From the NCBI RefSeq assembly GCF_006345805.1, contig NC_043020.1, forward strand, positions 5,022,001-5,086,000: a stretch of 64,000 nt of DNA, in the 5' to 3' direction. This stretch comes from Octopus sinensis. Lineage: Eukaryota. How positions within the stretch are numbered: position 1 is the stretch's first letter; the number at the start of each line of letters is the position of its first letter. Made by a program: the position numbers and the translations under genes. Under the pieces are notes generated by a model, which was not told the origin of the DNA, searched no databases, and saw only the letters and a program-made list of their open reading frames with translations. Shown piece by piece: positions 1 through 64,000 of the stretch.

Positions 1-883
1 TCGTGTTCTTTTAACTGCTATAAAAAATACACAGTTTCATAATTGCAGAAACAAATTTCATTAGCAAGTTGAAAAACGTGAAGAAAGAGAAAATAATCAC
101 TACATTATTTTATTTATGTACATTTAGCATTTTTAATACAATTTGAAAGTAAAGTAATTTCGTCACAGAGAATTATGACTTAAAATTCACACTAGCTAAT
201 CCTTCGTACTAACTACTAGAGTTCACAACAATTCAAATAAGTCATGTTGGATTTTTATCATAGACATGGCATAAAAAATAGCCAATATCTCAAGGAAAGA
301 GTGTCGTAGAGCTTAGTACATCCAACTATCACAATTGTGAGTGTCGTGGGGTTTAGTAAAATCCTCCGAACACTGAGTAATTTCCCAAAAATCAAGGTTT
401 TTATAACTGCTCATATCTGAATTCTAAGAACTGTATTTTGTGAAATTTCTTTGATGAAAGTTTAGAATTTGTATATAGGCAGTAATTTTAACCAATGGGA
501 TTACCAACAACTATGTCTGTTTGGGCAAATGGACATTAATTCATATTGCCGCCTTTTATGACTTGCTACACCATCATCATCATCATCAACATCAACGTAA
601 TCACCTGCACTGCCATGTCACACACATGCTCGCTCACAAACACACACACACATACAAAAACATAGTGTGTGTGTGTGTGTATCAAATCATCATGATTTAA
701 AATCCATTACCTATACTGGCATTTGCAGGACAGTCTGAGAGTAGCCGGTGAGTCACACTGCTGCATCGGGCAGCAGTGTCAGATTTGGCCGGATTTCAAC
801 ACCTCTGTGCCCTCCCTGAGAACAACCATTTTACACTGAGTGTGTACCAGATGTCATTTCTTTTTGTGTACACCAGCTTTAAT

Positions 884-1050
884 AATGGTTTCACATTTTG
901 GTACCAGGCCAGCAATTTGGAGGGAGACACTGCCTTGGCAATGGTTTCACATTTTGGCACAAAGCCAGCAATTTTGAAGGAGACACTGCCTTGACAATGG
1001 TTTCACATTTTGGCACAAGGCCAGCAATTTTGAGGGAGACACCGCCTTGG
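884..1050. repeat. 56-bp tandem repeat, 3 copies
   Basis: aatggtttcacattttgg...gagacactgccttg begins at 884, 940 and 996. Confidence 0.9.
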
Positions 1051-1614
1051 GGTTGTCAGGTACTTATGTCATCGCCATCATCATTTCATACCCGTTTTCT
1101 ATGCTGGCATGGGCTGGACAGTCTGACAGGGTCTGACATGAGGGGCTGCAAAGCTGTATCATACCCTAATGTCATATAACCTAATTTTAACGTGTGTAAG
1201 AAACCCTTTTTTTGTCAAAATTAGGTTAAAAAAATATGGGACTTACTTATACATGGATAGTATTATAATCCCTTAAAAAACCTTTTTACCAAATCTTAAG
1301 CCCCACCTTAGGCTGACCAAAGCCTTGTGAATAAATTTGGTAGATGGAAACTGAAAGAAGCCCAACATATATGTATGTATGTCTGTGTGTCAGTGTTTGT
1401 CCTCCATCACCACTTGACAACCTGTGTTGGTGTGTCTACATCTCTGTAACTTAGGTTCAAGCCTGAGAGGCAGCCAATGATTTTGTTCTATCCAACCCAA
1501 TATTAATATGGTATTATTTATAGGTTTATATGTATGCTTCGAGATCCAGTTCCATATAAAATTATTTCACATTCTCTCAAACACTTAAAATTCTAATGAC
1601 ACCAACATATATAT

Positions 1615-2532
1615 ATGTAATAATACTCTTCCAGTACTGTTCTGACCTCATCTACAGAATTCATATTTTTTCCGTCCAAATGATTCTGAAGACTGCTGAA
1701 TAAATGATAATCAGATGGGGCGACGTCCAGCAAATATGGTGGGTGGGGCATCATTTCCCATTCAAACTGCTCCAGCCTTTAGAATGTCATCGTCACTGTA
1801 TATGGCCGAGCATTATCCTGATGGAAGAACACCTTTCGTCTTCAAACCAAAGATGGTCGTTTTTCTTCTAGTGCTGACTTAAGCAACTCAAGCTGCTCAC
1901 AGTAGATCTCCCTTGTTATCATTTGGTTCAAAAGTTCAAAGTGGATTAAACCTTTCACATCCCACCAAACAAATAACAACACCTTACAAGGGTGAAGACC
2001 TTCTTTAACCAGTGTTTCTCCTTTCCCTACCCACTGTCTTCGGCGCTTGACATTTTTGAAGAGAGCCCATTTCTCGTCACCAGTCACTCTTCAGTCCAAA
2101 AATGGTTCAGTGATGAGATGTGACAGCAAAGAAGAGCACACATTCACTCTCTGCACGCGATTAGACTCGGAAATTTTGTGAGGAACCCATTGACTGAATT
2201 TGCTGACTTTTTTGAAGGCACACAGGTGTCGATGAATGGTTGAATGACCAAATCCAAGCTTCTCTGCTAGTTCTTCAACAATTACAACAGGATTTTGTTC
2301 CACCAGGTTTTGCAGGACATCCTCGCCAACCTCTACAGATCTTTCAGGGTGAGGCTCGTTTTCTAGGCTGTAGTTTCCATCTCAGAATTTCTGGAACCAC
2401 TGTTGACACTGGATTACACTTGTCCGATCGCTGTATGCTGCATTAACATTCCTTGCACTTTCTGTTGCATTGTTTGCCTTTATTGAACTCATAAAGCAAA
2501 ATATGCCGAATATGTTCCTTTGTCAATTCCAT
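1615..2532 (-). mobile_element. Degenerate mariner (DD34D) transposase
   Basis: ATG 2532 MELTKEHIRHILLYEF; HTH EELAEKLGFGHSTIHRHL; VTGDEKW; WWD; HQDNARP; HPPY..D.APSDYHLF; frameshifts and stops. Confidence 0.92.
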
Positions 2533-2689
2533 TATAGCTTTGAAAAAATAACTGAACTCTTCAAAACTTGCACAAAGAATAAGTACATGGTAAAATTACA
2601 ACCTGCTTTTGTTATCCTGTCTCCCGCCAACTTTTAGTTCATGCAACTGAAAAGACAGCATTATTTACAAGATGACGCTACATATATTC

Positions 2690-3080
2690 TTTTACTTGTT
2701 TCAGTCATTTGACTGCGGCCATGCTGGAGCACCGCCTCTAGTCGAGCAACTCGACCCCGGGAATTATTCTCTGTAAGCGCAGTACTTATTCTATCGGTCA
2801 CTTTTGCCGAACCGCTAAGTGACGGGGACGTAAACACACCAGCATCGGTTGTCAAGCAATGCTAGGGGGACAAACACAGACACACAAATATACACGCACA
2901 CATACATATATATACATAGATGCGATGGGCTTCTTTCAGTTTCTGTCTACCAGATCCACTCACAAGGCTTTGGTCGGCCCGAGGCTATAGTAGAAGACAC
3001 TTGCACAAGGTGCCACGCAGTGGGATTGAACCCGGAACTATGTGGTTGGTAAGCAAGCTACTTACCACACAGCCACTCCT
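2690..3080 (-). mobile_element. tRNA-derived SINE family A (octopus OK/OR-type), full copy; about 18 copies in window
   Basis: Head AGGAGTGGCTGTGTGGTAAG...GGTTC(A/C)..CCCACTGCGTGGC, CCTTGGGCAAGT core, internal (TA)(TG) tract, tail GGCGGTGCTCCAGCATGGCCGCAGTCAAATGACTGAAAC. Other copies near 11655, 13204, 16067, 29355, 31340, 33680, 37698, 45510, 47120, 50200, 50931, 60255. Confidence 0.9.
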
Positions 3081-3082
3081 GA

Positions 3083-3123
<41 letters not shown>

Positions 3124-3373
3124 CTCCTTTCATCCTTTTACTTGTTTTAGTCATTAGACTGTGGCTGTGCTGGAAGAATTTTAGTCAGATGAATTTACTC
3201 CAGGAATTACTTTTAAGCCTGGTACTTATTCTATCAGTCCCTTAAGCTGACCCACTGGCTTACAGAGATGTAAACACACCAACACCGGTTGCACAAACAC
3301 CCACAGGCACACGTGTGTATGTATATATGTGCATGCATTTAAGTGTATACATGTGTGTGTGTGTATATATGTG

Positions 3374-3409
<36 letters not shown>

Positions 3410-3449
<40 letters not shown>

Positions 3450-4035
3450 GATAGATAGATAGATAGACAGACAGATATATAGATAGACAGATATATAAAT
3501 AAGACCAAAAGGGTACGGGTGCCGCTATATATATATATATGTAAGAAAATATAAACTGGGACAAGAACGCAAAACATTTAGAAGACGAGACAAAAAACAC
3601 AGACGGGACATTCGAAGCCTTCAATCTTCAGTCAAGAACCGGATCATCTGATTGCTCCGACCTGGCCAGCCCCAAAGGAAAATCTAAGCCAAGCGCATTA
3701 GATTCCTTGGAAGAAAGCCTCGAATGTATACAAAACAAGGACGGAAAAACGGACGATGTTACACGAATAAGAATACAATAGACAGACGGACAGACAGATA
3801 GATAGACAGATAGACAGACAGATAGAAAGACAGACAGATATATAGATAGACAGATAGATAGACAGATAGATAGATAGACAGATAGATAGATAGACAGATA
3901 GATAGATAGACAGATAGACAGAAGGATAGATATGTAGACAGATAGACAGAAGGATAGATATGTAGACAGATAGATAGACAGATAGATAGATAGATATGTA
4001 GACAGATAGATAGATAGATAGATAGATAGATATAA
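3410..4035. repeat. (GATA)/(GACA)n microsatellite blocks flanking a dispersed repeat
   Basis: GATA/GACA arrays at 3410-3490 and 3775-4035. The intervening 3540-3775 is the reverse complement of a repeat at about 42810-43110. Confidence 0.85.
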
Positions 4036-4121
4036 TTGTGCTTCATCCTGAATATTTAACAAAGAAACAATGTGAAGTAAAAAAAAAGTTTCAGAGCATT
4101 AGAAAACATGGTCAAGCTTAC

Positions 4122-4502
4122 ATTGCCCAGATAATTCTTGATAACACTGTTGAAATTCTTCATCAATTATTCTCACTCTTATCTTCGGGTGAAATTTCTG
4201 CTTTATATCTGGTTTGATAAGACACTCCTGGAGAAGGTGGAGAAACTTCCCACTTTTGTACATTTCCCAAAGATCTAACAAACCATTCAGTGTATAGCAA
4301 TGGAACCAGAGATGGATACTTCCATTTGTAATATCAGTAAATGCCCGGTCTTTGCTGCTTAGATTTTCCATAAGTTTGCAAAACTTTATAATGCGCACGT
4401 ATGTGCCATCAAATTGTCTCGCAAACTCTTCATAAGCTTCAGAAGAGTTGTCTTGCCGTTTGATGCTGCAGAGCCATGACTTCAGTACATTACACATCTC
4501 AC
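4122..4502 (-). CDS. 3' part of TRADD-N-like domain exon of the CARD gene (5' part displaced by inversion)
   Basis: EMCNVLKSWLCS...GSIHLWFHCYTLNGLLDLWEMYKSGKFLHLLQECLI...IRVRIIDEEFQQCYQEL. The GSI..C..L..L...Y.SG.L...L pattern resembles invertebrate TRADD-N-like domains. Donor CAAT|GTAAGC at 4121. No phase-compatible acceptor immediately upstream. Confidence 0.65.
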
Positions 4503-4503
4503 G

Positions 4504-4561
4504 AAGCTAGCCGGGTAAGTAGGTAGGCAGATATCTGCCTACCTACTTACCCGGCTAGCTT
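4504..4561. repeat. 58-bp perfect palindrome at inversion breakpoint
   Basis: aagctagccgggtaagtaggtaggcagat|atctgcctacctacttacccggctagctt, centred on GATATC. Confidence 0.97.
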
Positions 4562-5059
4562 TCGTTTCATTTTCATTCAGTCTAGAAACATGCCAACAAC
4601 TACCCAGGAATTTACCTTGGCCTTATCAAGTGAAGGAGAATGCTATTCAACTGTCCACGTGTGCTTGTTCATGTGTGTGGGTGTGTTTGTGTGTATGAAG
4701 GAATCAGCTTGTTTCCTCTCTCTCTGTCTGAACCCTTCCCTGTTGGTGGTACCCTACATTATACCCGCAATCCTCTTCTTCCTGCACAAACGCAACCAGT
4801 TTTAGCTGACTCCCTCCTAACCTAACCTTGGAATATCCATATTTTTGCTACACAACTTAAATCTACACCATTCGATGACCATAATGCTTATACTTACAAC
4901 ACTGCTAACACCAGCTCCTACCTCCAGTGTATTGTGTTATTGTGGTTTTGAAACATAGGAGGAAAACTGTTACTAAAGTTTTCAAATTATGTCTGTGTAT
5001 CTGATTGCTTTTTTTCTGTGGAGAAATTGAGTGTTTTTCTTCTTTTTAAAGGATATTTA

Positions 5060-5395
5060 GTTGTGGTTTATATTTTTAATGATATGCTTTCCTTATTCAA
5101 TTGGAATTGGGTTGAAGTGTTTCCAGTGCATTGATAGAGAGAGACGATTTGGTATTTTGAGTTTATGTTTGCAGGGCATTGGTCTAAGTGTTTGCTTATG
5201 GGAATTTTCCTGGTCATGGGGTCCCAGATTTGTTGCTTGTATACCGTCAGTATGTCCCTCAAGGTCAAACTAGTCTGACCTATGTAGTCTCCATCACACC
5301 CACCATATTTGAGGACATAGAGTAAGTTCTTCAAAGCACAGGTGCTGTTTTTGTCTATTTTCTTGATATTTTGTGGTGGGGAAACTAATAGTAAA
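5060..5395 (-). mobile_element. Penelope-like element GIY-YIG endonuclease remnant
   Basis: STCALKNLLYVLKYGGCDGDYIGQTSLTLR...ISKHLDQC: decayed C..NLIY.I.C..C...YIGQT signature. Confidence 0.75.
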
Positions 5396-5458
5396 TATTT
5401 TAAAACTAAAAAAAAACTAAGAAAAAATACCAAAACAGCCTGTTTATTTTTCTTGCAG

Positions 5459-5648
5459 GGGAGATAAGCAAGCAAGTTGACATTGAGAACTTAGCCAGTT
5501 CTGACAGTAAAGGAAAAGAGTGCTTAAGTGAGATGTGTAATGTACTGAAGTCATGGCTCTGCAGCATCAAACGGCAAGACAACTCTCCTGAAGCTTATGA
5601 AGAGTTTGTGAGACAATTTGATGGCACATACGTGCGCATTATAAAGTT
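5459..5648 (+). pseudogene. Inverted 5' part of the same exon (acceptor plus first 63 codons)
   Basis: tttttcttgcag| phase-1 acceptor, then (G)EISKQVDIENLASSDSKGKECLSEMCNVLKSWLCSIKRQDNSPEAYEEFVRQFDGTYVRIIK. 5528-5648 is the reverse complement of 4382-4502 with 2 mismatches. Confidence 0.8.
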
Positions 5649-6098
5649 GTGTTTGTCTCAGTAGAGAGATAGAGAAAGAGAGAGTGCAGGTAATATGTAG
5701 AGAACAGCACAGTGAGGAGGAGGGTCTGGGAGAATAGACACAGTTAATGGTGGTGGGAGAAAGGATATCCGGTGTACCTCAATATTTAATTATGTCTGGT
5801 TTAGTAACCGATAATTGTACACAATATCTGAAGATCACTAATTCATAATCCAATTAAGGCTCAGGCTTTTTAAATAATATACTTTGAATTAAAAGATCTA
5901 GTAGTCTCAATTTGAATTTCAAACCTAGGGTCAGGATAAGGTCAATCCCATAGCAGTTTTTATAGCAATTCAGGATTCCAAATCCTTCACTCACATTCTT
6001 TGCACGCAAAAATTATAGTAACCTAAGAAAATAATGCTAGCTAAGCCTACATACACTTAGTTCATTTTGAACCATATCTGTGGATGGACCTTGCTTAA

Positions 6099-6645
6099 CC
6101 CTATTTATTTTGAGATGCTGTGTTTCTTTCAATTACTTTAAATATAATAAATAATTTAGTAAAATAACTTAATTATCATTCAGCTCGTGTTAGGAACATA
6201 AATTGTGACTAAGGTTTGGTGGAAGATTTTAATTCAGAACTTTTGAAAACAAGACATTTGTACTACAGAGCCAGATTCAGCCGGGTTAGTAACGAAAGGG
6301 TTAAGAGAAGCTATTTAAGAAAGGAAGAATGATTTTATTGCTGTTGAAGTCATCTTCACCTTTCATATCTTCAACATCAATATTAATGGGACCTGTGAAG
6401 ATTCCACAGAGTGAAAAAGATTAACCCTTTTGTTACCATATTTCTGTTGAGATGCTCTGTGTTTCTTTCGATTGATTTTAAATGTGACAAAGAATTTAGT
6501 AAAATAACTTAGTTATTATTAAGCTAGTGTTAGGAACATAAATTGTGACTAAGGTTTGGTGGAAGATTTTAATTCAAAACTTATGAAAACAAGACATTTG
6601 TACTCAGAGCCAGAGGTGGGTTCAGCCGGGTTGGTATCAAAAGGG
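6099..6645. mobile_element. Two piggyBac-like MITEs (TTAA target, CCCTT...AAGGG ends)
   Basis: TTAA|CCCT...AAAGGG|TTAA at 6099-6300 and 6425-6645 with near-identical internal sequence. A related copy at 58035-58595 is interrupted by an RTE tail. Confidence 0.75.
6360..6392 (-). CDS. Possible 33-nt symmetric micro-exon of the CARD gene
   Basis: cttcacag|GT CCC ATT...ATG AAA G|gtgaag, phase 1 to 1 (GPINIDVEDMK), between two MITEs; weak donor, no homology support. Confidence 0.2.
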
Positions 6646-6981
6646 TTAAAGTTGCAGACTAATAATCAGTTGAAAGTAACTAGATGCAAATGCAATTGCT
6701 CGATGTCTATGCACCAGAAATGTGTTGGATAAGTTTAAAGCAAATATGTTGTACAATTGACTATGGAAATAAAAGAATATGCAGATGTACAAATCTCCAT
6801 ATTCATTGTAATTGTCTTAGATATACACATGGTAAAATATTGATAATCTTGCGAAGCAAACCCAGTATATACCCATTGAATGAAATACAGTGTTAGCCAC
6901 AACCCGGATTATAATCGAGCGCTCAAATGATACCAGCCTGGAGAATCTATCCCCACTTATTCATTATATATATATATGTAT

Positions 6982-7212
6982 GGCGGCAAGCTGGCAGAAA
7001 CGTTAGCACGCCGGGCGAAACGCTTAGCGGTATTTCGTCTGTCGTTACGTTCTGAGTTCATATTCCGCCGAGGTCGACGATGCCTTTCATCCTTTCGGGG
7101 TCGATAAATAAAGTACCTGTGGCGTACTGGGTCTCGATGTAAATCGACTTAATCCCTTTGTCTGTCCTTGTTTGTCCCCTCTGTGTTTAGCCCCTTGTGG
7201 GTAGTAAAGAAA
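6982..7212 (+). mobile_element. tRNA-derived SINE family B; more than 15 full or partial copies in window
   Basis: GGCGGC(G)AGCTGGCAGAAACGTTAGCAC...GTTCTGAGTTCAAATTCCGCCGAGGTCGAC..CTTTCATCCTTTCGGGGTCGATAAA...CCCCTTGTGGGTAGTAAAGAAATA. Also at 9447, 14668-15465, 16855-17258, 18145-18320, 44600-47000 (decayed), 54445, 58957. Confidence 0.9.
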
Positions 7213-7313
7213 TATATATATATATGAATAAATAAATAAATGGAGTTGAACGAAGATGTTAATAAAATTCCTTTACTTTCAACATATGTTTCGAAGACAG
7301 AGAGGCTCCCTTT

Positions 7314-7395
7314 CTTTCCTGATGAGAAGATTGCATCTTACACCGTTTATTCCTTTGGAATAAAACCATGTTGTCTTCGAAACATATGTCGAAAG
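7314..7395 (+). ncRNA. Minimal type I hammerhead ribozyme motif, canonical core
   Basis: Stem I CTTTC/GAAAG; CTGATGA; stem II GAAGA/TCTTC; GAAA; palindromic stem III ACATATGT; GUC cleavage triplet (after 7390). Confidence 0.8.
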
Positions 7396-8154
7396 TAAAA
7401 GAATTTTATTAACATCTTCGTTCAACTCCATTTATTTATTTATTCATATATAACACACAAATTTCTGCACATGAACCCAGAGTTTCTACCTTTGGATAGG
7501 TCGCTTCAACCATGTTTCTGATGTGAATTTGCTACCCTGGTATCGGTTCATCGAATTTTCCATGTTGACAGTAAACATAGGATAATTTATTCACCCATCG
7601 AAATATATATATATATATCTGGTAGTGATAACAATAACACCATACACCTTCTCAAACGTCAATTGTTGATGTCACCTATCTCTAGACCAATGAAATTTTA
7701 CCTCTGATCAGAACCAGATGCTCAGTAAAAAAAACAAACTGACCCTTTAAGAGAATGAACCAACCGGAAAGATTGATCGCCATTCCCTTCAACAAAGTCA
7801 ACCAGGTAGAATGCCAAACTTGACCCCCAGGAAGAATAAGATGTCATAAGAATTATAATGATTCAAAAATTAGGTCCATTCGTGGAAAAACATGTATATA
7901 AACTAATTCCAAAAAGCAGAATGCCATGTATGATAGAAACTGTAAAAACAAACCTTTTTTTTTTTACTCCCTTCTCTTCTTCTTTCTCTCGTCCACATAT
8001 TCTATAATAACTCGTTATGACCAAACTTTCAGTAATCCACATTTTTAATACTCTTTGAAGATCATTTTTGATATTATCTAACTCTGTCATCGAATTCTGT
8101 GAACATTTAACCATGTGCATTTTCAAAAACAAATTCTCCTATATATATCATCAT

Positions 8155-8690
8155 CATCATCATCGTTTACCGTCCGTTTTCCATGCTAGTATAGTTTCGA
8201 TGGTTCAACCGGGGTCTGGGAAGCCAGGAGGCTGGACCAGGCTCCAGTCTGATCTGGCAGTGTTTCTACAGCTGGATGCCCTTCCTAACACCAACCACTC
8301 CGTGAGTGGAGTGGGTGCATTTTACGTGCCACCGGCACAGGTGCCAGGGGAGGCTGGCAACGGCCATGATCAGTTGGTGCATTTTACATGCCACTGGCAC
8401 GGAAGCCAGTCAAGGCGGCTCTGGCATTGGCCATGTTCGGATGGTGCTTTTAACGTGCCACCGGCACAGGTATCACAATTACAATTTCCATTTCATTTTT
8501 TGTTGTTGATGTACTTGACCCAATAGGTCTCCTCAAGCACAGCAGGTCGCCCTACGATCCAAGGTAAGCAGTGCAGGCCGTCCTGCAATCCAAGGCACTT
8601 TAGATGGGCTGAGGCTTCTATGTGAAGCTGGTGCAAGAAATAGCCATTTATATATATATATATATTCCAACCCATGCTAGCATAGAAAAC
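8155..8690 (-). mobile_element. 5'-truncated RTE 3' UTR copies (about 20 in window)
   Basis: GGTGGCACGTAAAAAGCACC...GGCGTTAGGAAGGGCATCCAGCTGTAGAAAC...CATGGAAAACGGACG..(GAT)n. Also near 8700, 10385, 29870, 32690, 39720, 41800, 46360, 51340, 51990, 53635, 55805, 58085, 59621, 60730, 62365, 63262, 63870. Confidence 0.85.
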
Positions 8691-9249
8691 GGACATTAAA
8701 TGTAAAAAGCACCCACTGCACTCATGGAGTGGTTGGCGTTAGGAAGGGCATCCAGCCGTAGAAACATTGCCAGATCAGACTGGGCCTGGTGCAGCCTTCT
8801 GGCTTCCCAGACCCCAGTTGACCTGTCCAACTCATGCCAGCATGGAAAGCGGACGCTAAATGGTGATGATGATGATGATGATGATGATGTATATCATTTT
8901 TTATATTTCACTTTCAGTCGTTGGACTGCAGTCATTCTGGGGCACCACCTTAGCTAAAGAAACTTAAACCAAAACTTATTTTCCCTTCTTCTGTTTAATC
9001 ACTAAGTTAAGGGGATGTAAACAAACCAACAGTAGATTGTCTAGTGGTAGTAAGGGGACAAATGCAAACACACACTCATGTGAATGTGTGTGTGTGAGTG
9101 AGTGGCTTGCTCGCAATTTCATTCTACCAAATTCCCTCACATGGCATTGGTCAGCTTGGGGCTATAGTAGAGGGCAATTGCCCATGGTGCTGTGCACTAG
9201 AACTGAACCCAATGCCATTCAGTTTCAAAGCGAGATTCTTAATCACATA

Positions 9250-10265
9250 ATCATCATCATCATCATATGTCTGTTTTTCATACTGCATGGGTTGGCTGGT
9301 TTGACAGGAGATAACCAACTGAAGAACTGACCAGGCTCCCTGTGTGTTTAGGCAAGGTTTCTATGACTTGATGCCCTTCCTGAAGCCAACCACTTTACAA
9401 AGAGTTCTGGCTGCTTTTATGTGGCACTGGTATAGGTGCTTTTTAAGGCGGCGAGCTGGCAGAAATGTTAGCTCACTAGGTGAAATGCGTAGCCGTATTT
9501 CGTCTGCTGTTACGTTCTGAGTTCAAATTCCGCCGAGGTCGACTTTGCCTTTCATCCTTTCGGGGTCGATAAATTAAGTACCAGTTACGCACTGGGGTTG
9601 ATGTAATCGACTTAATCTGTTTGTCTGTCCTTGTTTGTAACCTCTGTGTCTAGCCCCTTGTGAGTAGTAAAGAAATAGGTATAGGTGCTTTTTACATGAC
9701 ACTAGCACTTGCAAGCCCTCAAGATTAGGGATACTCAACTGAAGAGTGATCTAGGGGACGTGCTTGTATGCAAGGACAACCATGATTTTACATAGCTTGA
9801 TTTGTCACCTCAAGCACAGCAAACCTCTGGGATCTCCTCTATTAGGCCCAATGCCTTAAGATTACTTTCTAACCACTTTATTCCACAATTAGAGACTGGT
9901 ATCACTTGATGCAACCCTTCATTCATATGCATTACATGATTGTACCAGCACAGTCTTCTCTCTTGCACACTACATCTGATGCCTTGTATATCCAGTTTTT
10001 CTCACAAATCACCTACACTCTGTCATATATGCACATTGACATTACCAATCCAGCAGAGCATACTGGCTTCATTTCTCTCAAGTCTCAGTAGTCACAGCCC
10101 GTGTTTCACTGCTATGTAGCATAGCTGTTCATACACAGACGTCATACAACCTACCTTTCACTCTGAGGAAGAGGCCCCTTTGTTACTAGCAGAGGTAGTA
10201 GCTCTCTGAACTTTGCCCATTCTATTCTTATTCTAGCAGTTACGCTTTTGGAACAACATCCAAAG
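9250..10265 (-). mobile_element. RTE-clade LINE 3' remnant with 3' UTR, interrupted by SINE B (9447-9678)
   Basis: ARIRIEWAKFRELLPLLVTKG...VQERRLCWYNHVMHM, running into the GGAAGGGCATCCAG...CCAACCCATGC...(GAT)n tail. Confidence 0.8.
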
Positions 10266-10881
10266 TAACAGAAACTCTCTCTCTTTTACTATTTTACTTG
10301 TTTCAGTCATTTGACTGCGGCCATGCTGGAGCACCGCCTTTAATCGAGCAACTCGACCCCGGGACTTATTCTTTTGTAAAAAGCACTCACTACACTCATG
10401 GAGTGGTTGGCGTTAGGAAGGGCATCCAGCCGTAGAAACATTGCCAGATCAGACTAAGCCTGGTGCAGCCTTCTGGCTTCCCAGACCCCAGTTGCACCGT
10501 CCAACCCATGCCAGCATGGAAAGCGGGCGCTAAATGATGATGATGATGATGATGATATATATATATGTTTCATGTGGGTGTATGTGTGTACATAAGGGTT
10601 TTCTTTACACATGTGGAGGTATAAAGAGGATAAAGATTGAAAATGAACTTGGTATCTTTAACAAGATTTAGTTGCATTTACTTAACCGGTTTCACAATTA
10701 ACTGATTTTCAATAGTAGTGTGAAATGCAAGGAGCTGGAGCTATGTATGCCTCAGTGTGTGTGTGTGTGTGTGTGTGCGTGTGCATGTGTAAAAAAGACA
10801 GAGTGTATGTTTGTAAGGGGAAGTGTTGTGGAGTGTTTATGAAAGAAAGAGTGTGTCTGTATTTGTATGTGAAGAAATTAC

Positions 10882-11416
10882 CTGGTTTCCGTTTTCGATA
10901 CTCGGTAGATGTCAGTAACTTGGCCAAATTCTTTTGCTCAGATCTCTTCAGGGCCTCTACAAGTACACTAAATGCTTTATCTGGCTTGCAGGTCACCAAA
11001 GAAATGAGCATTTCATTCATAGCCATACGGATTCCCTTACTTTTAACTGTGTCCATCTCAGAGATTGTTAATACTTTCTTTGCCAATAAAATATTGAGCA
11101 CTTCATCAGGAATCATATTTTCCACCAATTTCACCAAACAGTCATTCAGGCGCCTCTTGTGTTCTGGACTCATTATCTCTATATCCTCATCTGATGAGTC
11201 ATCAACGTATGGCCTCAGCTGTGAATTGCTCGCATTGTGAAGTTCCTCGGTGACCTGTAAAGTGCCTGATGTACTCGGCAAAGCATTATGGATGCCTGTT
11301 GAAAAGTTCCCTTGCTCAGGAATGCTTGTTACATTTTTCTTTGATCTACATTTACGTACATAATTTTTCTTGTTTCTCTGCGATCGCGAGAGATTCTTCT
11401 TTCTCTTAGATCCCAT
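10882..11416 (-). CDS. CARD (death-fold) protein, first coding exon
   Basis: Acceptor tatctttcag at 11481-11490, 64 nt UTR, ATG at 11416. Basic NLS-like N-terminus, acidic DDSSDEDIE, then helical CARD-like MSPEHKRRLNDCLVKLVENMIPDEVLNILLAKKVLT...FSVLVEALKRSEQKNLAKLL. Donor CCAG|GTAATT, phase 1. The rest of the listed ORF is intronic. Confidence 0.8.
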
Positions 11417-12349
11417 TTCTTTCTATTCTATCACTACCAGCAATGACAGAATTTCTCAAAAGGTTGTAGATTCTGGGTATCTGAAAGATAACCAAAACAA
11501 ATAAATAAATATTGTGAAAAGGGTGGGGAATGAATAGAAGATTGGCCCAGTGGTGAGGATACATAATTCAACGCATACATAAAAAACATACTATAAAAAA
11601 AATTTGAAAATTTATGATTTTTTTTAGCCCCACTCCCTTCCCCCACTTGTTTCTTTACTCTTTACTTGTTTCAGTCATTTGACTGTGGCCATGCTGGAGC
11701 ACCACCTTTAGTCGAGCAAATCAACCCCCAGGACTTATACTTGTAAGCCTAGTACTTATTCTATCAGTCTCTTTTGCTGAACCGCTAAGTTACGGGGACG
11801 CAAACACACCAGCATCGGTTGTCAAACGATGTTGGGGGGACAAACACTGACACACAAACATACTCACACATATATATACATATATACACGACAAGCTTCT
11901 TTCAGTTTCCGTCTACCAAAACCACTCACAAGGTTTTGGTCGGCCCGAGGCTATAGTAGAAGACACTTGCCCAAGGTGCCACACAGTGGACTGAACCCGG
12001 AACCATGAGGTTGGTGAGCAAGCTACTTACCACACAGCCACTACTACTCCTAATATAATTCTAAAATATTGAAGAGCTTGATTAGGTATATCCAGAGTGT
12101 TTTTAAAAAGAGGTAAGTAACACATGATTTATTTTGATAACAATTTTCTGTTAGAAAATGTTTTTTTCTTACAAATACAAGGACTCATTTGGTTGGAAGT
12201 GAGAGTAAAAATTTAAATTACCATTTAAATGCATGTGTTACTTTGGCATCATCATTCCATAAAATGTGTTCATGGGAAGAAAACTAGACAAGATGTCCTT
12301 TTGTACACCCCCAATAACACCCCTTTTCTTTTTTATTTAATTTCTTTTT

Positions 12350-12810
12350 TCTACACAAACCCCCATTTTCGACTAGGGAGAATACGAATCTGCAAAAAAA
12401 TTGGCAAAAATCGGGATTTTGAAATTACACCTCATCCGTTCTTCATTTTTAACTTTTTTCAGAAAGAAATGTTTTTTTTTTCTGGAAAAAATTCCCAAAA
12501 ATTTTTGTAAATTTTTATTTCACAAATTTTTGTTTTGTCAAAATATGCAGAAAAATACAGAGATTACGATTCTGAAAAAATTTACAAAAATTTTTCTAAT
12601 TACAGCTAGGGTTAGGGTTTGAGGGTTAGGGTTTTAGAGATAGGGTTGGGGTTTTAGGGATGGGTTAGGGTTGGGTTTTAGAGTTAGGGTGATGGAAAAA
12701 AGTGAAATATGAAGAAATTGAGGAGAAGGGGTGGGGGCAAAAAATTTCAAAATTCCGATTTTTGCAATTTTCTGGAATCTCCCTATCCAAAAACATGGGG
12801 TTTTGACATA
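12350..12810. mobile_element. Decayed inverted-repeat element with central telomere-like TTAGGG tract
   Basis: 12356-12427 is similar to the reverse complement of 12741-12805; degenerate (TTAGGG/TTGGGG)n at 12605-12690. Confidence 0.55.
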
Positions 12811-12989
12811 AAAAATTTTTTTAAAGAATAATTTGCGAGGAAATTGTGTGGGGGAGAGAGGAAGTCTTTCCGAAAGATATTGAAAAACATCAATAGGTGT
12901 GAGAGTGAGAAAGAAACAAGGAGGGAGATCTTGTGATGTGCTAAAACAACAGCCAGATCTCCCTTACATCACACATTTTCCTCTAAAAA

Positions 12990-13102
12990 TAGGCAATCTT
13001 TCGTTTTAACTCGAAATAATGTAAACACTGAATCGGTCATTTCCGTGACCACATGTTGTCTGTCAATTTGGAAGAGAAAGCTAATGGATTGTGCGATCGT
13101 GC

Positions 13103-13135
<33 letters not shown>

Positions 13136-13652
13136 TTCCTGTGTGTTATTTCAACATTCCACAACAAATACAAAAAAAAAAAAAACAGAACAGACACACA
13201 TATAGGCGCAGGAGTGGCTGTGTGGTAAGTAGCTTGCTTACCAACCACATGGTTCCGGGTTCAGTCCCACTGCGTGACATCTTGGTCAAGTGTCTTCTAC
13301 TATAGCCTCGGGCCAACCAAAGCCTTGTGAGTGGATTTGGTAGACGGAAACTGAAAGAAAGCCGTAGTATATATGTATATATGTGTGTGTGTGTGTGTCT
13401 GTGTTTGTCCCCCTAGCATTGCTTGACAACCGATGCTGGTGTGTTTACGTCCCCGTAACTTAGCGGTTCGGCAAAAGAGACCGATAGAATAAGTACTAGG
13501 CTTACAAAGAATAAGTCCTGGGGGTCGATTTCTTCGACTAAAGGCGGTGCTCCAGCATGGCCGCAGTCAAATGACTGAAACAAGTAAAGAGTAAAGAGTA
13601 TATACACAGAACAAGCAAGCGCTCGCACACACACACTACACAGAGGAACAAG

Positions 13653-13684
<32 letters not shown>

Positions 13685-13797
13685 GGAACAAGCACGCACA
13701 ACCCATTTAGCTTTCTATTCCAAATTGACAAGACATGTGGTCACGGAAATGACCGATTCAGTGATTACATTATTTCGAGTTAAAACAAAGGATCGCC
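12990..13797. mobile_element. Long-TIR (~110 bp) non-autonomous element carrying a nested SINE A
   Basis: 12991-13105 is the reverse complement of about 13695-13797 (cgttttaactcgaaataatgtaa.cactgaatcggtcatttccgtgaccacatg...); SINE A at 13204-13600 inside. Confidence 0.75.
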
Positions 13798-16314
13798 AAT
13801 TGCCCCAATTTCCAACTTATGTGGGCCGTCTGATCCGAAATTCCTTCCCCCTTCTCGATCCTTTACAAAAAGTATAGCCTTTCCCCTGAAAGTTATGGAG
13901 CGGAAAAAAAGTCAGATCGTGTGAAATTTTCCGATATTCCTCTCACTGAACCTTGAAAAAAGTTTTAGTTTTTGAAACAAACCTGTGAATACACTCAATC
14001 TACAGGATCTAAGAGATATCTGTTGCAAATATATATTTTAAATATATATTTCATTATACACACGGGGGGACGGACGTAGTGTGTATGTTATTTATTTAAC
14101 ACACAAAAAACACAAAGTAAAGATCGACTAATTATGATTAGCTTGCGCGGATGCGTGAGTGCGCGCACCGTGACCATTGTTCTCAAGTAGCACCGGCTGT
14201 GTAATTAAATATTATTAGGAATTGTATTTTTAAAAAAATTGCTAGAAGATCGCCGAATATTTTGTGTATTATAGAAGTATAATTCTTATGCACAAATCTT
14301 AATAGCAAGGGTTTTACATGGGACCCTGTTGGGAACCGATGCCGGATAAACATGTTAGCCTACAGGAAATAAAAAAGATAGCCTACGATGTGGTCGCCTT
14401 ACACTTAAACTCTCATTTTTCAAAGGATCGCTAAAAGTAGCAGTTATAAACTGCAAATATAAATAACCTTTAACATTACCCAATCTGCAAAACTTCCTGA
14501 TTCACGATTCGGCGAAAGACGGGTTTAAATTTTCCACTGCAGTTACTTTCATATTTTTCTTTTACAAAAGAGTTATAGTAATTATCCAATCAACTAAAGG
14601 CAAAAGGACCGAAGATTGCGTAGGTGGGTGGGGAGGGGGGTATAGTCAATTACAGCGATGCCATCGATGGCAGAAACGTTAGCACGCCGGGCGAAATGCT
14701 TAGCGGTATTTCGTCTGCCGTTACGTAGTGAGTTCAAATTCCGCCGAGGTCGACTTTGCCTTTCATCCTTTCAGGGTCGATAAATTAAGTACCAGTTACG
14801 CACTGGGGTCGATGTAATCCACTTAATACCTATGTATGTCCTTGTTTGTCCCCTCTGTGTTTAGCCCCTTGTGGGTAGTAAAGAAATAGGTATTTCGTCT
14901 ACCGTTACGTTGTGGGTTCAAATTCCGCCGAGGTCGACTTTGCTTTTCATCCTTTTGGGGTCGATAAATTAAGTACCAGTTACGCACTGGGGTCGATGTA
15001 ATCGACTTAATACCTATGTCTGTCCTTGTTTGTCCCCTCTGTGTTTAGCCCCTTGTCGGTAATAAAGAAATAGAAATAGGTATTTCGTCTGCCGTTACGT
15101 TCTGAGTTCAAATTCCGCCGAGGTCGCCCACAAGGGGCTCAACACAGAGAGGTCAAACGGATTAAGTCGATTATATCGGCATCAGTGCGTAACTGGTTAT
15201 TAATTTATCGATCCCGAAAGAATGAAAGGCAAAGTCGACCTCGGCGGAAATTGAACTCAGAACGTAGCGGCAGACGAAATACCTATTTCTTTACTACCCA
15301 CAAGGGGCTAAACAAAGAGGACAAACAAGGACAGACAAAGGGATTAAGTCGATTATATCGACCCCAGTGCGTTACTGGTACTTATTTAATCGACCCCGAA
15401 AGGGTGAAAGACAAAGTCGACCTCGGCGGAATTTGAACTCAGAACGTAGCGGCAGACGAAATACCGGATCTTTTCACTTTCGTAGCCTTATTTGCGGTGT
15501 TGAAGGCAGAATTCCGCCCATTAATCGTATATTCTTTGCATTTAATTGATACCAGGTATTCTCTGGGGGATATTTTGCTGCTATAACCAGCAAAGCAAAC
15601 GACCCCCTAAAGTCCGCCACGTGACCCGACTCTCTTCGAAACCGGAAGCGTTTGAAGCAGTAAATTTTAAAGAGAAAACGGAGAAAAATTTTTTTAAAGC
15701 TATAGACTAAGGGAGATAACTTATATAAAAAGCTTTATCAGAGTTGTCTCCCATGTATTGTCAACGTTGTGTAAACGTTTAGATATTTTCCTCTTATTTC
15801 TAGCGGTGTTTTGCACTGTTTTAGGAATACGGTTTCTTCATATTTGAATGCTTTTCATAATTTCGTTATCATGGCTTCGTTTGCTACTCCACCACATACA
15901 CACACTCGAATACAGTCGCACACACACACATATAAACAAACTGGGCATCTATTTAATATAATGAGACACGGTAGTGTCTTTGGCTGCTATATCTAGCAAA
16001 ATAAACAATCTCACAAAGGCTTCCACGTTGCTGGAATCTTACCTCAAAAGAAGCATTTCAAAGGTGCAGGAGTGGCTGTGTGGTAAGTAGCTTGCTTACC
16101 AACCACATGGTTCCGGGTTCAGTCCCACTGCGTGGCACCTTGGGCAAGTGTCTTCTACTATAGCCTCGGGCCGACCAAAGCCTTGTGAGTGGATTTGGTA
16201 GACGAAACTGAAAAAGCCTGTCGTATATATATATATGTATGTGTGTGTATATGTTGTGTGTTTCTGTTTGTCCCCTAACATCACTTGACAACCGATGCTG
16301 GTGTGTTTACCCAA

Positions 16315-16545
16315 TGTTCGAAGGTCATGCTTGATCACTTCATCCCATGTCTTCCTGGGTCTACCTCTCTCCTGGATACCTTCAACTGTTCGGGAGTGGC
16401 ACTTCTTCACACATCTCTCCTCATCCATCCGCAGTATATGACCAAACCAGTGCAAACGTCTCTCTTGCACACCATATCCAATGCTTCTTATGTCCAGCAT
16501 TTCTCTCAGGGCGCTTACACTGTCATGCATGGACACTGACATTAC
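16315..16545 (-). mobile_element. RTE LINE fragment inserted into a SINE A
   Basis: VQERRLHWFGHILRMDEERCVKKC...RGRPRKTWDEVIKHDL; SINE A halves at 16067-16315 and 16550-16675. Confidence 0.85.
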
Positions 16546-17084
16546 ACATCCAGAGACCGGTAGAATAAGTACTAGGCTTACAAAGAATAAGTCCTGGGGT
16601 CAATCTGCTCGACTGAAAGCGGTGCTCCAGCATGACCGCAGTCAAATGACTGAAACAAGCAAAAGAAAGAAAGAAATTTCTTCTTTTTTTCCCCCCAATC
16701 ATAGCACGTATGACTGCATGGTTTTCTGTGTCTGTTGCTGCAAAAGGTTCCTCGTAATGAAAGGCATGAATAAATAAAAAATTAAGGGAAAGTATGGCGG
16801 CAATTAAGTCTCAATACAATAAACAATTCAACTATGTCACTGGTTTGGTTTTCAGGCGGCGAGCTGGCAGAAACGTTAGCACACCGGGCGAAATACGTAG
16901 CCGTATTTCGTCTGCCGTTACGTTCTGAGTTCAAATTCCGCCGAGGTCGACTTTGCCTTTAATCCTTTCGGGATCGATAAATTAAGTACCAGTTAGGCAC
17001 TGGGGTCGATGTAATCGACTTAATCCGCTTGTCTGTCCTCTCTGTGTTTAGCCCTTGTGGGCAATAAAGAAATAGGTATTTCGT

Positions 17085-18320
17085 CTGTCTTTACGTTCTG
17101 AGTTCAAATTCCGCCGAGGTCGACTTTGCCTTTCATCCTTTCGGGGTCGATAAATTAAGTACCAGTTACGCACTGGGGTCGATATAATCGACTTAATCCG
17201 TTGGTCTGTCCTTGTTTGTCCCCTCTGTGTCAAGCCCCTTGTGGGCAGTAAAGAAATAGGTTAGGGTATTGCACTCGAGAATGTGTGATTGTGGTGTTTC
17301 AAATCCTAGGGGGGTGGTCTGGTGTGTTCTCGAGCAAGGCACATCATCTGACGTTGTTCTCCGATCACATCGACACCTGACGTGTGGGGCACAGTGCGCT
17401 GGTTGAGGGCAAGGTCGATTCGAAGGAGGCAGAGTGAGCTAATGTACAGCGGCACGACCATGTAATGATTGAAAACAAATCATTCGTGCAGGATGTGAAG
17501 CAAAGAAACACACACACACACACACGCGCATACACACTCAGATATATGCACACACACACACTGAGACGCACGCACACACACAAACACACATAGACACACA
17601 CAGACACACACACCACACAACACACACAACACACACAAACACACACACAAACACATACACACAGACACACACACACACCACACATACACACAGACACAAA
17701 ACACACAACATACACCACACACACACACCACGCGCGCATACACACAGATATGTGTGTTTGTGTGTGTATGTGTGTGTGTTTGTGTGTCTGTGTGTATGTG
17801 TGTGTGTGTGTGTGTCTGTGTGTATGTGTGTGTGCGTGCGTCTCAGTGTGTGTGTGTGCATATATCTGTGTGTGTATGCGCGTGTGTGTGTGGTGTGGTT
17901 TCTTTGCTTCACATCCTGCACGAATGATTTGTTTTCAATGATTAAACGGTCGTGCCGCTGTACATTAGCTCACTCTGCCTCCTTCGAATCGACCTTGCCC
18001 TCAACCAGCGCACTGTGCCCCACACGTCAGGTGTCGATGTGATCGGAGAACAACGTCAGATGATGTGCCTTGCTCGAGAACACACCAACACACCCGCCCT
18101 AGGATTTGAAACCACAATCACACATTCTCGAGTGCAATACCCTAACCTATTTCTTTACTGCCCACAAGGGGCTTGACACAGAGGGGACAAACAAGGACAG
18201 ACCAACGGATTAAGTCGATTATATCGACCTCAGTGCGTAACTGGTACTTAATTTATCGACCCCGAAAGGATGAAAGGCAAAGTCGACCTCGACGGAATTT
18301 GAACTCAGAACGTAAAGACA
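17085..18320. repeat. ~1.2-kb near-perfect inverted duplication
   Basis: 17085-17580 mirrors 17825-18320 (SINE B, a second SINE and flank); the (CA)n tract flips to (TG)n near 17748. Confidence 0.92.
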
Positions 18321-18744
18321 GATATAATCGACTTAATCCGCTTGTCTGTCCTCTCTGTGTTTAGCCCCTTGTGGGCAATAAAGAAATAGGTCTGATTTTC
18401 ACTCATTTATTTTTACTAAAATTTCGTTCCTTCTTTGCAATTCAATAAGCGTTGATTCAGTCCTTTATCGGAACTGCATTGATTTTTTTCTTAACGGACA
18501 GGATCGACTTTTGAAAAGCTGGATGCCCTTCCTAACTTCAACCATCCCGAAAGTATAGTGGGTAGTTTTTATGTGCCAGTCAGGCGGCACTGGCACCAAC
18601 CACACTTGAACGGCGCTCTTTACGTGCCACTGGACATTCTGAATGGTCTTCAGCTGATCTTTTATTGTCCTCTTGCGATCTGTACTCCTGTACTCAACCC
18701 TCATGCTTAAATACATGTCACCTCACCCGATACCAGTTTTTTGT

Positions 18745-19312
18745 GTTTATTCTTTTACTCTATCATTCTGTTATCCTTTTACTCTTTTATTCTGTCATTC
18801 TGTTATTCATTTATTCTATCATTCTGTTATCCTTTTACTCTATTGTTCTATTATTCTTTTACTCTATCATTCTGTTATCCTTTTACTCTATTGTTCAATT
18901 ATTCTTTTACTCTATCATTCTGTTATCCTTTTACTCTATTGTTCAATTATTCTTTTAATCTGTCATTCTGTTATCCTTTTACTCTTTTATTCTATCATTC
19001 TGTTATTCATTTATTCTATCATTCTATTATCCTTTTACTCTATTGTTCTATTATTCTTTTACTCTATCATTCTGTTATCCTTTTACTCTATTGTTCAATT
19101 ATTCTTTTAATCTGTCATTCTGTTATCCTTTTACTCTTTTATTCTATCATTCTGTTATTCTTTTACTCTATCATTCTATTATCCTTTTACTCTATCATTC
19201 TGTTATCCTTTTACTCTATTATTCTTTTATTCTAGCATTGTTATCCTTTTACTCTTTTATTCTATCATTCTGTTATCCTTCTACTCTATCGTTCTTTTAT
19301 TCTTTTACTCTA
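18745..19312. repeat. Complex AT-rich minisatellite
   Basis: Recurrent units TTATTCTTTTACTCTATCATTCTGTTATCCTTTTACTCT with variants. Confidence 0.9.
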
Positions 19313-19689
19313 TTAAATACATACCTGCTTGATTGAAACATTTACCAGTTGCCCATCTTTGCTGGGCAGGTATAAACATCCCAGGTTTTTTCTAGTTACA
19401 GTCCAAGCTGGAGTTTTGGCTTGAAGTCAACCAGAGCACCACAACCTGTAAGTTCCTTTTACCTCATGTCACCAGGTGTAATATCACCTGAGTTTTTTAT
19501 GAATGGCCGTGTAATGAAGAAACACATTTTCTTGCTTTGCACACATCAGGATTCCTCACAGTTTCTGTCCAAAGTTCACTCACCCAGAGCTACATTAGAA
19601 GACACTTGCTCAAGGTGCTGCACAGTGGGTTTGAACTTGAAATCACAACGTTGCAAAGCAAGCTCCTTAACAACACAAACACAACTAAG

Positions 19690-20190
19690 GAACCTCTTCT
19701 CCTTATCTCCTCAAAGACATGCAGCATCTCGAAAGAGTCCAGACGCTGGCTACCCGCATGGTTCTTGGTCTCAGGCATTTGTCTTAAGAAGAAAGGCTGA
19801 AAATGCTCGACCTTTATTCTCTAGAAAAACGCCGCCGCCATGGTGATCTCATTCTCGCTCACAACATCATAAGCGGAAAGTGTAACCTCTCGAAAGAGCT
19901 GTTCTTCACTCCTGCTCCAGAGCGTCGGCTGCGGGGTCACTCCGAAAAGCTCTATCTGCGACGATTTCATCTCAATTGAAGGAGAGGGGCTTTCTCCGTC
20001 CGGGTTGCGGATCCGTGGAATAAGCTGCCGGACGAGATAGTGAAGATGCCGACGACCGCTCAGTTCAAAGTCTCCCTTGACCACAAGTGGCCTGAACTCT
20101 TTACATGAACATCACTCTGTACATAACTCCATGTCCCCCTACATGACCTTGCTTTTGCTTTTTGAGCCAAAAAATAACTAACTAACTAAA
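19690..20190 (+). mobile_element. CR1-clade LINE 3' fragment
   Basis: MQHLERVQTLATRMV...EERLKMLDLYSLEKRRRHGDL...LRGHSEKL...FSVRVADPWNKLP; (TAAC)n tail. Confidence 0.88.
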
Positions 20191-20261
20191 ATTCTTTTTT
20201 AATTTTTTAAACCATCAAATAAAAAAAAACTAAAGGAAATTTTTTTCTTTTTTTCTCTCTA

Positions 20262-20700
20262 GTTTCAGCTCAGAGCTGTGGCCATGCTGGTGCACCGCCG
20301 TTTTGCTGCACTGTTTACTAAGAGCCTCCTCTAACAGGTGGCACTTGGTGAAGAATGGAGTTTGATATAGCTACTCTCATTTGCACTCTTGCTATGAGGT
20401 AGGTTCATCTGGGACTCTCGACAGGAAGATGTCCAGCTTTGATTTAAAAACCCCTACATCTATTTTGTGCAAGTTCCTCAGACTCTTTGGGAGAATATTA
20501 AAAAGCTGTGGGCCCTTGAAACCCAGGCTGTTGCAGTAACTGGTCCTGAAGCGTGATGGCATTGCTGGGACCTTTGGCACTATGCAGTGTCGACCCGTGT
20601 GGCATTGGTGTAGCTTTCAATCCCAAAATTTGGCACAATTCCTTCCAGGATCTTCCAGATATATGTTACTGCATATCTTTCCCGGGGTATGCAGAGCTCA
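20262..20700 (-). mobile_element. 3' end of CR1/L2-type LINE, same family as 24565-27295
   Basis: RERYAVTYIWKILEG...SLGFKGPQLFNILPKSLRNLH..FKSKLDIFLSRVPDEPT; tail GGCGGTGCACCAGCATGGCCACAGCTCTGAGCTGAAAC. Confidence 0.88.
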
Positions 20701-20701
20701 G

Positions 20702-21126
20702 GGATCTTTTCGGTTTGAACGGCAGTTTTTTTCTAGCGGTGTCATATGAAATTGTCACCCATAATTATGACCCTAGTATTGATCTATTGCATTTCAATCT
20801 GTTTTAGGGTTAGCGTTAGTTAGGGGTGGGGGGGAAGAGTATCTTTTTTCTTCACAAATGTAAATAAACCCAATTTGTTTCTTAAACGAGGGACATATCC
20901 ATATGGCACACAGAATGTTTTTTTACCTCAATGGACGTCAGTGATTGGTTGAAATTGCAGAAATTGAAGAAAAAAAACAACAAATATCTTACAAACTATA
21001 GAATTTTCTCGATAAAGCCAAGAGAAAAAGTGTTTTATAAACACATTCTACCAGTATATACGAAGTTTAAAATCTTTAGTTACCTAGAAATTATGTTAAA
21101 ACCTTCCGTTCAAACCGAAAAGATCC
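20702..21126. mobile_element. MITE with GG-initiated TIR and 8-bp TSD (Merlin-like)
   Basis: TIR GGATCTTTTCGGTTTGAACGG; TSD GAGCTCAG on both sides. Confidence 0.85.
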
Positions 21127-21509
21127 GAGCTCAGTAAACATGTGTGCAAGGTAATCAAAAAACCACAAAAAACAATAGAAGAAATTTCTTTTATTTGTCA
21201 GAAGGGCAGACAAGGGGGAGACATTGCATGAACAGGTTACAAGAATAAAAGAAGGTGAAAGAAGTAAATTGAAAAAAAAAAATACCAGGCCATCCCATAT
21301 GTAATGTCTGAACTTCTATATTTTCAATTTGTAAATGTTTTAACAGTGTTTTAGAATGTCTAATGGCATCAAGTAACAATTATGTATATTTGAATATATT
21401 TAATCTAATAAATGTCATTTTGCAGGATTATCTTTCAGGTCATCCCATAAGTTCTCTCCGAATTTTGAATAAAGAAAACAAGTGATCAAATGTTATATTT
21501 AATTGAAAT

Positions 21510-22522
21510 TTAATCATCAATGTACTTTCCCTGATTATCTATCACTTCCTTCCATCTATTTACAAGCTTTTTAATCCCATCAATGTAAGACTCTTTTGGT
21601 TTCAAAGCGAAGAACTCTGAAATGTCAGTTTCGACCTCCCCTGGCTTACGAAGTTATGTCCCCAAATGATTCTATAAACTACAAAACAAATGGTAGTCTG
21701 AAGGAGCAATGTCAGGAGAATAAGGTGGATGAGGACTTTTTCCCAACCAAGGTCTCGATCTTCTGTGATGTGATCTTTGCAGTGTGGGGTCACGCATTGT
21801 CCTGATTAAACATCACTCCTTTTCGATTTACTAAAGCAGGTTTTTTTTTCTTCAAAGCTTGGTTCAAACACTCTAATTGCTGACAGTAGACTTGAGCATT
21901 GATTATTGCATTAGGTGGTAACAATTCAAAGTGAATTACTCCTTTGCAATCCCACCAGATAGAGAGAAGAACCTTTTTCCCATGAAATTCCCTTCTCAGT
22001 TGTGGTTGAGCCTTTTCCCTTTTACCAAGCCACTGTTTACGACGTTTAACATTTCGACAGAAGATCCATTTTTCATCACCAGTCACAAGACTATCCAAAA
22101 AGAGTGAAATGAGTTCGCGAGAATGGAGAGAAGAGCAGATGTCAACTCGGGATTTGCAGTTGCTTTCAGACAATTCACAAGGCACCCATTTTCCAATTTA
22201 GGAACCTCCCAAGTTGAAGATGATGCTTTGAACAGTTTATGGTTTGAACTAAGCTTCATTCTTCAATGATAATGCAGGATTTTCTTCAAGTAATGCCTCA
22301 AGGAGCTTATCATCAAACTCAACTGGACGTCCTATTCGATCTCATTCATCTTCAAGGCTGAAATCTCCACTTCTGAATTTTGCAAACCATCTTCTGCAAG
22401 TTCTTTCATTCAAGCATTCTTTCCCATAAACTGAGTGCATATTCGAGTCGCTTCGGCAGCAGAGTTTCTTTTTTGCACTCATAAAGCATTGTGTGCCTCA
22501 AACGCTCTTTGGATACTTCCAT
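21510..22522 (-). mobile_element. Near full-length degenerate mariner (DD34D) transposase
   Basis: MEVSKERLRH; LVTGDEKW; KKVLLSIWWDCKGVIHFELL; QDNA; PYSPDIAPSDYHLF; C-terminal NRWKEVIDNQGKYIDD*; frameshifted. Confidence 0.92.
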
Positions 22523-22559
22523 GTAAGAAAGGGTTTTAATCAAAGAAATTTTAATTTTA

Positions 22560-22611
22560 TTATTCTGTAAAATGATATTTAATATACATACATATGTATA
22601 TATATATATAC

Positions 22612-22663
<52 letters not shown>

Positions 22664-23415
22664 ATATATATATATATATAATATATATATACACATAAGT
22701 ATACATACATAAATATACCCATGTACATATAAACATATACATAATTATGCATATATAAACACATAAATATACCCATGTACATATAAAAACACACACAAAT
22801 ATACACGCATATATAAACACATATGCACATATAAAAACATATGTGTATATAAATATATACACGCATATATAAGTATATATGCGCATATAAATACATATAT
22901 GCCTACATAAATACACACATGCATATACGTACGTACACACATATACATACATACACATACATACACATACATACAAATACATATCTGCATATATACACAA
23001 ATATATACACACACAAATCTACATGTCCATACAATATATATATACATACATCCATACACAAATATACATGCATACACACATACATCTATATACAAATGCA
23101 CATGTATATATAAATACACACATATAAATACACATATATGCACATATATATATATATATATACATACATAAACATATACACATGTATATACATACATATA
23201 AATATATACACATGCACACACATACATACGTAAATACATACACATACATACAAACTTATGTGTATATATATATATATACATATACACACGCATACATACA
23301 CATGCACACATATACACATACACACATATACACGCATACACATACATATGTACATATAATATGCACACATACACATATATATGCACATATATACATATAT
23401 GTGCATACATACATA

Positions 23416-23475
<60 letters not shown>
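22560..23475. repeat. ~0.9-kb compound (TA)/(CA) microsatellite
   Basis: Pure TA/CA/TACA low complexity. Similar tracts at 32180-32685, 34080-34440 and 34790-35330. Confidence 0.95.
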
Positions 23476-23477
<2 letters not shown>

Positions 23478-23529
23478 AGTCTTAGGAGGGAAGGTAATTG
23501 GGGCAGATGAAGGAACGGTGGTGTGGTGG

Positions 23530-24535
23530 GGGGGGTCAATCGGGTGGCCGGGTGGATCTGTAATTTTTGTAGTTTGCATAGATTTTGTGCATACAGTTTG
23601 GGGAGTGTTCCGAGATCTTGTTGAGGAGAGGGCCTTTAGCGAATAAGATCTCCAAGCTCTCAGAAATGCAAAGGTCACAGCAAGTGTGGCCTCCCGTGTA
23701 AGAACGCGCTCTCTGGAGTAGTCTCCACTTGATCTTGAAGGGGATGGAGTTTCTTTTAAGGTGCCAGATATGGGCGGCGAGAGTAGTCGGGTTAGATTTG
23801 TCAGGTCGCCAGAACGAATGTGTGTGGGCGTACCAGCGAGTCTTAAAACTATTTGAGGTCATTCCGATGTACGATTTTCTTTTATCATCGGGGCCTGATC
23901 GTACATCGCATATGTAGACGAGATCTTTCTGTAGGCAGTTGTTGTTGAGGGTCAAGTAGTCTTATCAGGGCAATTGCAGTTGCTGTCGGATGCTGGATGG
24001 GCTTCGGAAAAAGTAGATTTATTAAGTTTTTTGACATTGTTGGCTAGGTTCCTAGCTAGATTGGGTGTGGTGGAGTAGGAGTGTCTAATGGTGTTCTTAT
24101 TAAGGATTGTATAGTACTTATGTTGGGTGGGGAAGTGTTTTTGTAAGAGAGTGAAGAAAATTTTAGCTACAGGTGTTGAAACTTCACGGTTGTACCAGCT
24201 AATGTGTCTTCACCTATTATTCTTGGGTGGGCGTGGGGCTATGCTAATGTAGGTTATCTTATCTCTAAAGCCACTGCGGGCCAGGGCCTCGTTGTAATAG
24301 AGGGCTGCGGCATTAAAGATATCCTCGGTGGAAGAGAGGCTAGATATCCTAATGGAGACACTTTTCACTAAGTTGTCTAATATATTTTTGGGGTGGTTAG
24401 AATTAATGTCTATATATCTAAGGGATTCATTAGGTTTATGGTACGGGTAATAAAGGGAGGTTTCTAAATCGAGGGTAACGTCAAGGAAGTTAGCTTTGGT
24501 TAAGTTCGAATCTAAGGTAATCCTAAAGCCTTAGT
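23530..24535 (-). mobile_element. Penelope-like element, 5'-truncated (RT C-terminus plus GIY-YIG)
   Basis: ANFLDVTLDLETSLYYPYHKPNESLRYIDINSNHP...NCNC; CLQKDLVYICDV...SYIGMTSNSFKTRWYAHTHSF...CDLCISE. Confidence 0.92.
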
Positions 24536-24564
24536 TTTAAAAAAAAAAATATATATATATGTAG

Positions 24565-27295
24565 TTGTGTGTGCTACATATCGCTGTCCAGATGCCCCAA
24601 GTCATATGGGCAAGTTTGAGGACTGCCTTTTAAAAATAGAAGAAGTTCTAATCACATTAGAACAACACATAAGTGTACTTCTCATGGGAGACTTCAATCT
24701 ACCCAATGTCAGATGGCCCGAGGGCCTTTCTCTCCCAGGAATGACAAGATGTGAACGAGGACAGGCGAGGTCCCTCTGAACCTCATCAACACCCTGTACA
24801 TGGAGCAAGTAATACTCCAACCAACCAGAGCAGGTAACACACTGGATCTCTGCTTCACAAATAATATGGATCTCATCCATAATGTGAAAGTGACACCGAC
24901 AATACTCTCGGATCACAACATGGTAGAGCTGACCATGTACGGGCCAAAAGAGAGCACGGACATGCAGCCTACAAGAAACCCTCAGAATCTTTCCAGCTTG
25001 AACTTCAATAAGGCAAACTGGAAACAAATTGAGAAAGAGATCCTCAAACAAAACTGGCCTGAATGTCTCTCCTCGCCGGACATCGACATGATACTTCAAC
25101 AATTCATGTCTGTAATGCAAGCCATATGCTACAAATGTGTCCCAGAGAGAAAGGCCACTGTACACAAGAACAAAATCCCCAGAGAGAGGAAAATTTTAAT
25201 GAGACGGCGTACAAAAATTTCAAATCGCCTAAACAAACAAATTGAAAGCAGTGAAAAGTCCCGCCTGAAAATAAAACTGTTAGAAATTGAAAATTGTCTG
25301 CAACTCTCCATGAGAAGGAGAGAGAGAGAGCAGACAAAGAAGCCTGGGCTATAGACAACATAAAAACTAACCCCAGAGCTTTCTACAGGTATGCCAAAGA
25401 AACAGCTACGGTGCACTGTAGGATAGGGCCACTCTTGAAAAGGATGGCACACTCACAGGAAAACCAATGAGGGTAAGTGAAATACTGAATGAACAATTCA
25501 AGAGTGTTTTCACCCCACCCCTTGGGCATTTCCAAATCAGCAATCCAACTGACTTCTTTTTCCACTGCAGATATAGAATCAGAGGCGGCGACGATAAATT
25601 ACATCGATATAAAGGAAGACGATGTAATAAAGGCTATAGATGAAATGAAAAACAGACTCAGCTATTGGCCCCGATGGATTCCGGCAATCCCCCTAAAAGT
25701 ATGTAAGAGAGTCCTAGCAAGACCACTGCAGTTCTTCTTTCAGAGCTTCCTTGCAGCTGGCAAACTTCCAAGAAAACTGAAGGAAGGTAAAATATTCCTA
25801 TTCATAAAGGAGGTAGCAGAGCGGAGGCCAAGAACTACAGACCTATCTCTCTGACTCACACATCAGCAAGGTCATGGAACGAATAGTTAGAAGGAAACTA
25901 ATCACCTTCCTTGAAGAAAATGACTTGCTGCCTGACACCCAACATGGTTCCGACCAGGAAGAAGCTGCTTAACTCAGCTCCTGCAGCACTATGACTGGGT
26001 GCTGAAACAACTGCTCAACCACTCAAATGTGGAAGTCATATATCTCGACTTCGCAAAGGCCTTCGATAAAGTCGATCATGGAATGATATGTCACAAACTG
26101 CGTGATCTTGTCATAGTTGGAAAACTAGGAGAATGGCTTCATGACTTTCTAAAGAATAGAAGTCAGGTGGTAGCAGCCATTAGCACGCAAATTATGAGCG
26201 GTGTTCCACAGGGCACTGTTTTGGGACCACTACTGTTCATAATGGCCCTCTCAGACATGCCCTCAGCCACGCGGAGAGCCACGATCACAAGTTATGCAGA
26301 TGATACAAAAGTTTCACTGGCAATACAGAACCCTGAAGACACTAAGCACCTGCAATGTGAGCTAGACAAAATATACAAGTGGGCCGAAAAGAATAGCATG
26401 CAGTTCAATGCTGAAAAGTTTCAAGCTTTATACTATCAGCATGCAAAACTAAATGCAATACCCAATGAATACACTGGACCCGGAGGAATAGCAATCCCAG
26501 AGGCACAATCAGTGCGTGACCTAGGTATTTACATGAGTGATGACGCGACCTTTCGTGTACATGTTGCTAAATTGGCAATGAAATGTAGACGACTGGCCGG
26601 ATGGATCCTCAGAACCTTTAGAAAAGAGAACAAGAAACCATGATGGTCCTCTGGAGGACACTTGTCCTAAGCCACTTTGACTACTGCTCTCAGTTATGGT
26701 CACCATCCAGTGTCAAGTTGATCACAGAGCTCGAGGCGATCCAACGTAGCTACACGAAGAAGATAGCCTCTATGCAGAATGTAAGCTACTGGGAAAGACT
26801 CAGGAAATTAAAATTATATTCCCTGGAGCGTAGGCGGGAAAGATATGCCATAATATACATCTGGAAGATCCTGGAGGGAAGTGTCCTGAACTTTGGCATC
26901 GAGAGTTACGCAAATGCCAGAACTGGGCGCCACTGCGTGGTGCCTAGGACTCCAAACTTGCCATCAAGATGTAGGACAAGATTCTGTGATAGCCTGGGCT
27001 TCCGAGGCCCACAGCTCTTCAATATCCTCCCGAAGAACCTGAGAGACCTGCATGGGATGGATACAGATGTCTTTAAAATGAGGCTGGATCTCTTCCTGTC
27101 GGGTGTCCCAGATGAACCAACTTCACGGCAGGAGGGGCAGATGAGGGCAGCTGCATCGAACTCTCTCATGCACCAAATAGCAGCTGCTAGAAAGCCTTCA
27201 TGAAGTGAAACCAAGTAGCAACACCAAATGGCGGTGCCCCAGCATGGCCACAGCTCATAAGCTGAAACTGGAAAAATTAAAAATCAAAAATCAAA
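24565..27295 (+). mobile_element. CR1/L2-type LINE ORF2 (APE endonuclease plus RT), frameshifted, 5'-truncated
   Basis: APE: LLMGDFNLP, QPTRAGNTLDL, SDHNMV. RT: YLDFAKAFDKVDH, GVPQGTVLGPLLF, YADDTK. C-terminus YCSQLWSP...LERRRERY. 3' stem-loop tail at 27230-27269. Confidence 0.95.
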
Positions 27296-27987
27296 ATCAT
27301 CATATATATATATATATATATATATTGTTGTATTTAGGAATGGTCATTTTGCCAGCTTAGCCAATAAATATTTCGTTTTTGGATTTGGTTTGCAAGATTC
27401 TCTCTCTCTCTATATATATATATATACATACATACGTACGTACGTACGTACATACATACATACATACATATTATATATATACATATATATTTTTTTCTGG
27501 GAAGTAATACATTTGTATTGTAATATTATTTTTCATTGAAAACTCTTTCACTGTTCTCGGTTCACTGTTCTCTTAGGCGTCCAGGCGAGTATACTGGCAC
27601 TGACGTGGCAACATTTGAAATATTCTCTAGGTAAATGCAGCTGATGAAGACTAATCAAATTTACGTTGACAGACGTATTTGAAGAGTCAGAAACCAAGGT
27701 ACTACATTATCCGATTCTGGGTTGTCCATTTATCGAATGTTCTTCCTAGAGGTAAGACAAATTTTTCATGCTTGTTGCACACACATGACTTTTCCAGTAT
27801 ATACGCAGTAAAACTGTACAATAGCGTCGTATTTGTATCGATTGCTATTTTCCAGTAAATATTGGTGCTTTGTTTTACCACTCATCTATTTTTATCTGTA
27901 TACAGATATATCATATATATACATATATATATTATATATATACATATATATACACATATATATATACACACACACATATTTATATAT

Positions 27988-28045
<58 letters not shown>

Positions 28046-28046
<1 letters not shown>

Positions 28047-28754
28047 AGTAATACTAAGTAATTAAGGGTTTAGCAACGAATTGCCTCACCACACACCGAA
28101 TAGAAATAGCAGTCAAAGAGATATAGCTATTCCTTCTACTAAAAGGGGGATCTCAGTAAAAACACAGCACTTGAAAGGCAAACACAGACAGGTAAGAAAG
28201 AAAGAATGAAATGACGGCAATCCATCATGCAATTTTACGTTACCTACGGACGTACGTTTCGAGATCAAGTTTTAGGATAGCGTAAGAATTAGAAAATTCT
28301 ACTTTACCCGTACTTCTTCTCTCATCGGCGCAGGATACTACAATTATGAATAATTGTATATTAAATTTTGAGTACTAGAATGCATCATCTCAACTCAGCT
28401 TGAGTTGAGATGATGCATTCTAGTATCTCAAAATTTAATATACAATTATTCATAATTGTAGTATCCTGCGCCGATGAGAGAAAGTACGGGTAAAGTAGAT
28501 TTTTCTAATTCTTACGCTATCCTAAAACTTGATCTCGAAACGTACGTCCGTAGGTAACGTAAAATTGCATGATGGATTGCCGTCATTTCATTCTTTCTTT
28601 CTTACCTGTCTGTGTTTGCCTTTCAAGTGCTGTGTTTTTACTGAGATCCCCCTTTTAGTAGAAGGAATAGCTATATCTCTTTGACTGCTATTTCTAAATT
28701 CGGTGTGTTGGTGAGGCAATTCGTTGCTAAACCCTTAATTACTTAGTATTACTT
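28046..28754. repeat. ~710-bp near-perfect palindrome of a hammerhead-bearing repeat
   Basis: The arms mirror each other around CTCAACTCA-GCT-TGAGTTGAG (about 28400) with only a few indels. Confidence 0.95.
28465..28554 (+). ncRNA. Type I hammerhead-like motif (U4C core variant); mirror copy on - strand at 28243-28334
   Basis: Stem I CCTGCG/CGTAGG; CCGATGA; stem II GAGA/TCTC with long loop; GAAA; palindromic ACGTACGT; GUC. Confidence 0.65.
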
Positions 28755-29519
28755 AAATTTTCCTCGAATGGGGCTTTTACTTGCTGAAATCTACTTGGTG
28801 TAATTGATAATTATCCCTAATTAATTAATTTCACCTTTTATTATTACTGATATATATATATATATATATATATAGTTATGGGGGAAAAACTTGGATCTTG
28901 TGAATTTTCTGAAGTTCTCTCCCTACCCTTTGGAAAAGATTTTCCCCACTAATTACTTTATAATCGTAATGGATGCCATTTGAATGGTATTTCTATGAAA
29001 TTTCATTGAAAAACACCCATTTTCCTAAAAGTTATGATGGGAAAGGCTCAGGCTTTGTGAATTTTCCAAAGTACTCTCCCCCACTCCCGTTGCTATGCGT
29101 GCATTTTGTTTTCTTTTTTCATATTCGTTTCCTACACATTGTTTTACACCCATTCCAGTATTTGTATTTGGACTTTTCTTCAAAATGTAAACATTAACCC
29201 AAAATTCTTCTAAAAAACGTTGAAAGGGTTGAAACCAGTGTGCAAGTCAACTAGAAAGAGAAAGAGGACAGGGATATTAGAAATTGATTCTAAATGAAAA
29301 AATATGCCAATTTCTCCCCAAGGAAATTAAAATTTAAAAAAAAATATTAACAAAGGAGTGACTGTGTGGTAAGTAGCTTGCTAACCAACCACATGGTTCC
29401 GGGTTCAGTTCCACTGCGTGGCATCTTGGGCAAGTGTCTTCTGCTATAGCCCCGGGCCGACCAATGCCTTGTGAGTGGATTTGATAGACGGAAACTGAAA
29501 GAAGCCTGTCGTATATATG

Positions 29520-29558
<39 letters not shown>

Positions 29559-30664
29559 TTGTGTGTCTGTGTTTGTCCCCCTAGCATTGCTTGGCAACCG
29601 ATGCTGGTATGTTTATGTCCCCGTCACTTAGCGGTTCGGCAAAAGAGACCGATAGAATAAGTACTGGGCTTACAAAGAATAAGTCCCGGGGTGGAGTTGC
29701 TCGACTAAAGGCGGTGCTCCAGCATGGCCGCAGTCAAATGACTGAAAACAAGTAAAAGAGTAAAAAAAGAGTAAAGGGAAAGCTAATCTCAAAGTGGGGG
29801 GGGGTTGTTGTATGGGGAAATCTATACACCCCCCATGATTGGTTAAGTTAACTATACTAGTTAGCATGACTGCGAAGACCCGACAAATAACGTGAGTTCA
29901 TGGCTGTTTCCTGCACCAGTTTCACATAGCAGCCCCAGCCCATCCAAAGTGCCTTGGATCGCAGGATGGCCTGCTGTGCTTACCTGGGATCGTAGGGCGA
30001 CCTGCTGTGCTTGAGGAGACCTATTGAGTCAAGTACATCAACATCAAAGTAAATATCAAATGGAAATTGTAGTTGCGATACCTGTGCCAGGGGCATGTAA
30101 AAAGCACTGTCTGAATGTGGCCGATGTGAGTGCCGCCTTGACTGGCTCCATGCTGGTGGCATGTAAAAAGCACAAACTGATCGCGGCTGCTGCCAGCCTC
30201 CTCTGGCACCTGTGCTGGTGGCACGTAAAAAGCACCCACTACACTCACAGAGTGGTTGGCATTAGGAAGGGCATCCAGCTGTAGAAACACTGCCAGATCA
30301 GACTGGAGCCTGGTGCAGCCTTCTGGCTTCCCAGATCCCCAGTCGAACCGTCCAACCAATGCTAGCATGGAAAAACGGATGTTAAATGATGATGATGATG
30401 ATGATGATGATGAGTGTGCACAGAACAGTCTGACAAGAGTGTCATATGCGCAGTTAAATCACTTGTGGTTCCGTTACTCTTTACTCTTTTACTCTTTTAC
30501 TTGTTTCAGTCAAGCACCGCCTTTAATCGAGCAACTCGACCCCGGGACTTATTCTTTTGTAAGCCCAGTACTTATTCTATCGGTCTCTTTTGCTGAACCG
30601 CTAAGTAACGGGGACGTAAACACACCAGCACCGGTTGTGAAGCAATGCTAGGGCGACAAACACA

Positions 30665-31290
30665 GGCTTGGTAGAGTTTAAAAGTGACGACGTTCTAGGA
30701 GAGACTCTGGGACTTGATAGGGACCAGCTATCCAACCTGTTTCGGAACACTTTTGGGGTAGGGTATTTGGACAATTATTAAAGATCCCTGACCTGGCAGT
30801 GTTTCAGGAACGTGTTACCTGTTTATGAGAAATTGTCCAGGCAAGGGATTTCAGTGCCATCCGAATGTCCAAGATGCGGGCAGGATAAGGAAACTATCCT
30901 GCATGCTCTTGTACAGTGCACCCATCTTTCGGAGATGATAATTTACGCAGAACACGTGTTGTCACATTTAGGAAGAGTACAGCTATCGGCTGAGTTTGTG
31001 ATTAAGAATGTACTGCCCACCGGACTATCTAAGGAAGGTGAGGCTTGTTTTCTATGTACAGTCACAGTTATGAAAGAGTGTGCATGGAGAACTAGAATGC
31101 AAGGTTTGACGTCAGGGACCTTCGTCTCCGGCTCTGGAATGCTATATTACTTCAGGTACCACCTGAAAAGCAAGACAGGGCTGGAGAGAAGGCACCTGTC
31201 AAAAAGGGCATATGAGGAAAGATGGAAGGAGGTGGTAAGGAAGTTGGGAGTGCATGTCCCTACTTAACTCATCCAGGGTAAAAAGGAAAG
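30665..31290 (+). mobile_element. L1/Tx1-clade LINE 3' fragment (RT-associated zinc finger)
   Basis: LPVYEKL...CPRCGQDKETILHALVQC (CxxC...ET..H...C motif). Confidence 0.85.
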
Positions 31291-31836
31291 GTGTAGCTGT
31301 TAGAACTTAAAGTAATATCAAAATTTTAAAAAATATTACTCTTTACTCTTTTACTTGTTTCAGTCATTTGACTGCGGCCATGCTGGAGCACCGCCTTTAA
31401 TCGAGCGACTCGACTCCGGGACTTATTCTTTTGTAAGACCAGTACTTATTCTATTGGTCTCTTTTGCCGAACCGCTAAGTAACAGGGACGTAAACACACC
31501 AGTATCGGTTGTCAAGCAATGCTAGGGGGACAAACACAGACACACAAACACACACATGCATATATATATATATATATACATATATATGACGGGCTTCTTT
31601 TCAGTTTCCATCTACCAAATCCACTCGTAAGGCTTTGATCGGCCTGAGGCTATAGTAGAAGGCAGTTGCCCAAGGTGCCACGCAGTGGGACTGAACCCGG
31701 AACCATGTGGTTGGTAAACAAGCTACTTACCACACAGCCACTCCTGCACCTATGTAAAGTCATTTTAATATATTTTCATAAAAAAACTTGCTAAATTGTA
31801 TAATTGTAATAAAGAGAATTGCTGGATTCAGCTACT

Positions 31837-31877
31837 CCACACTGATAAGAGGCAAACACTCCGAAACTAGTCTGTGG
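31837..31877 (+). ncRNA. Decayed minimal hammerhead motif (G8A)
   Basis: CCACA CTGATAA GAGG-CAAACA-CTCC GAAA CTAG TC TGTGG: stem I 5 bp, palindromic ACTAGT, GUC. Confidence 0.55.
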
Positions 31878-33034
31878 TTGCCAGACCAGCAAGGGAAGAT
31901 GCTGACCTCCCCTGTTCGAAGGTTATAATGGACACAGGTTCGTGTGTCACATAGCTAGCTAGAGGCGATGGCCTCTTGGAGCTAATCAACGGCTGCATTC
32001 GTCCTATTTATCTGGACTGCCATCTTAGCTTGGCGACAACTATTAATAAGTCACAATCTCTTAAAAAAAAAAAATTAATAATGTCTAGAGAAAACCTGGT
32101 TTTCTTCATCCTAAAAACTGTGGACTTTATCCTATTTTTAAAAAAATGAAAATCAATTCAATAAAAAACCCAAAAGCTTCACACACACACACACACACAC
32201 ACATACATACATACATACATACATACATACATACATACACACATACATACATACATACACACATACATACATACATACATACATACATACATACATACAT
32301 ACACACATACACACATACATACATACATACATACATACATACATACATACATACATACATACACACATACATACATACATACATACATACATACATACAT
32401 ACATACATACATACACACACAACACATACATACATACATACATACATACATACATACATACATACATACATTACATACATACAACATACAGACATACATA
32501 CATACATACATACATACACACATACATACATACCTACATACATATAAATACATACATAACATACATACATACATACATACACACACACATACATACATAC
32601 ATACATACTACATACATAATACATACATACATACATACACACATACACACACACACACACACACACAACATACATACATACATACATCGTGCCGGTGACA
32701 CGTAAAAGCACCATCCGTTTGTGGCCGTTTGCCAGCTCCATCTGGCACCAGTGCGGGTGGCACGTAAAAAGCACCCAATACACTCACGGAGTGGTTGGCG
32801 TTAGGAAGGGCATCCAGCCGTAGAAACACTGCCAGATCTGACTGGGCCTGACGAAGCCTTAGAGCTTCACAGACCCCAGTTGAACCGTCCAACCCATGCT
32901 AGCATGGAAGGCGGACGCTAAATGATGATGATGATGATGATGATATAATAACAAAGGGTAAAATTAATTAATTAAGAAGTAGTCAGTAATTTCACCAAGT
33001 AGTATTCGGCATGAAAAAGACCATTTCATGGTAA

Positions 33035-33262
33035 GTTTATAATTAGGGTTCAGCAAAGATTTGCTTCACCACATACCAAAGTATAGAAATAGCAGTCAAA
33101 AAACCTTAGCTATTCCTTCTACTTTAAAAGGCACTCCCAGTACTTTGGTTTTTCTGGGAGTCCCTTTCAAAGTAGAAGGAATAGCTAAGAATTTTTAACT
33201 GCTATTTCTAAACTTCGGTATGTGGTGAAGCAAATCTTTGCTGGACCCTAATTATAAAGTAT
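33035..33262. repeat. Fold-back copy of the 28-kb palindrome family
   Basis: tttataattagggttcagcaaagatttgcttcaccacatacc...agctattccttctact mirrored around about 33150; smaller related hairpin at 52269-52340. Confidence 0.85.
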
Positions 33263-34088
33263 ATATATAATATATATATACCTTATAAATTAAAATTAAT
33301 ATTTTACATTATAGTCGATTTTGATATAATCATAATTGTTAAGTTCTATGTTTCTAGTTTGATAATAGAGTTTATTATAAGTAAAATTATTATATTATTA
33401 TATCTAAAAAATATTGTTTAAATATTTCTGATTATATTTAGATATTTCAATCACCTGAAGATTGACTGTAACCATAACTCGAATTATTACGAATTGGACA
33501 GCCATGAAAACGATCATAGTGTTTACTTATTATCTTTTATTAAATTTTTAATAATTTTGATATATTTAAAATAATATAAATAATTAATTTTTTAGTATTG
33601 GCTTAAGTTTTTCATCGTTTGATTTGCCTGATAGTGGTTTTATCTCTAATTTAATATAATATATATATTATATATACTCTTTACTCTTTTACTTGTTTCA
33701 GTCATTTGACTGCGGCCATGCTGGAGCACCACCTTTAATCGAGCAACTCAACCCGGGACTTATTCTTTGTAAGCCCAGTAGTACTTATTCTATCGGGTCT
33801 CTTTTTGCCGAACTGCTAAGTGACGGGGACATAAACAAACCAGCATCGGTTGTGTTAAGCAATACTAGGGGGACAAACACAGACACCACAAAACACATAC
33901 ATATATATACATATATACGACGGGTTTCTTTCAGTTTCCGTCTACCAAATCCACTCACAAGGCTTTGGTCGGCCTGAGGCTATAGTAGAAGACACTTGCC
34001 CAAGGTGCCACGCAGTGGGACTGAAACCCGGAACCATGTGGTTGGTAATCAAGCTACTTACCACACAGCCACTCCTGCGCCTATATAT

Positions 34089-34134
<46 letters not shown>

Positions 34135-34158
34135 ACATATATATATACATATATATAC

Positions 34159-34228
<70 letters not shown>

Positions 34229-34396
34229 ACATATATTATATATATATATACATACATATTTATATATATATATATATACATACATATTTATATATATATA
34301 TACATTTATTTATATAATATATATACACATACATATTTATATATATATATACATATTTATATATATATATATATACATATGTTATATATATATATA

Positions 34397-34435
<39 letters not shown>

Positions 34436-34439
34436 GTAT

Positions 34440-34569
34440 ATCCCCACAGCTTTCATTGTATAAAATTTTCTCACACATTCACCTGGAGGAGGAGGAGTAA
34501 CTGACGTTGATAAGGCCCCCCCCCAAAAAAAAAGAATAAGCCAGAGTTATCTCCCATAATTACAGAAAC
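34440..34569 (+). promoter_or_regulatory. Probable OXCT1 proximal promoter / 5' UTR
   Basis: Short unique sequence between long (TA)n tracts directly upstream of the ATG. Contains TGACGT (CRE-like) and GATAAG; function inferred from position only. Confidence 0.35.
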
Positions 34570-34683
34570 ATGGCGACGCAAGTGTGCAGACTTCTCCGGC
34601 GCAATTGGTACGGCTGTGGCAGGGTTGGAACCCTTCTTACCGGCGGCACCCCGGCCAAATCGAACCCTCCCAGAAAGCACCAG
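34570..34683 (+). CDS. OXCT1: OXCT1/SCOT exon 1 (mitochondrial targeting presequence)
   Basis: aaacATGGCG start context. Encodes MATQVCRLLRRNWYGCGRVGTLLTGGTPAKSNPPRKHQ: Arg/Lys-rich, no acidic residues. Ends CAG|GTAACA in phase 0, matching the phase-0 acceptor at 52991. Linkage across the 18.3-kb intron is inferred. Confidence 0.8.
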
Positions 34684-34792
34684 GTAACATTTAAGTATCA
34701 GCAGGTTGGGGTTAGAGGAACCTAGCGATCGGGTAGACTAACAGTTTGTCCTCTAGCCTTCATGTTAATTTCATATTACATATTTACGCATT

Positions 34793-34834
<42 letters not shown>

Positions 34835-35158
34835 CGTGTATATATAATGTGTGTTTGTATATATATATATGTATGTATGTATGTATATATATGTGTGTAT
34901 GTGTATATATACATGCATATACATATATATATGTATATATATGTGTGTGTGTGCGTGTATATATGTATGTATGTATATATATATGTGTGTTTGTATGTAT
35001 ATATATGTGTGTTTGTATGTATATATATGTGTGTGTGTTTGTATATATATGTATATATATGTATATATATATGTGTGTATGTATATATGTATATAATATG
35101 TGTGTGTTTATGTATATATATGTGTGTGTGTGTGTGTGTACATGTACATATGTATGTG

Positions 35159-35189
<31 letters not shown>

Positions 35190-35694
35190 ACATGTACATA
35201 TGTATGTGTATATATATATATATATATATGCGTGTATGTGTACATATATATATGTATCTATATATATATATGTGTGTGTGTATATATATACATATGCATG
35301 TATGTATATATATGTGTGTGTGTGTGTAATTGCGTAAAATGTTTGTTGTGATAGATTCAACCGCTTTTTCAACAATTCACCTTGTGTTTTGGGGAACCTG
35401 GCTAAACGTGCGTATACACATAACTTTATGCCAGTAGACATGCGGGTGTGTTCATGAATGTATATATGTCGTGTATGTAATATATATATATATATATAGA
35501 TATATTATATGTGTGTGTGTGTGTATTTATGTATATAACACAAGTGTATACACGCATATGTCCGTAGATAAACGTGTTTGTAGCAATGTACACGCTACGA
35601 GGGGTTACTATGGGGTACTTATTCCAGAAATCCACCCATGTTTATATATGTTTGTACACACACGCGTGTAAATAACATCGTTGTGCACACAACA

Positions 35695-35759
<65 letters not shown>

Positions 35760-35884
35760 AGTATAAACATGCTTGTATCTATGTACGTTATATATATATA
35801 TATATATTTATAATATAATAGTACATAGATATACACACACGTGCTAGTATCTATGCTTATATGTACCCGCAAGTATTTATACAT

Positions 35885-35922
<38 letters not shown>

Positions 35923-37288
35923 TATTATATATATATATATAACGCAGAGTAGATGAAACCATGGCGACTGAAGAAGGGGAATTTTCCTTGTTTTGTGTGT
36001 CCTGTACTCTATTTTTTCGATGTTTAAGAAAAATGTCCATTTCCTTGGTTTTGTGTTTATGTTTTCGTTTCTCATTGTGTTCGACGTTTTATTTTTTGGT
36101 GTCCTTTACCCATATATGCATGTATATATACATGTAGAGGTAGGTACGTACATATGTTACTATGGGGTACTTATACCAGAATTCCACCCATGTTTTATAT
36201 GAGAGAGAGAGAGAGATAGAGTGTGTGTGCGAGATGGAGAAAATTTCGTCAGTGAGGGAGAAGGGCAGTGCCCTTGACTTCAATATACCTCTAGTGCCCC
36301 CAGAAAGTTGTGGAAGAAAACAAGGGATGAAGTAAAGGAGAAATGTACCCTGAAACCCAAAACCTATCCCTTAATCTTGCAACGAAATGCACTCCGCAAA
36401 AGACATCCAAGAACTCCACGCTAGATGGGTTTTGTTTGTTTGTTTTGTTCTTTTAACCTAAGTAACAGATTAAGTTTATCGGCCAACGACTCACAACAGA
36501 AACGAATCAGGGCAACTACTGCCAAGGTATTTCGTTTAATGCTGGAGTATTTCTGCTTAATCCACCAATCAACATTGGTGTTTCTATTATATCGACCCCG
36601 GAAAGGTGAAAAGCCAAGTTAAACCTCGACGGGATTTAGCAACTGGGAGCGCAGTGAACCAGAACGAGTAATGCTGGGCGTTTTCTACTCCGCCCTAAGG
36701 AACCTGCTGCCCCTTACATACACATACACCCCAAGAATAGGGGTGGCAATGACTTAGAAGTTTCGGACTACGAACCTCCGTCGAAGATGGTCGCTACAAA
36801 AAATGTATTGAGCAACACTTCGGTTTAATGTTAATTTAAAAAAAAAAAAAATTAACATGAAACTAAACACACACACACATGCACACACGAAAGCTCGGGT
36901 GACCTCATTTACCATCCGTATCTATCTTTATATATACTCTACTACTTTATAACATAGAGTGTGCTTCTATATAGGATCGATACAAGTACCTCAAGATGTG
37001 ATCTCGTGTGTACCGTTGGCGATTTTTTTTTCCTCTGTCTTCCCTTCTCTGGATCTTTCCTTCCCCTATGTTTCCGACGAATGGCTCCGATCGAAACGTT
37101 AAACCCTCCTTCTTTCCTGAGCGTCCAATAATACTATATTTGTTCCACGTCCTCGCGTTGTGTTTTTTTTTGGTGCTTTCTTGTTTGGATAGGGTAGAAA
37201 TTAATATTAATCAATTAAAACCAGTAGCCTAGCATGTTGAAAAAATCCGAAGATTAAAATATTTTTTACATACAAAATTTAAAGGACT

Positions 37289-37408
37289 GACCACTAAAAG
37301 TGGACGGTCAATATCCTAGGTATAGACGTCAAAATCGCTATTTTCCTCGAAGAATGTGTTCTCAAGAACACATATATCTAGCATATTGACCGTCCACTTT
37401 TAGTGGTC
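37289..37408. mobile_element. 120-bp mini element with ~30-bp inverted ends
   Basis: GACCACTAAAAGTGGACGGTCAATAT...ATATTGACCGTCCACTTTTAGTGGTC. Confidence 0.7.
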
Positions 37409-38104
37409 GTGGAGTGGATGAGACGGAGGCGACTGGGGAGGGGGGAATTTTCCTTGTTTTGTGTGTCCTGTGCTCTGTTTTTTTCGTTGTTTGGGAAAAG
37501 TGTCCATTTCCTTGGTTTTGTGTTTGTGTTTTCGTTTCTCATTGTGTTCGACGTTTTTTTTTTTGTGTCCTGTGCCCATATATGCTTGTATATATACATG
37601 TAGAGGTAGGTATGTACATATACAAGTAGAGGTAGGTATGTACATATATGTATGTATGTATATGTGCATATGTTTTATTTATTTATTAATTTATTATGTG
37701 GCTGTGTGGTAAGTAGCTTGCAAACCAACCACATGGTTCCGGGTTCAGTCCCACTGCGTGGCATCTTGGGCAAGTGTCTTTCGCTATAGCCCCGGGCCGA
37801 CCAATGCCTTGTGAGTGGATTTGGCAGACGGAAACTGAAAGAAGCCCATCGTGTATATGTATATATATGTATGTGTGCGTGTTTGTGTGTCTGTGTTTGT
37901 TCCCCTAGCATTGCTTGACAACCGATGCTGGTATGTTTACGTCCCCGTCACTTAGCGGTTCGGCAAAAAGAGACCGATAGAATAAGTACTGGGCTTACAA
38001 AAAGAATAAGTCCGGGGGGGGAGTTGCTCGACTAAAGGCGGTGCTCCAGCATGGCCGCAATCAAATGACTGAAACAAGTAAAAGAGTAAAAAAGAGTAAA
38101 AGAG

Positions 38105-38167
<63 letters not shown>

Positions 38168-38761
38168 CGTAAATTTTTTCTGCTGTAGGCACAAGGCCTG
38201 AAATTTGCCGGGAGCGGGGTTAATCGATTACATGAACTCCAGAGTACAACTGGGACTGATTTTATCGAATCCGAAGGGCAAAATGCAAAGTCGACCTCGC
38301 CTGGATTTGAGATCAGGATATAAAGGCCATATCTTCTTGTGCTATTGTGATTCTATCAGCTCACCTTATATATATATATGTGTGTGTGTGTGTGTAATTT
38401 GTACGTAAACAACGACCTCTAAGTACAATGGACCACATTGAAACATCAGGTTTCATTCACCAGTTTGACAAATGGATCATTGTTACATAAGTGGCTACAA
38501 GCCTTAATTGCAGTTAATTACTGTTTTATAATAGACTTCTATCTATAGACATAAAACAACACACCTTAGAATTTTTACAAACCTTCGGGGATTCCCAGTC
38601 ATGTGCGGAATAATTTTTAAGCCGCTGAAGGTGTCTGAGATTATAAAGACTTGTTAAACATACTTTGGACTTGTTGGGTGACATTCAGGGGGAATCCAGC
38701 ATGTTTTTATGTGGTCCTCTCAGTACAGGAAGTCGTTGCTTACTTACAGATTCAACAAGCT

Positions 38762-39182
38762 GGATCTTTTCGGTTTGACCGGCAGTTTTTTAAAATAATT
38801 TCCACGTAACTAAACACTTTTAAACTTCGTATACTGGTAGAATGTGTTTATAAAACATCTTTTTTCTCTTGGCTTTATTGAAAAAATTCTATAGTTTGTA
38901 AGATATTTGTTGTTTTTTATTTCTTCAATTTCTGCAATTTCAACTAATCAATGACGTGTATTGAGGTAAAAAACATTCTGTGCCGTATGAATATGTCCCT
39001 CGTTTAAGGAACAGATTGGGTTTATTTACATTAGGGAAGAAAAAAAGATACCCTTCCCCCCACCCCTAACCTTAACCCTAAAACAGATTGAAATGCAATA
39101 GATCGATACTAGGGTCATAATTATGGGTGACAATTTCATATGACACCGCTAGAAAAAACTGCCGTTCAAACCGAAAAGATCC
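38762..39182. mobile_element. Second copy of Merlin-like MITE (opposite orientation); truncated third copy 39504-39695
   Basis: ~30-bp TIR GGATCTTTTCGGTTTGA.CGGCAGTTTTTT; TSD AACAAGCT on both sides; inserted in an old RTE-like remnant (RKLLYGKLVES...). Confidence 0.88.
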
Positions 39183-40401
39183 AACAAGCTTACCATACAA
39201 TAACTTCCTCGTGTACATGTTTCAGTCATTGAAGAGTTTAGAGTGTGTGCCACCCGGAGCGGCCCTTCCATTTTTCCGCCCCCGGACCCCACAAAAACCA
39301 TATTGCTCACAGCGGAAGCAAAAGTACCGTTCGGAGCGGACGTCCCCACCTTCCCACTCCAGCTACGCTAGTGCATACAGGGCCCGCAAGAGAAATTGTG
39401 CAAGGCGTCCAAGACCACTTTCGGGACCCCGAGCTGTAGGTAGATACTCTTGGTGTTATTATATGTCTATACAATTAGGCCTACAACAATTAATAATAAA
39501 TACGGATCTTTTCGGTTTGAACGGTAGTTTTTTAAAATAATTTCCACGTAACTAAACACTTTTAAACTTCGTATACTGGTAGAAGGTGTTTATAAAACAT
39601 CTTTTTCTCTTGGCTTTATTGAGAAAATTCTATAATTTCTGCAATTTCAATCAATCAGTGACATCTATTGAGGTGAAAACATTCTGTGCTGTATGAATAT
39701 ATCTATTTATATATATATATCATCAGTGTTTAACATTTGCTTCCCATGCTGGCATGGGTTGGATGGTTTGACTGAGGGCTGGTGAACCAGGAGGCTGCAC
39801 CAGGCTCCAATCTGATCTGGTAATATTTCTACAGCTGGATGCCCTTTCTAATGCCAACCACTCAGAGAGTGTAGTGGGTGCTTTTTATGTGCCACCGACA
39901 TGAGGGCCAGTCAGGCAGTACTGGCATCGGTCACACTTGAATGGTGCTTTTTACGTGCCACCGGCACGGGAGCCAGTCAAGCAGCACTGGCATCAACCAT
40001 GCTCAAATGGTGCTTTTTATGTGCCACTGGCACAGGTGCCAATCAGGTGGTACTGTCATCGGCCATCTTTCACTTTTTTCAGTCATTTGACTGCTGGCAT
40101 TCTGGGGCCCTGCTTTGAAGGGTTTTAGTCGAATAAATCGACTCTAGGACTTATTATTTTCTAGTACTTATTCTATCCGTCTCTTTTGCTTAACCACTAA
40201 GTTGTCAAGAAGTGGTAGGGGACAAACTCTGACACACATACATACATACATATATATATGACAGGCTTCTTTCAGTTTCCATCTACCAAATTCACTCACA
40301 TTACTTTGGTCTTCTGGACCATTGTAGATGTCCAATCTGCTGGGCAGTGGGACTGCAGTTGCAAACAGAACTTCATAACCACACTGCCATGCCTGTATCT
40401 A

Positions 40402-40434
<33 letters not shown>

Positions 40435-40459
40435 GTGCGTATATATATATATATATATA

Positions 40460-40846
40460 CTAGCACTATGACCTGGCAACGCTGGGTTATAGTGCTAGTG
40501 CATGCATATACAGCTGCGTGCGTTCGTGTGCACATACATGCAAGTACTGTCCAAATCTGCGACCAATCACATACAGCTAGCTGGCATTCAATTGGCGTAT
40601 CAAATTTCGGGCATTTTGATAGGGTTTTGGATAGAAAATTCACAAAAAAGTCACTTCTATTGATTTTTTTAATGGCTTTGCGGGGTGACTGGGGAAATGT
40701 AAAGATGTGCACGACCACCTTTGGACGGTTTTGAATGACCACAGAAAGTGCGAGCCCTCTAACTGAAAAATTGTGGATTTGTATAAAGGATACACACACA
40801 CACACAAACATTTTGCCGTTTATATATATATATATATATATATATC
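40460..40846 (-). mobile_element. Non-autonomous Helitron-like element; truncated second copy 48745-48961
   Basis: 5' (TA)n AAACGGCAAAATG (TG)n; 3' GC-rich hairpin followed by CTAG|T. Confidence 0.65.
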
Positions 40847-40890
40847 TAAAAAAGGAGATGTGGAACACGAGTTGTGATATATAAAAAAAG

Positions 40891-41108
40891 GAAATGAAGA
40901 AAATGCTGACAAAATAATTTAAGTAAGGGAGAGTGTATTTAATTAGGTGAAAGTTCTTTTTACCGGTTGCGCATTTGTTATGCTTATCAAAAGATATTTT
41001 TTTAAGAGAGATAGAGTTCCTTTCTGATAGATTTTTTTCTCTTCTTTCACCTAATTAAATACACTCTCCCTTACTTAAATTATTTTGTCAGCATTTTCTT
41101 CATTTCCT
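40891..41108. repeat. Fold-back with 63-bp arms and a decayed hammerhead-like motif in the spacer
   Basis: gaaatgaagaaaatgctgacaaaataatttaagtaagggagagtgtatttaattaggtgaaag is mirrored exactly at 41045-41107. Confidence 0.85.
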
Positions 41109-41109
41109 T

Positions 41110-41153
<44 letters not shown>

Positions 41154-42132
41154 CATACATAAATACACGATAAGAAAATGGAGAACAAAATAATGAAAAG
41201 TGAATCCTTGGTGTCATGAAGCCATTATTTAATTAATTCTTAATTAATTAATGGCTTTATAGTACCAAAGATCCACTTCTCATTGTTACTTATTTCTCCA
41301 TTTTCTTATCGTCTTTATATACATTAAACTATGGTTTACTTTTTAAATTACCCACCACCGTATCCCTTATAACAAGGACCATCCATACTGAAGTAATTAC
41401 CAGGAGTGCCTCTGGATCCATCTGTCCCTTAGAGGGTTTAAACACCTCTAACTTACATTGGTACCTCGGTTTTCGAACAACTTCAATCATGAATAAATCG
41501 TGCTTTATCTCTTGTCTTACATTCATTTAATACAGTAGTTCCTCAGTTTACTAATGCCTCTGAACATGAATAAATTCTGCTTTAAATATGTGTGTGTGTG
41601 TGGTTGGTTGGTTGCTTTAATGACCTCAGTATGTATAAATGCTGTCTGTGTCATTTTATATTGCTTGAAACTGTTGGTAGCTCATAAAAATCTATTCATC
41701 TCTCACCAGATGGAGTACTTCTTTTTGTTCATCTTACCTTCACAGAACGGTACTATATATATATATATATATTATATATATATATATCATCATAATCATC
41801 ATCATCGTTTAACATCCGTTTTCCATGCTAGCATGGATTGGATGGTTCAACCAGGGTCTGGGAAGCCAGGAGGCTGCACCAGGCTCCAGTCTGATCTGGC
41901 AGTGTTTCTACAGCTTGATGCCCTTCCTAACGCCAGTCACTCCGTAAGTGTAGTGGGTGCTTTTTATGTACCACCGGCACGGAGGCCAGTTCAGGAGCCC
42001 TGGCATCTGCCACATTCAGATGGTACTTTTTACATGCCACTGGCACAGGTATCCAACTACAATTTCCATTTGATGTTGATGTACTTGACTCAATAGGTCT
42101 CCTCAAGCACAGCAGGTCGCCCTACGATCCAA

Positions 42133-42170
<38 letters not shown>

Positions 42171-43714
42171 CACACAAAAACAATTGCAGCGTGGAAGATG
42201 TTTATAAGGCCATTTTAAAACACGCAAAAAACCATTAGATTGACTTCGACATTTAAATTTAATTTGCCAAAATATTCTCATCGCTTTGAGACCGTAACCT
42301 GTTCACTGACAAAATTCTATGCAGCACAGAATCTAATGTTTTTTCGTGTGTTTTTTAAATGGCTTATAAACATCCTACATGCTGCAATTGTTTTTGTTTC
42401 AGTACACAATCTCAGATCAGGTCACTTGCTATGCAAGCACATCTCCGTACTTTGATTGCTGGCATGTGTTGAACAGTTTGACTGAAAACTGGTAAGCCCG
42501 GTGGGGGCAGGGGGACTACCACATTGGAATCTGATTTGGCTGGTTGCCATTCCTAATGCCAGTTATTTCAAGAGTGTGTAGGTGTCTTTTATGTGCCACT
42601 GGCACAGGTGCCTTTGACCTGACATTGGCATTGGCCACGACTACAGTCTCACTTGGCTTGTCAAATATATACCATCCGTGCAACATTTATATTCCTCCCC
42701 ATGCCTGTCATCTCCTATGTCCCTGCCGTAAGGCTTCTCTTCCACTCACGCTAGCTTAATGTAATTCATCCTTAGTCGAAAGACACCTGTTGTTAATGTC
42801 CTTTATTTGCATTTGTGTACCATTTCTCCATTTTTTTCCATCCTTGTTTTCATATACTCTCGCTGTTTTCTTCCAAGGAATCTAGTGCTCTTAGCTTAGT
42901 TTTTCCTTGGGGCTGGCCAGATTGAAGCAATCTCGAGTATAACTAGCCGAAATTGCAAAGATAATCTGGAACTCAACTGAAGAAAGAAAACTTTGAATGA
43001 CCTGTCCTTCTTTTTTTGTATCGTCTGTCTGGATTTTTTGTTGTCCCTTTTTTGTATCATCTAACTGTCTGGATGTTTTGCGTTCTTGCCCCAGTTTTGG
43101 TATTCCTTTATATATATATATATATATATATTTATGATGACAATGATGATATATAAGATAGATAAATAGAAGTCTGATGCAGAAAGCCTTTGGCCCTTCT
43201 GTCACTTTTGTAAATTTCTGTTGATTTTTTATATATATATATACACACACAAACTCTCTCACATATGTATATTGAGTCCTGTTTATCTTCTTTGACCCAC
43301 AAAACGTATATACATGCACGTAACATAAAGTATTATCATTCTGATTTTGTTTATCTTTTTCATTCGCTTTAGTTTCTGTTTTTTTTCCTTTTCTTTTGAG
43401 TCTTATTTATTAAATTTTTTTCCCTCTTATTATTTTCTCTGCACTTTGCCCTTAAAGAAGAGATGAGACATCGTAAAGTCTGCTGCCGTATAGTGTCAAG
43501 TTTGTATCTGATTTTGTTGATTTCTGATCAAAGGCCTATTTTTTCCTGTCGTGTATCAACTGCTTTCATTGTGCAGTGTCTGTCCTCCCCCGCCCAAACA
43601 CACACTTTAAGACAGCCGGATATAATCTGATGAAGATTTAACTGCTATTTCTAGCTGATCGGGCGACCATATAGAGACTCTTAATTCATATAGAATCCCC
43701 AACATCTTTGGCCT

Positions 43715-44409
43715 TGTAGTAAAGATTATTTGCCAACATAACATGGCAGTCCTGGTTTAGGACGAATGTTGCTGTAATTTAGCCCCGGGAGACATCGTCT
43801 CCAGCTGGCTATACAATATGATCTGTGTCCTTATATCTTCGAACAAGGGGATCTAGCACCTCCACTCAGCGCAAAACAATATCTGTGTATTGCAATTTCC
43901 TGGTCATTTCTCTTCATCAGCACAGATATAGTGGTGGTGGTGACCCCCTTCGGTCAGACACTGACCATGGGTTTGCACCTAGAGAATTACCCTCTGAGCC
44001 ACAAGTCTGGGCAAGGTTGTTTTATGGAAGACCAGCAGTCGCCCATGCATACCGGCCTCCCCTCTCCACGTCACCGATGTTGTCCAAGGAAAAGGCAAAG
44101 GGGCCGATACAGCTTGGCACCTGTGACACCACAACTCATTTCTACAGCTAAGTGAACTGGAGCAACGTGAAATAAAGTGTCTTGCTCAAGGACACAACAC
44201 GCAGCTCGGTCCGGGATTCGAGCTCACAACCTCACGATCGTAAGCTCAACGCTCTAATCACTGAGCCACGTGCCTTCAGCACAGATATAAGGACACAGAT
44301 CATGTCGTATTGCCAGCTGGAGACGATGTCTCCTGGGGCTAAATTACAGCAACATTCGTCCTAAACCAGGACTGCCATGTTATGTTGGCAAACAATCTTT
44401 ACTACAAAG
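43715..44409. repeat. Fold-back with ~125-bp arms containing a hammerhead-like motif and an inserted SINE
   Basis: 43715-43838 mirrors 44283-44409. Confidence 0.85.
43932..44275 (-). mobile_element. CORE-type tRNA SINE (family D) with 14-bp TSD; second copy 44970-45146
   Basis: TSD TCAGCACAGATATA; tRNA-like head; TCCTTGAGCAAGACACTTTATTTCACG core. Confidence 0.75.
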
Positions 44410-47400
44410 CACTGTTGCTGAATATCTCACATTGTGAGTTTTAAAAATAGTAATTTTCTAATCTTTGGCCTTGGTGGACAAATAATAATAATGATGATAA
44501 TCCTTTCTATTATAAGGGGATAAGGCCTGAAATTTTCTTGGAGTGAGGTTTGTTGATTATATCTATCTCAGTATTCTACTGGGACTTCTTCCATTGACTC
44601 CAAAAGGACGAAAAGCAAAGTTGACCTCAGTGGAATTTGAACTCTGAACGCAAGGACTTTCGCCTGGCATGCCAACAGTTCTGCCAGCTCGCCCACCTTA
44701 ATGATAATGACGATAATTACCGTTATGCTTAGTGGTTATTTCGTCCTTTGTGTTCTGAGTTCAAATTCTGCCCTGTCGACTTTGCCTTTCAGCCTTTCAG
44801 GGTCGATAAAATAAGTACCAGTTGAATACTGAGGTCAATGTAATCAACTTAACTCCCCCTCGAAATTGCTGGCCTTGTGCCAAACTTGAAAACTGTTATT
44901 CTTATTAGTATTATTGTTATACTTAGCTGCAGTTCATCTGTCTTTACACTCTGAGTTGAAATTCTGCCCAAGAGAAAGGCAAAGGGGCCGATACAGCTTG
45001 GCACCTGTGACACCACAACTCATTTCTACAGCTGAGTGAACTGGAGCAACGTGAAATAAAGTGTCTTGCTCAAGAACACAACACGCAGCCCGGTCCAGGA
45101 TTCGAGCTCACAACCTCACAATCGTAAGCTCGACGCTCTAACCACTGTCCTTTTTTCGGGGGTTGATAAAATAAGCACCTGTTGACTTTCTCCTTCCCCA
45201 CAATTGCTGGCTTTGTGTCAAAATTCGAAACCAATATATATATAAAGGCAGCAAGCTGGCAGAATCATTACCATTCCAGGAAAATGCTTAGCAGCTTTCC
45301 TTCCGACCTTATGTTCTGAGTTCAAATTCCACCAAGGTCGACTTTGCCTTTGATCCTTTCGGGGTCGATAAATTAAGTACTAATGAAACACTGGGGTCGA
45401 TGTAATCAACTAGTCCCCTCCCTCAGAATTTCAAGCCTTGTGCCTTTAGTAGAAAGGATATTAATATTCATTTCTGCACTAGGGCAGTGAACTGGCAGAA
45501 TTGTTATCATAGGCGCAGGAGTGGCTGTGTGGTAAGTAGCTTGCTTACCAACCACATGGTTCTGGGTTCAGTCCCACTGCGTGGCACCTTGGGCAAGTGT
45601 CTTCTGCTATAGCCCCAGGCCGACCAATGCCTTGTGAGTGGATTTGGTAGACGGAAACTGAAAGAAGCCCGTCGTATATATGTATATATATGTATGCGTG
45701 TGTGTGTTTGTGTGTCTGTGTTTGTCCCCCTAGCATTGCTTGACAACCGATGCTGGTGTGTTTACGTCCCCATTACTTAGTGGTTCGGCAAAAGAGACCG
45801 ATAGAATAAGTACTGGGCTTACAAAAGAATAAGTCCCGGGGTCGAGTTGCTCGATTAGAGGCAGTGCTCCAGCATGGTCGCAGTCAAATGACTGAAACAA
45901 GTAAAAGAGTATATTGAGAAAAGTGCTTAATAGCGTTCCTTCCAACCCAGCACTGGGGTCAATGTAATTGACCTTTTCCTTCCCCAAAATTGCTGGCCTT
46001 GTGCCAAAATATGAAACCAATATTTATAAGAGCAAAAAATGCTTAGGCGGCAATTCTTTCAATTTTAAGTTTGAAACCAACCCTCACTCTAGCGACGAGC
46101 TGGCAGAACGCTTTTGTTGGCATGTCTTCCAATCTTACGTTCAGAGTTCAAATGCTGCTGGGGTCGACTTTACCTTTCATCTTTCTGTGGTCGATAAAAT
46201 AAGTACCAGTTGAATACTGGGGGTCAATGTAATTGACTAGACCCCTCCCATGAAATTTTCTGGTCTCGTGAAAATCAAACCAAATCAAATCAGAAAGCAG
46301 AACCAAAATTGAGGCCGATCAACATCAGTGGAAGTTGCAGCTGTGGTTAAGCGAACCATCCGATCGTCGTGTCCGCTGCCAGCCTCGCTTGGCCCCCGTG
46401 CCGGTGGCACGTAAAAGCGCCATCCGTTCGTGGCCGTTTGCCAGCTCTGTCTGGCACCTGTGCCAGTGGCACGTAAAAAGCACCCACTGCACTCACGGAG
46501 TGGTTGGCGTTAGGAAGGGCATCCAGCCGTAGAAACACTGCCAGATCTGACTGGGCCTGATGCGGCCTTCCGGCTTCACAGACCCCAGTTGAACCGTCCA
46601 ACCCATGCTAGCATGGAAAGCGGACGCTAAATGATGATGATGATGATGATGATGATGTACCAAACTTTAAAACCAATATTTAAATTACAATTCCCAATCA
46701 GCTCAAATTATTAGCAGACTGGATACAATATCGTTAGTATTTAAATCCAGTTCTTTGTACTCTAAGCATATTGGCAGAATCGTTAGCATGCCGGACAAAA
46801 TGCTGCTAAGCATTTCGTCTGTCTTTACGTTCTGAGTTCAAATTCCACCGAGGTCGACTTTGCCTTTTCAATACTTTCAAGGTCGATGATAAAATAATTA
46901 CCAGCTGAGCACTGTGGGTCAATGTAATTGTCTTACCCTCTCTGCCAGACTTGCTGGCCTTGTGCCAAAATATGAAACTAATATTTTTATAATGGTTTGA
47001 GTCTAAAAAGAAATGAAAATCTGAGTAAGAAGCTATTTAAATGCATGACTGATAAATTAATCATCATCAATTCTCTGGGTTTTTTTTAAAAATAAAATAG
47101 TTTTTAACTATTAATTTCTTTTACTCTTTTATTTGTTTCAGTCATTTGACTGCAGCCATGCTGGAGCACCGCCTTTAGTCAAACAAATCGACCCTAGGAC
47201 TTATTCTTTGTAAGCTTAGTACTTATTCTATCAGTCTCTTTTGCTGAACTGCTAGATTACGGAGACCTAAACACACCAACATTGGTTGTCTAGCAACACA
47301 CTAACACAGACACACAAACATATATCGTCATCATCATCATTTAACATCCGCTTTCCATGCTAGCATGGGTTGGACGATTTGACTGAGGACTGACGAACCA

Positions 47401-49149
47401 GATGGCTGCACCAGGCTCCAATCTGATCTGGCAGAGTTTCTACAGCTGGATGCCCTTCCCAACGCCAACCACTCCGAGTGTGTAGTATATATATATATAT
47501 ATACACACACACACGACAGGCTTCTTTTAGTTTCTGTCTACCAAATTCACTCACATGGCTTTGGTCAGGCCGAAGCTATAGTAGAAGAGACTTGCCCAAG
47601 GTGCCACGCAATGGGACTGAACTCAGAACTATGTGGTTGGTAAGCAAGCTTCTTACCACACAGCCACACCTGCACCTATTAATGGTAAGGTACTACGGAT
47701 ATATTTTCTCGGTAAACTTTCCTCACGGTGAATTGATGACCTATTATCATTTAAGTGTATATACATTTATGGGGTCACCCTGTATATGTTTTTTGTCACA
47801 GGGTCTGTATTAAGGGTTTGGTTCTAAGTTACAGGTATTAGGCTCTCAGTTTTCTCATTTCGGTTCTTCCTTTTTCCAGCTAATTCCACGACTACGGTTT
47901 TTTGGAGGGGCAGTGTATCTCTTCGAAATTGGCCATATGGAGGCATAACTCTCATGTTTACTCTGCTATTCTATCCTGCGTCTCTCCTTGCAGACTTTCT
48001 TATTCTCAGTTCTTTAACCAAACCAGGCTGCTGCTTTCTGCAACAAACTGCAAGAGAAGTGCTTTACTACTCACCAGATGCCTTGAACTAGATTTGGTAG
48101 CAACACATTCTTCAGTACTAATTCCACCCTTGGTCTCCTTTCCTCTGCTGCATCTTTTATCTGTCACTTGTTTCAGTCATTGGACTGCGGCCATGCTGGG
48201 GCACCTCCTTGATGGGTTTTAGTCGAACAAAGCACTTAAGTTTTTCATTTTTTTTTTTTTTAAATTATGTCTGGTACTTATTCTATCCATCTCCTTTACA
48301 GAACTGTTATGGGGATATAAACAAACCAACATTGGTTCTAAATAGTGGGGATGGGCGACAACAGCAGACACAAAGACATAGATATATAAATGCATGCATA
48401 CATAACTACATCATCATCATCATCATTAGAGTGAGTTGGTGTTGAAAGAGTTAAATATGTATCTGTCTTGCTTGTTAAGATTATTCTGTCTAGAATTTTT
48501 ATCCAATTCGAGTTGACCCAGATATTTATAGCTGTCGTTTTCAGGACTACTAATGCTTTATTCAGACAGTGGCTGAACACCTCATTGCTGGTCATTCTCT
48601 TACCTGCTTTCAAATTAACTACCATACATTTTCAGATACCAAATGCCATTTCAATTACCTGGCAACCATAACATACTGTTGTAATAAATATATCGATTTG
48701 GTCTTCTGAATTAGCAAACAGTTTTTGGACATCCTTAGATAAAACTAGCACTATGACCTGGTAACGCCAGGTCATAGTGCTAGTGCATGCATATACAGCT
48801 GCATGCGTGCACACATACACGTGAGTACTGTCCAAATCTCCGACCAATCACATACAGCTAGCTGGCATTCAATTGGCATATCAAGTTTCGGGCATTTTGA
48901 TTGGGTTTTGGATAGAAAATTCACAAAAAAGTCACTTCTATTGATTTTTTTAATGGCTTTGCACTGTACTGTGTGTTGGTGGACAGGATACTTAACTGTG
49001 AATAGTCCAGTCTACCTAGCTGTAAGTAGAAACCACAGTGTAGTACAGTTCACTATATGTTACCAATGATCAAAACACTTAACTGTTAGCAGCCCAGTCT
49101 ACCTAACTGTAAGTAGGTACCACAGTATAGTAGAGCACAGTGTATTATG

Positions 49150-49930
49150 TCCATAGCTCTCCTTATGAGAGCTCAAAATCTATCATGGAAGCGTCATCCA
49201 ACCAAAATGCAAATATATGGGGAAACTAGCACCTGTATCATCTCTTGTGAAAGGTAGAAGAGTCCAGTTTGCTGGACATTGTTGTAGAGCTGAAAACAAG
49301 GTAATTTCTACTCTTCTCCTCTGGAAGCCATCTACTCGCAATACCAGAGAGCGCACACTCTCCTACCCTGATGTAATCTCCAGGGATACAGGCATCCAGC
49401 AACAGGACCTCCTTAATGCCATGATGGACCGTGAGGTCAGGCGTAGCATGGTAAATTCCATTGTCTCTTGTGAAGGGTAGGAGAGTCCAGTTTACTGGAC
49501 ATTGTTGTAGAGCTGAAAAAGAGGTAATTTCTACTCTTCTCCTCTGGAAGCCATCTACTTGCGATACAAGAGGGCGCACACTCTCCTACCCTGATGTAAT
49601 CTCCAGGGATACAGACATCCAGCAACAGGGCCTCTGTAATGCTATGATGGACCGTGAAGTCTGGCGTAGCATGGTAAATTCCATTGTCTCTTGTGAAGGG
49701 TAGGAGAGTCCAGTTTACTGGACATTGTTGTAGAGCTGAAAAAGAGGTAATTTCTACTCTTCTCCTCTGGAAGCCATCTACTCGCGATACCAGAGGGTGC
49801 ACACTCTCCTACCCTGATGTAATCTCCAGGGATACAGGCATCCAGCAACAGGGCCTCTGTAATGCTATGATGGACCGTGAAGTCTGGCGTAGCATGGTAA
49901 ATTCCATTGTCTCGACCATGGTCGAACAAT
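49150..49930 (+). mobile_element. RTE-type LINE 3' end with terminal 223 bp triplicated, followed by long (GAT)n
   Basis: LLMRAQNLSWKRHPT..IYGKLAPVSSLVKGRRVQFAGHCCRA; unit starts at 49241, 49464, 49687; (GAT)n to 50105. Confidence 0.88.
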
Positions 49931-52234
49931 GATGATGATGATAGAAAACAGGAATTGAGTGATGATGACGATGATGATGATAAGGATGATGGTGATGACG
50001 ATGATGATGATAAGGATGATGGCAATGGTGATGATGATGACGATGATGATGATGATGATGATGATGGCAATAATGATGATGATGATGATGATGATGTCCA
50101 TGATGAAAACACTTAACTGCCAGCAGTGAGGGCAGTTAATTTTATAGCCACTCTAATTAGTTCAGAGTGTAATTAGCATTTATTCTTTTTTTCTTTCTTT
50201 GACTTGTTTCAGTCATTTGACTGCGGCCATGCTGGAGCACCGCCTTTAGTCGAGCAAATCGACCCCGGGACTTATTCTTTGTAAGCCCAGTACTTATTCT
50301 ATCGGTCTCTTTTGCCAAACTGCTAAGTGACGGGGACGTAAACACACCAGCATCGGTTGTCAAGCAATGCTAGGGGGACAAACACAGACACACAAACATA
50401 TACACACACACACATATATATATAGATATATACGACGGGTTTCTTTCAGTTTCCGTCTACCAAATCCACTCACAAGGCATTGGTCGGCCCGGGGCTATAG
50501 CAGAAGACACTTGCCCAAGATGCCATGCAGTGGGACTGAACCCGGGACCATGTGGTTGGTTAGCAAGCTACTTACCACACAGCCACTCCTGCTAGTGAAC
50601 TGAGAGGTGTGTGAGATGTCGTGTGGTAAGAGGTATGTTAATGAATTGCCGTGCAATGTTCTAATCTAGATAATGATTGGTAGAAGTGAATTTCTTATCA
50701 CACTGACCTGCTAATGATTAAATATATTGAAATAGTGGATATTTGGTGTGTCCTCATTCAGTCTGATTGTACGAATACCTGTACAAAATCCTTAAGCTGA
50801 AATATGTTGTTTTTAAAAAGATGTTTACCTTCTATCTTTCTAGATCAAAGTCTTATGTTTGTTTACCCTTAACTCACTGACTGCTTTGTGCATCTACTCA
50901 TGAATATATAAACAAATGAATAAGTAAATAAGGAGTGGCTGTGTGGTAAGTAGCTTGCTTACGAACCACATGGTTCCGGGTTCAGTTCCACTGCGTGGCA
51001 CCTTGGGCAAGTGTCTTCTACTATAGCCTCGGGCCGACCAAAGCCTTGTGAGTGGATTTGGTAGACGGAAACTGAAAGAAGCCCGTCGTATATATGTATA
51101 TGTGTATGTATATGTGTGTGTGTGTTTGTGTGTCTGTGTTTGTCCCCCAAGCATTGCTTGACAACCGATGATGGTGTGTTTATGTCCCCGTAACTTAGCG
51201 GTTCGGCAAAAGAGGCCGATAGAATAAGTACTGGGCTTACAAAAGAATAAGTACCGGGGTCGAGTTGCTCGATTAAAGGCGGTGCTCCAGCATGGCCGCA
51301 GTCAAATGACTGAAACAAGTAAAAGAGAAAGAGAAATAATCATCATCATCGTTTAACATCCGTTTTCCATGCTAGCATGGGTTGGACGATTTGACTGAGG
51401 TCTGGCGAACCAGATGGCTGCACCAGACACCAATCTTGATCTGGCAGAGTTTCTACAGCTGGAAGCCCTTCCTAACGCCAACCACTCCGAGAGTGTAGTG
51501 GGTGCTTTTACGTGCCACCAGCACAAGGGCCAGTCAGGCAGTACTGGCAATGGCCACACTCAAATGGTGCTTTTTATGTGCCACCTGCACAGGAGCCAGT
51601 CCAGCGGCACTGGCAACGACCTCGCTCGAATGTTTTTTCACATGCCACCAGCACACGTGCTAGTAAGGCGACGCAGGTAACGATCACGCTTGAATAGTGT
51701 TTTAAACATGCCATCGGCACGGAGGCCAGCTTGTTGCTCTGGCAACAATCTCACTCAAATATATATTCTTTGCATGAACCTTCATGTTTTTCCCCGTGTT
51801 TTTCTTATTTTCTTACAAACCAGTGTCCTTGAGTATATTTAAATTATATTTAATGCGTAAACACAGCCTGAAATATTGCTATAAGCTACATGGCGTATTT
51901 TATAAATATACCCATTTCAGTAAACATAATTGTATGAAATCATTAATAGCTCTTTCAGTTGTATACCTAATTTGATATATATATATATATATATGGCTTC
52001 CGTGCCGGTGGCACGTAAAAGCACCATCCGATCGTGGCCGTTTGCCAGACTCGTCTGGCTCGTAAAAAGCACCCACTACACTCACGGAGTGGTTGGCGTT
52101 AGGAAGGGCATCCAGCCGTAGAAACATTGCCAGATTAGACTGGGCCTGGTGCAGCCTTCTGGCTTCCCAGACCCCAGTTGCACCGTCCAACCCATGCCAG
52201 CATGGAAAGCAGACGCTAAACGATGATGATGATG

Positions 52235-52267
<33 letters not shown>

Positions 52268-52990
52268 CTTTATAATTAGGGTTCAGCAACGATTTGCTTC
52301 ACCACATACCGAAATCGTTGCTGTACCCTATTTATAAAGTATTACTTAAGCTTACCATGAAATGGTCCTTTTCATGCTGAATTCTACTTGGTGAAATTAT
52401 TGATTACTTCTTAATTAATTAGTTTCACCCTTTGTTATTATTATTATTATTATTATTCTTATTATTATTATATATATATATATATATAAGCTTAAAAGCC
52501 ATCTAAGTTATTAAGCTAATATGTAGCTTTTCAGTAACTAACCCTGAATGGGAAGAGCTGCAAATGGATCTCTGACTTGTTTCGAAGAATTTGTTGCAGT
52601 TGCTTTCTCCAGAGTCATATCCCAATGATGATCATATTCGTCGCTAAAAATCAGGTAAAAGAAATCGAGTTCTATATTAAAGAGATGACGAATTATGTAC
52701 ATTATTTACATTTGACGGATATTTGTCCTCATCTTGTTTGTTGTTAACACAACGTTTTTGGCTGATATACCCTCCAGCCTTCATCAAGTGTCTTGGGGAA
52801 ATTTCAAACCTGGGTTCTCATTCCTAAGGTATTTTTCGATGTTGTCGCCGCCGCAAAGTGGCCGAAGACTTTTGCATGGTACTGTATGTACATATTTCTG
52901 TCTGCACCCATCCCCTCCGTCCTTAAGGAAATTTCCATGATACTCTGTAAAGTTTGTTCCATTATCTATCACTTCTCTTCCTTCTTTCAG

Positions 52991-53096
52991 TCTGCTGTGA
53001 ATTTCAGCACCACAAACTCTCTGGATGCCCAATTCTATGAATCAGTTGAAGAAATTGTTTCAGACATCCCAGACGGTGCTAAACTTTTGGTAGGAG
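52991..53096 (+). CDS. OXCT1: OXCT1 exon 2
   Basis: cttctttcag| SAVNFSTTNSLDAQFYESVEEIVSDIPDGAKLLVG G|gtgagt; 106 bp, phase 0 to 1; typical SCOT N-terminus. Confidence 0.95.
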
Positions 53097-56000
53097 GTGA
53101 GTTTTTGGTTATCATTTGTTTTCGAGGCATCAGCACAGGGTATTCTTGCTTTTATAACTATCCAGAAGGATAGACATATCATTGAGAACAATAGATTTAG
53201 TCAAGGGTAGAAGAGCAATGCCTGTTGCCCTTTTTATGCCTTTGTGTGTGTGTGTATTGCAAGGCCTCCAAGGCAATTGGTGAGAGAGAAGAGGAAGGAA
53301 AAAAACATGATCTGGAGGTTTCTGTTGGCACAGGCTTGGCTGTGTGATTAAGAGGTTGGCTTCCCGGTTTTGTGGACTTGGGTTCAGTCCTACTGACCTG
53401 TGTATCAAATGTGACCCACAAGACATATTTCTCTGGCACCCATGCATCACAGGTGATATGTGTTCGCAATTTTCTTTCATCCATCATTGTCTTTAGACTT
53501 ATAAAAAGAAAACTTTAATCTTAATCAGAATGTATTAATCAAGGACTATCTAAAGGTCGAAAAACAAGTATGGACATTTTAGATAAACTTAAGAAAATAG
53601 CTTGGCCAGGCAAGATATATTTCCCTGGTGTCCATGCATCATCATCGTTTAGCGTCCACTTTCCATGCTAGCATGGGTTGGATAATTTGACTGAGGGCTG
53701 ACGAACCAGATGCCTGCACCAGGCTCCAATCTTGATCTGGTAGAGTTACTACAGCTGGATGCCCTTCCTAACGCCAACCACTACGAGAGTGTAGTGGATG
53801 CTTTTACGTGCCACCAGCACGGGGGCTAGTCAGGCAGTACTGGCAACGACTTCGCTTGAATCTTTTTACACATGCCACCGGCACAGGTGCCAGTGAGGCA
53901 ATGCTTGTAACAATCATGCTTGAATGGTGCCTTTTATGTGCCACTGGCACGGAAGCCAGTTGGTAGCTCTGGCAACGATCCCACTCGGATGGTGCTCTTA
54001 GCACCCTACTAGTACGGGGCTCAAGTGCCAGTAAGGCGACACTGGTAACGATCGCACTCGAATGGTGCCTTTTATGTACCACTGGCATGGAAGCCGGTTA
54101 GCTGCTCTGTCAGCAATCAAACTCGTATAGTGCTCTTTACACCCTGCTAGCACAGATGCCAGTCATCGAATTTGATTTTGATTTCATCATATTTGATACA
54201 TTCCCCAATTTTTTTAATCATCAAAGTAACTTGGAATTTAGGAAAGGAAAACATTATATTATTCAGAATATACGAAACAAGCATTAATTAAAAGCTTAAA
54301 CTCAGGTGTAAGTCAAACTTAGACAGGTAGAATTAATGTCACAGCTTCATTACAAAGACACACTTTGTTGAACATAATTAAACCAATGTCACACTAAAAC
54401 TGTCTCATCTAACAGAACTGCTTAACACTTTTGCCTGTCCTATGTATTTCTTTACTGCCCACAAGGGGCTAAACATAGAGGGGTCAAACAAGGACAGACA
54501 AAGGGATTAAGTCGATTACATCGACCTCAGTGGGAAACTGGTACTTTATTTATCGACCCCGAAAGGATGAAAGGCAAAGTCGACCTTGGCGGAATTTGAA
54601 CTGAGAAGGTAACAACAGACGAAATACGACCACGCATTTCGCCCGGTGTGCTAACGTTTCTGCCAGCTCGCCGCCTTTTGCCTGTCCTGTGTATCAGATG
54701 TGATACTCGGGACATATGTAACGGTTATGTTTGACTAGTAAACAATATTATGAAATGTCAGGGTCAGCAGTTGTAACGATAAAAATGTTGTTGTTATAAT
54801 TGCTTACTGTAAGATGTGAAAGGTGAACAATGCATAAAGTTTTAAGAAAGTATTTATTTACCATTATGTTACAAATACCTTGCCTCGACGGGCAGGTTAT
54901 GATAAATCCAAAAGCATGCAAAGTAAAGTTTGTGTTTGTGTCCTCTTCATTGTTTAGTAGTAATTACAGAGAGATAGAATGATGTTGTAAGAGAACAGAA
55001 TTAGAGCTAGTGAGAGTTGTAGGGTGTTGTCTCATAGTTGCTGAGAGTAAACTTCATTTCTTCCCTTGACCTAGTCTGGTCAGCCAGACTTCGTTCTCAT
55101 TGAGTCGTTACCATGTGACTGAACTCGTTGAGTCGTCACCGACTGATTTTTGCTTGGGGTATTCTTGCTTTTATAACTATCCACAAGGATAGACATATCA
55201 TTGAGAATAATAGATTTAGTTGGTGGTCTTGTTATCTCTATTCTAGCTTTTCATGGAGTAAAGGAGGTTAGAAAGGGTCAAGTGGTGAAGACATTATTTC
55301 GGCCTAGCTAATGGCATCTGGAAAATGTAAAACTGCTGTCAGAGAAAAACCATTGTTCCACCATGGGAAAAGTTCTGTTGCAATGTTAATTTAAATTTGG
55401 CTATGGTGGATCGAATCCACTTCATACTTGCAAGATCCACTACATGTATTTCCTTTGGATCCTTGCATCATATTACGATACACATTCCCTATTTTTTTCA
55501 TCTACCAAAGTAACTTGGGGCTTGTGGAGCAAGGGCTAACTAAAAGTTTGAAAACAAGTATGGATGTTTAGAACAAACTTACTTCTTGTACATACCCTAC
55601 AATGTCATTTTGAAAACATACAATTATGTCGTTGAAATCGTAAAGCTACCAGATGATGCATGACTAATTAAAAGCAATGTTAATAAATAAGAATTACATT
55701 TGACAGAATAATCTGAACACTAAAGAGTTAAGCACAGATATGGCAGGATTGGTTTTGAGAAAAGTGGTTTTGGGACAAGAAATGAATGATTAGCATATGA
55801 GAGATCATCATCATCATCATCATCATCGTTTAACGTCCGTTCTCCATGCTAGCATGGGTTGGACGGTTCGACCGGGGATCTGGGAAGCCAGAAGGCTGCA
55901 CCAGGCTCCAGTCTTATCTGGCAATGTTTCTACAGCTGGATGCCCTTCCTAACGCCAACCACTCTGTGAGTGTAGTGGGTGCTTTTTACGTGCCACCTGC

Positions 56001-56218
56001 ACAGGTGCCAGGCGAGGCTGGCAACGGCTACGGTCGGATTGGTGTATTTTATGTGCCACCGGCACGGAAGCCAGTCGAGGCGGCGCTGGCATCGGCCACG
56101 AGTCGGATAGTGCTTTTTACGTACCACCAGGCCAGGGATCCTGGCTGGTTCAATTCGATTCGATGGAAATGGATAAAGAAATCCTCAAGTCTCATGGTTA
56201 TTTGTAATTCTCTTTCAG

Positions 56219-56352
56219 GGTTTGGTCTTTGTGGAATTCCTGAGAATTTGATTGATGGTCTGCTAAAAAGTAAAGTGAAAGATTTAACTGTCGTCAGCAA
56301 CAATGCTGGTGTCGATGATTTCGGACTTGGCTTGCTGCTCAAACAGAAACAG
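56219..56352 (+). CDS. OXCT1: OXCT1 exon 3
   Basis: tctttcag| (G)[44 protein letters not shown] |gtgagt; GGFGLCGIP and SNNAG motifs of class I CoA-transferase alpha domain; 134 bp. Confidence 0.97.
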
Positions 56353-56599
56353 GTGAGTCTTAACGATGTGTTAATTAACCTGTTGTTTAATGTGTGTTGT
56401 TTGTCTGGTAAGAAGTTTGTTTCACACCCACCTGGTTCCAAGTTCAGTCGTGCTACATGGTACCTCGGGCAAGTATCTTCTACTATAGCTCTGGGCCGAC
56501 CAAAGCCTTGTGAGTTGATTTAGTAGACAGAAACTGAAAGAAGCCCATTGTATGTATATGTGTGTGTGTGTGTTTGGTGGGGTCTTTGTGTCAGTGATT

Positions 56600-56945
56600 G
56601 TCCCCCACCACATCACCCCTAACATCTGGCCACCTAACTACCCAGACTACAACCCCCTTGATTATTATATGTGGGGTGCAGTTGAGCGAGAGACCAACAA
56701 AACTCCTTATAACACCAAAGATGATCTAAATGCAAGAATTATGGCAGCATTCACCAACTCAAACAAGGAGATCGTCCAGAAGAGTTGCAGGAGATTCCAA
56801 AGTCGTCTGGAGTCCTTGGTTGTAGCCAATGGTGATTTTATTGAATAAATTTACTCTTTAGTATTTCAAGATATTTTTATTTAATTTTAGTAAATATATC
56901 TGTTAAAATGAGATGTCGGCATTATTTTCATTTCTGCATAATTTA
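56600..56945 (+). mobile_element. Tc1/mariner superfamily (maT/Tc1-like) transposase C-terminal remnant
   Basis: WPPNYPDYNPLDYYMWG...CRRFQSRLESLVVANGDFIE*. Confidence 0.85.
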
Positions 56946-56949
56946 GACT

Positions 56950-57365
56950 TTTTTGTTGTCCTCATCTTGTTTGTTGTTAACACATTTCGGCTGATATACC
57001 CTCCAGCCTTCTTCAGGTGTTTTGGGGAAATTTCGAACCTGGGTTCTCATTCCTAAGGTTATTTTACGATATTATTATTATTATTTTTCTTCTTCTTCTT
57101 CTTACTGTCTGGAATCAAACTCAGAATCTTAGGATTAGTAGCCTGCGCTCTTAACCACTACACCAAGTTCGATTCCAAGCAGTGACCTGAATAATAACAA
57201 CAACATTGAAAAATACCTTAGGAATGAGAACCCAAGTTCGAAATTTCCCCAAGACACCTGATGAAGGCTGGAGGGTATATCAGCTGAAACGTTGTGTTAA
57301 CAACAAAGAAGATGAGGGCAAATATCCGTCAAATGTAAATAATTCCTCATCACTTAAATATAGAA
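56950..57365. mobile_element. Head-to-head pair of tRNA-headed, hammerhead-bearing short elements; third truncated copy 52672-52845 (-)
   Basis: - copy: TGGTGTAGTGGTTAAGAGCGCAGGCTACTAA...GAGTTTGATTCC head, body, hammerhead relic. + copy starts at the B box (57167) and carries an intact motif at 57253-57298. Confidence 0.8.
57253..57298 (+). ncRNA. Minimal type I hammerhead-like motif
   Basis: GACAC CTGATGA A GGCTG-GAGGGTATAT-CAGCT GAAA CG TT GTGTT: stem III is only the palindrome ACGU, triplet GUU, one extra A after A9. Confidence 0.6.
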
Positions 57366-57515
57366 CTAATTCAAAACAATTTGAATAAATAAGCACTGCA
57401 TTTGATATAGTAATCTGTATGTTTAAGGGTTCAACACCAAGCATGTCCAATATGTAACCGGTATAATGAGTGGAAGATTGTTGTAATGCTTTGTTCCATG
57501 AATTAATTCTTTCAG

Positions 57516-57608
57516 ATTAAAAGGATGATCTCATCATACGTCGGAGAAAATGCAGAATTTGAGAAACAATATTTGAGTGGAGAACTTGAGGTAGAACTCA
57601 CTCCTCAG
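57516..57608 (+). CDS. OXCT1: OXCT1 exon 4
   Basis: ttctttcag| [31 protein letters not shown] |gtaaga; 93 bp, phase 0 to 0. Confidence 0.97.
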
Positions 57609-59404
57609 GTAAGAGACACTTCATTCTCTCTGGGGTCACGTTTAGGTGTTCCTGTGGGGCTGAGACCACAGGAAGGGCAGATGTTAAGGTGTTCACTTCG
57701 CAGCTGTGTGGTCCCAGGTTCAATCCCCCCTCGTGTCGTCTTGGGCAAACTTTACATTAACCTGTGCATTATAAATGGAAATTCGTGAGATGGAAACTGT
57801 ATGGAAACCCTGTATGTTTCTCTATGTTTCTGTCTGGCAGCTCATGTGAAATCATCAAATTAAGTTTGCTAACATTTTTTTTTACCATATTTTTGTTAAA
57901 ATACATAGCCTTCATTTTAATTAATTTTAAAAATAATAAATTTAGTAAAATAACTTTGTCATTGTAAAGCTGGTGTTTGGAACCATAAATGAACATGAAC
58001 TTTTGAATTAAGGTTTTAATTTAGATCACTTTAACCCTTTTGTTACCATACCTCTGTCGAAATACACTGACTTTGTTTCACTTCGTTTTGAAATCAAAAT
58101 GAAATCAAATCACAATCAAATGGAAATTGTAGTTGTGGTCCCCATGTCGGTGGCACATAAAAAGCACCATCCGAACATGGCCGATGCCAGCACTGCCTTG
58201 ACTGGCTCCCGTGCTGGTGGCACATAAAAGCACCATCCAATCATGATCAATGGCAGCTCCCCTGGCCCCTTTGCCGGTGGCACGTAAAAAGCACCCACTA
58301 CACTCTTGGAGTGGTTGGCGTTATGAAGGGCATCCAGCTGTAGAAATATTGCCAGATCAGATTGGAGCCTGGTGCAGCCTTCTGGCTTCCCAGATTCCTG
58401 GTCGAACTGTCCAACCCATGCCAGCATGGAAAACAGACGTTAAACGATGGTGATGATGAACTTAGATATTATTAGTGTTTAGAACCATAAATTGACATGA
58501 AATTTTGATGGAAAGTTTTAATTGAGACTACTTTTAAACTGGAAGTTTATTATCATAGAACCAGGGGCAATTATAGGCAGGTTGGTATCAAAAGTTTAAA
58601 GTGATCTATAAATTAAAATCTTCCATCAAAATTTCATGCTAATTTACATTCCAAAAACCAGCTTAATAATGGCAGTTATTTTGCTTATGGTCTTCCTTAT
58701 TTTCAAAATTGATTTCCTGGCTCGCTGGACGGCCAGCTGTGCTAACCTTGGATCGTAGAGTGACCTGGTGTGTTTGAGGAGACCTATTGAGTCAAGTACG
58801 TCAACATCATAATAAAAATCAAATTGAAATTGTAGCTATGGTACCCGTGCCGGTGGCACTTGGCAGGGTCTCCAAGTTACTTGCAAGACAAAGAGCCTTT
58901 GAGAGGGGAGGGGACAATGGTGGAGGTGATCTTGTGTCGGATGATGGAAGGTTTAAGGCGGCGAGCTGGCAGAACCGTTAGCACGCTGGGCGAAATGCTT
59001 AGTGGTATTTCGTCTGCGTTACGTTGTGAGTTCAAATTCTGCCGAGGTTGACTTTGCCTTTCCTCCTTTCAGAGTCGATAAATTAAGTACCAGTTACGCA
59101 CTGGGGTTGATGTAATTGACTTAATACCTATGTCTGTCCTTGTTTGTCCCCTCTGTGTTTAGCCCCTTGTGGGTAGTAAAGAAATAGGATGATGGAAGGT
59201 TGATGTCTGACAGTGAGACAGAAACAGGGATCATGCTGCCGAGGAGATAACGTGATTAACCAGCCAGATTTTACGGGTTACTCGGGGTGAAAATAACATA
59301 GCTGGACCCCCTGTATTGCATGCACCCCTAACATCTGTCTCAATGAGATTTCACTGTTTCTCTTTCCTCTGTGTCACTGAAATTGTCTAACTCTTGTTTT
59401 CTAG

Positions 59405-59554
59405 GGTACTCTGGCTGAAAAGATCAGGGCAGGTGGGGCTGGCATCCCAGCCTTTTTCACACCGACAGCTTTTGGTACGTTGATCCATGAAGGAGGGGCG
59501 CCTATCAAATACAAATCTGATGGTGATGTCGCTCTGGCAAGTCCAACACGGGAG
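59405..59554 (+). CDS. OXCT1: OXCT1 exon 5
   Basis: ttttctag| [50 protein letters not shown] |gtaagt; 150 bp. Confidence 0.97.
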
Positions 59555-59620
59555 GTAAGTTTCACTGGACAATTGACCACTGCATAACCAAGGGAACAGT
59601 TCTCTTTGAATATCATCATC

Positions 59621-59975
59621 GGCACCTGTGTCGGTGGCACATAAAAAACACCATCCGAGCGTGGCCGTTCGCCAGCCTCGTCTGGCACCTGTGTCGGTGG
59701 CACATAAAAAGCACCATCCGAGCGTGGCCGTTCACCAGCCTCGTCTGGCACCTGTGTCGGTGGCACATAAAAAGCACCATCCGAGCGTGGCCGTTCGCCA
59801 GCCTCGTCTGGCACCTGTGTCGGTGGCACATAAAAAGCACCATCTGAGCGTGGCCATTCGCCAGCCTCGTCTGGCACCTGTGTCGGTGGCACATAAAAAG
59901 CACCATCCGAGCGTGGCTGTTCGCCAGCCTCATCTGGCACCTGTGTCGGTGGCACATAAAAAGCACCCACTACAC
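59621..59975 (+). repeat. 63-bp tandem array within an RTE 3' UTR
   Basis: Units start at 59621, 59684, 59747, 59810, 59873, 59936. Confidence 0.95.
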
Positions 59976-60646
59976 TCACGGAGTTGTTGGCGTTAGGAGG
60001 GGCATCCAGCTGTAGAAACACTGCCAGATCAGACTGGGCCTGATGCAGCCTTCTGGCTTCACAGACCCCAGTCTAGCATGGAAAGCGGACGTTAAACGAT
60101 GATGATGATCATCATCATCATCATTTAACCCTTTAGCATTCAGATTATTCTGTAAAATGTAAAGCTTATGTATTCACACCATGTAAAATTAATCTTGCAT
60201 CATTTCATGGCTTTGAGATTTCAATGATGTGATTCTTTATTTTTAAAATGACACAGGAGTGGCTGTGTGGTAAGTAGCTTGCTTACCAACCACATGGTTC
60301 TGGGTTCAGTCCCACTGCGTGGCACCTTGGGCAAGTGTCTTCTACTATAGCCTCGGGCCGACCAAAGCCTTGTGAGTGGATTTGGTAGAAGGAAACTGAA
60401 AGAAGCCTGTCGTATATATGTATATATGTGTGTGTGTGTATGTTTGTGTGTCTGTGTTTGTCCCCCTAGCATTGCTTGGCAACCGATGCTGGTGTCTTTA
60501 TGTCCCCGTCACTTAGAGGTTCGGCAAAAGAGACTGATAGAATAAGTACTGGGCTTACAAAAAATAAGTTCCGGGGTCGATTTGCTTGACTAAAGGCAGT
60601 GCTCCAGCATGGCCACAGTCAAATGACTGAAACAAGTAAAAGAGAG

Positions 60647-60677
<31 letters not shown>

Positions 60678-60878
60678 ATATATATATATATATGGGTGAT
60701 GTGTGTGTGTGTATGTATATATATAACTCTTGGAGTGGTTGGTGTTAGGAGGGGCATCCAGCTGTAGAAACACTGCCAGATCAAGATTGGAGCCTGGTGC
60801 AGCCATCTGGTTCGCCAGCCATCAGTCAAAATCGTCCAACCCATGCCAGCATGGAAAGCGGACGTTAAACGATGATGA

Positions 60879-60927
<49 letters not shown>

Positions 60928-61070
60928 ATATATATCACTGACATTGACATTCTCTCTGTTTCGTACTCCACCCTGCCTTCTCACACAGTCTCACTAACTC
61001 TCTCACCTCTGTCTTTATATATCTGTATATATATCTTTCTGTCTATCTATCTATGTACCTTATCTTCCAG

Positions 61071-61177
61071 AATAGAGTATTTAATGGTGTAAACTACATA
61101 ATGGAAGAAGCCATCACAGGTGACTACGCCCTCATAAAAGCCTGGAAGGCTGACAGAGCTGGTAACCTTATATTTCG
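61071..61177 (+). CDS. OXCT1: OXCT1 exon 6
   Basis: tatcttccag| [35 protein letters not shown](R) |gtaagt; 107 bp, phase 0 to 2; KAWKAD..GN motif. Confidence 0.96.
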
Positions 61178-61219
61178 GTAAGTGTCTCTCTCTCTGTCTC
61201 TCTTATACACCCTTCCACT

Positions 61220-61875
61220 AATCTGTGGTCAGTCAGTAATTACTGTATCTTATCTGTGGTCAGTCAGTCAATTACTGTATCTTATCTGTGGTCAATCAGT
61301 CAATTACTGTATCTTATCTGTGGTCAGTCAGTCAATTACTGTATCTTATCTGTGGTCAGTCAGTCAATTACTGTATTATCTGTGGTCAGTCAGTCAATTA
61401 CTGTATCTTATCTGTGGTCAGTCAGTCAATTACTGTATCTTATCTGTGGTCAGTCAGTCAATTACTGTATTTATCTGTGGTCAGTCAGTCAATTACTGTA
61501 TCTTATCTGTGGTCAGTCAGTCAATTACTGTATCTATCTGTGGTCAGTCAGTCAATTACTGTATCTTATCTGTGGTCAGTCAGTCAATTACTGTATCTTA
61601 TCTGTGGTCAGTCAGTCAATTACTGTATCTTATCTGTGGTCAGTCAGTCAATTACTGTATCTTATCTGTGGTCAGTCAGTCAATTACTGTATCTTATCTG
61701 TGGTCAGTCAGTCAATTACTGTATCTTATCTGTGGTCAGTCAGTCAATTACTGTATCTTATCTGTGGTCAGTCAGTCAATTACTGTATCTTATCTGTGGT
61801 CAGTCAGTCAATTACTGTATCTTATCTGTGGTCAGTCAGTCAGTCAATTACTGTTATCTGTGGTCAGTCGGTCAA
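61220..61875. repeat. 32-bp minisatellite, about 20 copies
   Basis: ATCTGTGGTCAGTCAGTCAATTACTGTATCTT repeated with few variants. Confidence 0.97.
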
Positions 61876-62863
61876 TTCCCAAACTTTTATGGACTGCCAC
61901 CCCCTTGACACCCAGGCCACATTCCTAGCACTCCCACCCCCAACTGACCATCACAATCACAGACCTCTTTCTGAAGCAAATTCAAACCAACCGTATTTCA
62001 CAAATAAATCTTAACCTCACGAACCCATTATTTTGTTGTTTTTACATGAAACGCCACCCCATTATTACCCCACTTTCCTTTAACGTCCCCCTAGGAACTT
62101 TCCACTCCCCCCAGGAGATCAATACCACCCACTTTGGGAACCACCGTACTGGAGTATGTGACATGGTCTACATCCTGTCCACACCCCTTCCCCGTCATGG
62201 CTTTTCATACCTGGGCAAGGCTGACAGTTACCTGTGCTTCCGACTTTGTCCTTTCTGCATAACGGTTCTGCTATTCTGTCACTCTTGATTGGTTCATTTT
62301 GTTTACCAAAACCTGAAAGCATGAAAGGCAAAGTTGACCTCGACGTGATTTGAACCCAGAACGCACATCATCATCATCATCATCATCATTGTCTAATGCC
62401 TGTTTTCCATGGTAACTTGGGCTGGATGGTTTGACAGGAGCTGGAAAGGCCGGCTGGCAGAGGCCACACCAGGCTCCCATTGTCCGTTGTGGCAGGGTTT
62501 CTACAGCTGGATGCCCTTCCTAATGCTGACCACTCCACAGAGTGTGCTGGGTGCTTGTTTATGTGGCACCAGCACCAGTGCTTTTTATGATAATGATGAT
62601 GATGATGGTGTTCATGGTTATAATGATATTGATGATGATGGTAATGTTGATGGTATTGTGGTTTATTATGTTGGTGATGATGATGACAATAGTATTGTTG
62701 ATTGATATGATGATGGTGATGGTGTTCTTGATTATAATGATAGTGATGTTGATGATGATGTTGGTACTGGTGATGGTGTTGTTGATGATGATGATGGTGT
62801 TGAATGTTGTTGTCAATGATTGTTATGATGAAGATCTCTTTTTTTTTTTTTCTCTGTGTCCAG

Positions 62864-63032
62864 AAAGACAGCAAGGAACTTCAACCCACCAATGGCCAAA
62901 GCTGGCCAAATAACAATAGCCGAAGTTGAAGAAATTGTTGATGTTGGTGCATTTGCCCCCGAAGACATTCATCTGCCGCACATCTACGTCCAAAGAGTAA
63001 TCCAAGGGTCCCACTACGAGAAACGAATCGAA
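62864..63032 (+). CDS. OXCT1: OXCT1 exon 7 (gene continues beyond window)
   Basis: tgtgtccag| (R)[56 protein letters not shown] |gtaagg; 169 bp, phase 2 to 0. Confidence 0.97.
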
Positions 63033-63261
63033 GTAAGGTTCTCTTCCCTCCTTTCCTTTTTGCTCCCTGTTCCCCCAGCCCCCTGCTGCACTTCAGTCCC
63101 TAACCTCAGAGAAATAACTTAGAAATAGTAACCAAAGCTTCCTCAAATCAGACTCCATGATTTAAAATGTTTACACGTGAATGACTGCTGATAAGTTATA
63201 TGCAAGTAGAGAATATCAGAAAACCAAGGGCCAACATTTTGTGTGGGGGTCACTAGTTATT

Positions 63262-63855
63262 GTCGCACCGAGGCAACGACTAGTGACTGAGACCTTTGGA
63301 AATATGCTGTGCATGAGAAGACCCGGCAAGCCCATAGCCCGTGGCCTATGCCAGGGGTGTAACCAGCCCACTTATGCGTACCTTTCCTTCATTGGACACT
63401 AAACCCTGCTTGCAAAGACCTGTTGAGGCAAATGAAATCAAAATTGAAATCAAATTCAATGACTGGCATCCATGCTAGTGGAGCGCTAAGAGCACCATCT
63501 GAGCATGATCATTGCCAGAGCAGCTGACTGGCTTCTGTGCCGGTGGCACGAAAAAAGCACCATTCGAGTGTGATTGTTACCAGCGTCACCTTACTGGCAC
63601 TTGTACTGGTGGCACATAAAAAATACCATTTAAGCGTGGCTGTTGCCAGTACTGCCTGACTGGCCCTCATGCCGGCGGCATGTAAAAGCACCCACTACAC
63701 TCTCGGAGTGGTTGGTGTTAGGAAGGGCATCCAGCTGTAGAAACTCTGCCAGATCTGATTGGAGCCTGGTGCAGCCATCTGGTTCGCCAGTCCTCAGTCA
63801 AATCGTCCAACCCATGCTAGCATGGAAAGCAGACGTTAACCGATGATGATGATGA
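63262..63855 (+). mobile_element. RTE LINE 3' end (ORF terminus plus UTR)
   Basis: ...DLWKYAVHEKTRQ* followed by the UTR with GGTGGCAC hairpin units and (GAT)n tail. Confidence 0.8.
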
Positions 63856-64000
63856 TACATATATATATCATCATCATCATCGTCGTTTAGCGTCCGTTTT
63901 CCATGCTAGCATGGGTTGGACGGTTCTACTGGGGTCTGTGAAGCCAGAAGGTTTCATCAGGCCCAGTCAAATCTGGCAGTGTTTCTACGGCTGGATGCCC

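What the first reader, a model, noticed from the sequence alone, without database searches (positions are those of the whole stretch)
4382..5648. Invertible exon segment in a death-fold gene: current orientation breaks the exon, flipping restores it
Seen: 4382-4502 and 5528-5648 are 121-bp inverted copies of coding sequence (2 mismatches, S/P and A/V). The acceptor and 5' end of the exon lie on the + strand (5459 onward), while its 3' end and donor lie on the - strand (4502 to 4122). The displaced acceptor is phase 1, matching the CARD exon donor (...RKRKP-G-EISKQ...). Inverting 4503-5527 between the repeats gives an intact acceptor and uninterrupted exon in gene orientation. Inference: either a staggered-break inversion that inactivated this allele, or a recurrent ON/OFF inversion polymorphism. 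In the ON state the intronic antisense copy could pair with the exon as an ADAR substrate, which is relevant in cephalopods. Mis-assembly is the main alternative.
Basis: partly seen in the sequence, partly recalled or inferred. Interest (0 to 1): 0.75.

Follow-up and report, generated by a model that had tools for sequence, protein, structure and literature searches.

The report
Old fold-back inversion breaking a CARD-gene exon
In one copy of a tandemly repeated octopus immune-type (CARD) gene, the front of exon 2 was flipped millions of years ago; the same scar occurs in sister copies and in a second octopus species, so it is a real but fixed gene-breaking rearrangement, not an on/off switch or an assembly error.

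Summary
4382-4502 and 5528-5648 are inverted copies of exon-2 coding sequence, and flipping 4503-5527 in silico rebuilds a 450-nt, phase-1/1 exon collinear with intact relatives.

The window is Octopus sinensis CM016882.1:5,022,001-5,086,000, gene LOC115223936 (CARD plus a TRADD-N-like exon). It is one unit of a tandem family.

Two O. vulgaris units have the ancestral order: distal intron, CAGGTT, a 29-nt sequence (p2), an antisense Penelope-like-element fragment, 117 bp of intron, then exon 2. In the window the 1,113-bp block 4533-5645 is reversed. A second p2 copy forms a perfect spacer-less 58-bp palindrome (4504-4561) beside the retained exon part.

The distal junction is base-for-base identical in four units from two species, assembled from PacBio and from Nanopore reads. 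Two units share a 1,168-bp deletion starting inside the palindrome. Inverted and intact classes differ by 1.4-2.0% in the block.

So this is one event, older than the species split (2.5 Mya per the O. vulgaris genome paper). No unit shows a flipped-back state. Annotated transcripts skip exon 2 in frame.

Verdict: an ordinary, well-resolved structural mutation. The switch idea is unsupported, mis-assembly is essentially excluded, and the ADAR idea is untested.

The parts
10883..11416 (-). Exon 1 coding part (CARD domain). The exon ends at 10882 with one extra G (phase 1); the donor GT is at 10881-10880.
   Evidence: Pfam CARD PF00619, E=1.3e-15, 57.5 bits against a cutoff of 23.9. 100% identical to the N-terminus of LOC115223936 isoforms. 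Donor context.
5646..5651 (.). Junction J1: distal intron flank joined to the end of the inverted exon copy. 'GTT/AAC' is 3-nt microhomology. The ancestral CAGGTT is missing here.
   Evidence: Intact O. vulgaris units read ...GAGACAAACACAAC|CAGGTT|ATCTGCC.... The window, L002, L003 and L005-ii all read ...GAGACAAACACAAC|TTTATAATGCG....
5528..5648 (+). R': the copy of the middle of exon 2, now antisense to the gene (right arm of the inverted repeat).
   Evidence: The same inverted copy is present in L002, L003 and L005-ii.
5459..5527 (+). First 69 nt of exon 2 (GEISKQVDIENLASSDSKGKECLS), now on the wrong strand.
   Evidence: Translation. tblastn of intact relatives. Alignment.
5342..5458 (+). 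Last 117 nt of intron 1, with the polypyrimidine tract and AG acceptor (5457-5458), inverted together with the exon start.
   Evidence: Orthologous to the stretch of O. bimaculoides L001 that begins at 11441 (the match 5342-5647 = L001 11441-11760) in + orientation, while the flanks match in - orientation.
4562..5341 (-). 5'-truncated Penelope-like retroelement fragment (decayed C-terminal GIY-YIG endonuclease ORF at about 5068-5367, plus the 3' region). It was already in the intron before the inversion.
   Evidence: The ORF hits 346 proteins. In the long hits (620-756 aa) the match lies at the C-terminus, and most of those scanned carry Pfam RVT_1 plus a C-terminal GIY-YIG domain. The fragment is present at the same place, in the ancestral orientation, in intact units L004 and L005-i. 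It is absent from O. bimaculoides L001.
4504..4561 (.). Perfect 58-bp palindrome with no spacer (centre 4532|4533, GAT|ATC). 4533-4561 is p2 as part of the inverted block; 4504-4532 is the second p2 copy in gene orientation. With a 1-nt T slip the symmetry extends 3 nt further.
   Evidence: Intact units carry only one p2. L002 and L003 keep the first 39 nt, including the centre. It is unique in the window.
4503..4503 (.). Junction J3: a single base between the palindrome and the retained exon part. It can also be read as p2 continuing TT(T)CGT with GT microhomology to the exon.
4382..4502 (-). R: the middle of exon 2 in gene orientation (left arm of the inverted repeat).
4122..4381 (-). Remaining 3' part of exon 2 in gene orientation, up to the donor (GT at 4121-4120). 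It encodes the conserved TRADD-N-like core (…KDRAFTDITNGSIHLWFHC…QELSGQ).
   Evidence: Identical to the first 83 aa of Gnomon isoform X8 (P0004). 98-100% identical to intact paralogues outside the variable patch. Weak Pfam TRADD-like_N hit, E=0.018.
3348..4515 (.). The 1,168-bp stretch deleted in paralogue L2 (O. sinensis LOC115224053) and in O. vulgaris L003: part of the palindrome, R, the rest of exon 2 and the intron-2 microsatellite.
   Evidence: The deletion junction ...ATCTGCCTAC|ACTTAAATG... is identical in L002 and L003.

Best explanation
**What it is.** This is the scar of a single old structural mutation in one lineage of a tandemly repeated CARD / TRADD-N-like gene family of the Octopus vulgaris-sinensis clade.

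**Ancestral and derived order.** The ancestral order, still present in two O. vulgaris units, is: distal intron 1, CAGGTT, p2 (29 nt), an antisense Penelope-like-element fragment, the last 117 nt of the intron, then exon 2 (E5-R-A). In the derived units the block S = [p2 ... R] (window 4533-5645, 1,113 bp) lies reversed. It is followed in gene orientation by a second p2, one base, and then R-A.

**How it arose (inferred).** The simplest reading is a fold-back, head-to-head inverted copy of S made at a broken or stalled fork. It was joined to the distal flank through 3-nt microhomology with loss of CAGGTT. In the same multi-template-switch event, or soon after, 966 bp (the element fragment, the intron end and the first 69 nt of the exon) were lost from the sense arm, through a GT microhomology. 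This leaves only the two ends of that arm: the 29-33-nt p2, which forms the 58-bp palindrome, and the 121-nt R, which forms the inverted repeat. On paper this is the same as an inversion with duplications at both ends.

**What it does now.**
- Exon 2 has no acceptor in gene orientation and cannot be spliced.
- Because exon 2 is 450 nt and phase 1/1, skipping it is in frame. Annotated products join the CARD exon directly to exon 3 and lack the TRADD-N-like part.
- The residual palindrome kept causing damage: a 1,168-bp deletion starts inside it in another unit.

**Shown versus inferred.** Shown: the structure, the ancestral state, single origin, an age older than the species split, and the absence of any revertant among the six units read. 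Inferred: the replication/fold-back mechanism, and that transcripts really skip the exon, which rests on gene models only.
For: **Locus identity.** The window overlaps L006 = CM016882.1 with 0 mismatches over 21,416 nt.

**Ancestral state.**
- O. bimaculoides LOC106877111 has an intact exon 2.
- O. vulgaris units L004 and L005-i have exon 2 intact. There, 4532-5646 lies in the opposite orientation to the window relative to its flanks.
- Nucleotide-level junctions are given.

**Real, not an artefact.**
- J1 is identical in the window, L002 (a second O. sinensis unit 67 kb away with no N gap between them), L003 and L005-ii (O. vulgaris).
- The palindrome centre is present in L002 and L003.
- The assemblies are independent: PacBio plus Hi-C for O. 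sinensis; ONT, 10x and Omni-C for O. vulgaris.

**Single origin and age.**
- In the S block the inverted units differ from one another by 0.14-0.57%.
- The two intact units differ from each other by 0.14%.
- The two classes differ by 1.43-2.00%, whereas the adjacent Y flank shows no class structure.
- L002 and L003 share the same deletion junction and a private A>C change.
- The species split is dated at 2.5 Mya and the split from O. bimaculoides at about 34 Mya, per PMC10700109.
- The element fragment is absent in O. bimaculoides and present in intact units.

**Mechanism hints.**
- 3-nt AAC microhomology at J1.
- A 33-nt templated stretch with a 1-nt slip.
- GT microhomology at J3.

**Consequence.**
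- Exon 2 is 450 nt with phase 1/1.
- Gnomon and ENA models read RKRKP|AFEGNK in the inverted units (P0002, P0003, P0155, P0156), whereas the intact units give RKRKPGEIS... (P0157, P0158).
Against: - Junction J3 (palindrome-R) and the full inverted repeat are seen only in the window unit. No second assembly of that exact unit was found.
- The palindrome has no central spacer. [quoted passage not shown] A covalently closed hairpin end, or an exact U-turn, has to be assumed.
- No unit preserves the postulated full 2.2-kb palindrome intermediate.
- The window unit and L2 are identical over 2.7 kb, and L2 abuts an assembly gap. They might be two haplotypes rather than paralogues. This changes the counting but not the conclusion.
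- Exon skipping rests on gene models, not on reads that I could inspect.
Confidence: 0.85

Rival explanations
1. Classical two-break inversion of 4533-5645. One break would be a 118-121-nt staggered cut across R, filled in to give the inverted repeat. The other would be a break at CAGGTT|p2 whose end was sealed as a hairpin and reopened 29 nt off-centre. That gives the palindrome as a very long 'P-nucleotide' tract, followed by end joining with 1 nt added. The end product and consequences are the same as the best explanation; only the origin differs.
For: Inverted duplications of single-copy sequence at inversion breakpoints are common and are explained this way in Drosophila: 17 of 29 inversions (PMC1885836). 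A spacer-less perfect palindrome is what hairpin opening produces. The final sequence fits exactly.
Against: The staggered-break model puts each duplicated stretch at opposite ends of the inversion. Here both p2 copies sit together at one junction. A 29-nt off-centre hairpin opening is far longer than usual footprints (my own knowledge). No hairpin-forming transposase, or trace of a cut-and-paste element, is seen at the site. The 1-nt slip plus 3 further matching bases at J3 look more like copying than ligation.
Confidence: 0.3
2. Recurrent ON/OFF inversion. The 121-bp arms recombine and flip 4503-5527 back and forth, in the germ line or in somatic cells, turning exon 2 on and off.
For: Both arms are still 98% identical, and flipping restores a perfect exon in silico. 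One site (4443/5587) has a distribution among units that could reflect arm-to-arm gene conversion.
Against: No unit in either species shows the flipped state with an upstream antisense arm. The intact units are ancestral: CAGGTT is present, and there is no R' and no second p2. They are 1.4-2.0% diverged from the inverted class in the block, so the two classes have not been exchanging. Three of the four inverted units have lost an arm. Apart from the decayed GIY-YIG remnant, no enzyme-like ORF was noticed inside the segment, though no systematic recombinase scan was run. 121 bp is short for efficient homologous inversion in animals (my own knowledge).
Confidence: 0.04
3. Assembly artefact: a chimeric long read or local mis-join created the inverted block in the O. 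sinensis assembly.
For: The window unit is the only place where the palindrome-R junction is seen. PacBio CLR assemblies can contain fold-back chimeras (my own knowledge). The neighbouring L2 unit ends at an assembly gap.
Against: J1 is identical in four units and the palindrome centre in three, across two species and two sequencing technologies. The arms differ by substitutions, and the R' copies in other units carry their own shared variants. The L2/L003 deletion runs from inside the palindrome to intron 2, which presupposes the palindrome-R-A-intron 2 order seen in the window. Beyond 29 nt the palindrome flanks are unrelated, unlike a missed-adapter fold-back.
Confidence: 0.02

Closest known systems
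Inversions flanked by inverted duplications of breakpoint sequence (staggered-break model; Ranz et al. 2007, PMC1885836)
   Same: An ancestrally single-copy stretch, here 118-121 nt of exon 2, ends up as inverted copies at the two ends of a reversed segment. No repeat pre-existed at the breakpoints. A gene is disrupted at the breakpoint.
   Different: The scale is about 1.1 kb, inside one gene, instead of chromosomal. The second duplicated stretch (p2) is not at the opposite end but next to its partner, forming a spacer-less palindrome. A 966-bp loss has to be assumed if the event is read as a duplication.
Fold-back inversions / inverted duplications made through hairpins or fork U-turns (e.g. 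PMC3907307, PMC7467729) and multi-template-switch (FoSTeS/MMBIR-type) rearrangements
   Same: Head-to-head copy, 2-3-nt microhomologies at the other junctions, a short (33-nt) templated stretch between switches with a 1-nt slip, and later instability at the palindrome centre.
   Different: There is no spacer at the symmetry centre, whereas hairpin loops usually leave one. Only the two ends of the second arm survive. The event is germ-line, fixed and millions of years old, rather than somatic or pathological.
Invertible DNA switches (bacterial phase-variation invertons, shufflons, yeast 2-micron FLP)
   Same: A segment bounded by inverted repeats whose flipping would change what is expressed. 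Here one orientation gives a complete exon.
   Different: Only one orientation is seen wherever the repeats exist. No recombinase or recombination site was seen. The repeats are a by-product of the mutation, and most copies have already lost one arm.
Domain loss by exon disruption in tandem innate-immune gene families (CARD/Death/TRADD-N adaptor expansions in invertebrates; Kaur et al. 2021, PMC8195603, for the TRADD-N domain)
   Same: A lineage-specific tandem array, mosaic gene conversion between units, one hypervariable patch, and some units degenerating.
   Different: Here the lesion is resolved to the base and shared between species. The TRADD-N assignment itself is only weak for this unit.

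Membership tests
Invertible DNA switch | Segment bounded by inverted repeats | tested here: met
   Arms of 121-124 nt, 98% identical, 1,025 nt apart.
Invertible DNA switch | Both orientations found between the same repeats (in copies, individuals or cells) | tested here: not met
   Six units in two species were read. All four repeat-bearing or repeat-derived units have the same orientation. The two intact units lack the repeats and keep the CAGGTT lost at the breakpoint. Individuals and tissues could not be tested.
Invertible DNA switch | Dedicated recombinase and/or specific recombination sites | tested here: inconclusive
   The only enzyme-like ORF noticed in the segment is a decayed retroelement GIY-YIG endonuclease remnant. 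The whole window was not scanned systematically for recombinases.
Invertible DNA switch | One orientation yields a functional product | tested here: met
   The in-silico flip gives an open 450-nt exon with acceptor and donor. It aligns to intact relatives with no frame-disrupting gaps (gap-free against the O. vulgaris paralogues).
Staggered-break inversion with inverted duplications | Segment reversed relative to the ancestral order | tested here: met
   4532-5646 has the opposite orientation in intact units L004 and L005-i, and 5342-5647 has the opposite orientation in O. bimaculoides.
Staggered-break inversion with inverted duplications | Each duplicated breakpoint stretch lies at opposite ends of the inverted segment | tested here: not met
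   This holds for R but not for p2. Both p2 copies abut each other at one junction.
Fold-back inverted duplication / template-switch rearrangement | Head-to-head copies meeting at a symmetry centre | tested here: met
   rc(p2)|p2 at 4532|4533, with the full inverted arm on one side.
Fold-back inverted duplication / template-switch rearrangement | Short non-duplicated spacer at the centre (hairpin loop) | tested here: not met
   The palindrome is perfect with a 0-nt spacer. Compare the loop sizes reported.
Fold-back inverted duplication / template-switch rearrangement | Microhomology and/or small templated insertions at the remaining junctions | tested here: met
   AAC at J1. A 29-33-nt p2 stretch with a 1-nt slip, and GT at J3.
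Fold-back inverted duplication / template-switch rearrangement | Whole arm present twice | tested here: not met
   Only 29-33 nt and 118-121 nt of the sense arm remain. A 966-bp loss must be assumed. No unit keeps the intermediate.
CARD-domain protein | Pfam CARD match above the curated cutoff | tested here: met
   PF00619, 57.5 bits against a cutoff of 23.9, E=1.3e-15, residues 88-170.
TRADD-N-like domain protein | Pfam TRADD-like_N (PF20694) match above the cutoff in exon 2 | tested here: inconclusive
   The restored exon scores 15.3 bits against a cutoff of 23.7, E=0.018. The family is on record for the O. bimaculoides orthologue and a Biomphalaria relative.
Penelope-like retroelement (fragment 4562-5341) | Reverse transcriptase followed by a C-terminal GIY-YIG endonuclease | tested here: met
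   The window has only the endonuclease end, because the fragment is 5'-truncated. In the long proteins it hits (620-756 aa) the match lies at the C-terminus, and most of those scanned carry RVT_1 plus a C-terminal GIY-YIG domain. The fragment itself has no Pfam hit.
Penelope-like retroelement (fragment 4562-5341) | Terminal repeats with a hammerhead ribozyme motif | tested here: not met
   There is no hammerhead match in 3900-7000 even at E<=10. The palindrome gives only sub-threshold miRNA-like hairpin hits.

The most novel reading that the evidence does not exclude
The scar may have acquired a regulatory role. Every pre-mRNA of the inverted units carries, in intron 1, an antisense copy of the exon-2 start. 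In the window unit it also carries a 121-bp near-perfect duplex and a 27-29-bp perfect hairpin. These could be ADAR or small-RNA substrates that act in cis, or in trans on the intact paralogues, whose first 69 nt of exon 2 are 96-100% identical. Alternatively, the remaining arms might still allow rare re-inversion that resurrects a W-type exon 2 carrying its own hypervariable patch.
Probability: 0.06. Interest if true: 0.7.

Novelty: new member of a known kind. Interest (0 to 1): 0.28.

Why it matters
**For the scan.** An attractive 'invertible exon' turns out to be a fixed mutation scar, and the assembly is right. The decisive evidence was paralogues and a sister species, not the window itself.

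**For biology, modest interest:**
- It is a clean, base-resolved example of how a small fold-back or inversion event removes a domain from one member of an expanding innate-immune adaptor family while leaving an in-frame CARD-only product.
- It shows a residual palindrome continuing to seed deletions.
- It shows a reversed block escaping the gene conversion that homogenises its flanks.

**For annotators.** LOC115223936 and LOC115224053 (O. sinensis), and the O. vulgaris models, are fused or truncated around this lesion.

Tried and rejected
1. **Sequencing adapter or missed-adapter fold-back as the source of the palindrome.** Rejected: beyond 29 nt the flanks are unrelated, and half of the palindrome is native sequence in intact units.
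2. **Hammerhead or other known RNA motif in or near the palindrome.** Rfam gave only sub-threshold miRNA-like hairpin hits and no hammerhead.
3. **Single-step retroelement insertion (target-primed reverse transcription from a nick in the exon) creating the structure.** Rejected: the element fragment sits at the same place, in the ancestral orientation, in intact units, so it predates the inversion.
4. **A larger or double inversion including the SINE at 8886-9100.** This was suggested by its opposite orientation to a look-alike in O. bimaculoides. Rejected: that region is collinear in intact and inverted units and its flanks are not orthologous.
5. **A paralogue within the window as the source of the second arm.** None exists; the region 4503-6097 is single-copy in the window apart from the arms.
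6. **Pfam on the element ORF.** No hit. The element was identified instead through an exhaustive protein search.
7. **Look-ups that found nothing:** the window ORF 4099-4497, and isoforms X8, X9 and X3. The third homologue search, with an exon-2 alignment, returned no scored hit. As a result I could not list intact O. sinensis paralogues, nor an O. vulgaris counterpart of the window unit.
8. **Polarising the arm mismatches with O. bimaculoides.** This was informative at only one site. The O. vulgaris units helped more.
Full report
**1.
- The repeat finder reports arms 4379-4502 and 5528-5651, 124 nt, 98% complementary, 1,025 nt apart.
- The + strand from 5459 reads ...ttcttgcag|GGGAGATAAGC, giving GEISKQVDIENLASSDSKGKECLSEMCNVLK....
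- The - strand from 4502 to 4122 reads EMCNVLKSWLC...QELSGQ followed by gtaagc.
- The upstream ORF 11416-10883 (-) is a CARD domain: Pfam PF00619, E=1.3e-15. It ends ...CCA G|gtaatt, in phase 1.
- Flipping 4503-5527 in silico gives an open 450-nt exon with acceptor and donor.

**2. Where the window comes from.**
- The restored protein hits O. bimaculoides LOC106877111 (68% identity, full length, intact exon 2, with Pfam CARD plus TRADD-like_N on record). It also hits O. sinensis models that contain only the CARD exon or only the 3' exon part.
- The window overlaps locus L006 with no mismatch over 21,416 nt. It is therefore CM016882.1:5,022,001-5,086,000 of GCA_006345805.1, gene LOC115223936.
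- The broken exon gives only a weak TRADD-like_N hit (E=0.018, below the cutoff). 'Death-fold' therefore applies to exon 1 only.

**3. The gene is one unit of a tandem family, and other units tell the story.**
- A second O. sinensis unit (L002, LOC115224053) lies 67 kb downstream on the same strand, with no N gap between them. It is 98.5-99.4% identical to the window.
- O. vulgaris OX597837.1 has at least four units:
  - L005-i and L004 have an intact exon 2. Their products P0157 and P0158 read ...RKRKPGEISVQVD...QELSGQSFE....
  - L005-ii and L003 carry the inverted exon start.
- In the intact units the order in gene orientation is...GAGACAAACACAAC | CAGGTT | ATCTGCCTACCTACTTACCCGGCTAGCTT (p2) | TCGTTTC... 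(window 4562-5341 in + orientation) | last 117 nt of intron 1 | exon 2.
- In the window the block 4533-5645 (1,113 bp) is reversed. The distal flank ...CACAAC now runs straight into the reverse complement of the exon middle. CAGGTT is gone. After the reversed p2 comes a second p2 in gene orientation, then one base, then the exon middle and 3' part.

**4. The insert between the arms.**
- Window 4562-5341 has no counterpart in the O. bimaculoides locus.
- Its - strand carries a decayed ORF (5068-5367) that hits 346 proteins. In the long hits (620-756 aa) the match lies at the C-terminus, and most of those scanned have RVT_1 plus a C-terminal GIY-YIG domain. This is the architecture of Penelope-like retroelements.
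- The fragment sits at the same place in the intact units. It was therefore an ordinary intronic insertion that predates the rearrangement. It is not its cause and not filler.

**5. Real, single, old.**
- The distal junction is identical to the base in the window, L002, L003 and L005-ii.
- L002 and L003 keep the first 39 nt of the palindrome, including its centre. They then share one deletion junction (...ATCTGCCTAC|ACTTAAATG...) that removes the equivalent of window 3348-4515.
- L005-ii has a different, roughly 10-kb deletion starting at the equivalent of 4828.
- The two assemblies were made from different animals and different technologies: PacBio plus Hi-C, and ONT plus 10x plus Omni-C (PMC10700109).
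- Within the block, inverted units differ by 0.14-0.57% and intact units by 0.14%, but the two classes differ by 1.43-2.00%. The adjacent flank shows 0.15-0.96% with no class structure.
- Hence there was one event, older than the O. sinensis / O. vulgaris split (2.5 Mya). It is younger than the element insertion, which is absent in O. bimaculoides (about 34 Mya).
- The reversed block has since been shielded from the gene conversion that homogenises its surroundings.

**6. No sign of switching.**
- A flip between the arms would give an intact exon with an antisense arm and the palindrome upstream. No unit looks like that.
- The intact units retain CAGGTT, have one p2 and no upstream arm, and belong to the other sequence class. 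They are ancestral, not revertants.
- Three of the four inverted units have lost the second arm.
- The only hint of arm-to-arm exchange is site 4443/5587. T occurs in the window's R and in the R' of L002 and L003. C occurs in the window's R', in L005-ii, in the intact units and in O. bimaculoides. A parallel change explains this equally well.

**7. How it probably arose (inference).** The derived sequence can be written as: distal flank | reverse complement of S | p2 (+TT(T)CGT with a 1-nt slip) | R-A, where S = p2...R.
- *Favoured reading.* This is what is left if a head-to-head copy of S was made at a broken or stalled fork. It would have been joined to the distal flank by AAC microhomology. 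The sense arm would then have lost 966 bp between p2 and R through a GT microhomology, either as a third template switch or as a later deletion driven by the large palindrome.
  - This accounts for the inverted repeat and the palindrome with one logic.
  - It also fits the later palindrome-anchored deletion in L2/L003.
- *Alternative reading.* A two-break inversion with a 118-121-nt staggered cut (model of PMC1885836) and a hairpin-sealed end opened 29 nt off-centre gives the same product. However, it places p2 at the wrong junction for the pure model.
- *Difficulty for simple snap-back priming.* The palindrome has no spacer, whereas such priming leaves loop-sized spacers (PMC7467729).
- I put about 0.5 on the template-switch / fold-back origin and about 0.3 on break-and-rejoin.

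**8. What it does now.**
- In gene orientation, exon 2 has no acceptor.
- The exon is 450 nt with phase 1/1, so skipping it is in frame. All gene models for inverted units read RKRKP|AFEGNK... (P0002, P0003, P0155, P0156). One model starts inside the surviving 3' part (P0004).
- The likely net effect is a CARD protein without the TRADD-N-like part. This rests on models only.
- The pre-mRNA is predicted to fold into a duplex of about 120 bp plus a 27-bp perfect hairpin. Editing or small-RNA processing is possible but untested.

**9. Comparison and verdict.**
- The closest known kinds are inversions with inverted breakpoint duplications and fold-back / template-switch rearrangements. This case matches most features of each and fails one (see the membership table).
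- It fails the key test for an invertible switch.
- It is a new, nicely resolved member of a known kind of mutation. Interest is low to moderate.
- Remaining uncertainties:
  - J3 is seen in one unit only.
  - The window unit and L2 could be haplotypes rather than paralogues: 0.00% divergence over 2.7 kb, and L2 abuts a gap.
  - No reads or transcripts could be inspected.

Noticed in passing
window 4350-4502 (and 5528-5648); L004 15451-15600; L001 ~11640-11800: A hypervariable patch of about 150 bp inside exon 2. The window type differs from the intact O. vulgaris type at 35 of 141 nt (25%), while the rest of the exon differs by 0-2%. O. bimaculoides is equally distant from both. The window-type patch exists only in broken units among those read. 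This suggests diversifying selection or old cassette-like lineages.
   Followed up: partly
L002 16889-16896; L003 ~16899-16906 (equivalent to window 3348-4515): An identical 1,168-bp deletion in one O. sinensis unit and one O. vulgaris unit. It starts 10 nt past the palindrome centre and ends in the intron-2 microsatellite, with TAC/ACTTA microhomology. This is an example of palindrome-associated deletion, and it is shared across species.
   Followed up: yes
window 9700-13600 vs L002: The window unit and the L2 unit are identical (0.00%) over the CARD exon plus 2.2 kb upstream, and 0.09% apart in the proximal intron, but 0.4-0.6% apart elsewhere. CARD exons group by neighbourhood, not by inversion state. 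The L2 unit runs into an N gap (L002 26249-26348). This could be concerted evolution or a haplotypic duplication in the assembly.
   Followed up: partly
window 8886-9100; L001 11192-11407: A SINE-like element 88.6% identical to one in the same intron of O. bimaculoides, but in the opposite orientation and with non-orthologous flanks. It has the same orientation in inverted and intact units, so it is unrelated to the inversion. It is probably an independent insertion of the same subfamily.
   Followed up: yes
L006 10001-63912; L003 10001-66032; L005 10001-89392: Gene models in both species fuse several neighbouring CARD genes (up to four CARD domains in one product). In O. vulgaris they carry misleading names ('kinesin-related protein 4-like', 'type III domain-containing 3B').
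   Followed up: no
window 3330-4040: A long compound (GATA)n/(GACA)n/(TA)n microsatellite in intron 2, about 80 nt downstream of the exon-2 donor. It forms one end of the L2/L003 deletion.
   Followed up: no
window 7129-8446: About 1.3 kb of intron 1 present in the window, L002, L003, L005-i and L005-ii but absent from O. vulgaris unit L004. The stretch is repeat-rich. This is an indel polymorphism between units.
   Followed up: no
window 52793-56523 (+): Exon-like ORFs that look by eye like a CoA-transferase (OXCT1/SCOT-like), consistent with the PF01144 gene next to the CARD gene in O. bimaculoides. The spacer is about 41 kb here against about 10 kb in O. bimaculoides, and is filled with repeats.
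   Followed up: no
window 24800-27203 (+); 21790-22185 (-); 23536-23955 (-); 61182-62014 (+): Other mobile-element remains, judged by eye from the ORF translations and not scanned unless stated. There is a non-LTR-type reverse-transcriptase ORF series containing YADD, and a transposase-like fragment. A second, unrelated GIY-YIG-like ORF gave no Pfam hit. There is also a long, nearly perfect tandem array.
   Followed up: no
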